Origin: a virus
Length of the DNA: 35,442 nt
UHGV virus genome: UHGV-0072042
Reading direction: 5' to 3' (one strand)
In this document: positions 1-35,442 of the stretch, one piece after another
How positions within the stretch are numbered: position 1 is the stretch's first letter
Layout of the letters: every line of letters starts with the position of its first letter
The notes under the pieces: generated by a model
Told to the model about the DNA's origin: nothing
The model's database searches: none
What the model saw: the letters and a program-made list of their open reading frames with translations, nothing else
Position numbers and translations under genes: made by a program

Positions 1-7
1 AAAAAAA

Positions 8-42
8 GCACATTTGCCGCCCGACCAAGAACGCAAATGTGC
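8..42 (-). terminator. Perfect 10-bp inverted repeat GCACATTTGC/GCAAATGTGC with a 15-nt spacer, preceded on + by A7 (so followed by T7 on the minus strand). Candidate minus-strand intrinsic terminator or operator upstream of int.
   Basis: Seen directly: arms at 8-17 and 33-42, A-run at 1-7. No U-run follows on the + strand. Confidence 0.35.
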
Positions 43-138
43 AAAGAGCTACGGTAAAGTAGGTCTATTTGTTGTACCCTATTTTACCATCTCGAAATCC
101 GCTGTACAACCGAACAAACGTACGAAAGGAAAGATAAA

Positions 139-1345
139 GATGGCAAAAAAAGAAATTGATAAACGAATTAAAAAGTATTTAACAAAAAAAGGCGAAGAAA
201 AATATCAGTTTAGTCTGTACTTAGGAGTTGATCCGCTAACAGGAAAAAAAAGAAAAACGACAAGACGAGGTTTTAGTACCCCACTAGCCGCTGAGAGAGC
301 TTTAAAAAGATTGGAGGCAGATATACAGGAAAAAGGACTGCAAGCTTCTACAGCTCAAAAGAGCAAGAAATTCGAATATGTTTACGGCTTATGGTTTGAA
401 AATTATAAAAAGACAGTTAAAGAAAGCACTTGGTCCTCCACCAAACAAATTTTTGACACACACATCTTAAAAGTGTTTGGAGATAAGTTCATTGACAAAA
501 TAGACGTTTTTTTCTGTCAAGAAGCAGTAAACACTTGGTCCGATAGCCATCCTAAAATTTTTAAGAAAATAAAAAATTACACATCTAATGTTTTTGATTA
601 CGCTGCTTCTTTACAAATCATAACTAGCAACCCTATGAAATTAGTTTCTGTTCCACGCGGAGAAGCTCTAGATATCGAAGATAAAAATATCGAATTTTAT
701 ACTAAAGAAGAATTAATCGAATTTTTAGAAGCAATAAGAAACGATGATGATGAAAGATATTTATTCTTTTCTCTATTGGCTTTTACAGGTATAAGAAAAG
801 GAGAAGCTTTTGCACTGACCTGGTCGGATATTGACTTTAAGAGCAAAACACTCAATATTAATAAAACTGTAACAAGAGGATATCAAGGAAGATTGATCGT
901 AAATACTCCTAAATCAAAATCTGGAAAAAGAAAAATTTATCTAGACAATGATTTGATCAGTTTATTGAGAAAGTATTATACAAAAAACAAAACGATCGTT
1001 ACAATCCAAAGCGAAAACTTAATTTTTCAACATGATGGTCTTCTCTATAATCCTACAGTTTCGCGTTCGTGGCTTAATGTCATATATAAGCATCATCCAG
1101 AATTAACTAAAAGAATCACCACTCATGGTTTTCGACATACTCATGCCTCTCTCCTTTTTGAATCAGGAGCCTCTTTAAAAGATGTTCAGGAACGTTTAGG
1201 GCATGCAGATATTCAAACTACTTCAAACATTTACACTCATGTAACTGAAACTCAAAACAAAAAAGTTATCAATAATTTTGTAGCATTTATGAAGAATAGT
1301 ACTCAGGGGGAGTCAAAAGGGGAGTCAAAAAATATTTTGGGCTAA
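139..1345 (+). CDS. int: Tyrosine site-specific integrase (phage integrase family).
   Basis: C-terminal catalytic signature HGFRHTHASLL...LGHADIQTTSNIYTHV (R-H-R-Y). ATG at 139 preceded by GGAAAG; the ORF-track start at 14 is an upstream extension. Confidence 0.9.
1303..1326. repeat. Copy 1 of a 24-bp perfect direct repeat CAGGGGGAGTCAAAAGGGGAGTCA (internal tandem GGGGAGTCA x2). Lies inside the int 3' end, where it encodes GESKGESK.
   Basis: Exact match to 1547-1570. Putative Int arm-type site (P arm). Confidence 0.6.
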
Positions 1346-1358
1346 ACATACAACAAAA

Positions 1359-1380
1359 AAGACACGATCGAAATCGTGTC
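1359..1380 (-). terminator. Hairpin AGACACGAT-cgaa-ATCGTGTCT with an A6 run upstream on + (T6 downstream on the minus strand). Minus-strand intrinsic terminator for the late/lysis transcript; could also serve as a weak int terminator.
   Basis: 9-bp perfect stem, 4-nt loop. Same arm sequence recurs at 31390-31419. Confidence 0.45.
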
Positions 1381-1397
1381 TAATCGTTGATATATAA

Positions 1398-1421
1398 GGA
1401 AGGTACAGGATTTGAACCTGC
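1398..1421 (-). other. attP core: 3'-terminal fragment of a tRNA (T-arm plus acceptor 3' strand) on the minus strand. No 5' half, so not a functional tRNA gene.
   Basis: Reverse complement is GCAGG-TTCAAAT-CCTGT-ACCTTCC: T-stem with one G-U pair, canonical 7-nt T-loop TTCAAAT, then a 7-nt acceptor strand. Upstream sequence does not fold into anticodon or D arms. Typical phage attP identity segment for integration into a tRNA 3' end. Confidence 0.55.
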
Positions 1422-1546
1422 GCGCCGGTATTAGCCGGTTCGCCGGATTTCGAGAATAGGGTTTAAAGCTGATTTTAAGTGTTTTTCGCTTATTATCAGC
1501 TTTTTATTATCTAAAAAAACAACTTTTAGAGACATCCATATACTGC

Positions 1547-1570
1547 CAGGGGGAGTCAAAAGGGGAGTCA
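1547..1570. repeat. Copy 2 of the 24-bp direct repeat, immediately downstream of the lysin stop. Putative P' arm site.
   Basis: Exact match to 1303-1326. Confidence 0.6.
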
Positions 1571-1574
1571 TTTT

Positions 1575-2351
1575 TTATAGTTTATTCGCATTTAATCGAC
1601 GCTGTAATTCTTTCACTGCATTAGATACAGGACTGATTACACCGTCTTGTGTGGTGCCTAAATGTCTTTGTAATGCTTTGATTGTTCCTTGACCACACAA
1701 TCCGTCTTGAGCAATACCTAAGAAGCCTTGTAAAGCTTTGATGACATTCGACCCAGTCAACGTATTGTCAAATTGAGCAGAGTAAATATTTTGGTTAAAT
1801 GTTTGTTTGAACTGATGACTGATCACACCGTCTTTACCAGCAGTATCAAAGTATTCTTGCAGACGTCTAGCAGTTGCATTTCCAAATTGACCATCAAGGG
1901 CTAATTGGATCATCTGTGGTTTATTATCTGTATTAGTAGTTCCTCCATCGATAATACGGTAGAAATTATGTTGCAGTTTTGTACTCATGTATGCATCATT
2001 AGTATCTACTGCGATCCCGTTATGCGTATAAGAGCAATGGATAAATGAGCCGTTACTTAGAAAAATACCTGTATGACCAGCTGATCCATTTGACCCTCCA
2101 GGAGTACCTGAAATAAAGATATCTCCTCGTTGTACTTCTGATCGACTTATTTTTTTCAGTTTAGTTCCAACCATACCGAACAGCGTTTCAGTATTTCCCA
2201 TTGATCCAGAAGGTAAGAAGCCTCCAGCAATCATTGAGAAAAAAACTGCAGAACTGCAATCGTAAGAATTGGGACCCATTCGATGGGTCATTGAATACGT
2301 CACTTTACCTAGTCGATCCTGCATCCATTTAATCATTGACTCTTTACTCAT
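1575..2351 (-). CDS. Endolysin: N-terminal NlpC/P60- or CHAP-like cysteine peptidase, C-terminal peptidoglycan-binding repeats.
   Basis: YDCSSAV (Cys) and GHTGIF (His) motifs. C-terminal repeated IKALQxxLGxxQDGxxG units resemble PG_binding_1. Sits next to the holin. Confidence 0.85.
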   Translation of the reverse strand: MSKESMIKWMQDRLGKVTYSMTHRMGPNSYDCSSAVFFSMIAGGFLPSGSMGNTETLFGMVGTKLKKISRSEVQRGDIFISGTPGGSNGSAGHTGIFLSNGSFIHCSYTHNGIAVDTNDAYMSTKLQHNFYRIIDGGTTNTDNKPQMIQLALDGQFGNATARRLQEYFDTAGKDGVISHQFKQTFNQNIYSAQFDNTLTGSNVIKALQGFLGIAQDGLCGQGTIKALQRHLGTTQDGVISPVSNAVKELQRRLNANKL

Positions 2352-2353
2352 TT

Positions 2354-2758
2354 TTATTGTCCTCCTTCTTTTTTGTTTTTCCCTTGTTTTTCAGTTGAAT
2401 CTTTTAGCTTGCTGAATCGATCTTTCACAAAATCTGGAATCGGGATCCCTAGCTGACCTAAATTCTCAATCACCGAGATTCCATAAACAGCAATGTACGA
2501 AAGCACAAAAGCTGTTGCGACTCCTTCAAAGTTCATGATTTTAAGATAGGGGTAAGCAATCAGTACAAGCGCCACGACCAGCAAATGTTTTACTACCCCC
2601 ATTAGTCCTTTAGTACTATTTGTTTCTTTTCCAGCAAGTCCCTTACAAACTCCTGTAATGATATCCGCAATGACAATCCAAACAAAAATTTGAATATAAA
2701 CGTTGCTTACTAGATTTTTAAACTCTGATAACAAAACTAAATTATCAATGATCACCAT
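2354..2758 (-). CDS. Holin (phage_holin_4-like), 2-3 transmembrane segments and a charged C-terminus.
   Basis: Hydrophobic stretches IQIFVWIVIADIITGV, LLVVALVLIAYPYL and FVLSYIAVYGISVI, with a K/E-rich tail. Probable ATG at 2758 after AAGGGTGGA; the track start at 2773 is a GTG. Confidence 0.8.
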   Translation of the reverse strand: MVIIDNLVLLSEFKNLVSNVYIQIFVWIVIADIITGVCKGLAGKETNSTKGLMGVVKHLLVVALVLIAYPYLKIMNFEGVATAFVLSYIAVYGISVIENLGQLGIPIPDFVKDRFSKLKDSTEKQGKNKKEGGQ

Positions 2759-2792
2759 GTTTCCACCCTTCACTTTCTATTTTTAGCCATAC

Positions 2793-2817
2793 AAAAAGCG
2801 CACTCGTTCGAGTACGC
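2793..2817 (-). terminator. Minus-strand rho-independent terminator between a small ORF and the holin gene.
   Basis: On the minus strand: GCGTACTCG-aa-CGAGTGCGC (with one G-U pair) followed by TTTTT. Confidence 0.4.
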
Positions 2818-2830
2818 TATAGTGACTAAC

Positions 2831-2959
2831 TCACTTGTGGATGTTTACAATTGCTCGTTTTGAAACCTTATTACCATTAAATTTTGTTACAAGATAAATT
2901 CTTGTAATTTTTGAATTTTCTTCTGTTTCTAATAACCAACTTGGTTTGAATGCTAACAC
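2831..2959 (-). CDS. Small hypothetical protein (42 aa, GTG start) with a strong RBS.
   Basis: AGGAGGggataaaaGTG; translation VLAFKPSWLLETEENSKITRIYLVTKFNGNKVSKRAIVNIHK. Not in the ATG-based ORF track. Confidence 0.35.
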   Translation of the reverse strand: MLAFKPSWLLETEENSKITRIYLVTKFNGNKVSKRAIVNIHK

Positions 2960-3058
2960 TTTTATCCCCTCCTTTCTTCTTCGATAGTAATATAGCACAA
3001 CACGTCTAAAATACGATGCGTATAAAGAAAAAGTTTATTTATATTAACTATGTTGTTA

Positions 3059-3193
3059 TCACAACACTTTAGTTTTATTAATAATTTTTTGTGCTTCTTC
3101 GTCTGTAATGCATAGTGGAACGAATAGTCGAACTTGATCGTCAGTAAAACAGCCCCAATCATACATCATTTTCACATCGCTAAAACTAAACAT
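3059..3193 (-). CDS. XkdX-family small phage protein (44 aa).
   Basis: GGGAGGtgagtagtATG; MFSFSDVKMMYDWGCFTDDQVRLFVPLCITDEEAQKIINKTKVL fits the XkdX pattern (W-G-x-T-x-EQV...V..G-IT-EE). Typical position between tail fibre and holin. Preferred over the track ORF 2962..3162, which is in another frame. Confidence 0.6.
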   Translation of the reverse strand: MFSFSDVKMMYDWGCFTDDQVRLFVPLCITDEEAQKIINKTKVL

Positions 3194-3194
3194 A

Positions 3195-3641
3195 CTACTC
3201 ACCTCCCTTTGAAGCTGGATTTAGTTGCTCTTTAATTTCTGAAATGTCTTTGCTATTTTGTAACGAAGCAAGCATCATTTTTGAATTGATTTGTGCTAAA
3301 CTATCCGCTTTTTCTTTCAATGCAGCATTTTCCTGTTTAATCGCTACATCGTTTAGCATGATTTTGGCATTGAGCTGCTTTAGGTTATCGTTTTCATGTT
3401 CCAGAGCCTCGTACATCGCTTTGAGATTGTTTAAATCGTTGTGATCTAGTGCGTTCGCTAAAATAATCCATTGATTCAATTTAGGATCAAACATCTGATC
3501 AGCGATCGTTAGCGGTTCGCCATCAGCACGAAGCCCTTCAAGCGGCGGCTGATCCGTGTAAGGAACGGATACAAGCATGTCGTCCAATACTTTTCCTGCA
3601 TATTCTCCGCCAGTACGTCCATATTTCCAAATGTTTTTCAT
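3195..3641 (-). CDS. Tail-associated hypothetical protein with a C-terminal coiled coil (XkdW-like position).
   Basis: Heptad-like segment LKAMYEALEHENDNLKQLNAKIMLNDVAIKQENAALKEKADSLAQ. Location between the receptor-binding protein and XkdX. Confidence 0.55.
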   Translation of the reverse strand: MKNIWKYGRTGGEYAGKVLDDMLVSVPYTDQPPLEGLRADGEPLTIADQMFDPKLNQWIILANALDHNDLNNLKAMYEALEHENDNLKQLNAKIMLNDVAIKQENAALKEKADSLAQINSKMMLASLQNSKDISEIKEQLNPASKGGE

Positions 3642-3659
3642 TTATTTCACTCCTTTAAT

Positions 3660-5867
3660 CTAAGATTCTATTTCCATAATGTGTAGCGTGTTTATTTGAG
3701 AAAAATCTAACTTCTTACCATCCTGAGTTTCAAATGTGATATTGAAGTACTCTCCTTTTTTTAACGCGAAAATTCTACTAAAGTGAAGCCCATGCTTCCA
3801 TTGCAATGCAGTTTCATTTATACCAACACCACCTGCGAAACCAATAGAACTAGTTTGGGCATCGTCTTTATAAAAAGTAATATAACCATACTGGCCAGCT
3901 GTTGATCCGCCAAACTGATATCTAACTAGCCCTTCTACCAACAAAGTACAGTCTCGATTAGCTGTGGCTTGCCAATTTCCAGAATTCCAAGTCAACGGAT
4001 TCTCTTTCATGGATCGATTCAATTTTGCTCCAATGGTGGTTGCTACTGGTCCAATAATCAACCGAGCTTTATTAGGAATACCAGTTTGTTCAGTTCCTGT
4101 TGAATGCCACGCTTCATAAGGCAACGGCTTTTCTTCTACCAGTACATTTTTTCCATTAACTAGAGGGGTTTCTAAAAAGTTCTTAGTTCCATCTACAGAT
4201 TGTGGTTCGGTTAAGCTCACCGAATCATTCAATCCTTTTTCAGTATATTCAGGTGTGATGTCCCAGCTGTAGTCGTTCGGATTGTTACTGTCTTTCAATC
4301 CTTCACCAAAGTATTTATATTGCTCAATATTCGGGGTTCGTGTGTCGCCTTTTTCAATCTTAAGCCAGTCAATTTGAACAGCGCCTTTAGTTGCACTAGG
4401 GTATTGATATATATTCAATGCTCTTACTGCACCTACGTCTATGTTAGCTTGCGTTACTGTAAATACTAGTTGCCATACGTCTGTCATACCTTCAACGGGC
4501 GTTAAGTTCCCAGCTTTAATTGTACCTTGCAAATCTAAGTAAGCTACAAAACTCTGAGTAGCTGGTTTAGTTGCTTTCATAGTGACTACATATTTCTGGT
4601 TAACTTTGTAGTCTTCTACATTGGCTTTTGAATAAACAGAGTATTCAGTTGTAGTAATAGGAAACTGCACATCTTTGTTTGCAATATTCTTACCCAAAGC
4701 CACCTTACTCAAATAATACGGCGCATCAAGTAAGTTAGGCTGGTACGGGGTGGCTGTTGAGCCTTCTTCGATTTTGATGTTATAGCCTAAATAGCATGTA
4801 CATGCACCAGCTGAATTATTAAACCACAAAGATATTCTAGACTCTTCTGTAGTCACAAAATTAGCAGCTGTAGTAAACGTAACGCTATAGGTCGTTCTAT
4901 TGGTACCCACAGGTTTGTTTATAAGCGCCCAAACAGACCTTACTTCTGTTCCCTCTCTTAATCGAAATTCACATTGTATCGCGCCAGATGGCACGTCTAT
5001 ATCCGCCCATATATCAACGCTGAGAGAATAAGTTTTGTTTGGTAACAATGTGCGGAGGTTTAATAGTTTTCCAGCCGGAGGCGCATCTGCAGTTCTTGTA
5101 ACTGCAATGTGGTCTACTCCATCTTTTGCGGTGTAACCAGTTTGAGAGCCATTGTTGTAAAAATCATTAAAACCTACATTAGGCGCAATATTAGGGTTCC
5201 CCGAATAATCATAGCCCCCGAAGTCGATGCTGTTACTGTACATCTTTTTCAGCTTGCCGAGGTCGCCGATTTGCTGATTCGTTTGATCAATACGGTCTTC
5301 AAGTATAGTTAGATCATTTTGCGCTGAACTAACATTTTTAGAAACAGCTTCAACTTTTGCTAGTGCCTCATTTACTGCATCTGTTGCTTCTTGTTTGACT
5401 CCATCAAGTAATTGTTGAAAGTCTGCAATAAAGTAGTCTGCTTTATCTTGCGCTAGTCCGTCGATTGCTGAACGCTTCATACGGAAGGTGAAGCCTAAGT
5501 TATCACTTGTTGATCCGTCTGGATACTCGATGTAAACATAAGCTTCCACCATACCGTTATAAGCTTTCATCGCTTCTGGCAAGATATATACGACCTGTCC
5601 ATTCAAGAAGCTTTTAGTGATGAGGTTTTTCGTGATAAAAGGGATTGGCTCTTTCGTGATCATTCCATCTACTTCATCATAGATAAACATCAACAAGCGC
5701 AAGTTAGCTCCTAGCAAGTCCGCCGGTGTGCCGTTCTGTTGTTCGACGTTGAACTCTAACGCTATTTGATTATCGTATGATTTAAATACAAGCCCCGTTG
5801 CTTGCAAATCGTAGTCTTTCGGCTGTGTAGGTACTTTGATAGAGCCTTTTTTGATGACATGCGCCAT
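3660..5867 (-). CDS. Receptor-binding / baseplate upper protein: BppU-like N-terminus, coiled-coil neck, C-terminal beta-rich (carbohydrate-binding-like) domains. Tail fibre.
   Basis: N-terminal MAHVIKKGSIKVPTQPKDYDLQATGLVFKSYDNQIALEFNV resembles phage BppU_N, followed by a coiled coil (AQNDLTILEDRIDQTNQQIGDLGKLKK). 735 aa, last large gene of the tail module. Confidence 0.7.
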   Translation of the reverse strand: MAHVIKKGSIKVPTQPKDYDLQATGLVFKSYDNQIALEFNVEQQNGTPADLLGANLRLLMFIYDEVDGMITKEPIPFITKNLITKSFLNGQVVYILPEAMKAYNGMVEAYVYIEYPDGSTSDNLGFTFRMKRSAIDGLAQDKADYFIADFQQLLDGVKQEATDAVNEALAKVEAVSKNVSSAQNDLTILEDRIDQTNQQIGDLGKLKKMYSNSIDFGGYDYSGNPNIAPNVGFNDFYNNGSQTGYTAKDGVDHIAVTRTADAPPAGKLLNLRTLLPNKTYSLSVDIWADIDVPSGAIQCEFRLREGTEVRSVWALINKPVGTNRTTYSVTFTTAANFVTTEESRISLWFNNSAGACTCYLGYNIKIEEGSTATPYQPNLLDAPYYLSKVALGKNIANKDVQFPITTTEYSVYSKANVEDYKVNQKYVVTMKATKPATQSFVAYLDLQGTIKAGNLTPVEGMTDVWQLVFTVTQANIDVGAVRALNIYQYPSATKGAVQIDWLKIEKGDTRTPNIEQYKYFGEGLKDSNNPNDYSWDITPEYTEKGLNDSVSLTEPQSVDGTKNFLETPLVNGKNVLVEEKPLPYEAWHSTGTEQTGIPNKARLIIGPVATTIGAKLNRSMKENPLTWNSGNWQATANRDCTLLVEGLVRYQFGGSTAGQYGYITFYKDDAQTSSIGFAGGVGINETALQWKHGLHFSRIFALKKGEYFNITFETQDGKKLDFSQINTLHIMEIES

Positions 5868-6649
5868 TATTTCACACCTTCAATCTTAGTTATTTTCACG
5901 TCGTTGCTCATTGCGGGATTGGAAACATTGCCGGATGAAATATCTAAAGCTCTGCCGTTTGACATCGTTATCTTTCGCGCTTCGATTGTCAGTTCAAACT
6001 CGATCAACGTCATTCCTGCACTCTCGTTCCATAAATTAGCTTTTGTAATCCGCGCGTATCTTTGACGTTTTATCTCTTCTATAAAGTCGCCGTCCCCGTC
6101 TGTGTAGTGGATACGAAGCGTTTGGTAACGGAAGGTGTCGTCTGGTAGATTGACCGATTGCCCTTTTCTTAATTCTCCCTCAAAAAGAACAGAAGTAGTG
6201 TAAACACGCCGCCAACCTAGTGAATTATAACCTTCTACCGGGTCGCTGTTATGTGTCATTTTGATGTAAATTTCGCCGCTATAACGAGCAAAAGCAACGA
6301 TTAATTTCCTCAAATCGTGATCCGCGAATACCATCATTTCAACAAAACTATCATCTTCGATTCCGCCGGGGTTGTTCGCTCCCCAGCCGGCTTTAGTCGC
6401 GTATTTGCCGGGCGGAATGTCTAAAATGTTTGGATATTTTTGTGGCAACTTATAATCGCGTAACCAACGCCCACGCGCTTGCATAACTGTTTCTGGTGTA
6501 GCAAAGCCCGCGTTGCTTTCAGTAGCTAGGACGTGCGCGTCGTGATCCGAGCCGTCGTAATGGATAGCCGCTTGACGCAATAACCATTTCACAGCCTCTT
6601 CATAACTCATTTCTTCAAAAATATTTGGTTTGCTTTGAAAATCTAACAT
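5867..6649 (-). CDS. Tail/baseplate hypothetical protein (260 aa).
   Basis: Position within the tail module. No recognisable motif. Confidence 0.5.
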   Translation of the reverse strand: MLDFQSKPNIFEEMSYEEAVKWLLRQAAIHYDGSDHDAHVLATESNAGFATPETVMQARGRWLRDYKLPQKYPNILDIPPGKYATKAGWGANNPGGIEDDSFVEMMVFADHDLRKLIVAFARYSGEIYIKMTHNSDPVEGYNSLGWRRVYTTSVLFEGELRKGQSVNLPDDTFRYQTLRIHYTDGDGDFIEEIKRQRYARITKANLWNESAGMTLIEFELTIEARKITMSNGRALDISSGNVSNPAMSNDVKITKIEGVK

Positions 6650-6665
6650 TTAATTGTTCACCGCC

Positions 6666-8384
6666 TTAATAGTTATAAGTGAAGTCTTTCGCGCGTCCTA
6701 CGCCTTTACTTGTCACTTTTCTCGTTGCTGTGTCAACTTCTATTTTGTAAAACGCTAATTCGTCCGGCGTGTCTACTTGGCTAGCTGTTTGAGAAAAACC
6801 AACGTCACATAAAATCATTTTTACTGTTCCGAACGTGTCTTCTAGTTGTTGATGCCAATGTCCGCAGAAATAACCTACCACAACGCCGGCGCCTTTCGTG
6901 TTCATTGCGAAAGTTTTCGTTCCACTGAATAAGTCGTCATTTGGTTGCCCTAAGTCGCCCCAGTTAATAGTTACTGGACTTCCAGATTTAAAACCTTCTA
7001 CCAACGCGCTAATCATGTTGATATTGCGAACATTAGCACTAGCTAAACGTAAAGGTGTATGCCCTACTAATACCACGTGATAGTTTCTCGGAACGTTTAC
7101 CAACCATTCCCCGAAGGTGTTGATTTGTTTAGCGCTGAAAGCTCCCTGTGTTTCATCGCTGTAACCGTCCGCGTACTTGTCGCCTATGCCGCCTTCATAA
7201 TAATCACAAGTATCAAAACGGTAAATCGCTACATTTTTATTTGGGAATAACGCGCCTCCATATAGGTCGTTCCAATACTCTTCAAAGTCAGCGTTGCATA
7301 ACATTCCTTTTCGTTTGCGCCACGCAGGATCAAAACAAGCGTCGTGGTTTCCTTTACAGATAATAACCGGTTTCTCTTGCCCTGCTACTGCTGCATTAGT
7401 AAAGCGTTTGAGCGTACTTAACATAGAATGTCGCGCGCTCCATTCGTCGATAATGCCTATATCATTACCGAGCGAGCCAAGTCCGCCGTCGATATTGTCT
7501 CCGCCGTAAATCATCACATCTGTTTTGTTCCCTAATTTTTGAAATTGAGGGATTGCGCGCCAATGTCTTAAATAATAAGCATCTTTGTAACCGACGCCAT
7601 CTATACGCAAGTTGTGATTATCTACGTGAATGTCTGTAATGAAAGAAAAGTTAAATTTGCTGTTATTAACACTGTTGACAACCGTATTCAAATTGCGCGG
7701 CACTAGGTCAACGTATTTCATCGTGTCGTAATCAAAAAAGCGTGTTGTTTCTCTAATCTGTGAGCTGCCGACTGGCACTTGGTATTTTTGGTTTATACGA
7801 TCAGCTAATGATTCGTAGTCGCCTTTAGCTTCATTCAGAATGTTAATGATCGTACCACCTGGATCGATATTTTCCAGTATTTCACGATTATCTTCTAACC
7901 ACTGCTCCCAGTCATTTTTGCCCTGATCCATGTAATCTTTGAATTTTCTTAGCAAATCCTCAAAGGTCCACACATATCCAGAGTCACGTAACTGGCTTCT
8001 AGATATTCCAGAAATGACTCGATAGGTAAAATCCTGTGTGCTAAATTGTTCACTCCAAGTTCCATCACCTTTAAGTGATCGGAAACTGAAATGTGCGGTG
8101 TTTTCACCACCCCATTGCCAGTCAGGCTCGCTCAACGTGTAAACAAGCCTTGCCTGTGCTGGACTGTATTCCTGTACTTTTTGTTCAACAGGTTGGTTTT
8201 CGCCAAATTTTGTTGTATTAATAAAAAATGGCACTAGGCCATCGAATGTTTTTAGTTTGCCATGTTCCACCACTTCAACAACGAACTTTTGGGTTAAAAC
8301 ATCCCCTTGCCGAATTCGAACCAAATTTATTCCGTTATTTGGTTCGGTGGTGGATAGGACCATTTTATGCTGCGTTTCTGCCAC
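6666..8384 (-). CDS. Tail protein with a calcineurin-like metallophosphoesterase domain.
   Basis: Motifs in order: FITDIHVD (D-x-H), YGGDNID (GDxxD), CKGNHD (GNH[DE]), VVLVGHTP (GH), CGHWH (GHxH). Likely GTG start at 8384 after AGGAGG plus a 7-nt spacer; the ATG at 8459 in the ORF track would overlap the upstream gene. Confidence 0.7.
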   Translation of the reverse strand: MAETQHKMVLSTTEPNNGINLVRIRQGDVLTQKFVVEVVEHGKLKTFDGLVPFFINTTKFGENQPVEQKVQEYSPAQARLVYTLSEPDWQWGGENTAHFSFRSLKGDGTWSEQFSTQDFTYRVISGISRSQLRDSGYVWTFEDLLRKFKDYMDQGKNDWEQWLEDNREILENIDPGGTIINILNEAKGDYESLADRINQKYQVPVGSSQIRETTRFFDYDTMKYVDLVPRNLNTVVNSVNNSKFNFSFITDIHVDNHNLRIDGVGYKDAYYLRHWRAIPQFQKLGNKTDVMIYGGDNIDGGLGSLGNDIGIIDEWSARHSMLSTLKRFTNAAVAGQEKPVIICKGNHDACFDPAWRKRKGMLCNADFEEYWNDLYGGALFPNKNVAIYRFDTCDYYEGGIGDKYADGYSDETQGAFSAKQINTFGEWLVNVPRNYHVVLVGHTPLRLASANVRNINMISALVEGFKSGSPVTINWGDLGQPNDDLFSGTKTFAMNTKGAGVVVGYFCGHWHQQLEDTFGTVKMILCDVGFSQTASQVDTPDELAFYKIEVDTATRKVTSKGVGRAKDFTYNY

Positions 8385-8397
8385 GACTATCCCTCCT

Positions 8398-11130
8398 TTA
8401 GAAATCGATGTAGTCTCTTGCATTATGGAAATGACCAGAAGAAGATGGATAAAATTCATCCATAAATTGGAAATGAAGATGTTCTCCAGTTGATGGTCCT
8501 GTTGTCCCCATCAGCCCAATTTGCTGACCAGCAGTTACTTTTTGACCTTTTGCAACATCCACACGGCTTTGATGTGCATAGCCTGTATACATTCCATCAG
8601 CGTGTTTGATCACTGTCCAATTTCCATACCAGTCAAAGTAATTTGCATCACCTGCAACAATCACTTCGCCGTCTGCTGATGCAAAAATAGGTGTATTAGG
8701 ATTTCCATTTACAAGGTCAATACCGTTATGAAATTCTTGCGCGCCTGTAATTGGAGAAGTGCGCCAGCCAAATTCGCTCGTCACTGTGATTGGATCCGCA
8801 ATTGGTTTTATATACCCTTTCGATGCAGGAATTTCTAAATCTTTGAACTTGTCATACCATTCTTGTGCCCATGTCGTCCGTTCTGGATGTGGATCACGTG
8901 GACGTTCAAAGTTAGCCACGAATGCTTGTGCTGCTGTGTTGATATCGGTCAGATTCATGAATTGTGTCCATGTGTAAGGATAAGCGCTAGTTGCGATCCA
9001 TTGACCATTTGGTGCATGCCACATCAACAATTTGAACTGCGCCGTGATCGTGTCTGGATCATCATTGATGCCAGCCTTTGTCATTAAATTGATCATGTAG
9101 ACACGTCCGCTAGTTGCGCCAGAAGAATCGGTCCATTGCCATACACCATAACCAAACCCAGGTGCGCCATTACCCTCATCGGCGGTTGGATTAGCATCTG
9201 ATTCTCCTTGAGCATTTCCAAGTAAGGCTGCAGCAGCTTGTTTAGTAAAGCCTGCACCTATAGCCATTGCCCAAATCTGCCAATAACGTTTATCCCGATC
9301 AGTAGTCACTTCTGGTGGATATTGTCCATTCCACCCGTTGTCGTTTCCTCCAGTATTGTCACCACCGTTTGTATCGATTTTAACGCCGTTCACATATAAT
9401 TCTTTGACATCTAGACGGCCATCTATGGTTATATTTCCTTCTGAAAATTTACCATCACCGTAAAGATTATATTTGCGCTTATCAGCAGTAACGTCTGCTG
9501 GAATTTGAAAAACAGGATTCCCTCGATCGCCGCCGTCCCCAGCGTTAATGGAAAAAATATAGTTTGGTTCTTTCCATACAGCAAACCCATTTATTTTTCC
9601 ACCTCCATAAGTTGCTACGATGGATCCAAGCGATTCTCCGTGAACATCGTCAAGCCCAGTTGAAATGACCTTTTTTTCAAAAGAAAGTTGTCCTCCTTCT
9701 GCCACTAATTGGAAATCTTTATCATCCAATGTCTTTAAAGCTACCCCTTGCACGAGAATACCTGAAAGAATTCCTGCTTTAATAAAATCAGCAACTATCT
9801 CTCCTTTAGAAGTCATTGCAATACCAAAGGGACCATTTACTCCATTATCTGAATATCCTAGACCGTTTAAATTCCAGCGCCACACACGCTTCGCATTCGC
9901 TACATTTGGAGTATCCATGATAAGAATCTCTGATGGAGCTTTTTCTGGACGAAAAACGACATGTCCGCCGGAATTGCCTGTGATCCATGCCGTTGCGTTC
10001 AACACATTTTGAACTAATGTTTCTGTTCGATTGTCAATTTTCTTTTTCAATTCTTGTGCTTGTGTATTTACTGTTGAAGTGTACAACGATAAATCATTAC
10101 CTAAAATAATATCCTTATATTTTCCAAGTGTTGGGAAATAAGTGTATTCGACCATACGCTCTTTTATCTCGATATCTAGCTCTTTCGCCCTCACATGAGC
10201 GACATCACCAAAGTGCAAAGACGCTAGCTCTTGATACATCTCACCGTATTCGAGTGTGTGTTCCAATGCCACCATACTGACTGTATGAGTAGCTTTTGGC
10301 TCATGGATACGATCATTGTCAAATAAGGTTTTGCCCCATTTGATCAATTCATCAACTGTTTTACAATCTCCGTTTTCACGTTTGGCAATACGTCGATTCT
10401 CGTTGGTTACTCCATCAATTTCTAAATAACCATATTCGATAGGTTCTTTGTCTTCATCATAATCGTTATCAGGAACACCGCCAACCAAATACAAACTATT
10501 GACAATTGATTCTTCATCAATTTCTTCTTCGATTGCTTCTAAATTGATGCCAAAATCAATCCGAAAACCATTATCTGATCCAATCTGTTTTACCAGTTTC
10601 AAATCATAGTTATCCATATCAAGTTCCGCGCTAGTCACGCCAGTCAAATTTTGATTACCGTTGTTTGAACCAATGATTGCTTCAACTGGCGCGACTTGTC
10701 TTGCTGTAAATTGGTGCGTTGTCCCTACATTCGAAAGATAGTTAAATTTTTGATCAAATGCCAAACTGTTTTTAAGATTGGTCATGATCTGAGACCCATT
10801 GCCGTTATCCGTAAACGACTTGACAATAAAGTTCTTATTGGCCATAAAACCAATATGCCGAGCTGTTACAGAAACGGAGGTCAAATTCTTTTTGACATTA
10901 TAAATTTCAAAATATTGCCACGAACCATCCGGCACCTTCGCTTTTATAAAATTTCCTTTTTTTAAATAAGAGCGATACTGTCCGCTTCTTGAATAGTTAC
11001 CATAAAAACGATATTGGCCATTCAGCACACGATTGATTTCTGGCAAATCTTCCCAATCAACTAATGACGCTCCGTTAACACTCAAATCATCTGGCATTTT
11101 TTTGTAAGCATAAATAAATTCTTGCGTCAC
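8398..11130 (-). CDS. Tail-associated lysin (Tal): N-terminal tail-tip domain, internal lysozyme-like domain, C-terminal M23 (LytM) peptidase.
   Basis: M23 signature HNGIDLV...DGEV...GNWTVIKHADGMYTGYAH...GEHLHFQF. Lysozyme-like block GAGFTKQAAAALLGNAQGESDANP...GFGYGVWQWTD. Follows Dit and TMP. Confidence 0.85.
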   Translation of the reverse strand: MTQEFIYAYKKMPDDLSVNGASLVDWEDLPEINRVLNGQYRFYGNYSRSGQYRSYLKKGNFIKAKVPDGSWQYFEIYNVKKNLTSVSVTARHIGFMANKNFIVKSFTDNGNGSQIMTNLKNSLAFDQKFNYLSNVGTTHQFTARQVAPVEAIIGSNNGNQNLTGVTSAELDMDNYDLKLVKQIGSDNGFRIDFGINLEAIEEEIDEESIVNSLYLVGGVPDNDYDEDKEPIEYGYLEIDGVTNENRRIAKRENGDCKTVDELIKWGKTLFDNDRIHEPKATHTVSMVALEHTLEYGEMYQELASLHFGDVAHVRAKELDIEIKERMVEYTYFPTLGKYKDIILGNDLSLYTSTVNTQAQELKKKIDNRTETLVQNVLNATAWITGNSGGHVVFRPEKAPSEILIMDTPNVANAKRVWRWNLNGLGYSDNGVNGPFGIAMTSKGEIVADFIKAGILSGILVQGVALKTLDDKDFQLVAEGGQLSFEKKVISTGLDDVHGESLGSIVATYGGGKINGFAVWKEPNYIFSINAGDGGDRGNPVFQIPADVTADKRKYNLYGDGKFSEGNITIDGRLDVKELYVNGVKIDTNGGDNTGGNDNGWNGQYPPEVTTDRDKRYWQIWAMAIGAGFTKQAAAALLGNAQGESDANPTADEGNGAPGFGYGVWQWTDSSGATSGRVYMINLMTKAGINDDPDTITAQFKLLMWHAPNGQWIATSAYPYTWTQFMNLTDINTAAQAFVANFERPRDPHPERTTWAQEWYDKFKDLEIPASKGYIKPIADPITVTSEFGWRTSPITGAQEFHNGIDLVNGNPNTPIFASADGEVIVAGDANYFDWYGNWTVIKHADGMYTGYAHQSRVDVAKGQKVTAGQQIGLMGTTGPSTGEHLHFQFMDEFYPSSSGHFHNARDYIDF

Positions 11131-11846
11131 AGATATACACTCCTATTCCAAAACCGCACTTCTTTAAATTTTCCGGATATTTTTACCTGATTCCATTCAG
11201 GCTGCAATACTGGCCAATCACCACGCGTAAATAAATTCAAACCTTCTTGTATTGCTTTTCCAAGCTGAGTATCAACCACGATTGTTGCAGCTAACGTATT
11301 AAGTATTGTTAGGCTTTTATCACCGACAGCGATCGTTATATCTCCTCCGTTCGATTCTATTTCCAGATAGGGATGTGCAATTTCGTCACCATGATCAAAA
11401 ATATCCATAACACTAGAATGAAAAATTTTAGGCGCTTCACCGATTTTTCTTTTGAGTGGCTGACAACGAAAAGTAACATCGAATGTATAAAAGAAGCCCC
11501 ACTCGTTTTCGAAAGGGACTTCTTTATCCATGCTGCAGATAGCCTCTAGATACTTGTCTGGATCATTATGTGTGATTAATTGGCTTTTACCAGTGAGCCA
11601 TCGTTTGACTTCTCTCAGTTTCGAATGTGGAATAGTGATCCCTTCTATTTCCAAATCAAAAGGTTCATAGTCATCAAACGTCTCCGTCAATTCTCCGCTT
11701 CGGCCCTGAATCGTGTAAGTTTCGTATCGCTTGTTCGGCATAATATCTGGAAGCTCTGCCTCAATGATGCAATTCATATCAATTACTGCATTCCGATTTT
11801 TCCAAATAAAATTTGGTTCATCTGGATTCATAAATTGTCGACTCAA
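11127..11846 (-). CDS. Distal tail protein (Dit, siphovirus tail family protein).
   Basis: Size 239 aa. Position immediately after TMP and before Tal. Confidence 0.65.
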   Translation of the reverse strand: MSRQFMNPDEPNFIWKNRNAVIDMNCIIEAELPDIMPNKRYETYTIQGRSGELTETFDDYEPFDLEIEGITIPHSKLREVKRWLTGKSQLITHNDPDKYLEAICSMDKEVPFENEWGFFYTFDVTFRCQPLKRKIGEAPKIFHSSVMDIFDHGDEIAHPYLEIESNGGDITIAVGDKSLTILNTLAATIVVDTQLGKAIQEGLNLFTRGDWPVLQPEWNQVKISGKFKEVRFWNRSVYL

Positions 11847-14152
11847 ATAGGAACACCTCCCAAATCACGAATAGCCTGTTTGTTTGCTTTAGCAAATTTA
11901 CGATTCATACGATCTAACTCAGATGGATTGTTTGCATCGACTTTGCCAATGTGTATATGCTGTTCAATGCTACCTCCGGAAACTCTTCCACTGATCCCTT
12001 TGCGTTTTTCTTCGTCTGATAATGGAGTAACTGTGGTTTTACCATTCTTGGCAGTCAGTAACTCAGGTCCAGCTTCACCAACAATTGCTTGCCCATTGAT
12101 TAGATGACCACCTTGTGCTAAATAAGGGATTTTTGATATAGAGAATGACTTGCCACCTATGCCGGGTATCCATTTTGGTATCTTTATATTATTCAATCCA
12201 CCAATAAATCCATTGATCAATCCAATCATGGCATTAATAGGAGCTTTCCCTACAGCAACAATACCATCAAAAATACCTCCAAAAATATCAACTAGACCTT
12301 GCCATGCTTTTGACCAATTCCCTGTAAATACTCCAGTGATAAAATCTAGAAAACCACTGAAAATTCGTTTTCCAGCATTATAAAAATTATTGAAATTTGC
12401 TATAACACCATCGAAAAATCCACCAAAATAACCACTTAAAAAATTAAATATTTCAACAGCTACATCTGAAACACCTTTGAAGAAAGAATTCACTCCATCA
12501 TGAAACCATTTAACGTTATTATATGCCCAAATTAGTCCAGTAACTAATGCGCCAATAGCTATAACTGCTAATGCAAACCAGCCTCCCGACATTCCAAATA
12601 AACCAGCAAGTCCTTGCCAAACTCCTATAAAACTTTTAACTCCCCCAACGATTTTTGTAACAGATCCCATAAGTGAACCAAGAACGATTAGTACTGGTCC
12701 AACTGCTGCCGCTATACCAGCAATTGTTATGATCCAATTCTTTGTATCTTGATCTAGAGACCCCCACCATTTAGAGAATTCCTGTAATAAGGAAGTTGCT
12801 TTTTCAAAAAAAGGCAAAAGGCTTACTTGGACTGCTTCACCTACGTCAGCCATTGCGAGTTTTGCATTGTTCATAGCTTGATCGGCTTGATCAATTGGGT
12901 CGAGAGTAGCATCGAATGTGTCTCCTACAGCTCCCCCACTTTCTCCAGCAGTTTTTGCTAAATCTTCCAGGTTCAAAGTACCTCTACGAATTGCATCGGC
13001 CATTCTAGGACCGCCTTTAGTCCCGAATACTTCTGCTGCTGCATTGATGGCTTCTGTTTCAGAACCTGCATTTTTTACCTTGTCTTGTAGTTCTTCTAGT
13101 CCTTGACTTAAAGATTTTCCGTCTTTCGCATAAGCCACTGTTGCTTTAGATAAACTACTTAAAGCTGCACTTGAGTCAACACCGCTTTGTTCAAATTGTC
13201 CAAGCAAAGTGACTCCTTCTCCGAAGCTCAATCCTAATTGTTTAATTTGAGGTGCGCCATCAATTGCTTTTTGCATCAAGTCGTCTACAGATTGACCAGT
13301 ATTCTGCGATGTTTTCGTTGTTACATCAAGGACAGAATTCAAGTCATCATATTCTAGTCCATAAGCATCAAGAGCTTGTCGAGCAGATATTGCTGATTGC
13401 GAAACATCTGTATCATTGATTTCAGCGTACTGTAGGAGATAATTGGTTGAATCTTCCAGTTTTTTATCCATGAATCCAAATTGTGTATTTACCTCACCAA
13501 TAGCTTCCCCAACCGTTTGTAAAGGTAAATGAGTATTTGAACCAACATTTTTGAAGGATTGAGAAAGCCTATCTGCTTGCTCGCCTGTCGCTCCTGTTTT
13601 AGTGATGATAGTATCGAGAGCTTCGTCAACTTCACCAAATGCTGCAAGTCCTGCTGCTCCTACCGCTACAATAGGCGCGGTTACTCCAACAGACATTTTT
13701 TCACCAACGCCTTTTACTTTCTCACCTGTTTCTTCGATTTTCTGGAGTTTTTTTGCTGTATCAACAGAAACGTCACCTTGTTCTTTAAGTGCATCGTTCG
13801 TCTGTTCTAATGCTGTACGAAGTTTATTTTCTCCGGTTTCAGAATTGAGTAATTGTTTATAAAGTTTTTCTGATTCAGCAGAATATTCACCGGTTTCTTT
13901 GACAGATTTTTCATATTCCTCTCTCAGCATTTGAGATCGTTGTTCAGCCAATCCTAATTGTTTTTCTAACTTTTGTTTAGCCGCTCGCAATTTTTCTGTT
14001 TGAGTTGCATCCTTGTCCATCGCAGACACTTGGTTTTTGTACTCGGCAGCGGCTAAGTTCATTTCTTTGTTGATTTCTTTGATTGTTTTCGAATAACTGA
14101 CTTCGCCATTCGTTTTAAAATTAAGAACGACATCAGATTCTTTACCAGCCAT
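11843..14152 (-). CDS. Tail tape measure protein.
   Basis: 769 aa. N-terminal coiled coil, central Gly-rich hydrophobic block (GIAAAVGPVLIVLGSLMGSV...), FxGxxxG-type repeats. Follows G/GT. Confidence 0.9.
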   Translation of the reverse strand: MAGKESDVVLNFKTNGEVSYSKTIKEINKEMNLAAAEYKNQVSAMDKDATQTEKLRAAKQKLEKQLGLAEQRSQMLREEYEKSVKETGEYSAESEKLYKQLLNSETGENKLRTALEQTNDALKEQGDVSVDTAKKLQKIEETGEKVKGVGEKMSVGVTAPIVAVGAAGLAAFGEVDEALDTIITKTGATGEQADRLSQSFKNVGSNTHLPLQTVGEAIGEVNTQFGFMDKKLEDSTNYLLQYAEINDTDVSQSAISARQALDAYGLEYDDLNSVLDVTTKTSQNTGQSVDDLMQKAIDGAPQIKQLGLSFGEGVTLLGQFEQSGVDSSAALSSLSKATVAYAKDGKSLSQGLEELQDKVKNAGSETEAINAAAEVFGTKGGPRMADAIRRGTLNLEDLAKTAGESGGAVGDTFDATLDPIDQADQAMNNAKLAMADVGEAVQVSLLPFFEKATSLLQEFSKWWGSLDQDTKNWIITIAGIAAAVGPVLIVLGSLMGSVTKIVGGVKSFIGVWQGLAGLFGMSGGWFALAVIAIGALVTGLIWAYNNVKWFHDGVNSFFKGVSDVAVEIFNFLSGYFGGFFDGVIANFNNFYNAGKRIFSGFLDFITGVFTGNWSKAWQGLVDIFGGIFDGIVAVGKAPINAMIGLINGFIGGLNNIKIPKWIPGIGGKSFSISKIPYLAQGGHLINGQAIVGEAGPELLTAKNGKTTVTPLSDEEKRKGISGRVSGGSIEQHIHIGKVDANNPSELDRMNRKFAKANKQAIRDLGGVPI

Positions 14153-14170
14153 TTATCTTAGCGCTCCTTT

Positions 14171-14811
14171 CTACCACCAAGGCGATTTATCCATAGTTAC
14201 AGATTGAGGTGGTTCAAAATCGGTGTTTTGTTGTAACCACTGTAAATAAGATTTGAGCCACAAGTTAGGTGTAGACTTCAAAAAGAAACTCTCACTCCAA
14301 TTCAATAGAGTGAGAGCAACGTAAATATAAAAACTCCAAGGAGTTCCTATCTCTTCCGATTCTTTTTGTTTACCTTTCTTTTTGCTTGTGTTTTTTGAAA
14401 GTCTTGTGGCTTCTTGGATTTTTTTAGGTCTTCCACCTGAAATGTCTGGCTAGCAAAAATTTCCATACAGGTACTATAAGCAGACAACACCTCTCCACTC
14501 ATTCCCAAAAATTTGAAAATAGTTTCTGGATCTTCATCTAAACCACCAGTACGCAGCATGGCATAAATTAAGGCGCGCATGATTTTTAGGTCACTAGGCG
14601 ATAAGTTAGCAGAAGAAATTTGTCCTTCTTTTTTAGATAGCATGGCGTTCATATCAGATTCAAATTGCGAATAATCTCCACCATACACATCTGCTATAAA
14701 TTCCATCGTTTGCATAGTAAATGAGATAGGAAACTCTGCTCCTTGAATCGCAACAACAGCAGAATTTTTTAAATCTTCAACATGAATTCCGTAATCAGAT
14801 AATCGAGCCAT
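14171..14811 (-). CDS. Tail assembly chaperone GT fusion, made by -1 programmed ribosomal frameshift at A_AAA_AAA (T7 at 14419-14425 on +).
   Basis: From the slippery heptamer cta-aaa-aaa, the -1 frame stays open for 88 codons with no stop (IQEATRLSKNTSKKKGKQKESEEIGTPWSFYIYVALTLLNWSESFFLKSTPNLWLKSYLQWLQQNTDFEPPQSVTMDKSPWW) and ends at TAG 14171-14173, 19 nt before the TMP ATG. It fills the otherwise non-coding 195-bp gap. Confidence 0.65.
14347..14811 (-). CDS. Tail assembly chaperone G (frame-0 product).
   Basis: 154 aa, acidic, Lys-rich C-terminus. Lies between the major tail protein and TMP. Confidence 0.75.
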   Translation of the reverse strand: MARLSDYGIHVEDLKNSAVVAIQGAEFPISFTMQTMEFIADVYGGDYSQFESDMNAMLSKKEGQISSANLSPSDLKIMRALIYAMLRTGGLDEDPETIFKFLGMSGEVLSAYSTCMEIFASQTFQVEDLKKSKKPQDFQKTQAKRKVNKKNRKR

Positions 14812-15461
14812 TATTCACCACCACCTGTTCCTTCTGTTTGTGGTGTAGTTGCTTTGGACAATGTTTCCCACTGTTCTTCGTCATAAACAGGTTGCTTAAT
14901 GAATTTTTCGAATAGATCCATCGTAGCTTCTTCTCTGTTCGAATCAAAACTTGCATACATCACATTATTGTATTTCAGTCCGATGGAAACCAGATTTGCA
15001 GTTACATCATCAATTTTTGTTTCTTCCTCTGCAGTGGCATACTCTTCGTCAATCACATTGGATAGTTGTGTATTAGGATACCAAACTGCTTTTTTACCGC
15101 CATTTTCAATATTTCCAATAAATCCAAAGGCGAAGTACGGAAATTCTCGTGCGGTATTTTTGCTAAACGTTACTCCGCTTTTAGCAACTAATCCTTTGAT
15201 TTCATCCATCACTTCTATCGGAATACCCACGTGATCCAACGCAAGTTCATGTTTTGTTTCTCGCGACACACGACGAAACATTTTGCTGGATGCCCATTTT
15301 TCTAATGCTGTTCCATTCCCTTTGACACCGATTTTTGTGGCAATTGGCAATCGTACAACTTCACTATAAGTCGGTGCAGTTCCAACAGAATCTGGCGTTG
15401 CCATCATCGCAATTAAAATGTCGTCCAATCCTTCAAAATAAAAAGTATCTCGTTTTCCCAA
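14811..15461 (-). CDS. Major tail protein.
   Basis: 216 aa, directly upstream of G/GT. Order is conserved in siphoviruses. Confidence 0.7.
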   Translation of the reverse strand: MGKRDTFYFEGLDDILIAMMATPDSVGTAPTYSEVVRLPIATKIGVKGNGTALEKWASSKMFRRVSRETKHELALDHVGIPIEVMDEIKGLVAKSGVTFSKNTAREFPYFAFGFIGNIENGGKKAVWYPNTQLSNVIDEEYATAEEETKIDDVTANLVSIGLKYNNVMYASFDSNREEATMDLFEKFIKQPVYDEEQWETLSKATTPQTEGTGGGE

Positions 15462-15467
15462 TTAAAA

Positions 15468-15842
15468 TCACCCTTCCCATAAATCAAGTATTTTTCTAGT
15501 CATAATTTCTTCAATTTTTTCTTTGTTTTGTTCATACGTACCACTTGCAAAATGTTGGGCACGTTGATTTGTTGTGCCATTTTCGGCAAAGCGCCAGTAA
15601 AAAGCGGTGCCATCGAATTGAACTTTTACTTGATCGTTTTCAACGACTACTTTTATTTGATCGCGCATATGTTTCTTTTTTAAGAGCGACTTAGGAATAT
15701 TAGGAAGCAACTGCTTTAGATAAAAGTTAGCTGCTTCTTCTAAAGATTCCAACGATAATTTTTTCGGATCAACTTTTGAAAGGTTTCCTAAATAATCCGA
15801 TATTTCAGAAAAACCATTCTTATTACTTGGCATTTTCCACAC
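15468..15842 (-). CDS. Tail completion / head-tail joining protein.
   Basis: Size 124 aa and position. No clear motif. Confidence 0.5.
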   Translation of the reverse strand: MWKMPSNKNGFSEISDYLGNLSKVDPKKLSLESLEEAANFYLKQLLPNIPKSLLKKKHMRDQIKVVVENDQVKVQFDGTAFYWRFAENGTTNQRAQHFASGTYEQNKEKIEEIMTRKILDLWEG

Positions 15843-16161
15843 ACCTCACATATGTGTAATAGTTGGTCACGGTATCGTCATTCTCATCACCTTGTATACC
15901 TGTAAAGTCTGAATATGGAATGCCAGCATTTTGCAGCGCTTGTTCAATAACAACTAAATCCTGTTCTGTTCCAAGTGTAAAAAAAGAGACTTGGTAATAA
16001 GGTAATTTTTTATAGACTTTACCAGATGCCATTTTTTTGCTGTTACTCACATTTGAGTACACAATGTATGGATACATCGTCCCTAATCTGGCTTTGTCTC
16101 TGAACACTGGTAACTTTGTTGATTTCAGCGCTGTTTTCAATTCATCAAAGCTAATCGACAT
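15823..16161 (-). CDS. Head-tail joining protein (HK97 gp10-like position).
   Basis: Position and size (112 aa). Confidence 0.5.
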   Translation of the reverse strand: MSISFDELKTALKSTKLPVFRDKARLGTMYPYIVYSNVSNSKKMASGKVYKKLPYYQVSFFTLGTEQDLVVIEQALQNAGIPYSDFTGIQGDENDDTVTNYYTYVRCVENAK

Positions 16162-16477
16162 AAGCTAAACTCAACTCCATTTCTCTTGCATCGGGATTCG
16201 TATAAATGCGAGTAATGTTATACGTTACAGAATCAATTTTGAGCGCACTTAATTTCTCTGTGATGGATTTATCCCATCTGACCTTAATTCGTCTGACAAC
16301 GTCTGTCTTGGCTTGCTGTGACAAATATTTTTCTTGAGAAGTCACACCAAGTTCTTCATAGAAAATTGGACGTCTATACTCATATAACGTAGTCGGACGA
16401 TCGTTTTCGTCTGTTCCTGTTTTAATGTCTAGCAACTCAGCTTTCCATCTGAGATTATTCATCTGCCGCTTCGGCAT
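16151..16477 (-). CDS. Head closure / head-tail adaptor protein.
   Basis: Position and size (108 aa). Confidence 0.5.
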   Translation of the reverse strand: MPKRQMNNLRWKAELLDIKTGTDENDRPTTLYEYRRPIFYEELGVTSQEKYLSQQAKTDVVRRIKVRWDKSITEKLSALKIDSVTYNITRIYTNPDAREMELSLAYVD

Positions 16478-16736
16478 TTTGGATCACTCCTTGCACGATA
16501 AATGGCGTAATGGCACTTAAAGCTTTATCTAACTCGTCTTCTGATACACGATATTCATAAGCAATTCCCGCCACCATTAAAATCAAATACTCTTGTTGAC
16601 CGCCAGTTGCTGTTTCAACATAATTCTTCGCCATGTCCAAATAAAAAGAGAGCAAAGAATCATCCATGCCCTCTTCAAAATGAATATGTGATTTGAATTT
16701 TTCCTCTAAAGACAATTCTTTAGTTTGCTCTTCCAT
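16455..16736 (-). CDS. Head-tail connector (gp6-like DNA-packaging protein).
   Basis: Internal ATG at 16736 gives an ATGA overlap with the capsid stop; the track start at 16811 would overlap the capsid gene by 74 nt. Confidence 0.55.
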   Translation of the reverse strand: MEEQTKELSLEEKFKSHIHFEEGMDDSLLSFYLDMAKNYVETATGGQQEYLILMVAGIAYEYRVSEDELDKALSAITPFIVQGVIQNAEAADE

Positions 16737-16737
16737 C

Positions 16738-18114
16738 TTAACCACCAACTGGTTTTGTAATTTCGTAGCGATATACTGCCGGTTCAAATGGAGAATAAAC
16801 CAATTGACCATCTAGCAAGTTGTAAATTTGGAATCCAATTTGATTTTTACCAGAGAATTTTTCAACAAGTTTTTGAATTTCCAAGGCACCAATAACTTCT
16901 TGAATTTTGAACGCAGAAAAATCACCAAAATATAAGATTGGCGTATCTGGTTCGCCTTTTTTATCTGCTGCATCTGTCCAATCCACAGGATAGCCAACTA
17001 ATTGGTAACCTATTCCACCTTCTGCTTGTGTAAATGGACGCAACAAAGGAAATCCATCATCTGTTTTCATTTTTTCAATAGCAGTCAAAGCAGCTCGATT
17101 AATAATAAAGCGTCCCTTTTTCATCACTTCTGTCACTGGTGTATTTTTAAATTCGATTAATGCATCATATAATTTTTGCCCAGCACCTGCAGCAGTTAGA
17201 TCTAAAGGTTTTTCAAATGCTACAGCCTTTTTGGCTAATGCACCAGGATTTTCATTTCCAGTGTCATCACCATTGAACATATAATTGATTTCTTTACGCA
17301 CATAAGCTTTTTTCAATTCTTCCACAACAATATCTTCAACTGGAACACCAGACATTTTTAGTAATTTTTTAGTTACTGTTGCCAAAGCATCGAATTCGGC
17401 AGGATCAAGCAAAATTTCATCAAACTGAATAGCTGTTTCAGCAATATCAGTTGAACGCTCTTTCTTGTTTACATTCGCATCTGCTTTCTTCACAAGAATT
17501 GGATATTTGACATCTCCTGATGTTCGCACCACTGTTCCGTATTTACGAAGTAAATTTTCTTCTTGAGCATAAGTAATAACTTCAGATGCAATTACTTCTG
17601 GGACAGTAACTGAACCGTTGCCAGCTTCAATCCCTAAAGCTCGAGCTTCTGCTTCAGAAATATTTCCAACTACAAAATTAGCAAATGCTTTTCGTAGTTG
17701 TTGATCTTTTTGTTTATTGGTCATTTTTGTACGTGCCTCCAATCCGTTCTTAATTGATCCAAGTAACCCATCTCGTTGCTGTTGAGTAATCATTCCAGAA
17801 CGATTTTCTGAATCATCGTTATCCCCATCGTCCCCTTCATCACCTTCATCACCTTCACCTGAACGATTTTCATCGCTTCCAGTCGAGCCGTCTGATCCAC
17901 CTGTTCCTTCGTCAGCATCTGAACCTTCATCTGATCCATCGGCTTCACTTAGTTCACTTTTGATTCCGTTCAATTCATCAACAACGGCATCAATTTCTTT
18001 TGTAATAGCTTCTAAATCAGCTTCGCGTAATTCCCCTGATTCAACTTTTTCACGTAATTCAGTCAATCGTTGTTCACGACGTGCCTTCATTTTTTTCAAT
18101 AATTCTGTATCCAT
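16738..18114 (-). CDS. Major capsid protein (HK97 fold) with N-terminal coiled-coil scaffold/delta domain and an acidic low-complexity linker.
   Basis: Directly follows the prohead protease with no separate scaffold gene. Coiled-coil N-terminus (LTELREKVESGELREADLEAITKEIDAVVDELNG), then a D/E/G/S-rich stretch (SDADEGTGGSDGSTGSDENRSGEGDEGDEGDDGDNDDSENRSG), then a capsid body of about 330 aa. Confidence 0.85.
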   Translation of the reverse strand: MDTELLKKMKARREQRLTELREKVESGELREADLEAITKEIDAVVDELNGIKSELSEADGSDEGSDADEGTGGSDGSTGSDENRSGEGDEGDEGDDGDNDDSENRSGMITQQQRDGLLGSIKNGLEARTKMTNKQKDQQLRKAFANFVVGNISEAEARALGIEAGNGSVTVPEVIASEVITYAQEENLLRKYGTVVRTSGDVKYPILVKKADANVNKKERSTDIAETAIQFDEILLDPAEFDALATVTKKLLKMSGVPVEDIVVEELKKAYVRKEINYMFNGDDTGNENPGALAKKAVAFEKPLDLTAAGAGQKLYDALIEFKNTPVTEVMKKGRFIINRAALTAIEKMKTDDGFPLLRPFTQAEGGIGYQLVGYPVDWTDAADKKGEPDTPILYFGDFSAFKIQEVIGALEIQKLVEKFSGKNQIGFQIYNLLDGQLVYSPFEPAVYRYEITKPVGG

Positions 18115-18126
18115 GTATTTTTCCTC

Positions 18127-18696
18127 CTACGCTTCTAGCGCTTGATTAATTTTTTTGATTAATTTTTTTCTTTCTTCGACGTTTTTTTCTAATTCATCAC
18201 GACTTCTTAATGCTGCCTCTGTATCTTCATAAGCCGGCAAAGGAACAATAGAAACCTCATATAATTCCACTTCGCTAATTGTTCGAAGCATAGGTTCTGA
18301 ATTGTAGTCCCATGTTTCTTCAGTTGGTACAAATCCAAAACTACATTGATTAATGTCTCCGCGTTCCATAGATTTAACCAAGTCTCTTGCTACCGTTGTG
18401 TCTGGCAAATCGACTTCGAATTTCAAACCATGATCGTCTTCTGACAATCGAAGGGTTCCGCTTTTGGTTCGCCCTAGTACATTAGACCAATCGTGGTTAA
18501 ATAAGCAACGTACATCGGAGTTACTAATCGTTCTAGCAAAAGCGCCTGGTGCAATGACTTCACTCAAATCGTCCCATAATAGTGTTGGGCTATTGAATAC
18601 AGCAGCATATCCACTAATGGTCCTCGTATGAGTTTCTTCATCAGAACGCGTTGAAAGGTTGGTGATGTCAATCGTGCGAATTTCCTTCTTCTTCAT
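18127..18696 (-). CDS. Prohead protease (HK97 family).
   Basis: Position between portal and capsid. Likely ATG at 18696 after AAGGAGGTG. Confidence 0.8.
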   Translation of the reverse strand: MKKKEIRTIDITNLSTRSDEETHTRTISGYAAVFNSPTLLWDDLSEVIAPGAFARTISNSDVRCLFNHDWSNVLGRTKSGTLRLSEDDHGLKFEVDLPDTTVARDLVKSMERGDINQCSFGFVPTEETWDYNSEPMLRTISEVELYEVSIVPLPAYEDTEAALRSRDELEKNVEERKKLIKKINQALEA

Positions 18697-19897
18697 TTCC
18701 ATCACCTCCTTTCAAGTTTTGATCATTCGTTGGTAAGGAATCATCTGTTGCATTTTTCTGGCCAATCCTAGACAAGTCATTTGAAATATAGATAGCTTGT
18801 GTTTCTGGAGTGTTCTGTTTAGGAAAACCAAGCATTTCTGCCACATTATCTGGACTTGTAATCCCAGTACGAACAATGTTGTAGCCAATATTTGTTTTTG
18901 TTGAGTAAGGAACAAAATCCAAAATGTTAATTTTCCATTCCACTCGATAGCCAGAATTAGGCATAAAAAAAAGAGCGGTGTAATGTTCGCTCTTGTTCTT
19001 CAATATTGGTTTGATTGCTTTGTTGTGCAGATACATCATCGCTTTTTCGATGTCTGTTGTCATCAACGATTGATACGTATCAACATTGATTCCTAAAAAT
19101 TTACCTAAGTCTTTTTTATAAACACCTAAATAGTTCAAAATAGCCGCGTCATCAACAGGACTTTTTAACGTCTCGATGGAATATCCTTTTCCCAGAGGAA
19201 TCATCTTAACAGAATGATCACTGTCATTTTGCGTTCCTTCCAGTTGATCCAATATAGCTTTGACAATTTTCGTTTGGGCGCTATTATTTGGATTGATGTG
19301 GGCGTCCAGTTTAAGCATGAACGCGAGTAAACCACCTTTAGTATATTTGTCCGTCAAAACTTTTTCAGCGCTCAGAACGCCTTCCAGAGTGTTTCTTGCA
19401 AGGTCAATTATTCCAGCACCTTTTAATGAATCAGTTCCGATGTTCTTAATATGTCGAATCATTTGACCAGGTATTTTTTGTCCATTCATTTCAAATTCTT
19501 CTTGAAGTCGTTCATTGATTTTAGTGGTTACACCGTATGCCAAATGAAGCTGGTCCCGATCTGTTAATGGGAATGTCTCACCATTGATCAGTAGGGTATT
19601 TGTTTCCAATTTGGTAAATTCGAATCCGGTCAAATAATCATTGGGATTCTTCAAAATTTTTAGCAAGTGGTGGTCCTTCACTTCATTACCGTCTGGACCT
19701 ATGACAACAGGTGAGGACAACGCTACCTGGTTTGAGATATCCTGGACCAATTCATAAACATCAGAAGATTCCATGATAGAGGAATCTGTTACATATCTTT
19801 GACCGTAACGCGTATAGTGGCCAAACATATCCTCGATGTACCCACGCTTTTCCATAAAGGAATAGACTGCATTCGATAACCGATCACGTAATTTCAA
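18668..19897 (-). CDS. Portal protein.
   Basis: 409 aa, follows TerL, acidic C-terminus. Confidence 0.85.
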   Translation of the reverse strand: MKLRDRLSNAVYSFMEKRGYIEDMFGHYTRYGQRYVTDSSIMESSDVYELVQDISNQVALSSPVVIGPDGNEVKDHHLLKILKNPNDYLTGFEFTKLETNTLLINGETFPLTDRDQLHLAYGVTTKINERLQEEFEMNGQKIPGQMIRHIKNIGTDSLKGAGIIDLARNTLEGVLSAEKVLTDKYTKGGLLAFMLKLDAHINPNNSAQTKIVKAILDQLEGTQNDSDHSVKMIPLGKGYSIETLKSPVDDAAILNYLGVYKKDLGKFLGINVDTYQSLMTTDIEKAMMYLHNKAIKPILKNKSEHYTALFFMPNSGYRVEWKINILDFVPYSTKTNIGYNIVRTGITSPDNVAEMLGFPKQNTPETQAIYISNDLSRIGQKNATDDSLPTNDQNLKGGDGNEEEGNSHD

Positions 19898-19918
19898 TAT
19901 TTCTCACCGCCTTTCTAT

Positions 19919-21646
19919 TTATCTATAGATGGAACTAAGGTAATCATCTAATTCATCCGAATCAATATCTGTCATCTGATTCATCGTTTCCTTATGACCA
20001 CACAAAAACGCCACGAAACCATCAATCTTTTTCTTTGATTGACGTTTACTTGGCGCTTTTTGTCCGTTGATGTTAGTGATTGCTACAACGTTCAAGGTGC
20101 AATAAAGGAACAATGGATTATCAAATTGAATTCGTTTCTCATAAAACAACCGTTCGACATCATCAAAAGGAGCGTTCAACACTTTAGGATATTGGGCAAC
20201 CTCAACGCATTCCAATCCTAAGTTCTCCAATTTCTCAACAAGTTTGTCGCTCATCGCTGGATCATAATTCACTTGTTGTATATCGTATAAATCCATGCAG
20301 TCTTCGATGTACTGCAAGATTTGATCTTGATCAATCATTTTACCATCGCAAAATTCAACAAAACCTTGTTCAGCTAAATCGCTGTAAGGCACGTTATCTT
20401 CTTTTTCTCGAAACTCTAAATCTTCATTGGGAATAAAATAAAGCTGCTTCACTTTAAGGACCGCTTTTCCATCTTCATCCCACGTTGGGAAGTTTAAAGA
20501 CACACAGGTCAAATCTCGTGTGCGTGATAAATCCAAACCAATGTAACAAGGTTCACCACTTAAATTTCCAAGCTCTTGGGTAGTAACCAAACACGGCTCT
20601 ACTTGATCCTGTTCAAAGAAATTATCCGCACCGTTTACAAATACATCCAAGTGCTTCGTTAGAAACTCGGCTTTTGAATGGGCTGACCGTTGTGCTGTTT
20701 TAAATGCGGACTCTAAAGCGGAAAGATCGACTGATATTCCCCAGTTAGGATTGCACATTTCCCAGACTTTTCTATCGGTCCAATCATAGTTTTTATTTGG
20801 CTCATAGATTAGAACAAAGTTCGAATCATTATCATCACGTTTCAGCACTTCTTTTGCTTCGCGATATACGCGCATCCCAACAGACGACGAACCTTTCCCA
20901 GCAGTTGATATATTAAACATCAATGGCTGTGGTAAAGAGATTTGGGCAGACTTAAAATTGTCATACTGTTCCATCTTCTCTTGCTTATGCAATTCATCAT
21001 TCAACACAAAATATGGATTGGATCCCTCGATATTATCAATATTCTTCGTTTGAACAATAAATTTATTCGAATAAGCCATATCTTCATGAATATAATCATA
21101 AGTAATACTAGAAACAGTCCCCTTTGGTCCTTTAAATATTTTAGTTCCTTCAAGTAGAATTGGATTATTTAAGATTGTAGCTGCAAAAGGTTTGGCAGCA
21201 TATTGAGCTTGAGCAAAGTCAGAAGCGCATGCATAACAATCGACTGACAAAGCACCTTCTCCATACATTGCATAGCCTAATGAACCGACAGCGATCAATG
21301 TTTTACCGTTCTTTTTAGGGATTTGGACATACGCTTCACGAGTAACACGGACAATTTGCCCTTTTTCATTTTCTTTAACCCATCCATACATCCACGAGTA
21401 AATAAATTTTTCCCAAGGTTCTAAAATGAATGGCTTTCCAACCATCTCACCTTTTGTGTGAACAATAAACGACTCAACCCAGTCCATCATTTCATTCGCA
21501 CGATCTACATCAAACCAAATATCTTTACGTTTTTTCCACCGATACAAACGATCCACTGCCAAACGAACAGTTTTAGGATATTTCCCAGGTTTCTTTCTTA
21601 CTTCTTTTGCAAATAAATCAGCATAATTTACACCAGGTTCAATCAT
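19919..21646 (-). CDS. terL: Terminase large subunit.
   Basis: 575 aa. ATPase Walker-A-like PKKNGKT. ATGA overlap with terS. Confidence 0.9.
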   Translation of the reverse strand: MIEPGVNYADLFAKEVRKKPGKYPKTVRLAVDRLYRWKKRKDIWFDVDRANEMMDWVESFIVHTKGEMVGKPFILEPWEKFIYSWMYGWVKENEKGQIVRVTREAYVQIPKKNGKTLIAVGSLGYAMYGEGALSVDCYACASDFAQAQYAAKPFAATILNNPILLEGTKIFKGPKGTVSSITYDYIHEDMAYSNKFIVQTKNIDNIEGSNPYFVLNDELHKQEKMEQYDNFKSAQISLPQPLMFNISTAGKGSSSVGMRVYREAKEVLKRDDNDSNFVLIYEPNKNYDWTDRKVWEMCNPNWGISVDLSALESAFKTAQRSAHSKAEFLTKHLDVFVNGADNFFEQDQVEPCLVTTQELGNLSGEPCYIGLDLSRTRDLTCVSLNFPTWDEDGKAVLKVKQLYFIPNEDLEFREKEDNVPYSDLAEQGFVEFCDGKMIDQDQILQYIEDCMDLYDIQQVNYDPAMSDKLVEKLENLGLECVEVAQYPKVLNAPFDDVERLFYEKRIQFDNPLFLYCTLNVVAITNINGQKAPSKRQSKKKIDGFVAFLCGHKETMNQMTDIDSDELDDYLSSIYR

Positions 21647-22107
21647 TTTTCAGCACCTGCCTTCTTACGCCATTTATTTCTGTGCGCTGCTAGTTCATCT
21701 ACTGGCTTTACTTCTGGACGTGTAATTTCTTCATCTTTTCTTGCGGTCGATCCTCCAGTAATTTGTCTACCAGTTTTTGCTTTGTTTGTTAATCCTAATA
21801 AATCTAGAGCTTTCATCTTCTTATCTGCCCAAGTTTCTACTTGTTGTGCCAATGGATGTTTTGATTGATTAGTAGCTCCTGATTTATTCGTGAATTTTTG
21901 CGTCTCCGGAAATCCTTTTTCCTTCCACAATAAATATTTGTGTTGGTAAATTTCAAAAATATCCAAGTATGATTCGATTAATGGATCAAGAGTGATGGTG
22001 TACAAATCAGACAAATTCATTATTTCTAAGATACGAGCTTTTTCAGCACTTACTTTTTCATCAATAATTGCTTTACGTTGCGCTTTAGTCGTCATTTTTG
22101 TATGCAC
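21643..22107 (-). CDS. terS: Terminase small subunit (P27-family-like).
   Basis: 154 aa, basic. Directly upstream of terL and downstream of HNH. Confidence 0.75.
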   Translation of the reverse strand: MHTKMTTKAQRKAIIDEKVSAEKARILEIMNLSDLYTITLDPLIESYLDIFEIYQHKYLLWKEKGFPETQKFTNKSGATNQSKHPLAQQVETWADKKMKALDLLGLTNKAKTGRQITGGSTARKDEEITRPEVKPVDELAAHRNKWRKKAGAEK

Positions 22108-22206
22108 CCCCCTTTGTTTTTTGAAAAATTTGACCTAACGATGCGCGTGACTCCCCGCTACCCTATCTCCCCACGCGAAAAAATTTTTAAAATGGATAGG
22201 GGGGCT
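22108..22206. other. Putative cos site / terminase recognition region.
   Basis: Intergenic region between HNH and terS. C6/G6 runs. Inverted repeat CCCTATC (22150-22156) / GATAGGG (22184-22190) bracketing palindromic AAAAAATTTTTAAAA. Confidence 0.4.
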
Positions 22207-22587
22207 TCAATTGAAATACGAAGGGAAAACCTTTTTGTCTTCCGTTTCGTTTTCAACAATTGGATGACATTTTGAACATAAAAGCATGAGATTGTTTGGA
22301 TCAAGCTTAAGCAGTTCATTGTCTTTGATGGGTACAATGTGATGTACGTGTGCCCTCTTGCCAAAGATAAACTGACCGCATCGCTGACAGTGACCACCTT
22401 CTCTTTCATAAATAAATTGACGCATATCCTTCCATGCCTGTGTTCGATAGAATGGTTTGTTCTCATGATGATAAACAGACTTTGCTTGTTGCTTCTTCTT
22501 ACGTGATTTGCTTGATCGCTTGTGTTCAGCACAATAGATCCCCTTTGCTATTTTGTTCGTGCATCCGTCAAACTGACAGTATTTCAT
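22207..22587 (-). CDS. HNH endonuclease (packaging-associated).
   Basis: CQRCG...HVHHIVP...N...LCSKCH. Canonical position upstream of terS in cos-type HK97-like phages. Confidence 0.85.
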   Translation of the reverse strand: MKYCQFDGCTNKIAKGIYCAEHKRSSKSRKKKQQAKSVYHHENKPFYRTQAWKDMRQFIYEREGGHCQRCGQFIFGKRAHVHHIVPIKDNELLKLDPNNLMLLCSKCHPIVENETEDKKVFPSYFN

Positions 22588-22985
22588 TCTGCTTCACGAA
22601 TAAGATTTATGATATCGCCTTTTGCACGGATAGCACCAGGAATATCAATACCATGTTTCTTAGCATATGCACGCAATTCTTTTGCAGTCATATTGTCCAG
22701 TTCATCCGTATCTTCAGTGGACTGATCATTAGTAGCTTCGTCTCCATCAAAATCAGCAGCAGTGTTTCCATCGCTATCTAATTCTTCTCCTGATAAATGA
22801 ATTTCTTCACCACTCTTGAACAAGACACCATCACCAACGATTGCCTTGGCAAATACAGTCATATCAGTCTGTTCACTTGTATCAAATTTAGGTTCTTGAC
22901 CTTTCGGAACTACAACAGTCTTTTTCTTTTCTGAATCCCAATACTCCGTTCCTGTGATGGATGTTCTAATTTTGATCATTGCCAT
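22584..22985 (-). CDS. Hypothetical protein with a C-terminal Rho-N/SAP-like helix-extension-helix motif.
   Basis: C-terminus TAKELRAYAKKHGIDIPGAIRAKGDIINLI. Confidence 0.55.
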   Translation of the reverse strand: MAMIKIRTSITGTEYWDSEKKKTVVVPKGQEPKFDTSEQTDMTVFAKAIVGDGVLFKSGEEIHLSGEELDSDGNTAADFDGDEATNDQSTEDTDELDNMTAKELRAYAKKHGIDIPGAIRAKGDIINLIREAE

Positions 22986-23313
22986 TTTGATTCTCTCCTT
23001 TGTAATTTGTACTGATTACTTTTGCACCCATTCGCTCATACCATTCAACCTGCTCTTGTAAGTTTGGCAATGTTCTAGAAAGCAATGTGATAGTTAATTT
23101 CGAATGACCTCGTACTCCATCAGTAATATCAACATTGCAATAATTACCATTCCATACTGGCTTGATATTGCTGATCACAATATTTCCATCGCCATCTTTT
23201 ATTTCGTTTTTAATCCAATGCCTACTGTTATCATCTTCAATTGCTTTTTTATAAACTTGCCCCATACCCGCTGGAACATCAAAAGTAAGTACAGCCTCAT
23301 GAAAATCATTCAT
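22966..23313 (-). CDS. Hypothetical protein (115 aa).
   Basis: AAGGAG RBS, then 8 nt, then ATG at 23313. Confidence 0.5.
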   Translation of the reverse strand: MNDFHEAVLTFDVPAGMGQVYKKAIEDDNSRHWIKNEIKDGDGNIVISNIKPVWNGNYCNVDITDGVRGHSKLTITLLSRTLPNLQEQVEWYERMGAKVISTNYKGENQNGNDQN

Positions 23314-23373
23314 AGATAAAACTCCTTTCAAAATAAAAGAAGAGAAGCCTGATATACATCAGACTTCTCACAC

Positions 23374-23670
23374 CTATTTTATCCAATCTCTAATTTCTTT
23401 TGCCATTTTATATGTTTTAGAAAATGTTGAGTTCTCTGCTAAAAAAATTTCGCCTTTTTCAGTCAGTTTTAAAAATCTATAAGTAGCAGGTAATAAAACA
23501 TTGCTACCGTAAGTTCCACCAACAATGTAACTTTCATTTTTCAAAAAATTTAACTGGTCATTAAATTGTTCTTCTGAAATTCCCAATATACCAAAATCAA
23601 GATTTTCGTAATTTCCATTTTCAATTTCTTTTAAAATGGCATATCGTATTTTTTGGTTTTCTTTTATCAT
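23374..23670 (-). CDS. YjcQ-like phage protein.
   Basis: KIRYAILKEIENG N-terminus. AAAGGAGG RBS. Confidence 0.55.
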   Translation of the reverse strand: MIKENQKIRYAILKEIENGNYENLDFGILGISEEQFNDQLNFLKNESYIVGGTYGSNVLLPATYRFLKLTEKGEIFLAENSTFSKTYKMAKEIRDWIK

Positions 23671-23698
23671 TTATGAATAGCCTCCTTTTCATAAATGA

Positions 23699-23707
23699 AT
23701 TATACCA
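23699..23707 (-). promoter_or_regulatory. Extended -10 promoter element TGGTATAAT on the minus strand, about 29 nt upstream of the YjcQ-like gene. Possible start of the packaging/late transcript.
   Basis: Reverse complement of + strand ATTATACCA at 23699-23707. Confidence 0.4.
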
Positions 23708-23823
23708 TTTAAACAATTCATTTTGCTCATTGTAAAACAATAATAAACAGTAGCCATTGATAGAATAGATAAACACGAAAATTTAAAAGAAACTTTTCCA
23801 TTTCCTTTTAGTTTATTTTTGAT

Positions 23824-23984
23824 TATTGCTGTCTAATCAAAGCAATAGAAAAGAGCCACAGATACCAATTAATAAAACAGTTGGGATATCTTGGCTCTTT
23901 CATATTTTTTTGACACTAATAGAATATCATGCTGCAAACAATGTTTACATAGCTACAATGTTCGAACATTTAGTGAACATTGTA
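23824..23984. promoter_or_regulatory. Regulatory region immediately downstream of arpU carrying three inverted-repeat elements and repeated ACAATGTT motifs.
   Basis: TATTGCT/AGCAATA (23824-23847). AAAGAGCCA/TGGCTCTTT (23850-23900). ACAATGTT at 23937 and 23955. 14-bp perfect palindrome AATGTTCGAACATT (23957-23970) plus GAACATTGT (23975-23983). Confidence 0.5.
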
Positions 23985-23987
23985 ATT

Positions 23988-24464
23988 TTAGAATAAAGAC
24001 AGCTGTTCTTTGTACTTCTCGCTATTGTAGAACTCGATTTCACTTTCTTTTTTACATCGATCAGCACGTCTTTGCTCATACTCGTCTATAAAATTCAGAG
24101 TTTTTCTTATTTCTGCATGTCGCTGTCTAACATACGATGGAGCGTAGTCGATTTCCTCTGCGATGTCTTCCAGCTTCATTCCGTCAATATATTTCATCTT
24201 TATGATTTGATTATCAATACCAGAAAAGCTATCTATTAGTAATAGCATTTCTTCCTTTTGTTCATTTAATAGTCTCAATTCATTTTCTATCTTTTTGATG
24301 TTTTCTTCTAAAGAAGCTGATCTAGAATTTTTTTCGATACGGACGTCTGCTAAATCTCCATTGACCCATCGATTCAATTCAAGCTTACTTTTATTAAGAT
24401 TCCACTTTAAGTAAAGAATCTGCTCATCAAGTTCTTGATAATCTTTTAACCACTGAAATCTCAC
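23988..24464 (-). CDS. arpU: ArpU-family late transcriptional regulator (sigma-70 region-4-like HTH).
   Basis: LEDIAEEIDYAPSYVRQRHAEIRKTL HTH. Position just upstream of the packaging genes. Probable start at the second GTG (24464). Confidence 0.7.
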   Translation of the reverse strand: MRFQWLKDYQELDEQILYLKWNLNKSKLELNRWVNGDLADVRIEKNSRSASLEENIKKIENELRLLNEQKEEMLLLIDSFSGIDNQIIKMKYIDGMKLEDIAEEIDYAPSYVRQRHAEIRKTLNFIDEYEQRRADRCKKESEIEFYNSEKYKEQLSLF

Positions 24465-24526
24465 AAACGCCACCCCTTATATGATAAAATAGTATTGCGC
24501 TGCTATCTCGAAAGAGGTGGCTTTTT

Positions 24527-24613
24527 TTATTTTTTCTTAGCCGTTCCATTCTGGATTGCCTTTTGTTCCAAACGACGTTTTTTCTTCTTGATTTTCGATT
24601 TTGTTTTTCCCAT
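24527..24613 (-). CDS. Small Lys/Arg-rich peptide (28 aa) directly upstream of arpU.
   Basis: AAAGGAtgtttgtATG; MGKTKSKIKKKKRRLEQKAIQNGTAKKK. Confidence 0.3.
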   Translation of the reverse strand: MGKTKSKIKKKKRRLEQKAIQNGTAKKK

Positions 24614-24754
24614 ACAAACATCCTTTCTGGAATATATATCGTTCGATTTTTACTGTTTAACAAGAGATGACCAAATTTTATTGTTCGCTTTGAATCATCT
24701 CTTTGAAAAAATTTTAGTATTTTTGTAAGACCCCCTAAATCAGCTTTTTTTATT

Positions 24755-24763
24755 TGATATAAT
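24755..24763 (+). promoter_or_regulatory. Extended -10 promoter TGaTATAAT driving the reverse-oriented moron gene.
   Basis: TATAAT at 24758-24763 with TG at -15/-14. RBS GAGGTGA follows 35 nt downstream. Confidence 0.55.
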
Positions 24764-24809
24764 ATCTTCACAAGGTATTTTACTTGTAAATTAAATCGAG
24801 GTGATAATA

Positions 24810-25238
24810 ATGGAAATTGAAAATTTTGAACAAAAAAAACAGATTTTATCAAATTTATTAATTGATGGTTTTGATAACGCAAACTATTCACATAAACTTT
24901 TATTTAAAAGCGAGCTAGATGATGAAAAAGAATTTGATAAGCAAAAAGACTTAATGTGCGCCTTAACGTATTTAAATCAGGCTCACGCCAGCTTCACAAA
25001 TGCCTACACCTTTATTGCTCTTAACGATGAACTTCTTGGTGGTCGTCAAGAATTTGACAACATATTACATCAGTTCACTGAATTTAATACAGAATTCTTA
25101 AATAATGTACGAACCAACCACAGCCATCAATGGAGTGATATAGAATTTAAGCGTTTAGTAGATTTCTTTGAAGCAGCAAGCGGTTTATTAAATGGCCACG
25201 AAAGAATTCAAGGTCTGATTAATGAGGCTAGAAAATAG
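24810..25238 (+). CDS. Moron: hypothetical protein of about 143 aa, probably all alpha-helical. Transcribed opposite to the flanking phage operons.
   Basis: ATG at 24810 with RBS GAGGTGAtaataATG. Has its own promoter and terminator. No recognisable motif. Confidence 0.7.
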   Translation: MEIENFEQKKQILSNLLIDGFDNANYSHKLLFKSELDDEKEFDKQKDLMCALTYLNQAHASFTNAYTFIALNDELLGGRQEFDNILHQFTEFNTEFLNNVRTNHSHQWSDIEFKRLVDFFEAASGLLNGHERIQGLINEARK

Positions 25239-25254
25239 ACAATAATTGTTTCCC

Positions 25255-25290
25255 AGCCGACCTTACACGTCGGCTTTTTTTGCTTTTTTT
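25255..25290 (+). terminator. Rho-independent terminator for the moron.
   Basis: AGCCGAC-cttacac-GTCGGCT followed by TTTTTTTGCTTTTTTT. Confidence 0.75.
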
Positions 25291-25345
25291 AACATTTCTA
25301 ACTATTTAGCCGAGCAACTATTATTCGTTACGCGATATTCTTTTT

Positions 25346-25543
25346 TTATTTATCCCATTTGGTAAAAATCATTGGTTCCGGCATAATCTGATCATCCTTT
25401 AGCAACGCATCAGGATATTTTTTCCTTAGCTTCTTATTATTCGTATATGTTTTAAGCAACCATTGACTTGCTTCACTTTTGCTTTCACCGGAAAAATAAA
25501 TTTTCCCTGTTTGGATGCCTGCAAGTTGAATCATCATTTCCAC
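25346..25543 (-). CDS. Hypothetical early protein (65 aa).
   Basis: ORF in an operon context. Confidence 0.4.
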   Translation of the reverse strand: MEMMIQLAGIQTGKIYFSGESKSEASQWLLKTYTNNKKLRKKYPDALLKDDQIMPEPMIFTKWDK

Positions 25544-25544
25544 C

Positions 25545-25733
25545 TCAAATTAGATTTTTTTCTGCTAAATGGAGCAAAAGTAATCCGACATCAAGAATCT
25601 TTTGATCCATTATTTCAGCTACTTTGCTCGGCTTAACTCCTTGAGAAAAGAGCAAGCGTGCTTGCTCTATCTCTTCGTGAGTCCAAATAAATTTGGCTTC
25701 CTCAAGGATAATTACTGGATCAGTTGATCTCAT
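25545..25733 (-). CDS. Hypothetical early protein (62 aa), HTH-like.
   Basis: IEQARLLFSQGVKPSKVAEIMDQKILDV. Confidence 0.4.
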   Translation of the reverse strand: MRSTDPVIILEEAKFIWTHEEIEQARLLFSQGVKPSKVAEIMDQKILDVGLLLLHLAEKNLI

Positions 25734-26305
25734 TGTTCCTCTGGAAAAATGATGTCTTCCTTATGTTTGGACCAGCTATCTGCATATGGAGCAAAGTATT
25801 GTCTAGCTAGTTCGATTTGATCAATTAAAGCAGTCTCTGATAATTCATGATCTGCAGCAATTTCACTCATACTATCGCCTTCATCTAAACGGATAAGAAC
25901 GTCTCGAATATTTACGGTGACATTTTCTGGTAGTTGTAATGTCGTTGCTGTTTTAATAAATTCATCAATCGTTTCCTTTGATACTAGGATTTTCACATTT
26001 TCAACTTCTTCTACTCCATCACCTACATCAAGTGAAGTCTGCTCTTCTTTAAGCATGTCGATTGTGCCATCAGCATTTACAACGTATTCGACATTCGGTT
26101 TTTTCGTTTGTTTATTTACTGGCACTGTGTATTCGATAGTTTCTGGCTGGATTACTACAGTCACTGTTGAGCCAAGAAATTCAGTTAAATTTTCAGTACT
26201 ACCTCTCAATGATCCGTTGCTAACAACTAGTAATACTTCTGTGTTCCCATTTGATTTTGATGTTACTTTCTTTAATTCTGGTCTGAAATTCACCTGTTTT
26301 GTCAT
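25730..26305 (-). CDS. Hypothetical early protein (191 aa) with a C-terminal HTH-like segment.
   Basis: DSMSEIAADHELSETALIDQIELARQ. Confidence 0.5.
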   Translation of the reverse strand: MTKQVNFRPELKKVTSKSNGNTEVLLVVSNGSLRGSTENLTEFLGSTVTVVIQPETIEYTVPVNKQTKKPNVEYVVNADGTIDMLKEEQTSLDVGDGVEEVENVKILVSKETIDEFIKTATTLQLPENVTVNIRDVLIRLDEGDSMSEIAADHELSETALIDQIELARQYFAPYADSWSKHKEDIIFPEEQ

Positions 26306-26306
26306 T

Positions 26307-26762
26307 TTATTTTCCCTCCATTAATTTCTTTTTTCTTCGTTCCGTTTGTCTTTTCCGCTGCTGTCTTGCTGATTCAAAGCAGTCCATTTCAATGAATTTA
26401 TTGATTTTTGAATCGAACTTAGCAAATGTCACTGGAAAGCCGTATCGATGAGCAAACATTTTCATTTTCAGCATAGAGATTGCGTCTTGATAACCTTTCA
26501 CATCGATCACTTTTTTTACTTGGCCATTTTCATAGATTACAAAATCGGCTCTATAATAAATCGGTGCAATCTTACGATCATTGCATAGATAACCTTCTTG
26601 CAGCAGAACATTTTCTTGCATGGCACAGTAGGTTTCAGATAATGGCATGAAGCTCATACCGTTTCGTTTTAGTTTCATGTAATAACGAGCCTCTGCCTTT
26701 GAATCAAATGTGATGCCGTCTACTTCGTGCTTTTTGTTTCCGTATTTGCTTCTGGTTGCCAT
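26307..26762 (-). CDS. DUF1064-family phage protein (putative nuclease/resolvase-like).
   Basis: N-terminal SKYGNKKHEVDGITFDSKAEARYYMKL signature. AAGGAG RBS. Confidence 0.6.
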   Translation of the reverse strand: MATRSKYGNKKHEVDGITFDSKAEARYYMKLKRNGMSFMPLSETYCAMQENVLLQEGYLCNDRKIAPIYYRADFVIYENGQVKKVIDVKGYQDAISMLKMKMFAHRYGFPVTFAKFDSKINKFIEMDCFESARQQRKRQTERRKKKLMEGK

Positions 26763-26926
26763 TTGCTATGCTCCTTCTTTAGTCTTTCGAGTCGCTCTTT
26801 CGAACGTCGTCCATTTTCATTACATATTGGACAAGGTTCACAAGTTGACCATCCAAGCGATGTCTTATACCAAATAACTGTTTCATCGTTGCATTTTAAA
26901 CAAGTCATTTTGCACCTCTCATCCAT
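26720..26926 (-). CDS. Small zinc-ribbon protein.
   Basis: CLKCN...CEPCPICN (two CxxC pairs). Confidence 0.45.
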   Translation of the reverse strand: MDERCKMTCLKCNDETVIWYKTSLGWSTCEPCPICNENGRRSKERLERLKKEHSKWQPEANTETKSTK

Positions 26927-27147
26927 GCTTGGTTACTTTTCGGACGGCAAGTCTCTTCTCTTACTGGTATAGCTTTTGGTCCTGAAAAACGCCGTTCTGG
27001 TTTAATAACCTCTACTACTTCGCCACCACAGACGCTGGCAACAAGCTGGGCTTCTTCTTTTGTTTCGTGGTGATCCGCATATTCAAGACTTGCTTCACCA
27101 TATCCACGATCATTCAGATAACACATTTTCTTTACTACAAAGGTCAA
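26905..27147 (-). CDS. Hypothetical early protein (80 aa).
   Basis: ORF in an operon context. Confidence 0.4.
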   Translation of the reverse strand: MTFVVKKMCYLNDRGYGEASLEYADHHETKEEAQLVASVCGGEVVEVIKPERRFSGPKAIPVREETCRPKSNQAWMRGAK

Positions 27148-27998
27148 ACTGGATTCCTCCTTTTGTCTGTCGTTGTTTTGAATACGGCTATGTTTCCTTT
27201 TGTCCCATTCATTACACGAGAGAACACTCGCTCGCCGTATGCGTGTTTTAATTGCTTCGATGATAAATTGGTTGTGAATATCGTAGCTTTGTTTAGACGA
27301 GCTTCTGTGAGCGATGTGAGAACATCAACATCATAAGGCGTTGCCTGATTGTTTTCTTCCATTCTTCCTAGCTCCGCACCTAAATCATCAATCACTACAA
27401 AATCCGTCTTTTTAATTTCAGCCATCAACGAACCTGTCACAGCTTTTCTTGCTTCTGGATCATTCATTGCAAATTTCAATTGCTCTAATAATTCTCGATA
27501 GCTTATAAATGAACAGGCAATTTTATAATTAGATGCCATCATTACTTCTTTGATCACTGCAGCACCTAGATGGGTTTTTCCGGCTCCTGTTCTACCAGTA
27601 ATAACCGCGTGAATCGTGCTGCCACTTACGATTTTTTTAGCCCATTCTTGAGCCATCGCTTTTATTTGTGCTGTTTCCTGTTCAACTACTTTGTATCCAT
27701 CAAAATCGAAGGTCCATATGGCATCATCTGTAATCATTGAACTGTTAAGCATTCGATTGATAGCGTCCTTTTTCATTGCTTCATTCGCTTTTTGGATAGC
27801 TTCTTTTTGATTTTTAGTTACCATTTCTCGATAACCACAAATCTTATTGATACATGTAGGACCGCATCGATCAGTACCATCTTTATTTTTTGTTTTCCAG
27901 ATATACAATGGATCACCACATTTCGGGCAATTATGATCTGCTGTTTTTAATCCGCCGTAAGGTGCAGCCATTGCACTTAGTTTTTTATTCATTACCAA
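27144..27998 (-). CDS. DnaC/IstB-like AAA+ helicase loader with an N-terminal zinc ribbon.
   Basis: Walker A GRTGAGKTHL, Walker B FVVIDDLGAE. N-terminal CPKCG...CGPTC. Confidence 0.8.
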   Translation of the reverse strand: MVMNKKLSAMAAPYGGLKTADHNCPKCGDPLYIWKTKNKDGTDRCGPTCINKICGYREMVTKNQKEAIQKANEAMKKDAINRMLNSSMITDDAIWTFDFDGYKVVEQETAQIKAMAQEWAKKIVSGSTIHAVITGRTGAGKTHLGAAVIKEVMMASNYKIACSFISYRELLEQLKFAMNDPEARKAVTGSLMAEIKKTDFVVIDDLGAELGRMEENNQATPYDVDVLTSLTEARLNKATIFTTNLSSKQLKHAYGERVFSRVMNGTKGNIAVFKTTTDKRRNPV

Positions 27999-28777
27999 TC
28001 CTCACCTGTTTCTGGTAACTCATCATTAGAAATATTTTGTTGCTTTCTTTTATTTTTTTGGACAGCCATCTTATCAAAATGTTTTCTCAGGCTCGTTGGA
28101 GATAAAATCACACCTGACCAGAAATCATTACTTGTGGCCCAAACAATCATGTCTTGAACTTCTCTGCCAGTTCGCTTGTCAGATTCAATTGTTAAACGAA
28201 TCGTATTCGCCCATTTATTCAAATCTGGTTCTTTGATGTTTTGATTTTTTCGAATGAGTTTTAATAAAAGAATGGCCAATTTTTTATTTGGATCATCGTC
28301 TGCATACTCTCGCGTTTTTCGAGAGTTGCGAGGATTATTATTGTTATCATTGTTATTCATTGTTTTATCATTGTTGTTTGTGTGTTTCTGTGATGCTTCT
28401 GCGTCGTTTTGCTGTCGTTTCTGTGTCGTTTCTTTAGATTCGTGACGTTGATAAAAGTCATAATTGACAATGGTTATAACAGTTTTTTTACTGTCGCTTT
28501 TTCGAATCAACATTTGATCATCTTCCAACATTTTTAAAAACCGATTTACTTTGGTGTTTGACCAACCCCATCTTTCACATAGCTGTCTTACTGATGTAAT
28601 AAATTCCCCACGATTTACCTCGATTAGTTGGCCGTCAAATAAAAATTTATTATTCTGGTGATTGGCATCCATCAGCAAATCTAGCCATGCTTCGTATTTA
28701 GAGAAAACTCTTTTTTCTTGATATACCCAGTGATCTCGGATATTTCGGTGAAGTGCTATCCAGCCTTTGTCTGCCAT
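27992..28777 (-). CDS. Phage replisome organizer (DnaD-like N-terminal domain) with an Asn-rich low-complexity linker.
   Basis: N-terminus MADKGWIALHRNIRDHWVYQEKRVFSKYEAWLDLL typical of the replisome organizer N-terminal region. Confidence 0.7.
   Translation of the reverse strand: MADKGWIALHRNIRDHWVYQEKRVFSKYEAWLDLLMDANHQNNKFLFDGQLIEVNRGEFITSVRQLCERWGWSNTKVNRFLKMLEDDQMLIRKSDSKKTVITIVNYDFYQRHESKETTQKRQQNDAEASQKHTNNNDKTMNNNDNNNNPRNSRKTREYADDDPNKKLAILLLKLIRKNQNIKEPDLNKWANTIRLTIESDKRTGREVQDMIVWATSNDFWSGVILSPTSLRKHFDKMAVQKNKRKQQNISNDELPETGEDW
28335..28435. repeat. Putative origin iterons embedded in the replisome organizer gene.
   Basis: TCATTGTT x3 at 28347, 28357 and 28368. TCGTTT x3 at 28404, 28415 and 28426 (11-bp spacing). 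GTTTCTGTG x2 at 28384 and 28417. Confidence 0.45.
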
Positions 28778-28793
28778 CTACTCACCCACCGTT

Positions 28794-29609
28794 CTATAAA
28801 TCGTCCATACTAGTGAATCCAGTAATTGGAAGATTACCTCTACAGTACTCGCACAAACCGCAATGGTTCGGCTTCTCTTCACCGTTCTTCACTCTGACAA
28901 TTCTTTCAATATTTTCTTTTAGCATGATTAGCTCGTAGCTCATCTTATCTTGATCAATCGTTATCAACTTCGCCTCACTAGGCGTTTGCTTCGATACCGC
29001 AGCGATGATTGGCATGAACATCTTTCCGTATTGTTGTAAAAGAAGCTCTTGATAGATTGCCATTTGAAGCACGTAACCAAAATTGACAATGAACGTTTCT
29101 CTTGATCCATAGTTTTCGTTCCATTTCCGTTCGTGCATGTCTTTTGTTGTTTTGATGTCAACAAAATACTCATCGTCAACATTCAAGCAATCAATCTTGC
29201 CTTTCCATGTCGTTCCAAATAGTTCCCCAGTCACGATCGTTTCTTTCTCACCTTGATAAATGTTCATGAATGCTTCTTCTTGCTTAAGTCGTTCAATCAT
29301 TTGTTCAGCAATTTGGAAATCTTTCAACAATCCATACGGCTTCCTACTAGAAAACATTTTGGATTTATTTTCTTCTTTGAACGCTTCATGTACTTCTTTT
29401 GATTCAAAATAAGAATGTACGTAGTTTCCTACGAGTAAGGCTTTGGGATCCGACGTCGGTGCCCAATCGCCTTTCAACTTTGCTAAGGCTGCGGCTTCAC
29501 ATTTTAAAAAGGACTTATATTGTGATGTTGACATGTACTGCCAGTCAGCTTCATTGGAGTAATAATTCTCATCAGAAAGGGTACTCGTCGTCTTCAAATT
29601 CTGAGACAT
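28794..29609 (-). CDS. PD-(D/E)XK nuclease with a C-terminal Cys cluster (Cas4-like recombination exonuclease), partner of RecT.
   Basis: IDCLNVDDEYFVDIKTTK (D...D/E-x-K) and C-terminal CGLCEYC. Adjacent to recT. Confidence 0.65.
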   Translation of the reverse strand: MSQNLKTTSTLSDENYYSNEADWQYMSTSQYKSFLKCEAAALAKLKGDWAPTSDPKALLVGNYVHSYFESKEVHEAFKEENKSKMFSSRKPYGLLKDFQIAEQMIERLKQEEAFMNIYQGEKETIVTGELFGTTWKGKIDCLNVDDEYFVDIKTTKDMHERKWNENYGSRETFIVNFGYVLQMAIYQELLLQQYGKMFMPIIAAVSKQTPSEAKLITIDQDKMSYELIMLKENIERIVRVKNGEEKPNHCGLCEYCRGNLPITGFTSMDDL

Positions 29610-30594
29610 CTTCTACACCTTCCTCGCGTCCAAAGTCTGGAATATCTATCAATTCTTCTTGAATTGGATTGATATCCTCATTTTCGATCAAATGTGCTTG
29701 CTCTATTTCTGGATGGGCAGGTACATCAGCAACTCGAGTTACTTCATTTTGGATATCATCTGGAATCACAATCGGATCTGGTTCTTTTTGTATTGGTTCA
29801 GTAATCTTTTTGTTTGAAAAGAATTTTTGTTCGAGAGTAGCCACTTTTTCTGTTTGTGGCGTTACATCTTTCCGATCATTGTCAAATTCATTTTCTAACG
29901 TATCTTTTGCAGCTTGAACTAATAAATCGTTGTCGTTGCTTGTGTTGATCAATGTTTTAGCTGCCCGATTGATTACTGTCCGTTTAGCCATTTCTTCTGG
30001 AAATTCCTTTTGCGGTCCAGGATCTTTCATTTTTGACTTAGCCCAACTTTGATCGATTTGCTTTTTCGTCATGACTGTTGTGGTCTCTTTACCATTTGTT
30101 AACTTGATGACTACATAGGCTGCAATGATTTCATTGTCTAAATTCTCGAATTTTGTTTCATGCTTTTTGACAACCATGTTTGGTCCATCCATTGCAACTT
30201 CAAACTCATCACCTTGTCGAACGACTACAGGCGTAATATCTGCCCCTCCAGTTACACGATCAAGGACCGCCATTGTTCCAAAATATGAACGCATTAGCTG
30301 AACCTTGTTTCCGTATCTAATGAAATAGCATTGTTTTTTTGCTGGAGATAACCCTTGAATAACCATGTCTAAAAGTGCATTAGAAATGGAGGTTTTCATT
30401 TCTTGATTGTTTGCAGCCATCTGCAACAAGTTTCCTCCTGTATTGTTAGTGAGTTCGAAAAAAGCACTTTTTAACGCATTTTGTGGACTATATCCTGGTG
30501 GCATTTCTAAACCTTGTTCTTGTAACCGTCCAAGATTACTGATTACCTGCTCATCTAATGAACGTTGTGTTGTTTGTGTTAAATCATTTGCCAT
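29572..30594 (-). CDS. recT: RecT-family single-strand annealing protein.
   Basis: RecT-like N-terminal region. Acidic C-terminal tail. Confidence 0.8.
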   Translation of the reverse strand: MANDLTQTTQRSLDEQVISNLGRLQEQGLEMPPGYSPQNALKSAFFELTNNTGGNLLQMAANNQEMKTSISNALLDMVIQGLSPAKKQCYFIRYGNKVQLMRSYFGTMAVLDRVTGGADITPVVVRQGDEFEVAMDGPNMVVKKHETKFENLDNEIIAAYVVIKLTNGKETTTVMTKKQIDQSWAKSKMKDPGPQKEFPEEMAKRTVINRAAKTLINTSNDNDLLVQAAKDTLENEFDNDRKDVTPQTEKVATLEQKFFSNKKITEPIQKEPDPIVIPDDIQNEVTRVADVPAHPEIEQAHLIENEDINPIQEELIDIPDFGREEGVEDVSEFEDDEYPF

Positions 30595-30596
30595 TC

Positions 30597-30794
30597 CTAA
30601 ATTCCTCCTAATTCAATCTTTGGATAATGTTGCTGGACGTACTCTAGAATTGCGTCTACTGGTACATAGCCTTCTTCTGTTAGATAGCAAGTATCACCTG
30701 GATACAAAGAATTTCCTTGCCAATCAACACCGACAGCTCTGGCTTCTTCTTGCGGTTGCTGTCTTGCGCCTAAAGAATCAAAGTCTTTCATCAC
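30597..30794 (-). CDS. Hypothetical protein (65 aa).
   Basis: ORF in an operon. Confidence 0.4.
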   Translation of the reverse strand: MMKDFDSLGARQQPQEEARAVGVDWQGNSLYPGDTCYLTEEGYVPVDAILEYVQQHYPKIELGGI

Positions 30795-30800
30795 GGCCTC

Positions 30801-31025
30801 CTAAAGATCCCAAAATAATTTGACACTACCGTCTTCACATTGAATGTTTGAAATACCTTCACTTTCTAATGCTGCTAGAAATGATGGTGTCAGACCTTTT
30901 GAACGAACAGTGCAACTTGTTTGTCCATACTTTGCTGCAGTTAAGATTTTGTTTTGTACATCTTGTTGTGCTTTGTGCATCATTGCTTCGAATATTTCAT
31001 CGCCTAGCCCTTTAACTGAGATCAT
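30801..31025 (-). CDS. Hypothetical protein (about 75 aa).
   Basis: Internal ATG at 31025 avoids a 66-nt overlap. Confidence 0.4.
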   Translation of the reverse strand: MISVKGLGDEIFEAMMHKAQQDVQNKILTAAKYGQTSCTVRSKGLTPSFLAALESEGISNIQCEDGSVKLFWDL

Positions 31026-31354
31026 CAGAATTTGATACCACCTTTCTTGCGATCCATTTTTTCGGCAAACCGTAGAAAGTCCTGATACCATTCCTCAAAC
31101 TCTGGATCTTCATATTCAATACCAAACAATTGTTTTAAAGTACCATGAGTTTCACAATTGCAATTATTATTCTGCAAATCACGTTTTGTTTTCTCATACT
31201 GTCGGTAAACACTCCACGCAACCAAGCTATCGTTTCCAGCTTGTCCAAGAACGACTTCCCCTTTTTCATCGACTACACTAACTGACATTCCTAGATCATC
31301 ATTTGCACATTCAGCTGCTAACTCTTTAATTAAATTTTGGATTTTTTCATTCAT
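31025..31354 (-). CDS. Hypothetical protein (109 aa).
   Basis: CAAGGAGAG RBS. Confidence 0.5.
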   Translation of the reverse strand: MNEKIQNLIKELAAECANDDLGMSVSVVDEKGEVVLGQAGNDSLVAWSVYRQYEKTKRDLQNNNCNCETHGTLKQLFGIEYEDPEFEEWYQDFLRFAEKMDRKKGGIKF

Positions 31355-31385
31355 TGTGATAAACTCTCCTTGTAATTATTATTTT

Positions 31386-32054
31386 TCAGGACACGATTTT
31401 GCTTGCCGGCGATCGTGTCTTTTTTTGATAGCTATATCGAGCAGCTATCAGTTTGTGATGATTATCAATTTGTTTTTTCATTACGTCATACCAGTTCTGA
31501 CTAGCCTTTGTACGATCGGGTTTTATAGTTATTTCTCCTTGTTTCCTTAATAGACAAATTTTTCTGAAAAGCTCGTGCTTTGGTCTATGCAGTAGTCTAG
31601 TTAAATAATCAATATTTAATACGTAACCATTTTTATCGAATTTAATTTCTGATATTAATAACTCAACTTCTCTTTTTGTGTACCTGCGTTTTCGATTGCT
31701 TTCTAATTGTCCATTTTTCTTCATGATATTAAGACGACAGCGAATCGCGTTCTCAGTTCTATTCAATTCCTGCGCTATTATTGTTACTGGACAACCTGAC
31801 TGATACATAGAAATTATTTTTTTATCTTCTTGCTGACTGTAACGTTTGTTAGGCGGTTCGATTGGATCATCCCAATAAACTTCATCGATCAAATCTTTTT
31901 TACGCATTTGATGGATTTTGGACCAAATACGCTTTTTATCTATCCCAAGTAACTCAGCTAATTCATTACAATTACAAACAAATCCGCGATGGTCGTATCT
32001 GACATTTTGAATAAGAAGTTGCTCCTCTTCTCTTGTCCATTTGTTGTACGACAA
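31386..32054 (-). CDS. Putative DNA-binding protein with three tandem Myb/SANT-like HTH repeats.
   Basis: Three W/Y-x-x-E-E...L units at about 65-aa spacing. Confidence 0.5.
   Translation of the reverse strand: MSYNKWTREEEQLLIQNVRYDHRGFVCNCNELAELLGIDKKRIWSKIHQMRKKDLIDEVYWDDPIEPPNKRYSQQEDKKIISMYQSGCPVTIIAQELNRTENAIRCRLNIMKKNGQLESNRKRRYTKREVELLISEIKFDKNGYVLNIDYLTRLLHRPKHELFRKICLLRKQGEITIKPDRTKASQNWYDVMKKQIDNHHKLIAARYSYQKKTRSPASKIVS
31390..31426 (+). terminator. Orphan + strand intrinsic terminator inside the 3' end of a minus-strand gene. Arms identical to the attP-proximal hairpin.
   Basis: GACACGAT-(14 nt)-ATCGTGTC followed by T7. Nothing U-rich follows on the minus strand. Confidence 0.45.
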
Positions 32055-32072
32055 TTTTCTAACCTCCTTTTT

Positions 32073-32351
32073 TTATAAAACGGCAAAGACAACAGACAAT
32101 AAAATGACGTTTAGAACTAAGCTGATATAGCAAAGTGCTTGTAACTGACGAACTTTGTATACTGGCTTTTTGTGTTCGGCAATTGATGCCAGTAGCATTT
32201 TGCTACTCGAACGCTCAACGATTGGTTTTCTTATTTGCATAGTTGACTCCCCTTCCGGAAAATATCGATCAATAATACGTTGTGCCTCTTCCTTTGTTTT
32301 GACGGTGTGAAATATATGTCCGTCTGTGATGGTGATTTCTGTCATGTACAT
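32073..32351 (-). CDS. Small C-terminally membrane-anchored protein (92 aa).
   Basis: C-terminal LQALCYISLVLNVILLSVVFAVL. Confidence 0.5.
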   Translation of the reverse strand: MYMTEITITDGHIFHTVKTKEEAQRIIDRYFPEGESTMQIRKPIVERSSSKMLLASIAEHKKPVYKVRQLQALCYISLVLNVILLSVVFAVL

Positions 32352-32358
32352 CCTCCTT

Positions 32359-32661
32359 TTAGATTTTGTATTTAGCCATCAGCTCATCGATGTCTTTTTT
32401 GTCATACCTTAAAAAGCCATCTATACGAATTTCTTTTAACCCGTGAGCTACTAACTTCTCAAAGCCTTGATCATTTACACCTCCCACATATTTTCTAGCT
32501 TCGATTTTTTTCAAGTATCGTGTTTCTGACAAATTCTTTTTTGAAAGTTGACTAAGTGCGTCCTTTACAACTTCAACAATTGCAATTCTCAAACGAGTCA
32601 AAAACTCTTCGCTTAGAATATTCATGACTTGCCTCCTATCGAATTTTTTTTTTCTTTCCAA
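32359..32661 (-). CDS. Hypothetical early protein (100 aa).
   Basis: ORF in an operon. Confidence 0.45.
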   Translation of the reverse strand: MERKKKFDRRQVMNILSEEFLTRLRIAIVEVVKDALSQLSKKNLSETRYLKKIEARKYVGGVNDQGFEKLVAHGLKEIRIDGFLRYDKKDIDELMAKYKI

Positions 32662-33401
32662 ACTCCATACTTAATAGCGAAATCCTTGACTACAGATAGA
32701 TAAATTTCTTTTAACCTTTTATCGCTTTCGATTACATCTAACTTATTTGTCTTATCTCGCTTGGATTTTGGAACACCTTCGCCAGCCATACGGTTACGTA
32801 AATTGGTTAATCTAGTTTTGAGAGAGGAGCCAGCTCTACGATCAACTTCTTCATATATCGCTGTTTGAATTTCTTGATAAGCACCGTATCCGCCTTGGGT
32901 TTCCGCCATTTTATTTACGAGCTTTCGACATTCTCTACGCCAGTCAGTTGTATTCAATGCCACAATTTCAGTAATATTCTCCATTTGTGTTGCTAGACGT
33001 TTTGTCTCTAACTCTTGCTTAGCTACTGCGTTAAATATTCCTTGGAACATTTGAAGTTCTGGACTTAGCTTTGAAGTATCAAGTAATTGTTGTTTGTATT
33101 CTTTTTCTACTTCAATAAAATATTGACGCGCTTGTTTTCCTTTTTCTGTTCGTTGAATCATTGAGATTTCTTTTGCCATGTCCAATTTCATTGCATGGTC
33201 GGTAATATTCTGAATTCCTCCAGGGGTCGGACATTTTTGGGTCACCCTTACGAAATCTATATTTTCAACAAAACCATATTCCGCCATACGACTAAACCAT
33301 TTTTTGTATTCTGTTGCCACCTCCAAAAACTCATGCAATTCTCTGCCGTTTACTAACTGCTCATTCTCCTCATTTGTTGTTACTTTGATTAGTTCTTTCA
33401 T
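32622..33401 (-). CDS. ant: Antirepressor (ORF6N/AntA N-terminal domain, KilA-C-like C-terminus).
   Basis: N-terminal NGRELHEFLEVATEYKKWFSRMAEYGF. Confidence 0.7.
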   Translation of the reverse strand: MKELIKVTTNEENEQLVNGRELHEFLEVATEYKKWFSRMAEYGFVENIDFVRVTQKCPTPGGIQNITDHAMKLDMAKEISMIQRTEKGKQARQYFIEVEKEYKQQLLDTSKLSPELQMFQGIFNAVAKQELETKRLATQMENITEIVALNTTDWRRECRKLVNKMAETQGGYGAYQEIQTAIYEEVDRRAGSSLKTRLTNLRNRMAGEGVPKSKRDKTNKLDVIESDKRLKEIYLSVVKDFAIKYGVWKEKKNSIGGKS

Positions 33402-33443
33402 GGATTACACTCCTTAAAAATGAATAAATATGTTTTTCATAAG

Positions 33444-33692
33444 TTATTTTATTAAAAATGAATCGTTATGAAGTTTATATCGTATAAACTCGTCTTTGCT
33501 TCCAAAAAAAATATTTGCTGTTGGAAAATGGTATATTTCTGGTATTAATTGCACATATTTTTGCTTCATTTTATTCGGATCTTGTTCCCAATTTGCTAAG
33601 GTTTGATGGTGAACATCAAAGAGTTTTGCTGCTTCTTTTAAAGAATATCCCATCATAACTCTAGCTGCTTCCAAAGTAATTTGTAATTCCAT
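33444..33692 (-). CDS. cro: Cro-like XRE-family HTH regulator.
   Basis: LKEAAKLFDVHHQTLANWE HTH. Divergent from cI. AAGGAGG RBS. Confidence 0.8.
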   Translation of the reverse strand: MELQITLEAARVMMGYSLKEAAKLFDVHHQTLANWEQDPNKMKQKYVQLIPEIYHFPTANIFFGSKDEFIRYKLHNDSFLIK

Positions 33693-33699
33693 TTTTATT

Positions 33700-33835
33700 C
33701 CTCCTTCGTTTATGTAAATAATTTTATACTAGTTTATACTACCAGTCAACGATTTTTGACGTTTTTTAAATTAAAAAACACTGTTATAAAACTACTTTAT
33801 ACTTGTTTATATTGATTTAATTCGATATTATTAAT
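33700..33835. promoter_or_regulatory. Genetic switch: divergent P_cro and P_cI with repeated operators.
   Basis: Operator-like repeats TTTATACTAGTTTATACT (33723-33741) and TTTATACTTGTTTATATT (33796-33814). Minus-strand promoter -35 TTGACT (33744-33749) with -10 TAAAAT. Plus-strand promoter TTGTTT-17-TATTAT (33802-33830). Confidence 0.55.
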
Positions 33836-33856
33836 AAAAAAGGAGGAGAAAATAAC

Positions 33857-34696
33857 ATGCCAAGAAAACCATTATCAGAAGAAGATAAAAAAGCTCGCTC
33901 CATTATCGCTAACAATTTAAAAAAAATTACGCATGGCTACACAAGAGCACAATTGTCAGATATGACAGGTATTCCTGTTACGACGCTATCGGGATATTTT
34001 ACTGAAAAATCAACTATCAGTATGGAAAACGCTGAATTAATAGCTAAAGCTTTTAATGTTGATAAATCTGATATAGATCCAAGATATTCCAGAGAATACA
34101 ATTATTATGATTTAAAGAAAGAAGTTTTAGATGAATTACAGGAAAACAATAAAAGTTTCGTTGCTGATAAATTTGTAGAGTTAGCAGAAAAAGCAAATGC
34201 AGCAGGGATGACTTTGAACAGAACTAAAACTGATAGAGGAAACATTATGACAGTTCTATCAAGTGATATTCAAGAATATAACTTTTTTGACACTTCTGTT
34301 GCTGCCGGCATACCTTCTTCAGTCGAAGCTTTTGATCAAGACCATATTGAGCAAATTGCTATTCCTGATTATGCCATGGGAAAATATGCAGGATATCAAG
34401 ATGTATTTTTTACTAAAATAAATGGAGATTCCATGAATAACGTTATTCCTGACGGATCATTAATTGCTGTAAAGAAAATAGAGAGCTGTGATGAGTTAAA
34501 AGATGGAGATATAGTAGTCTTTAGCAACGATAACGAATTTTCTGTAAAAAGATATATAAATGATCAACAAAATAATCGCATCATTTTTAGACCTGATTCT
34601 TCTAACATTTCTTTCACTGATATTGTGGTTAATTATGATGATACTAAATACGTTCAAATTTATGGGAAAGTCGTTGTATATATTGTCCAACTATAA
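33857..34696 (+). CDS. cI: cI-like repressor: XRE HTH plus S24 LexA-like autopeptidase.
   Basis: N-terminal HTH. AAG-IP cleavage-site-like sequence. GDSM (Ser) and VKR (Lys) dyad. Confidence 0.9.
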   Translation: MPRKPLSEEDKKARSIIANNLKKITHGYTRAQLSDMTGIPVTTLSGYFTEKSTISMENAELIAKAFNVDKSDIDPRYSREYNYYDLKKEVLDELQENNKSFVADKFVELAEKANAAGMTLNRTKTDRGNIMTVLSSDIQEYNFFDTSVAAGIPSSVEAFDQDHIEQIAIPDYAMGKYAGYQDVFFTKINGDSMNNVIPDGSLIAVKKIESCDELKDGDIVVFSNDNEFSVKRYINDQQNNRIIFRPDSSNISFTDIVVNYDDTKYVQIYGKVVVYIVQL

Positions 34697-34716
34697 TTAA
34701 TTTGAGAGGGTATAAA

Positions 34717-34917
34717 ATGAAAATTGGAATGAGAAAACCGAGCATAAAGAAATCTATCGGCGCTAGAACTACTGGAAAGGCAAAAAGAGCTGTGAAAAAA
34801 GCTGTGATTCCTGGTTATGGAAAGAAAGGCTCTGGATGGATTAAAGACCCAAAAAAAGCTGCATACAATAAAGTTTATAAAAAGACTACGTTTAGCTTTT
34901 GGGACTTATTTAAATAA
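34717..34917 (+). CDS. Small Lys-rich basic protein (66 aa) in the lysogeny operon.
   Basis: GAGAGGGtataaaATG. Translation MKIGMRKPSIKKSIGARTTGKAKRAVKKAV... Confidence 0.45.
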   Translation: MKIGMRKPSIKKSIGARTTGKAKRAVKKAVIPGYGKKGSGWIKDPKKAAYNKVYKKTTFSFWDLFK

Positions 34918-34921
34918 AAAA

Positions 34922-34950
34922 AGCCCGTGCAGCAACACGGACTCGAAACC
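34922..34950. terminator. Imperfect hairpin with A7 upstream and nothing T-rich downstream on +. On the minus strand it would be a hairpin followed by T7. Partial or bidirectional terminator.
   Basis: AGCCCGTG-cagcaa-CACGGACT (one mismatch). Confidence 0.3.
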
Positions 34951-35002
34951 TTATTTCTAAGATTCCCCAATAAAATAATATCATAGAGATAAGGAGTAGA
35001 AA

Positions 35003-35442
35003 ATGAAATTTATTAAATTTGGAATTATTGGATTACTAGTAGTGACAGTTATGGGAGGATGTGGAACATCAACAGCTGAAACAAAGGAATCAAAAAATTA
35101 TAGTGAGACAAACAGTACTATCAAAGAAGTAGACTCTGATCAAACCGCTGAGTTTGCAACTATTGCCGAGAAACACATTAAAGAAATATATTCAATAGAT
35201 AATTTGAAGATGGATTTAAAATCTATCAAAGTTACTCAATTTCCTGACGATAAAAATGCAGAAACTGGTGAAGAGTACAAAAATGTCTACAATGGTACTG
35301 GAGATTTTACTTGGCAAGACAAAAAATACAACTTTTCTTTGATTTATTCGAAAAAAGATGCAACTAATTATACCGTCCTATATCTATATAGCAATCTAGA
35401 TCCTAATAAAGGTGTAGATACACCATTAGAAAGCGATCAATA
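35003..35442 (+). CDS. Lipoprotein (5' partial, runs off the window). Candidate superinfection-exclusion protein.
   Basis: AAGGAG RBS. Signal peptide MKFIKFGIIGLLVVTVMGGCGT with lipobox VMGGC. Position just downstream of cI. Confidence 0.65.
   Translation, partial: MKFIKFGIIGLLVVTVMGGCGTSTAETKESKNYSETNSTIKEVDSDQTAEFATIAEKHIKEIYSIDNLKMDLKSIKVTQFPDDKNAETGEEYKNVYNGTGDFTWQDKKYNFSLIYSKKDATNYTVLYLYSNLDPNKGVDTPLESDQ

Follow-up and report, generated by a model that had tools for sequence, protein, structure and literature searches.

The window, that is, the whole 35,442-nucleotide stretch analyzed here (virus genome UHGV-0072042), represents a closed genome, since its end joins its start in relatives. 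An integrase gene and the endolysin gene, the last of the late genes, converge near the start of the window on a short region that holds two copies of an exact repeat, a hairpin, and part of a tRNA gene. The coordinates of all features, together with the basis for each, are listed in Table 1.

Table 1 Features of the integrase-attP region and related elements in the window (positions in the 35,442-nucleotide stretch)
Feature	Position	Strand	Basis
int leader element CCCTATT-ttaccat-CTCGAAATCCG (uncertain part)	77-101	+	Repeat search
int, tyrosine integrase, 401 aa, with N-terminal arm-binding domain	140-1345	+	ORF and Pfam
Left 24-mer: putative arm-type sites P1 (1307-1315) and P2 (1319-1327)	1304-1327	+	Exact repeat, inside int ORF
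Intrinsic terminator, stem 1381->1360, T-run 1359->1350	1350-1381	-	Terminator scoring
attP/attB identity block, 76 nt, one TA unit different	1379-1454		Alignment to E. faecium attB
tRNA-Ser(CGA) 3' part, 57 nt	1398-1454	-	Alignment to intact tRNA-Ser(cga) genes, ARAGORN calls in L002, L003, L004
Interval with the predicted strand-exchange point	1440-1454		Natural alleles
P' arm spacer, with A+T-rich inverted repeat 1465-1479 / 1489-1503	1455-1546		Repeat search
Right 24-mer: putative arm-type sites P'1 (1550-1558) and P'2 (1562-1570)	1547-1570	+	Exact repeat, non-coding
Endolysin, Amidase_5 / NlpC-P60 and PG_binding_1	1575-2351	-	ORF and Pfam
Small HTH protein downstream of cro and antirepressor (uncertain part)	32362-32661	-	PHROG 668

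The int gene starts with an ATG at 140, its stop codon ends at 1345, and its final 17 codons cross the left repeat. The encoded protein matches the Pfam family Phage_integrase (98.4 bits) as well as Phage_int_SAM_3, and its residues 21-64 match Arm-DNA-bind_4 with 37.3 bits, against a curated Pfam cutoff of 22.3. The catalytic set is complete (R219, K258, H329, R332, H355, and Y365) and invariant in an alignment of 18 sequences, and the sequence matches in the PDB include the Tn1549 integrase (6EMY). An identical protein, named an Enterococcus site-specific integrase, is encoded on 77 contigs, E. faecium chromosomes included.

The repeat, CAGGGGGAGTCAAAAGGGGAGTCA, occurs exactly twice in the window; no third place was found when up to three mismatches were allowed, and none of 100 dinucleotide-preserving shuffles contained any match to it. 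A preliminary description, made from the sequence before this analysis, had reported the exact duplication, and only its placement of the left copy at 1303-1326 needed a correction of one base. Each copy contains the 9-mer GGGGAGTCA twice at a spacing of 12 bp (starts at 1307, 1319, 1550, and 1562), in agreement with the tandem noted at that stage, and the left and right pairs share one orientation. In the int frame, the left copy is read as Q-GESK-GESK, which bears out the C-terminal GESKGESK tail that had been assigned to the integrase. The right copy starts 93 nt past the end of the attB identity block, ends 4 nt short of the lysin stop codon (1575-1577, minus strand), and its pair is kept where a phage tRNA-Met gene replaces the neighboring lysin. 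The inverted repeat in the P' spacer is conserved alongside the right pair, both in lysogen attL and in lysin-less relatives.

Between the two copies lies a minus-strand tRNA 3' piece. This piece had been recognized before but was taken to be 24 nt long (1398-1421); its actual 57 nt hold the anticodon loop (from its first base), the 3' strand of the anticodon stem, a long variable arm, the T-arm, and the 3' strand of the acceptor stem. Because it is only a fragment, ARAGORN called no tRNA in the window, and an Rfam search of positions 1200-1700 returned only chance-level matches (E > 0.5). A search of host tRNA genes for attB, as had been proposed, identified E. faecium tRNA-Ser(CGA) as the match. 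The suspected hairpin terminator is also real; it is on the minus strand that it scores as one, its stem being followed there by TTTTTGTTGT.

Integrated and empty forms of the site were recovered from bacterial genomes. Two contigs (L002/L003) carry an empty attB. An attR composed of int, the left pair, the hairpin, and an intact tRNA-Ser(CGA) was found in E. hirae, Enterococcus sp. ZJ1622, and E. faecium genomes, and attL consists of the E. faecium left flank, the displaced tRNA fragment, and the right pair. ARAGORN called tRNA-Ser(cga) at the attR of four loci (L004, L192, L220, and L224) and no tRNA at the attL of two (L023 and L154). One prophage end thus has an intact tRNA and the other a displaced fragment, the pattern of target regeneration, and in the lysogen the terminator comes after the regenerated tRNA-Ser, being found at attR beside the tRNA 3' end. 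The convergence of int and lysin on the site, together with the joining of the window's end to its start in relatives, bears out the initial view that the window is in the attP form. A scan of genome contigs with GGGGAGTCANNNGGGGAGTCA gave 99 stretches, of which 80 were listed; among the matches listed, nearly all belong to high-G+C genomes and three are loci of the present phage (one in E. durans NBRC 100479 and two in Enterococcus sp. ZJ1622). Three low-G+C matches (L144, L180, and L190) were set aside, their sequences being unlike the present attP.

We compared the repeat with the corresponding DNA of related integrases, sampled from Enterococcus, Vagococcus, Listeria, and Lactobacillus (phage mv4). 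Relatives whose Int is 38-84% identical also have tandem 9-mers at a 12-bp spacing about 70 nt past the catalytic Tyr codon, the first 9-mer beginning 66-83 nt beyond that codon in most lineages. The sequence of the 9-mer is lineage-specific and is shared by both pairs of a given locus. Twelve loci with DNA beyond the int stop, representing 10 distinct 9-mers (GGGGAGTCA, TGGTAGTCA, GGATAGTCA, GTATGGTCA, CGGGGTCAA, GGGTAGTCA, TGGGTATCA, CCGTATTCA, TCGTATTCA, and CGTATTCAA), made up the set for this comparison; GGGGTACT is the 9-mer of the E. durans lineage (P0006/L247). The int-adjacent 9-mer recurs exactly in 11 of the 12 loci, 160-235 nt beyond the stop (approximately 180-250 bp further on), against a background of at most 0.013 per kb, and matches across loci were confined to those sharing a motif, plus the 9-mer of L093 in L092. 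In the Vagococcus islands, the DNA covered stops short of the other island end, and no second pair was found in it. The core lies between the two pairs in the present lineage and in mv4, and would do so in the other lineages. Residues of the N-terminal domain were likewise tabulated against the 9-mers, but this covariation follows phylogeny and, being confounded by it, was not counted as evidence.

Within the present lineage, both GGGGAGTCA copies are exact in int genes that are merely 71% identical in nucleotides. Only the 3-nt spacer varies (AAA, AAG, or AAT, including a non-synonymous K->N), and no changes were seen at synonymous positions within the 9-mers. Judging from this pattern, from the fixed distance to the Tyr codon, and from the non-coding right copy, the constraint evidently acts on the DNA of the 9-mers and not on the protein. 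The int stop codon lies at Tyr+66 in most lineages versus Tyr+111 here, and the GESKGESK tail would be a by-product of a stop that falls downstream rather than upstream of P1-P2 in this lineage. The tail does recur in relatives of 70-84% identity (GESKGESK, GESKGESR, and GESNGEPK) but is absent from more distant integrases. The repeat had been said to reach into int; the overlap is genuine, yet since the stop codon precedes the sites in most relatives, it is better described as an int ORF that is read through into the arm sites.

The same arrangement is known from phage mv4 of Lactobacillus delbrueckii (Tn916-Int subgroup, heterobivalent tyrosine recombinases), whose 215-bp attP carries at each end an adjacent pair of 11-bp direct repeats that Int binds as arm sites, as shown by EMSA (bioRxiv 10.1101/2023.11.06.565760). 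In the mv4 record, the pairs lie at 1707/1719 (12-bp spacing) and 1889/1900, and the int stop at 1718-1720 overlaps the first pair. Both systems have tRNA-Ser(CGA) as target, an Int with an arm-binding domain (the two proteins are approximately 34% identical), and an attP of 215-270 bp with arm-site pairs at both outer ends and the P pair overlapping the int 3' end, such that 1304-1570 has the mv4-type layout. The arm motifs differ, being AACTAG-containing 11-mers in mv4 and GGGGAGTCA here. Considering the lineage-specific covariation of the pairs, the Arm-DNA-bind_4 domain of Int, and the mv4 layout, all of which favor the arm-type P/P' interpretation first put forward, we conclude with good confidence that the 24-mer copies are two Int arm-site pairs bracketing the attP of an E. 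faecium phage that targets tRNA-Ser(CGA). We infer that Int binds the 9-mers in the present phage.

The repeats might instead bind an accessory protein, such as an excisionase (recombination directionality factor, RDF), a host bending protein, or a phage regulator. Xis sites of lambda-like systems, too, are direct repeats in tandem, spaced by about one helical turn, and the small HTH protein at the far end of the genome is a possible RDF. Its sole family match is PHROG 668 'HTH DNA binding protein' (E = 6e-12), with no match in Pfam; family matching identified no excisionase, and it is by position and size that this protein becomes a candidate for that role. However, matched pairs at the outer ends of both arms are the pattern of mv4 Int, whereas Xis follows a one-arm pattern. 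The same layout also recurs in small Vagococcus islands and on many unrelated phage backbones, where the shared component is the integrase, and the sites keep a constant distance from the point where the int catalytic domain ends. An accessory protein in place of Int as the ligand is accordingly improbable in our assessment.

Natural alleles of the tRNA gene locate the crossover within the region flanked by the two putative arm-site pairs. The E. faecium attR carries the phage allele as far as the last polymorphic base, 1439, and the attP/attB identity stops at 1454, while the empty site and, in every case, attL have the host allele A. At the attR of L224, an allele-C fragment lies beside a right flank matching that of the allele-A empty site at 500/500 positions, and several E. 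faecium chromosomes likewise have allele C at attR. Combining different isolates, with the attL and attR alleles coming from separate genomes, we mapped the probable crossover to 15 bp which, read on the tRNA strand, consist of the anticodon loop (CTCGAAA), the 3' strand of its stem (TCCGG), and three more bases (CGA). The core had previously been placed in the T-arm and acceptor strand; the polymorphisms put it at the anticodon end instead. The repeats lie on both sides of this crossover and are unrelated in sequence to the core. Here, attB reads CCGGA-CTCGAAA-TCCGG, an anticodon stem-loop, versus CCCTATT-CTCGAAA-TCCGG in attP, and core-type sites are not obvious in attP because the CCCTATT on the P' side is not an inverted copy of TCCGG. 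The element in the int leader is an inverted copy of this crossover region with a 7-nt insert; the leader is near-invariant among int lineages with a nucleotide identity of 69-80%, and the element is a candidate core-type Int site.

Copies of attP with nearly identical arms carry at least four different alleles of the tRNA part, indicating that the core fragment and the arms evolve as separate modules. A variable arm of the ctekg1 type had no match in a scan of viral contigs, and the idea that ctekg1 targets another tRNA (anticodon CAA) was abandoned, as the metagenome scan showed an ordinary tRNA-Ser(CGA) allele.

In phage mv4, the crossover is at the tRNA-Ser(CGA) 3' end, with an identity of approximately 17-21 bp and, as read by eye from its record, a tRNA piece co-oriented with int, whereas here the predicted crossover falls in the anticodon loop/stem, the identity spans 76 bp, and the piece is on the opposite strand. 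Following the mv4 precedent, the present phage might also cross over at the tRNA 3' end, the remaining tRNA fragment being a relic. The TA-unit difference by itself only places the crossover to the right of 1396, and relatives of CGTTGATAT, which lies just past the tRNA 3' end, recur in related loci (AAACGTTGAT at Vagococcus rplT junctions and CGTTGATATAA in L037 and L046). Such a crossover predicts a host-allele T-arm and variable arm at attR, but the E. faecium attR has allele C by the flanks of the allele-A empty site, and attL has allele A. Furthermore, the phage fragments are intact tRNA halves in which, by our reading by eye, the pairing of the T-stem and variable stem is maintained across the four alleles, as expected only if the fragment joins a working tRNA. 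Given the distribution of alleles at attR versus attL, we rejected a crossover at the 3' end as highly unlikely.

Least credible of all is a recent origin of the repeat by duplication, an error of assembly, or its retention solely for the sake of the Int tail: the copies are 100% identical and one of them is coding, but comparative data refute this, as both copies, or one per prophage end, occur on more than 30 independent contigs, the duplication is limited to the 24 bp and leaves out the hairpin and core that a recent block duplication, the alternative named beforehand, would include, and the position of most relatives' sites after the stop codon, like the substitution pattern described above, is not that of a protein tail.

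With two Int arm-site pairs flanking a crossover near the anticodon, 1304-1570 would form the approximately 267-bp attP of a temperate E. faecium siphophage. Int would be a heterobivalent tyrosine integrase, binding two different kinds of DNA site. Its N-terminal arm-binding domain would read the four arm sites, of which P1-P2 form the outer end of the P arm and P'1-P'2 that of the P' arm. In the same protomers, the core-binding and catalytic domains would act at the crossover approximately 110-135 bp away; this bridging from arm to core presumably assembles the recombination complex. Strand exchange would occur within the anticodon loop/stem of the tRNA-Ser(CGA) gene of the host, in accordance with which, in the lysogen, the 57-nt 3' part of the tRNA and the terminator behind it come from the phage. 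The 3' part of the host gene is moved to attL, beside P'1-P'2.

Beyond mv4, several known systems share parts of this organization. In lambda, the integrase binds two kinds of site, as proposed here: each arm of attP, which is of comparable length (approximately 240 bp in lambda), carries arm sites that differ from those of the core, and int adjoins attP. Lambda differs in having five arm sites (P1, P2, and P'1-3) interleaved with IHF, Xis, and Fis sites, versus 2+2 here with no accessory sites identified, and in a target that is not a tRNA gene. The S. pyogenes phage T12 also regenerates a serine tRNA gene, from the anticodon loop onward. Elements that target tRNA genes restore the split gene with their own 3' copy, and the displaced fragment marks the other end (PMC4383910). 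From such elements (Islander/Williams class) the present one differs in nothing essential, adding a further example in E. faecium tRNA-Ser(CGA). In the KplE1 prophage of E. coli (IntS/TorI), sites for recombination proteins overlap the integrase gene region (PMC2951348); there, the overlap is with the int promoter and entails autoregulation, whereas here it is with the int 3' end. A literature search found no description of this phage's attP.

A more far-reaching proposal, which we regard as doubtful, is that the integrase family uses a portable arm-recognition code and that in the present lineage the module regulates itself. At least ten lineage-specific 9-mers may be paired with variants of one small N-terminal domain, and Int may bind P1-P2 within its own 3' coding end as well as the core-like leader at 77-101. 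If the self-regulation were true, the level of Int would be coupled to the occupancy of attP, and the GESKGESK tail might modulate Int activity.

Since its layout is already known from mv4, the present attP is a clear but ordinary example of it; the locus reveals no new principle, and the accepted workings of such integrases are unaltered. The analysis delimits, with a precision of a few bases, the complete recombination module of an E. faecium prophage that is very common (140-1345 for int, 1304-1570 for attP, tRNA-Ser(CGA) for attB, and 1440-1454 for the probable crossover), which is useful for calling prophage borders and for single-copy integration vectors in enterococci. In addition, the matched lineage-specific 9-mers at a fixed distance from the Tyr codon amount to a set of cognate pairs of arm site and N-terminal domain, which could aid the reprogramming of mv4-type integrases.

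The 24-mer CAGGGGGAGTCAAAAGGGGAGTCA occurs in two exact copies in the window, one on each side of the attP core; the preliminary description had counted the copies correctly and had set the left one a base too low (see the table). It had also read the left copy as the coding sequence of a tandem tail within int, and the open reading frame bears this out. A search allowing up to three mismatches revealed no third copy in the window, and 100 dinucleotide-preserving shuffles gave no match. Each copy contains GGGGAGTCA twice, 12 bp apart, forming the proposed arm-site pairs P1/P2 (left) and P'1/P'2 (right). Single, unpaired occurrences of this 9-mer on the minus strand at 22148 and 32244 are, we take it, due to chance.

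Features of the attP region and associated elements in the window
Feature	Coordinates	Strand	Remarks
int leader	50-135		~90 nt upstream of int
Inverted copy of crossover region	77-101		within the leader
int ORF	ATG 140, stop codon ending 1345	+	contains left 24-mer, translated QGESKGESK
Left 24-mer	1304-1327		
Intrinsic terminator	hairpin 1360-1381, then T-run	-	from terminator scoring
tRNA-Ser(CGA) 3' 57 nt	1398-1454	-	first base of anticodon loop to 3' end; adjoins hairpin
Right 24-mer	1547-1570		non-coding; ends 4 nt short of convergent lysin's stop codon
lysin	1575-2351	-	convergent on attP
Candidate RDF	32362-32661		HTH protein

We compared 80 IMG/VR loci, fetched from an alignment of 18 integrases and encoding integrases 38-99% identical to that of the window. 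Most loci extending beyond the int stop carry a tandem pair of 8-10-mers at 12-bp spacing adjoining the end of int, with a lineage-specific sequence. Downstream recurrence was examined in 12 such loci, representing ten different 9-mers. In 11 of the 12, the locus's own 9-mer is repeated exactly 160-235 nt beyond the stop codon (~180-250 nt after the first pair), in the same orientation and usually again paired, at 11-12-bp spacing; in the twelfth, L092, the downstream pair is a variant. A cross-table of 9-mers against loci is diagonal, each 9-mer recurring in its own locus, and the only off-diagonal matches are between loci with a common motif, plus the L093 9-mer in L092. The background frequency of these 9-mers is 0-0.013 per kb. 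Across the family, the two pairs thus match within each locus.

The window's integrase has the domains expected of a protein that reads such sites: an Arm-DNA-bind_4 domain at residues 21-64 (above the curated Pfam cutoff), a SAM-like core-binding domain, and a catalytic domain bearing the full set of catalytic residues; its PDB sequence matches include Tn1549 Int. Residues of the N-domain vary between groups with different 9-mers, which is only suggestive of 9-mer reading, as these differences follow phylogeny. Very probably, then, the 9-mers are the integrase's arm sites, as the preliminary description had proposed and as both the matched 9-mers across the family and the separation of the pairs in lysogens (below) support. 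That the repeats instead serve an accessory protein is improbable beside this evidence.

The same layout can be followed into integrated copies. Positions 1379-1454 match two contigs from wastewater that were deposited, unverified, as "Listeria phage" (OR847155.1, L002, and OR849225.1, L003; labelled 'UNVERIFIED_ORG: Listeria phage LM 4-11-1 / 4-14-1'). Both hold an intact tRNA-Ser(CGA) gene and, as its neighbour, a DUF1576 gene encoding an Enterococcus faecium protein, and are therefore E. faecium chromosomal DNA with an empty attB, not phage. An integrase identical to the window's is an Enterococcus protein carried by 77 contigs, some of them E. faecium chromosomes. As present in E. hirae (Int 84% identical), Enterococcus sp. 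ZJ1622 and a number of E. faecium genomes, attR runs from int through the left pair and the hairpin to an intact tRNA-Ser(CGA) gene. At attL, E. faecium flank that matches the empty site's left side exactly is followed by the tRNA fragment, the P' sequence 1455-1546 and the right pair; ARAGORN called no tRNA there. Since each junction carries one pair, the 24-mers lie on opposite arms of attP and are parted by integration. In relatives, the window's end is joined to its start, which makes the window a closed phage genome; it has the attP form, as had been supposed.

The position of the crossover follows from variation in the tRNA part of attP, of which several alleles sit on otherwise near-identical arms: allele A in the window, L011, L015 and the empty E. 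faecium site; B in L010; C in L223, L226 and phage ctekg1; and a further T-arm variant in L037, a related element. By our own reading of the printed alleles, pairing of the T-stem and variable stem is kept in all. Allele C occupies attR in L224, where the adjoining right flank is identical to the empty site at 500 of 500 positions, and in the E. faecium chromosomes CP111505.1, CP131006.1 and CP112179.1, and allele A occupies every attL seen within E. faecium flank. With C at attR and A at attL and attB, the attR tRNA 3' part is of phage origin; the phage thus supplies the lysogen's tRNA 3' part and terminator. Rebuilding a split tRNA gene from a copy carried on the element is standard among tRNA-targeting islands (PMC4383910).

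The last difference between A and C lies at 1439 and the identity block ends at 1454, placing the exchange within the 15 bp of 1440-1454, with the alleles compared coming from different isolates rather than one genome. On the tRNA strand this interval comprises CTCGAAA (anticodon loop), TCCGG (3' strand of the anticodon stem) and CGA. A one-unit difference, (TA)3 in phage and attR versus (TA)2 in attB and attL, agrees with a crossover here. The T-arm and acceptor segment 1398-1421, previously put forward as the core, belongs instead to the phage-supplied tRNA half, and arm sites combined with an exchange at the tRNA 3' end, as in Lactobacillus delbrueckii phage mv4, are accordingly quite unlikely. 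The left 24-mer ends 112 bp from the interval and the right one starts 92 bp from it (134 and 109 bp centre to centre).

In ctekg1 (L001, OY731397.1; a 96% identical phage), the allele-C fragment has, aligned to window 1452, the anticodon CAA rather than CGA, which all 30 of 30 metagenome copies of this allele carry. The CAA is either an error or a mutation within the crossover interval; were it to enter the regenerated gene, it would give a Ser tRNA reading a Leu codon.

Translation of the left pair is a peculiarity of a few lineages. In most, 66-83 nt separate the catalytic Tyr codon from the start of the first site and the stop codon falls at Tyr+66, leaving the sites untranslated; in the window's lineage the stop falls at Tyr+111, and similarly in a few others, so that the sites are translated. 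The unrelated tandem tails SLGQSLGQ and GIQKGIQK of Vagococcus integrases have the same origin. Within the window's lineage, int genes with no more than 71% nucleotide identity (L243, L245) keep both 9-mers unchanged, the 3-nt spacer is variable (AAA/AAG/AAT, with a Lys-to-Asn change among the variants), and in E. durans (L247, 69% identity) the sites are GGGGTACT and follow the stop. That the 9-mers are kept, at a fixed position, while stop codon, spacer and gene vary places the constraint on the DNA, not the peptide. Repetition is limited to the 24 bp, the DNA separating the copies being unique, and a mere duplication, an artefact or protein constraint is scarcely credible. The small primase-carrying Vagococcus islands at the rplT 3' end (L005 11215-11260; L007 4829-4870; integrases of this family, 45-47% identical) carry their arm 9-mers in tandem within the int tail; beyond these lies an inverted repeat, CGTTG-N6-CAACG, resembling a canonical core.

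On the right, the place of lysin is taken in many close relatives by a phage-borne tRNA-Met(CAT) gene immediately beyond the arm pair (L010 5825-5898; L223 5491-5564; L012, L013, L019, L023, L025, L027, L029). The pair persists through this replacement and is therefore part of the att module, not of the lysin gene; the ~20 nt of lysin 3' end that these relatives retain indicate a module-exchange breakpoint just outside attP.

The int leader is almost invariant among ints 69-80% identical in nucleotides (L004, L247, L037), with slight divergence in L243 and L245. Within it, CCCTATT-ttaccat-CTCGAAATCCG repeats the attP crossover region (1461->1444) in inverted orientation, with 7 nt inserted; this may be a core-type site for Int, placed in the promoter or leader of int. 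In other IMG/VR lineages, parts of the leader recur exactly, in inverted orientation, beside the second arm pair at ~130-250 nt beyond the int stop: 16 nt in L112 (TCAACTATGCGGGCAA), 11 nt in L077/L084 (CATGCTGGCGG) and 12 nt in L066 (CAATGGCTAACG), lengths beyond chance by our estimate.

The enterococcal tRNA-Ser(CGA) gene is an integration hot spot (L012, L019, L029, L154; L213-L242). Tandem or hybrid junctions join another element's P arm, with 9-mers ACGTATTCA or, in L154, GGAGTACT/GGGGTACT, through the tRNA fragment to the window phage's P' arm; this fragment is also flanked by further arm types, at least three for P and one for P'. Left arms that are decayed or of another kind also occur here (L220, L222, L239, L263; L228, L235, L236, L238) and are probably grounded prophage remnants: in one set, a diverged stretch like the int 3' end has just one site, in mutated form (GAGGAAATCA), and the 130 nt upstream show no recognisable int reading frame, and another set has only hairpin and core in common with ctekg1. 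Among otherwise identical int-att modules, the repressor-int slot varies (seen with L249, E. faecium JBHKEW010000006.1, at positions 1-820, which lie upstream of int), holding a small lipoprotein-like ORF (window), a LysM protein, an ISL3 transposase, or SLATT and ThsB-TIR (Thoeris-like defence) genes.

The closest known counterpart is mv4, which likewise integrates into tRNA-Ser(CGA) and whose Int is ~34% identical to the window's. Its arm sites are 11-bp direct repeats, and gel shifts in a 2023 preprint show that it takes an adjacent pair, P1P2 or P'1P'2, to stabilise Int on the core (bioRxiv 10.1101/2023.11.06.565760). In the mv4 record, AACTAG-containing sites lie at 1707/1719 (12-bp spacing, overlapping the int stop 1718-1720) and 1889/1900, the same layout as in the window, including the overlap with the int 3' end. 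However, the arm motif differs, the mv4 crossover is at the tRNA 3' end rather than in the anticodon loop and stem, and the tRNA piece, by our own reading of that record, is oriented differently with respect to int. In the window's phage, Int N-domains would bind all four 9-mers, and these protomers would also contact the core, brought within reach by bending of the DNA, so that the recombination complex assembles; direction would be set by an RDF, for which the HTH protein listed in the table is a possible candidate.

The window's attP is a further case of the mv4-type architecture, an ordinary feature in a common E. faecium prophage. Its practical value lies in exact att sites, a candidate vector module and prophage borders, and the family supplies a comparative set of arm-site/N-domain pairs.

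Follow-up and report, generated by a model that had tools for sequence, protein, structure and literature searches.

Why would the tail module of a phage encode a protein with the complete motif set of a calcineurin-type metallophosphoesterase (MPE), and on what would such a protein act? The question is raised by a gene in the UHGV virus genome UHGV-0072042, examined here as a window comprising the whole analysed stretch of 35,442 nucleotides. The explanation that best joins the observations takes the gene product to be a protein at the periphery of the baseplate in a temperate Enterococcus siphophage, in which a BppU anchor, an enzyme domain and a separately encoded partner act jointly; this reading is held with slightly more confidence than doubt. 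The partner is p260, a fibre-tip or receptor-binding-protein-like (RBP-like) product. The coordinates of all features are collected in Table 1.

An earlier note on this DNA had correctly delimited the gene to positions 6666-8384 but had left out its strand, and it also missed both the BppU anchor and the co-inherited 260-aa RBP-like partner. The gene is read from the minus strand and encodes 572 aa plus a stop codon (6668-6666), a plus-strand reading of the same interval being rejected since its translation is riddled with stops. The mechanical open reading frame spans 6666..8459, but the ATG at 8459 was discarded because it would entail a 62-nt overlap with Tal and has no ribosome-binding site. 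The preferred start is the GTG at 8384-8382, which agrees with where the vB_ElaS_B1578 homologue is annotated to begin and with the start of TP901-1 ORF48. The Shine-Dalgarno sequence AAGGAGGG shares one base (8398) with the TAA stop codon of Tal (8400-8398). An alternative ATG at 8423 gives a 585-aa form, present in some database entries. The BppU-MPE protein matches phrog_7158 over its full length (E 2e-144), and its Enterococcus homologues are 29-95% identical to it.

Table 1. Features of the BppU-MPE locus and of its tail module (positions in the window)
Feature	Position	Strand	Basis or remark
BppU-MPE gene	6666..8384	-	ORF list; Pfam BppU_N plus Metallophos; phrog_7158; Enterococcus homologues
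Shine-Dalgarno AAGGAGGG	8391..8398	-	read from sequence; 6-nt spacer to GTG start
BppU anchor, aa 1-181: N-terminal Ig-like domain plus predicted helical linker	7842..8384	-	phmmer, Foldseek
C-terminal MPE domain, ~aa 240-572	6669..7667	-	PF00149, AF2 model, Foldseek, profile
Motif I, D251-I-H253	7626..7634	-	D and H each in 90/93 representatives
Motif II, G295-D296-N-I-D299	7488..7502	-	D296 in 89/93; D299 variable (D/N/H/E and others)
Motif III, G345-N346-H347-D348	7341..7352	-	N346 in 92/93, H347 in 91/93
Motif IV, G441-H442	7059..7064	-	H442 in 93/93
Motif V, G508-H509-W-H511	6852..6863	-	H509 in 93/93, H511 in 92/93
p260, 260 aa, fibre-tip/RBP-like	5867..6649	-	directly downstream of MPE gene; Idefix gp19, FibL, Foldseek
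735-aa second fibre protein gene	3660..5867	-	own BppU_N-like N-terminus; phrog_10054
Exchangeable cassette (MPE domain plus p260), approximate	5850..7950	-	sliding-window nucleotide identity
Tal, tail-associated lysin	8398..11130	-	Pfam Prophage_tail, Phage_lysozyme2, Peptidase_M23
Dit	11127-11846		between TMP and Tal
TMP	11843-14152		upstream in tail module

The seat of the enzyme on the virion is accounted for by its N-terminal BppU anchor. The protein matches Pfam BppU_N (PF10651, E 1.2e-16), and by phmmer its residues 4-181 align with residues 2-179 of TP901-1 ORF48 (4v96) at 43% identity (E 1.7e-43). The crystal entry 3uh8 is recovered both by phmmer (E 2e-23) and by Foldseek (TM 0.92, rmsd 1.8 Å). 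Homology extends as far as residue 179 of ORF48, through the linker region that in TP901-1 forms the coiled coil of the trimer; helices are modelled at 141-197. Since the alignment to the 299-aa ORF48 ends at residue ~179 and the MPE domain makes up the remainder, the protein is a BppU-anchored chimera and not a full BppU orthologue. Its gene comes after TMP, Dit and Tal, as in siphophage BppU tail modules, which bears out the tail-module position that had been claimed for it, with Tal upstream and fibre or RBP-like genes downstream. The second of these downstream genes, which shares one base of its start with the p260 stop, encodes the 735-aa protein. This protein carries a BppU_N match of its own (aa 27-158, E 2e-7), and its counterpart in vB_ElaS_B1578 bears the name 'lower tail fiber protein'.

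The cargo of the anchor varies. Sister proteins whose N-terminus is 83-89% identical have a polysaccharide deacetylase or a pectate-lyase beta-helix joined to it, and a BppU-GDPD fusion has been reported in Enterococcus phage 9183 (PMC10194240). Phage ATCCB has the MPE domain as part of a 1121-aa fusion protein at the Tal position. Such domain swapping on a shared BppU anchor suggests the modularity typical of tail enzymes.

The earlier claim of a complete and ordered MPE motif set was borne out, all five motifs being located in the 572-aa product (DxH, GDxxD, GNH[D/E], H and GHxH). Pfam PF00149 (Metallophos) scores 31.6 bits over aa 247-512, its curated cut-off being 21.5 (E 2.9e-7), and is matched at profile positions 4-190 of 191. 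An exhaustive search yielded 98 MPE clusters, 93 of whose representatives were taken into the Pfam scan, and PF00149 also scores in 65 of these 93. The seven metal ligands (D251, H253, D296, N346, H442, H509 and H511) are all kept in 89 of the 93 representatives, which span 19-55% identity; the set is incomplete in four, of which three are N-truncated fragments and the fourth has a D-to-E change. The motif match is not due to chance, because the Pfam score exceeds its cut-off, the Foldseek probability to solved enzymes is 1.0 and the ligands are so widely kept. Retention of the DHDNHHH ligand set across such divergence suggests that the active site is under selection, and from its sequence the domain is probably two-metal-binding and catalytically competent. 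It is C-terminal in the 98 matches that the exhaustive search gave, where almost every alignment reaches the last residue of the protein, and it terminates here at the nearly invariant Tyr572, which, with Y375, D379, R386, D394, Q420 and N454, belongs to the phage MPE family's own conserved positions. The BppU-MPE protein has neither a GDPD match (PF03009) in Pfam at E <= 0.01 nor a PhoD-like match (PF09423) in Pfam or NCBIfam, and NCBIfam has no family for the MPE protein or for p260.

The MPE domain does not travel by itself. A p260 homologue stands immediately 3' of the MPE gene in 75/75 viral loci, and likewise in phig1e and L088; Enterococcus podophages and Lactobacillus phage phig1e are thus among the carriers of this arrangement. 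p260 is absent from the compared BppU loci that lack an MPE domain, and in ATCCB, the most distant phage member, none was detected, the downstream 'tail fiber' being not detectably p260-like. The protein is 30% identical to Idefix gp19 (E 3e-31), and its profile matches, by hmmsearch, the C-terminus of 80alpha FibL (residues 451-605, E 2e-7). Its structure model, built from a 6-sequence alignment at a pLDDT of 62 (below 50 in the N-terminal 60 residues), retrieves 9euf_8, 9euf_5 and 5m9f by Foldseek (E 9e-9 to 5e-7). A conserved N-terminal segment with invariant H30, H39, G48 and P52 probably docks on a putative trimer of the MPE domain, a contact to which the linkage of the two genes points.

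The linkage extends to sequence divergence. Identity matrices of the MPE domain and of p260 correlate with r = 0.987, a value inflated by many near-identical prophages, and give identical 8-cluster partitions, while the correlation with the protein's own BppU N-terminus reaches only r = 0.28. In sliding windows, nucleotide identity to L029 and L050 is >=0.9 outside the cassette and ~0.5 inside, and the pattern is reversed in the comparison with L024. On the left the breakpoint is placed between 7950 and 7650, at ~codons 145-245 of the BppU-MPE gene, and on the right at or just past the start of the 735-aa gene. MPE domain and p260 are thus exchanged as one cassette, and their constant co-inheritance suggests that the two probably bind and cleave cell-wall sugars joined by phosphate.

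The same linkage could be read differently, with the MPE domain acting as a structural adaptor only, a rigid platform for p260 trimers whose metal site is kept for folding or stability and not for a catalysis of consequence to infection. The domain occupies the exact position of the BppL-binding domain of TP901-1 BppU, it is tightly co-inherited with an RBP-like protein, and the BppU-like N-termini of 80alpha have been described as generic ring-forming attachment modules (PMC7048315). A structural role, however, seldom retains seven ligands and the catalytic His of GNHD/E at 19-55% identity; sister proteins on the same anchor bear bona fide enzyme families; and stand-alone bacterial relatives, which have no phage partner, keep the same metal site. 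A purely structural function is therefore considered unlikely, and an enzymatic one is preferred.

What the enzyme would cleave is approached through its fold. The AF2 model of the MPE domain has a pLDDT of 90-98 over the core strands; several loops near the site (258-268, 303-311 and 399-411) fall below 50. Structure prediction, proposed by the earlier note as a check, sets the modelled domain beside solved metallophosphoesterases, with a Foldseek probability of 1.0 to Rv0805, GpdQ, Mre11, PolD-DP1, PptH and LpxH, all of the alpha-beta-beta-alpha sandwich class. Rv0805 (E 3e-10) and GpdQ (E 1e-8) come ahead of Mre11, PolD and LpxH. Profile searches against the PDB give 2nxf, a dimetal phosphatase (3e-9), and GpdQ (5e-5), with weaker matches to SMPDL3 and to purple acid phosphatases, relatives of the latter appearing only at E ~1e-3. 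The MPE superfamily includes nucleases, nucleotidases, protein phosphatases and lipid pyrophosphatases, and neighbours in fold or profile at 12-13% identity do not fix the substrate.

The genomic setting of bacterial relatives adds to this picture. One stand-alone relative lies beside GH38, GH76 and rhamnosidase genes, and another near a sugar ABC transporter, a HAD sugar phosphatase, a sulfatase and a GH2 gene; an Exo_endo_phos gene is also found among the neighbours. Glycan-locus context is therefore seen in two bacterial relatives, the contexts of P0120 and P0143 being uninformative.

Activity on another extracellular substrate, such as the DNA of the biofilm matrix or surface nucleotides and cyclic nucleotides, would suit the top fold neighbour Rv0805, a cyclic-nucleotide phosphodiesterase, as well as the matches to the nucleases Mre11, SbcD and PolD-DP1. 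The Mre11-type matches, however, fall behind Rv0805 and GpdQ in strength and cover the shared core only; eight cassette types diversifying together with an RBP-like partner fit strain-variable surface glycans and not DNA or nucleotides; and bacterial relatives are located in glycan loci. This alternative is judged quite unlikely. Because Rv0805 is the top fold match, an anti-defence cyclic-nucleotide phosphodiesterase delivered into the cell was considered too; for a protein that sits peripherally on a BppU anchor and co-varies with an RBP-like partner, this was judged unlikely.

A third possibility is that the domain cleaves a pyrophosphate or a phosphomonoester (of CDP-alcohol or ADP-ribose type, in lipid-linked precursors or at terminal glycan phosphates), so that the receptor would be modified and not depolymerised. 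The best sequence-profile match in the PDB, 2nxf, is a 'putative dimetal phosphatase', a homologue of the ADP-ribose/CDP-alcohol diphosphatase family; LpxH and PptH are among the fold neighbours, and a HAD sugar phosphatase and an Exo_endo_phos gene adjoin bacterial relatives. Yet 2nxf is only remotely similar (E 3e-9, 34 bits), a virion has no access to soluble nucleotide-sugar substrates, which are found inside the cell, and the co-varying RBP-like partner is explained no better than by cleavage of a polymer. Such a specificity is regarded as improbable.

The preferred reading, which appears somewhat more credible than not as to both activity and substrate, is that the virion carries a 'bind-and-cut' phosphodiesterase whose targets are teichoic-acid-like wall polymers. 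A phosphodiesterase active on phosphodiester-linked wall polymers would fit the phosphodiesterase fold neighbours, the carbohydrate-active cargo of sister proteins, the glycan loci and the chemistry of EPA. Among teichoic-acid-degrading enzymes, PhoD has a metallophosphatase-type active site. PhoD of B. subtilis is described as an endolytic teichoicase, a non-GDPD phosphodiesterase implicated in wall teichoic acid breakdown (PMC7086022). The EPA decorations are surface-exposed ribitol-phosphate teichoic acids joined by phosphodiesters (PMC7188991), and adsorption of phage Idefix requires the genes for rhamnopolysaccharide side chains (PMC6356687). In the literature on phage metallophosphoesterase tail proteins, no functional study or enzymology of any family member was found, and the papers on Idefix and SHEF14 do not discuss the MPE gene.

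By analogy with TP901-1 BppU and with FibL/FibU of 80alpha, the BppU anchor would form a ring around the distal tail, and the MPE domain would take the place of the C-terminal domain that holds the receptor protein in TP901-1, where it would act together with p260. The latter would bind the surface glycopolymer, while the MPE domain would hydrolyse its phosphodiester bonds, whether within teichoic-acid-like repeats or where a phosphodiester links the decorations to the rhamnan. Hydrolysis would thin the polyanionic layer and let the Tal lysins reach the peptidoglycan, and the allelic MPE plus p260 cassettes would determine which strains can be attacked. A bolder and more tentative proposal, for which the odds are rated somewhat below even, is that MPE and p260 constitute a previously unrecognised two-component recognition device of Lactobacillales phages: a teichoicase or EPA-decoration depolymerase docked to its own receptor-binding tip, moving in the manner of a serotype cassette between BppU anchors of siphophages, collar fibres of podophages and Tal proteins, and acting as a main determinant of strain range in Enterococcus.

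The earlier note had called such a domain uncommon. This is true overall, the domain being found in 59 of 50,697 phage records and in 98 clusters among 1.84 billion representatives, but not within Enterococcus, where it is commonplace: MPE clusters of this genus hold 300-570 member sequences, and the domain occurs in the matched small (~18-19 kb) Enterococcus podophages and in many E. faecium prophages. Several records already label MPE proteins 'calcineurin-like phosphoesterase', 'phosphodiesterase' or 'phosphohydrolase'. In other records MPE or p260 genes go under the names 'minor head protein' and 'minor capsid protein', gpB, the homologue in phig1e, was submitted as a capsid (structural) protein, and one paper places a phage 'metallophosphatase' under auxiliary metabolism. 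The domain was thus already annotated in databases; the two-gene cassette with p260 is defined here.

The receptors of enterococcal phages are still little known (PMC6356687). E. faecium and E. faecalis, including VRE, are targets of phage therapy, and the small podophages carrying the MPE and p260 pair are of the type studied against Enterococcus infections. If recognition proceeds by phosphodiester cleavage of EPA or teichoic-acid decorations, host range should be predictable from the cassette type, phages could be retargeted rationally by exchanging cassettes, and the isolated enzyme could serve as a tool to dissect or strip enterococcal surface polymers. On the bolder proposal above, the two-component device would add a new catalytic class, beside GDPD enzymes and glycosidases, to the phage depolymerases that attack Gram-positive wall polymers.

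Among solved structures, the best neighbours of the MPE domain are both binuclear enzymes, GpdQ, a glycerophosphodiesterase of Enterobacter aerogenes, and Rv0805 of M. tuberculosis (Foldseek E 3e-10 to 4e-8, target TM 0.6-0.69). GpdQ is matched by sequence profile as well, with motifs I-III and V aligned. Both share only 12-13% identity with the phage domain, which is ~100 residues larger through long insertions, and both are soluble cellular enzymes, whereas the phage protein is a predicted virion component.

The closest architectural relative is TP901-1 BppU (ORF48; PDB 4V96, 3UH8), which has the homologous Ig-like domain, with homology running on into the helical linker, and whose gene likewise follows Dit and Tal and precedes a gene for a receptor-binding-type protein. 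The C-terminal domain of the TP901-1 protein (residues ~180-299), which lacks enzymatic motifs and serves to bind BppL trimers, is replaced here by a 330-aa MPE domain. p260 is unrelated by sequence to TP901-1 BppL and resembles instead the staphylococcal fibre-tip domains, its C-terminal beta-sandwich being homologous to those of FibL (gp62) of 80alpha, gp144 of phage K (PDB 5M9F) and the phi812 RBPs (PDB 9EUF). Unlike these proteins, to which it is 10-17% identical, p260 is free-standing, with neither a BppU_N anchor nor a coiled-coil shaft, and has its distinct conserved N-terminal segment.

In the podophages, Idefix gp20, described as a 'putative virion protein with calcineurin-like phosphoesterase domain', contains a homologous MPE domain with all motifs kept; the corresponding proteins are labelled 'phosphodiesterase' in ZEF1, 'phosphohydrolase' in SHEF14 and 'putative collar fiber protein' in 1E1. 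Podophage MPE domains are 29-32% identical to the one studied here (E 4e-41; BFVD Foldseek E 3e-34), and in Enterococcus podophages a p260 homologue lies directly downstream. In Idefix the MPE gene comes just after the collar (connector/adaptor) genes and before the tail protein gene. This position, the collar-fibre label in 1E1, the capsid entry for phig1e gpB and the gene order after TMP, Dit and Tal in the window all speak for a place in the virion. The anchor of the podophage proteins is not BppU_N, their first ~160 residues being unrelated and presumably forming a collar-attachment stem, and Enterococcus podophages have no second BppU-type fibre. The 735-aa protein has no similarity to Idefix gp18; therefore only the MPE domain and p260 are common to the two groups of phages.

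Lastly, the BppU-GDPD proteins, exemplified by that of phage 9183, and the GP-PDE neck-passage proteins of the lactococcal 936 group similarly combine a BppU_N-type anchor with a C-terminal metal-dependent phosphodiesterase for which a teichoic-acid target is presumed, and BppU-GDPD proteins also occur in tail modules with an endopeptidase Tal (PMC10194240). A dedicated survey of tail lysins in 506 enterococcal phage genomes, GDPD proteins included, does not list the MPE type and mentions no co-inherited RBP-like partner (PMC10194240). GDPD is a TIM barrel (PF03009) with a His/His/Glu/Glu/Asp catalytic set, whereas the MPE domain is a calcineurin-like alpha-beta-beta-alpha sandwich (PF00149), so the resemblance of the catalytic domains is one of functional analogy only; at the level of the anchor, the GP-PDE protein of Lactococcus phage 340 shares its N-terminal fold with the BppU-MPE protein.

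The BppU-MPE gene lies on the minus strand, where a mechanical ORF spans 6666..8459; a plus-strand reading of 6666-8384 was rejected, its translation being riddled with stops. Its likely start codon is GTG 8384-8382, with AAGGAGGG six bases before it and the TAA stop of the upstream gene just ahead. This start agrees with that annotated for the homologue in Enterococcus phage vB_ElaS_B1578 and corresponds to residue 2 of TP901-1 ORF48 (BppU). The product, of 572 aa, joins a BppU-type anchor (Pfam BppU_N, PF10651, aa 6-150) to a metallophosphoesterase (MPE) domain that makes up its C-terminal 330 residues. The full MPE motif set reported in the earlier note is real and not due to chance, since the five motifs occur in canonical order and Pfam Metallophos (PF00149) matches aa 247-512 with 31.6 bits (cut-off 21.5 bits). 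The tail-module placing proposed there also holds: the gene stands between that of the tail-associated lysin (Tal) and the fibre-like genes for p260, a 260-aa RBP-like protein, and for a 735-aa protein.

Features of the BppU-MPE gene, its surroundings and its stand-alone bacterial relatives (nt positions in the window unless a locus is named; aa, residues of the product)
Feature	Position	Strand	Remarks
Tape measure	11843-14152	-	
Dit	11127-11846	-	
Tal	8398-11130	-	Prophage_tail and two different peptidoglycan hydrolase domains, Phage_lysozyme2 (aa 615-762) and Peptidase_M23 (aa 800-890); C-terminal 510 residues ~90% conserved among loci with differing Tal N-terminal part
BppU-MPE gene	6666-8384	-	directly after Tal in tail-module order
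MPE motif I	D251-I-H253	-	read from product
MPE motif II	G295-D296-N-I-D299	-	read from product
MPE motif III	G345-N346-H347-D348	-	read from product
MPE motif IV	G441-H442	-	read from product
MPE motif V	G508-H509-W-H511	-	read from product
p260	5867-6649	-	260 aa, after BppU-MPE gene; no Pfam match
735-aa gene	3660-5867	-	after p260; BppU_N-like N-terminus; labelled 'lower tail fiber', N-terminal 200 residues often conserved, remainder mosaic
148-aa gene, holin, Amidase_5 endolysin		-	in this order after the 735-aa gene
Tyrosine integrase	14-1345	+	adjoins lysis cassette, one window end
HTH/S24 repressor	33857-34696	+	opposite window end
Bacterial MPE relatives	L085 5001-6080; L086 5001-6068		stand-alone, 355-359 aa; each clusters with a DUF4964/DUF5127/GtaA_6_Hairpin protein, glycoside hydrolases and phosphatases

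The window represents a temperate Enterococcus siphophage, whose remaining genes encode capsid, portal, terminase, RecT, antirepressor, S24 repressor and integrase. It looks like a complete, circularly permuted genome of ~35.4 kb rather than a host-flanked prophage. Its nearest company in nucleotide and protein searches is E. faecium prophages and phages. Since the 735-aa protein has a BppU_N-like N-terminus of its own, the baseplate probably carries two concentric BppU-type rings, by analogy with FibL and FibU of 80alpha.

The anchor is well defined. Residues 4-181 align with residues 2-179 of ORF48 (E 1.7e-43), and in the AF2 model of the protein (mean pLDDT 78.5) the N-domain superimposes on that of ORF48 with a TM-score of 0.92 and an rmsd of 1.8 Å. 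It also matches the BppU-like N-domains of the 80alpha and NF5 baseplates; the 80alpha study describes this N-domain fold as optimised for ring formation, the rings serving to fasten diverse structures to tails (PMC7048315). Homology to ORF48 ends where the BppL-binding C-terminal domain of the latter starts, which makes the protein a chimera on a BppU anchor and not a complete orthologue of BppU.

The MPE domain is a swappable tail-enzyme module. Two related proteins in the same post-Tal position share the anchor (83-89% identity) and carry, instead of MPE, a polysaccharide deacetylase (P0037) or a pectate-lyase beta-helix (P0039). A survey of enterococcal tail lysins lists a BppU-GDPD fusion in phage 9183 and no metallophosphoesterase (PMC10194240). 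Conversely, the MPE domain occurs on other scaffolds. Idefix gp20 (29% identical, E 4e-41), labelled 'putative virion protein with calcineurin-like phosphoesterase domain', is encoded after the collar (connector/adaptor) genes and ahead of a tail protein gene; gpB of Lactobacillus phage phig1e was deposited as a capsid (structural) protein; and in Lactobacillus phage ATCCB (L089, 3655-7017) the Tal position is taken by a 1121-aa protein that ends in the domain, with its motifs intact, and is followed by a 'tail fiber' with no detectable likeness to p260.

Behind the BppU matches, Foldseek against the PDB retrieves Rv0805 (E 3e-10) and the glycerophosphodiesterase GpdQ (E 1e-8), then Mre11, PolD-DP1, PptH and LpxH. 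The sequence profile matches 2nxf, a 'putative dimetal phosphatase' (3e-9), GpdQ (5e-5) and, more weakly, purple acid phosphatases and SMPDL3 enzymes, in alignments that include motifs I-III and V. When 1.84 billion cluster representatives were scanned exhaustively with HMMER, no more than 98 relatives emerged, in which the domain is C-terminal and nearly always aligned to the last residue of the protein. Among 93 representatives (19-55% identity), 28 have a recognisable BppU_N, the other N-termini being without domain assignment. At the seven metal-ligand positions, 89 of these 93 show D-H-D-N-H-H-H; of the other four, three are fragments truncated at the N-terminus and one has D->E. The GNHD motif retains its catalytic His in 91. 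Such strict retention argues for a predicted active enzyme. The model is confident in the motif-bearing strands (pLDDT 90-98), with several adjacent loops below 50.

p260 is the obligate partner gene of the MPE domain. A homologue starts at most a few tens of bases from the MPE stop in all 75 MPE-bearing viral loci recovered, and none was found in four loci with a BppU_N protein lacking MPE, nor behind the variants with deacetylase or pectate lyase, which are followed by membrane/holin-like ORFs. The pairing extends to Idefix, whose gp19, encoded directly after the MPE gene, is 30% identical to p260 (E 3e-31), to phig1e (hhalign probability 97%, hmmsearch 5e-14) and to another siphophage contig (1e-41). 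In sliding-window nucleotide comparisons with sister prophages, Tal and the anchor show an identity of at least 0.9, which drops to ~0.5 between ~7950 and ~7650 (codons ~145-245) and rises again near 5850, either where the 735-aa gene starts or soon afterwards; in a third prophage the pattern is reversed. The pairwise-identity matrices of MPE and p260 correlate with r = 0.987, a value inflated by redundant prophages, compared with only 0.28 for MPE and the N-terminus of its own protein. No such inflation affects the reciprocal mosaics or the partitions into 8 clusters at 70%, which are identical for the two. Together these data establish the MPE domain plus p260 as the unit of exchange. A purely structural platform would agree with the position of MPE and its partner gene, and is nevertheless unlikely, as it clashes with the strict retention of the catalytic set and with bacterial relatives that lack a partner.

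In the domain alignment, these two stand-alone relatives retain the conserved ligand residues; they may represent an uncharacterised glycan-phosphodiesterase family. One locus holds two GH38, GH76, a rhamnosidase and Exo_endo_phos, the other a sugar ABC transporter, a HAD sugar phosphatase, a sulfatase and GH2. For the viral domain, wall glycopolymer phosphodiesters are favoured as the putative substrate, because the solved enzymes closest in fold are phosphodiesterases, one of them a glycerophosphodiesterase, because the domains that replace one another on the shared anchor all target wall carbohydrates, and because of the glycan-utilisation setting of the bacterial relatives. Strain-variable surface glycans would, moreover, select for diversification of MPE and its RBP-like partner. 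A nuclease or nucleotide phosphodiesterase, as Rv0805 and Mre11 among the fold neighbours might suggest, is distinctly improbable, leaving both the cassette diversification and the glycan-locus relatives unexplained; a 2nxf-like pyrophosphatase or phosphomonoesterase is the least probable alternative. The phosphodiesterase PhoD of B. subtilis has an active site of the metallophosphatase type; the BppU-MPE protein is not a PhoD family member according to Pfam and NCBIfam. The wall-phosphodiester reading gains from this enzyme, which lies outside the GDPD family: PhoD is already implicated in the breakdown of wall teichoic acid and is described as an endolytic teichoicase (PMC7086022). The reading is further favoured by the exposed EPA decorations of E. 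faecalis, which are ribitol-phosphate teichoic acids phosphodiester-linked to rhamnan (PMC7188991), and by Idefix, a carrier of MPE and p260 whose adsorption requires rhamnopolysaccharide side-chain genes (PMC6356687).

The bare MPE observation is not new, since the annotation is already public and hundreds of near-identical prophage copies exist. Full-length homologues, from 95% down to 27% identity, bear the NCBI label 'BppU family phage baseplate upper protein' and, for one of them, the UniRef label 'Calcineurin-like phosph...'; in PHROGs the family is phrog_7158, annotated function unknown. The domain occurs in 59 of 50,697 records of a phage collection, all from Enterococcus, Lactobacillus and Latilactobacillus phages bar one unassigned 'Bacteriophage sp.' from human faeces and one 'Acinetobacter' record. 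The latter (PQ554527.1, 'Acinetobacter phage D2SVT') has an Enterococcus-type tail module with scores identical to vB_ElaS_B1578, so its host label is probably wrong or its sample contaminated. Many podophage records label MPE and p260 homologues 'minor capsid protein' or 'minor head protein', which looks like inheritance from the phig1e gpB 'capsid protein' (X90512.1 / X98106.1); gene position argues for tail/collar fibre components. One paper classes a phage metallophosphatase as auxiliary metabolism, and a literature search found none that treats the domain as a tail enzyme or tests it. The concept is unsurprising, but it can be put to a direct test and bears on host range in Enterococcus phage therapy.

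Built from 20 homologues, a profile of p260 hits 80alpha FibL in its C-terminal domain (residues 451-605, E 2e-7). The AF2 model of p260 is a beta-sandwich of modest quality, its pLDDT being 62 and falling under 50 in the first 60 residues. It matches phi812 baseplate chains (E 9e-9 and 1e-7) and the C-terminal domains of phage K gp144 (5e-7), with a weaker match to the T7 fibre tip. Within the low-confidence N-terminus (residues 30-52), the family keeps an invariant H30...H39...G48-F-x-x-P52, which could be a metal-binding or docking motif. The last 87 residues of P0177, a 314-aa right-handed beta-helix protein of E. faecium, are 92% identical to the p260 C-terminus (window 5870-6130), a chimera which suggests that this sub-domain is itself shufflable. 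p260 has no anchor domain. On the simplest reading, from linkage and analogy, it would dock on the MPE domain and supply binding specificity, much as BppL of TP901-1 docks on the BppU C-domain. Conceptually, the BppU-MPE protein is a putative BppU-anchored, virion-borne wall-polymer enzyme with a predicted catalytic fold other than the known GDPD type and with a strictly co-inherited RBP-like partner.

What the first reader, a model, noticed from the sequence alone, without database searches (positions are those of the whole stretch)
24632..25290. Autonomous reverse-oriented single-gene moron between the early operon and the late regulator
A 143-aa ORF (24810..25238, + strand) sits alone among minus-strand phage genes. 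It has a near-consensus extended -10 (TGaTATAAT, 24755-24763), a good RBS and a strong intrinsic terminator (25255-25290). That is a self-contained cassette expected to be expressed from the repressed prophage. The protein (MEIENFEQKKQILSNLLIDGFDNANYSHKLLF...HERIQGLINEARK) has no motif I recognise. This is the most likely place for a lysogen-expressed defence, abortive-infection or conversion function, possibly an undescribed one. Upstream, a 10-bp inverted repeat (CAAGAGATGA...TCATCTCTTG, 24661-24705) separates it from the divergent small-peptide-arpU promoter region.
Basis: partly seen in the sequence, partly recalled or inferred. Interest (0 to 1): 0.75.

Follow-up and report, generated by a model that had tools for sequence, protein, structure and literature searches.

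The report
Swappable reverse-facing prophage accessory gene
A small gene of unknown function faces backwards in an Enterococcus faecium phage, with its own promoter and terminator, in a slot where related phages carry other genes, one immunity-like; it is probably expressed by the dormant phage and may block other phages.

Summary
A 142-aa ORF (24810-25238, +) sits alone among minus-strand genes. It has a perfect extended -10 (TGATATAAT, 24755-24763), an RBS and an intrinsic terminator (25255-25290). The 10-bp inverted repeat is really 9 bp, is not significant and is not conserved.

The window is a complete temperate E. faecium siphophage genome. The protein belongs to PHROG 20330 (unknown function), about 140 clusters at 50% identity in Bacillota prophages. 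It models as an acidic, cytoplasmic four-helix bundle (pLDDT 96.7) and is under purifying selection (dN/dS 0.21). It matches no Pfam, NCBIfam, PADLOC or informative PDB entry.

In every properly annotated context, homologues are single genes antiparallel to the flanking lytic genes. These contexts are the early operon, the early/late boundary, the head module and a non-phage integrative element.

In syntenic E. faecium phages, the slot between the last early gene and the sigma-like regulator gene is hypervariable. Seven of 56 related loci carry this gene. Others carry different reverse-oriented cargo, including a TIR-like protein, and each first cargo gene has its own extended -10. Some share the same promoter, as at the Listeria TERi locus.

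Verdict: a genuine autonomous moron in an accessory-gene hot spot. An anti-phage function is plausible but unproven.

The parts
24755..24763 (+). Extended -10 promoter element TGATATAAT, a perfect TGnTATAAT with no good -35.
   Evidence: Read. It is one of only two perfect sites in the window. It is conserved as TGATATAAT or TGTTATAAT in relatives L094, L095, L120, L102 and L104, upstream of different cargo.
24798..24803 (+). Ribosome-binding site GAGGTG, 6 nt upstream of the ATG.
   Evidence: Read. GGTGAT is conserved in relatives with other cargo.
24810..25238 (+). CDS of 142 aa plus stop. PHROG 20330 family. Acidic cytoplasmic helical bundle: a four-helix core plus a C-terminal helix.
   Evidence: Listed. 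PHROG 20330 at E=1.5e-60. About 140 clusters at 50% identity match the family profile. AF2 pLDDT 96.7, pTM 0.90. pI 4.95, no hydrophobic segment. dN/dS 0.21 against L104.
25255..25290 (+). Intrinsic terminator: AGCCGAC, a 7-nt loop, GTCGGCT, then a T-run. It is + strand specific.
   Evidence: -11.0 kcal/mol. On the minus strand the hairpin is followed by GGGAAAC, with no T-run (sequence).
24781..25360 (.). The replaceable cargo segment. Homology to syntenic phages with other cargo (L094, L120) stops at 24780 and resumes at about 25367. In L107, L108 and L110-type phages the variable part starts at about 24533.
   Evidence: blastn breakpoints and the alignment.
25346..25543 (-). Right flank of the slot: the last small early gene (65 aa, PHROG 6766), convergent with the cargo.
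   Evidence: It is kept at 77-100% protein identity in loci with and without the target.
24527..24613 (-). Left flank: a 28-aa Lys/Arg-rich peptide gene (PHROG 9838), divergent from the cargo promoter. It is present in only some relatives.
23988..24473 (-). Left flank: a sigma-70 region 4-like regulator (161 aa, PHROG 36). It is presumed, not shown, to be the late-gene regulator, and is not demonstrably ArpU.
24662..24703 (.). 9-nt inverted repeat AAGAGATGA / TCATCTCTT with 24 nt between the arms.
   Evidence: Found. 9% of shuffles give an equal repeat. It is not conserved and not compensated in L095 and L104.

Best explanation
This is an autonomous accessory (moron) transcription unit in a temperate Enterococcus faecium siphophage. 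It sits in a hypervariable slot between the last early gene and the sigma-like regulator gene.

Proposed expression (inferred). A sigma-A-type extended -10 promoter, needing no phage activator, would transcribe the single gene against the direction of the lytic operons. A + strand-specific terminator would stop the transcript before it runs antisense into the early genes. The gene should therefore be on in the repressed prophage. During lytic growth, convergent early transcription would be expected to dampen it, because no minus-strand terminator lies between the last early gene and the cassette.

The product (shown by sequence and model). It is a 16.6-kDa acidic cytoplasmic four-helix bundle of the uncharacterised PHROG 20330 family. 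Its nearly invariant residues are H28 in helix 1; F89 and E95 in helix 3; and the T-x-H-S-H-Q-W-(S/T)-D-I-E-F stretch at the helix 3/4 junction. By helix geometry these should lie at one end of the bundle.

Most likely role (inferred). It protects the lysogen against other phages, acting as a stoichiometric binder or sensor of a conserved phage or host protein through that polar patch. This would resemble the small prophage proteins of the Listeria TERi locus. An enzyme role is less likely.

Shown: the cassette anatomy, the presence/absence polymorphism, cargo swapping behind a shared promoter, the family-wide reverse orientation, and the fold. Inferred: expression in lysogens, anti-phage function, and the binding mechanism.
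For: Anatomy:
- Promoter, RBS, ORF and terminator are all present.

Real gene:
- dN/dS is 0.21.
- About 140 clusters at 50% identity match the family profile.
- The AF2 model has pLDDT 96.7.

Optional cargo:
- The target is in 7 of 56 loci with a related regulator.
- In one search, L094, L095, L102, L108 and L120 keep both flanks at protein level (orf65 91-96%; regulator 71-98%) but lack it.
- The breakpoints lie at about 24780 and 25360.

Hot spot:
- The same slot holds at least seven other reverse-oriented cargo types. In every one the first cargo gene has its own TGnTA(T/A)AAT, and most have a terminator.
- One is TIR-like (PADLOC PDLC00733, E=3.8e-16).
- One has a sub-threshold DUF4145 match.

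Shared promoter with alternating cargo:
- Seen. This is the architecture reported for the Listeria terI locus, where three cargo genes were shown to block phage production (bioRxiv 10.1101/2025.02.27.640495).

Family-wide behaviour:
- Homologues at 25-50% identity are single genes antiparallel to both neighbours. This holds in Paenibacillus phiIBB_Pl23, Ruminococcus phiRgPS_6, two E. malodoratus prophage backbones, the E. gallinarum head module and an integrase/Rep element.
- Eight of 30 non-redundant family loci have a perfect TGnTATAAT within 150 nt upstream, against 0.0103 expected per 150-nt stretch (about 0.3 loci in 30); P=6e-10.
- All phage-record hits are temperate phages.
Against: - There are no transcription data, so expression in the lysogen is inferred from promoter sequence and orientation only.
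- There is no match to any PADLOC defence model and no Pfam or NCBIfam domain.
- Fold searches return only generic four-helix bundles, so the function is not supported by homology.
- Guilt by location is weak. Only one co-occupant of the slot is recognisably defence-like, and most are unknowns.
- The low GC (31-32%) is shared by neighbouring genes, so composition does not mark the cassette as foreign.
- Truncated 94-96-aa variants occur on many contigs, so the gene is dispensable.
Confidence: 0.5

Rival explanations
1. Lysogenic-conversion factor unrelated to phage defence. The lysogen-expressed protein would bind or sense a host protein or small ligand and change host physiology, for example stress tolerance, competence, surface or metabolism, to the benefit of host and prophage.
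Against: The resemblance to sensor domains is the generic up-down bundle, at 5-14% identity with no Pfam hit. There is no output domain and no membrane anchor. At least one slot co-occupant is TIR-like. The closest described architecture, TERi, is anti-phage.
Confidence: 0.2
2. Phage life-cycle regulator. The protein, or the act of transcribing it, would control the adjacent sigma-like regulator or the early operon. It could act as an anti-sigma-like inhibitor, or by convergent and divergent transcriptional interference, keeping late genes silent in the prophage.
For: It is divergent from the 28-aa peptide and sigma-like regulator genes and convergent with the early operon. No minus-strand terminator separates the early operon from the cassette, so transcriptional collision is built in. 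In other clades the family is convergent with, and overlaps, a conserved small early gene N in 51 of 84 loci.
Against: The gene is absent from syntenic phages whose regulator is 94-98% identical (L094, L095). Homologues sit at unrelated positions, including the middle of the head module and a non-phage element, and next to cro rather than a late regulator. N occurs without the target in 45 of 77 N loci. Protein-level purifying selection argues against a purely transcriptional role.
Confidence: 0.12
3. Lytic-cycle helper or counter-defence gene. The constitutive promoter would make the protein immediately on infection, before the early operon, to neutralise a host defence or take over a host function.
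For: A host-RNAP extended -10 promoter would fire at once on DNA entry. The protein is small, acidic (pI 4.95) and helical, as many anti-defence proteins are (my own knowledge). It is variably present, as anti-defence genes are.
Against: It is oriented head-on to the early operon in essentially every context, which would penalise expression exactly when lytic genes are on. All three phage-record hits are temperate phages, with none in virulent phages. The co-occupants include a TIR-like protein typical of defence, not counter-defence.
Confidence: 0.12
4. Divergent HEPN-type RNase acting as an abortive-infection toxin. The E. faecium protein carries R101-x4-H106 at the helix 3/4 junction of a four-helix bundle.
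For: The window protein has RTNHSH, which matches Rx4-6H, at the position where HEPN domains carry their motif. The position of the HEPN motif is from my own knowledge.
Confidence: 0.04

Closest known systems
TERi locus of Listeria monocytogenes comK prophages (terI / orf80 / orf180; Azulay et al., bioRxiv 10.1101/2025.02.27.640495)
   Same: A small gene lies on the strand opposite to the lytic genes and has its own sigma-A promoter. The promoter region is conserved among related prophages while the gene behind it alternates between unrelated small ORFs. That matches here and in the paper.
   Different: The position differs: early/late boundary here, inside the early module there. There is no sequence relative in any Listeria phage record. 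The protein is 142 aa and a helical bundle; TerI is 65 aa. No flanking self-immunity genes are identified here. Lysogenic transcription and anti-phage activity are shown for TERi and untested here.
Morons of lambdoid and other temperate phages (Juhala/Hendrix definition; lysogen-expressed accessory loci, reviewed in PMC7067206)
   Same: A single gene is flanked by its own promoter and terminator and inserted between two genes that are adjacent in related phages. It is dispensable and variably present.
   Different: Only the cargo and terminator are exchanged here. The promoter and leader stay with the slot in one group of relatives. The composition is not clearly distinct from the neighbours.
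Prophage-mediated defence genes of mycobacteriophages (for example Sbash gp30/31, PMC6426596)
   Same: Both are reverse-oriented genes embedded among lytic genes of temperate phages. The mycobacteriophage genes are expressed in lysogeny, by the abstract seen and my own knowledge; expression is only predicted here.
   Different: The host phylum differs and the proteins are unrelated. Those systems have demonstrated phenotypes.
Four-helix-bundle ligand-binding sensor domains (4HB_MCP type: PcaY_PP 6s18, Tsr 2d4u, Tar 1lih)
   Different: Identity is 10-13% and there is no Pfam match. The protein is cytoplasmic, with no transmembrane helices or signalling domain. De novo designed bundles score equally well, so the similarity is generic.

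Membership tests
Moron / autonomous prophage accessory cassette | Own promoter upstream of the gene | tested here: met
   A perfect TGnTATAAT lies at 24755-24763, one of two in the 35.4-kb window. This is sequence-level evidence only.
Moron / autonomous prophage accessory cassette | Own factor-independent terminator downstream | tested here: met
   Hairpin at 25255-25275 plus a T-run, -11.0 kcal/mol, + strand specific.
Moron / autonomous prophage accessory cassette | Present or absent between genes that are adjacent or syntenic in related phages | tested here: met
   The gene is in 7 of 56 related loci. L094, L095, L102, L108 and L120 keep both flanks without it.
Moron / autonomous prophage accessory cassette | Nucleotide composition distinct from the surrounding phage genome | tested here: inconclusive
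   The cassette has 31% GC against 37% for the window. However, 23200-25200 is uniformly low, at 26-34%.
Moron / autonomous prophage accessory cassette | Transcribed from the repressed prophage | not testable with these tools
   No expression data are available, and literature searches found none for E. faecium prophages.
TERi-type prophage defence hot spot | Gene on the strand opposite to the flanking lytic genes | tested here: met
TERi-type prophage defence hot spot | Conserved promoter with alternating unrelated cargo genes among related prophages | tested here: met
   Homology with L094 and L120 runs through the promoter and leader to 24780. L094, L095 and L120 share this framework (TGTTATAAT form) with other cargo. 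L102 and L104 carry TGATATAAT.
TERi-type prophage defence hot spot | Sequence relationship to TerI, TerI-80 or TerI-180 | tested here: not met
   tblastn against 50,697 phage records gave no Listeria phage hit. The TerI sequences themselves were not available for a direct comparison.
TERi-type prophage defence hot spot | Blocks virion production of incoming phages (DNA packaging inhibition) | not testable with these tools
   This needs an experiment.
PHROG 20330 (unknown function) | Full-length match to the family profile | tested here: met
   E=1.5e-60 over residues 1-135. All 80 aligned homologues match the same PHROG.
HEPN RNase superfamily | Conserved Rx4-6H catalytic motif | tested here: not met
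   R101-x4-H106 exists in the window protein, but R101 is not conserved across the family. H104, S105 and Q107 are the nearly invariant residues.
Known anti-phage defence systems (PADLOC-DB v2) | Match to any defence-protein model | tested here: not met
   No families matched at E<=1.
4HB_MCP-type sensor domain | Sequence-profile match and a periplasmic location between two transmembrane helices | tested here: not met
   There is no Pfam hit. The maximum Kyte-Doolittle-19 value is 0.45, so there is no transmembrane segment. Only a generic fold similarity is seen.

The most novel reading that the evidence does not exclude
PHROG 20330 is a previously unrecognised single-protein anti-phage (or phage-interference) family spread through prophages of Bacilli and Clostridia. 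It would act through an invariant His/Ser/Gln/Trp patch on a four-helix bundle. The E. faecium early/late-boundary slot would be a defence hot spot with a resident promoter and exchangeable cargo, a second instance of the Listeria TERi principle in a clinically important host. In other clades the family's frequent convergent overlap with the small early protein N could then be a built-in self-immunity or off-switch.
Probability: 0.3. Interest if true: 0.7.

Novelty: new member of a known kind. Interest (0 to 1): 0.5.

Why it matters
E. faecium is a major hospital pathogen and a target of phage therapy. Prophage-encoded resistance to therapeutic phages in this species is poorly mapped. This cassette is very common: the exact protein was seen on 456 contigs. 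The slot it occupies offers a simple rule for finding lysogen-expressed accessory genes in enterococcal prophages: look behind the conserved TGnTATAAT between the last early gene and the sigma-like regulator.

If the family proves to be anti-phage, it would add a small protein with no recognised domain, of unknown mechanism, to the defence catalogue. It would also show that resident-promoter, swappable-cargo loci are general in phages of Gram-positive bacteria. If it is not, it is still a clean, well-bounded example of a moron for transcription and evolution studies.

Tried and rejected
- Pfam, NCBIfam and PADLOC scans of the protein gave nothing meaningful. A Pfam scan of 80 homologues gave only single scattered hits.
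- A profile search of the PDB by sequence gave nothing below E=0.76.
- The HEPN idea, prompted by RTNHSH, was rejected because the Arg is not conserved.
- The inverted repeat as an operator or terminator was rejected: 9 nt, 9% of shuffles, no compensation in relatives, no T-run on either strand.
- An obligate two-gene system with the convergent neighbour N was rejected for this window. No N homologue is present, and N occurs without the target in 45 of 77 loci. N adjoins the target in 51 of 84 family loci.
- A conserved partner among Enterococcus neighbours was rejected. The flanking small proteins are unrelated between E. faecium and E. malodoratus.
- A plasmid association was rejected; there was one weak hit.
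- The crude ORF-based strand calls are noisy in AT-rich DNA. I relied on annotated or called-gene contexts instead.
- Literature searches for E. faecium prophage transcriptomes, or for a named function for this gene, found nothing.

Full report
**1. What is in the sequence**

- The ORF runs 24810-25238 on the + strand and encodes 142 aa. The GTG at 24801 lies inside the RBS. Homologues start at the ATG with MEIENF or MMDFENF.
- TGATATAAT at 24755-24763 is a perfect extended -10. Only one other perfect TGnTATAAT exists in the 35.4-kb window on either strand.
- No acceptable -35 is present at 16-18 nt spacing by my reading. This is why the two-hexamer scan did not list the site.
- The RBS GAGGTG lies at 24798-24803.
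- The terminator (stem 25255-25275, then T7-GC-T7) folds at -11.0 kcal/mol and has a T-run only on the + strand.
- GC and AT skew change sign across the ORF.
- The inverted repeat is 9 nt (24662-24670 / 24695-24703). An equal repeat occurs in 9% of shuffles. It is not preserved or compensated in close relatives. I do not treat it as a feature.

**2. Whose genome this is**

The window is a circular permutation of a complete temperate siphophage genome.
- It is collinear with OY731397.1 and 98.6% identical over 23300-26400.
- The exact protein is annotated as 'hypothetical protein' in Enterococcus faecium and other enterococci, on 456 contigs.
- All neighbours from the lysis and structural genes through the early operon are on the minus strand.
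- The gene to the left (23988-24473) matches sigma-70 region 4, DUF1492 and PHROG 36, and no ArpU model was among its NCBIfam matches.
- Between that gene and the cassette lies a 28-aa basic peptide gene (PHROG 9838).

**3. The protein**

No known family or function could be assigned.
- It has no Pfam, NCBIfam or PADLOC match. It belongs to PHROG 20330, of unknown function (E=1.5e-60), and all 80 aligned homologues hit the same PHROG.
- A profile search of 1.84 billion cluster representatives found 140 clusters at E<=1e-3. All listed matches are small proteins of at most 152 aa, most of them 110-145 aa, and none is long enough to carry a fused domain.
- Hosts are Bacillota: Enterococcus, Vagococcus, Neobacillus, Lacticaseibacillus, Lachnospiraceae, Clostridium and Desulfosporosinus. 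The annotated phage hosts Paenibacillus and Ruminococcus add to this list.
- With the 80-sequence alignment, AlphaFold2 gives pLDDT 96.7 and pTM 0.90. The model is an up-down four-helix bundle (helices 2-36, 41-71, 80-101, 107-126) plus a short C-terminal helix.
- The protein is acidic (pI 4.95; family median 4.9) and has no hydrophobic segment.
- The nearly invariant residues are F89, E95, H104, S105 and Q107, with H28, T102, W108 and D110-F113 highly conserved.
- The window protein has R101-x4-H106, a HEPN-like spacing, but the Arg is not conserved. I reject HEPN membership.
- dN/dS against the 84%-identical L104 homologue is 0.21, so the protein is under purifying selection.

**4. The cassette is optional and the slot is hypervariable**

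I fetched 56 viral contigs encoding a relative of the sigma-like regulator. Only seven carry the target.
- Many of the others keep the flanking genes (28-aa peptide, 65-aa, 62-aa and 191-aa ORFs, DUF1064) at 90-100% identity.
- blastn breakpoints against L094 and L120 are 24780 on the left and about 25367 on the right. Against L107, L108 and L110 they are about 24533 and about 25360-25490.
- The exchanged segment is therefore the RBS-proximal leader, the ORF and the terminator. In one group of relatives the promoter and leader stay in place.
- The slot holds at least seven other cargo types, all reverse-oriented relative to the phage genes:
  - a 70-aa gene, alone or with a 96-aa gene;
  - a 233-aa protein (PHROG 1305, sub-threshold DUF4145);
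  - a 229-aa protein matching the PADLOC TIR effector model at E=3.8e-16;
  - a 257-aa protein (PHROG 7805);
  - two small membrane proteins;
  - a 99-aa protein.
- In every cargo type the first gene has its own TGnTATAAT or TGnTAAAAT, and most have a hairpin plus T-run terminator.

**5. The family behaves the same way elsewhere**

In every context with deposited annotation or called genes, the homologue is a single gene antiparallel to both neighbours. I added one context (L048) from my own reading of the ORFs.
- Paenibacillus phage phiIBB_Pl23 gp41 lies in the early operon.
- Ruminococcus phage phiRgPS_6 gp25 lies two genes after cro.
- A gut Lachnospiraceae-type phage (L048) has it two genes after a cro-like gene.
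- Two different E. malodoratus prophage backbones carry the identical 136-aa protein at the early/late boundary.
- E. gallinarum and E. casseliflavus prophages have it between the Mu F-like head protein and the protease/scaffold genes.
- It also occurs in an integrase/Rep/PcfJK element.
- Eight of 30 non-redundant family loci have a perfect TGnTATAAT within 150 nt upstream, against 0.0103 expected per 150-nt stretch (about 0.3 loci in 30), P=6e-10. Twelve of 30 have TGnTAnAAT.
- All three phage-record hits are temperate phages.

They also exclude two of its refutation conditions.

**6. An unexpected neighbour**

Outside the E. faecium, E. malodoratus and E. gallinarum clades, 51 of 84 family loci have a conserved small early protein immediately downstream. 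I call it N. Its core is IDP(D/E)S(Y/W)xxKE(I/L)x(Y/W)Q(T/S). It is convergent with the target, and the two genes often overlap at their 3' ends.
- N is not an obligate partner. 45 of 77 N loci lack the target, even where N is 100% identical. The position then holds forward genes or other reverse genes.
- The window has no N homologue.
- N may mark a preferred insertion slot, or it may be a remnant regulatory or self-immunity partner. I cannot tell which.

**7. How it most likely works**

The steps shown are the cassette anatomy, the polymorphism, cargo swapping behind a shared promoter, the family-wide reverse orientation, and the fold. The following steps are inferred.
- A sigma-A extended -10 promoter needs no phage factor, so the gene should be transcribed in the repressed prophage.
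- The one-way terminator protects the early genes from antisense read-through.
- No minus-strand terminator separates the early operon from the cassette. Lytic transcription should therefore collide with cassette transcription and dampen it.
- The product has no recognisable catalytic domain and has a conserved polar patch. I think it most likely acts by binding a conserved phage or host protein.
- The closest described system is the Listeria TERi locus. There a reverse-oriented gene inside the early module is transcribed in lysogeny. Its promoter is conserved in 96% of comK prophages. Five unrelated small genes alternate behind that promoter, and three of them block DNA packaging of incoming phages (bioRxiv 10.1101/2025.02.27.640495).
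- The architecture matches. The proteins are unrelated and the function here is untested.

**8. Rivals**

- A host-directed conversion factor is the main rival (0.2). The sensor-like bundle fold and wide host range are compatible with it.
- A life-cycle regulator (0.12) is disfavoured. Phages with a 94-98% identical regulator lack the gene, and homologues sit in unrelated positions.
- An immediate-early counter-defence role (0.12) is disfavoured by the head-on orientation and the restriction to temperate phages.
- A HEPN toxin (0.04) fails the motif test.

**9. Verdict**

The finding is real and the 'moron' reading is right.
- The new points are that the promoter belongs to the slot rather than to the gene, that the slot is a multi-cargo hot spot, and that the protein belongs to a broad uncharacterised family that is reverse-oriented wherever it occurs.
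- This is a new member of a known kind: a prophage accessory cassette in a hot spot.
- Interest is moderate (0.5). It is a good, cheap experimental candidate in a clinically relevant host, but nothing yet shows a new mechanism.

Noticed in passing
window 23342-23707 (minus strand): The yjcQ-like gene (23374-23670, Pfam YjcQ E=3e-16) is a second self-contained unit. It has the only other perfect TGnTATAAT in the window (23707-23699) and a 12-bp-stem terminator (23369-23342). In relatives L088 and L090 this position holds a reverse-oriented 167-aa gene, and in L087 other genes, so it looks like a second variable slot.
   Followed up: partly
window 24465-24535: A + strand TGATAAAAT (24482-24490) is followed by a + strand-only hairpin and T-run (24502-24530), between the 28-aa peptide gene and the sigma-like gene. 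In L101, L103, L107 and L108 the same promoter and hairpin precede the reverse cargo. On the minus-strand mRNA, GCCACCTCTT can pair with the RBS AAGGGGTGGC of the sigma-like gene (-18.8 kcal/mol), which could control its translation.
   Followed up: partly
window 30591-30594 versus L003 (OY731397.1) 21181-22163: The near-identical phage has an extra 983 bp after recT, with another reverse-oriented 116-aa gene (21234-21584) and a 199-aa gene. The window lacks this segment, so it is a third variable slot.
   Followed up: no
L011-L082, immediately downstream of the family member (for example L048 4297-4494, L002 4298-4549, L001 4313-4795): A conserved small early protein N (core IDP[DE]S[YW]xxKE[IL]x[YW]Q[TS]) is convergent with, and often overlaps, the PHROG 20330 gene in 51 of 84 family loci across very different Bacillota phages. 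N occurs without it in 45 of 77 N loci. This is unexplained.
   Followed up: yes
L110 2564-3253 (minus strand in the locus): A 229-aa protein in the same slot of a syntenic E. faecium phage matches the PADLOC TIR effector model (E=3.8e-16). It has TGATATAAT upstream and a strong terminator (-18.6 kcal/mol). It is a candidate single-gene TIR defence carried by a prophage.
   Followed up: partly
window 24770-24787: A short 5'-leader hairpin ACAAG-N8-CTTGT lies just downstream of the -10. Relatives with other cargo have a different self-complementary pair (TCGA...TCGA) at the same place, which may be a conserved 5' stem-loop.
   Followed up: no
window 3170-9776: This 6.6-kb stretch, containing large minus-strand ORFs, has no counterpart in the near-identical phage OY731397.1, while the rest of the genome is 93-98% identical.
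   Followed up: no
protein cluster of the window ORF: Truncated 94-96-aa versions of the protein are recorded on many E. faecium contigs (for example P0157 on 70 contigs), so the gene is decaying in part of the population.
   Followed up: no
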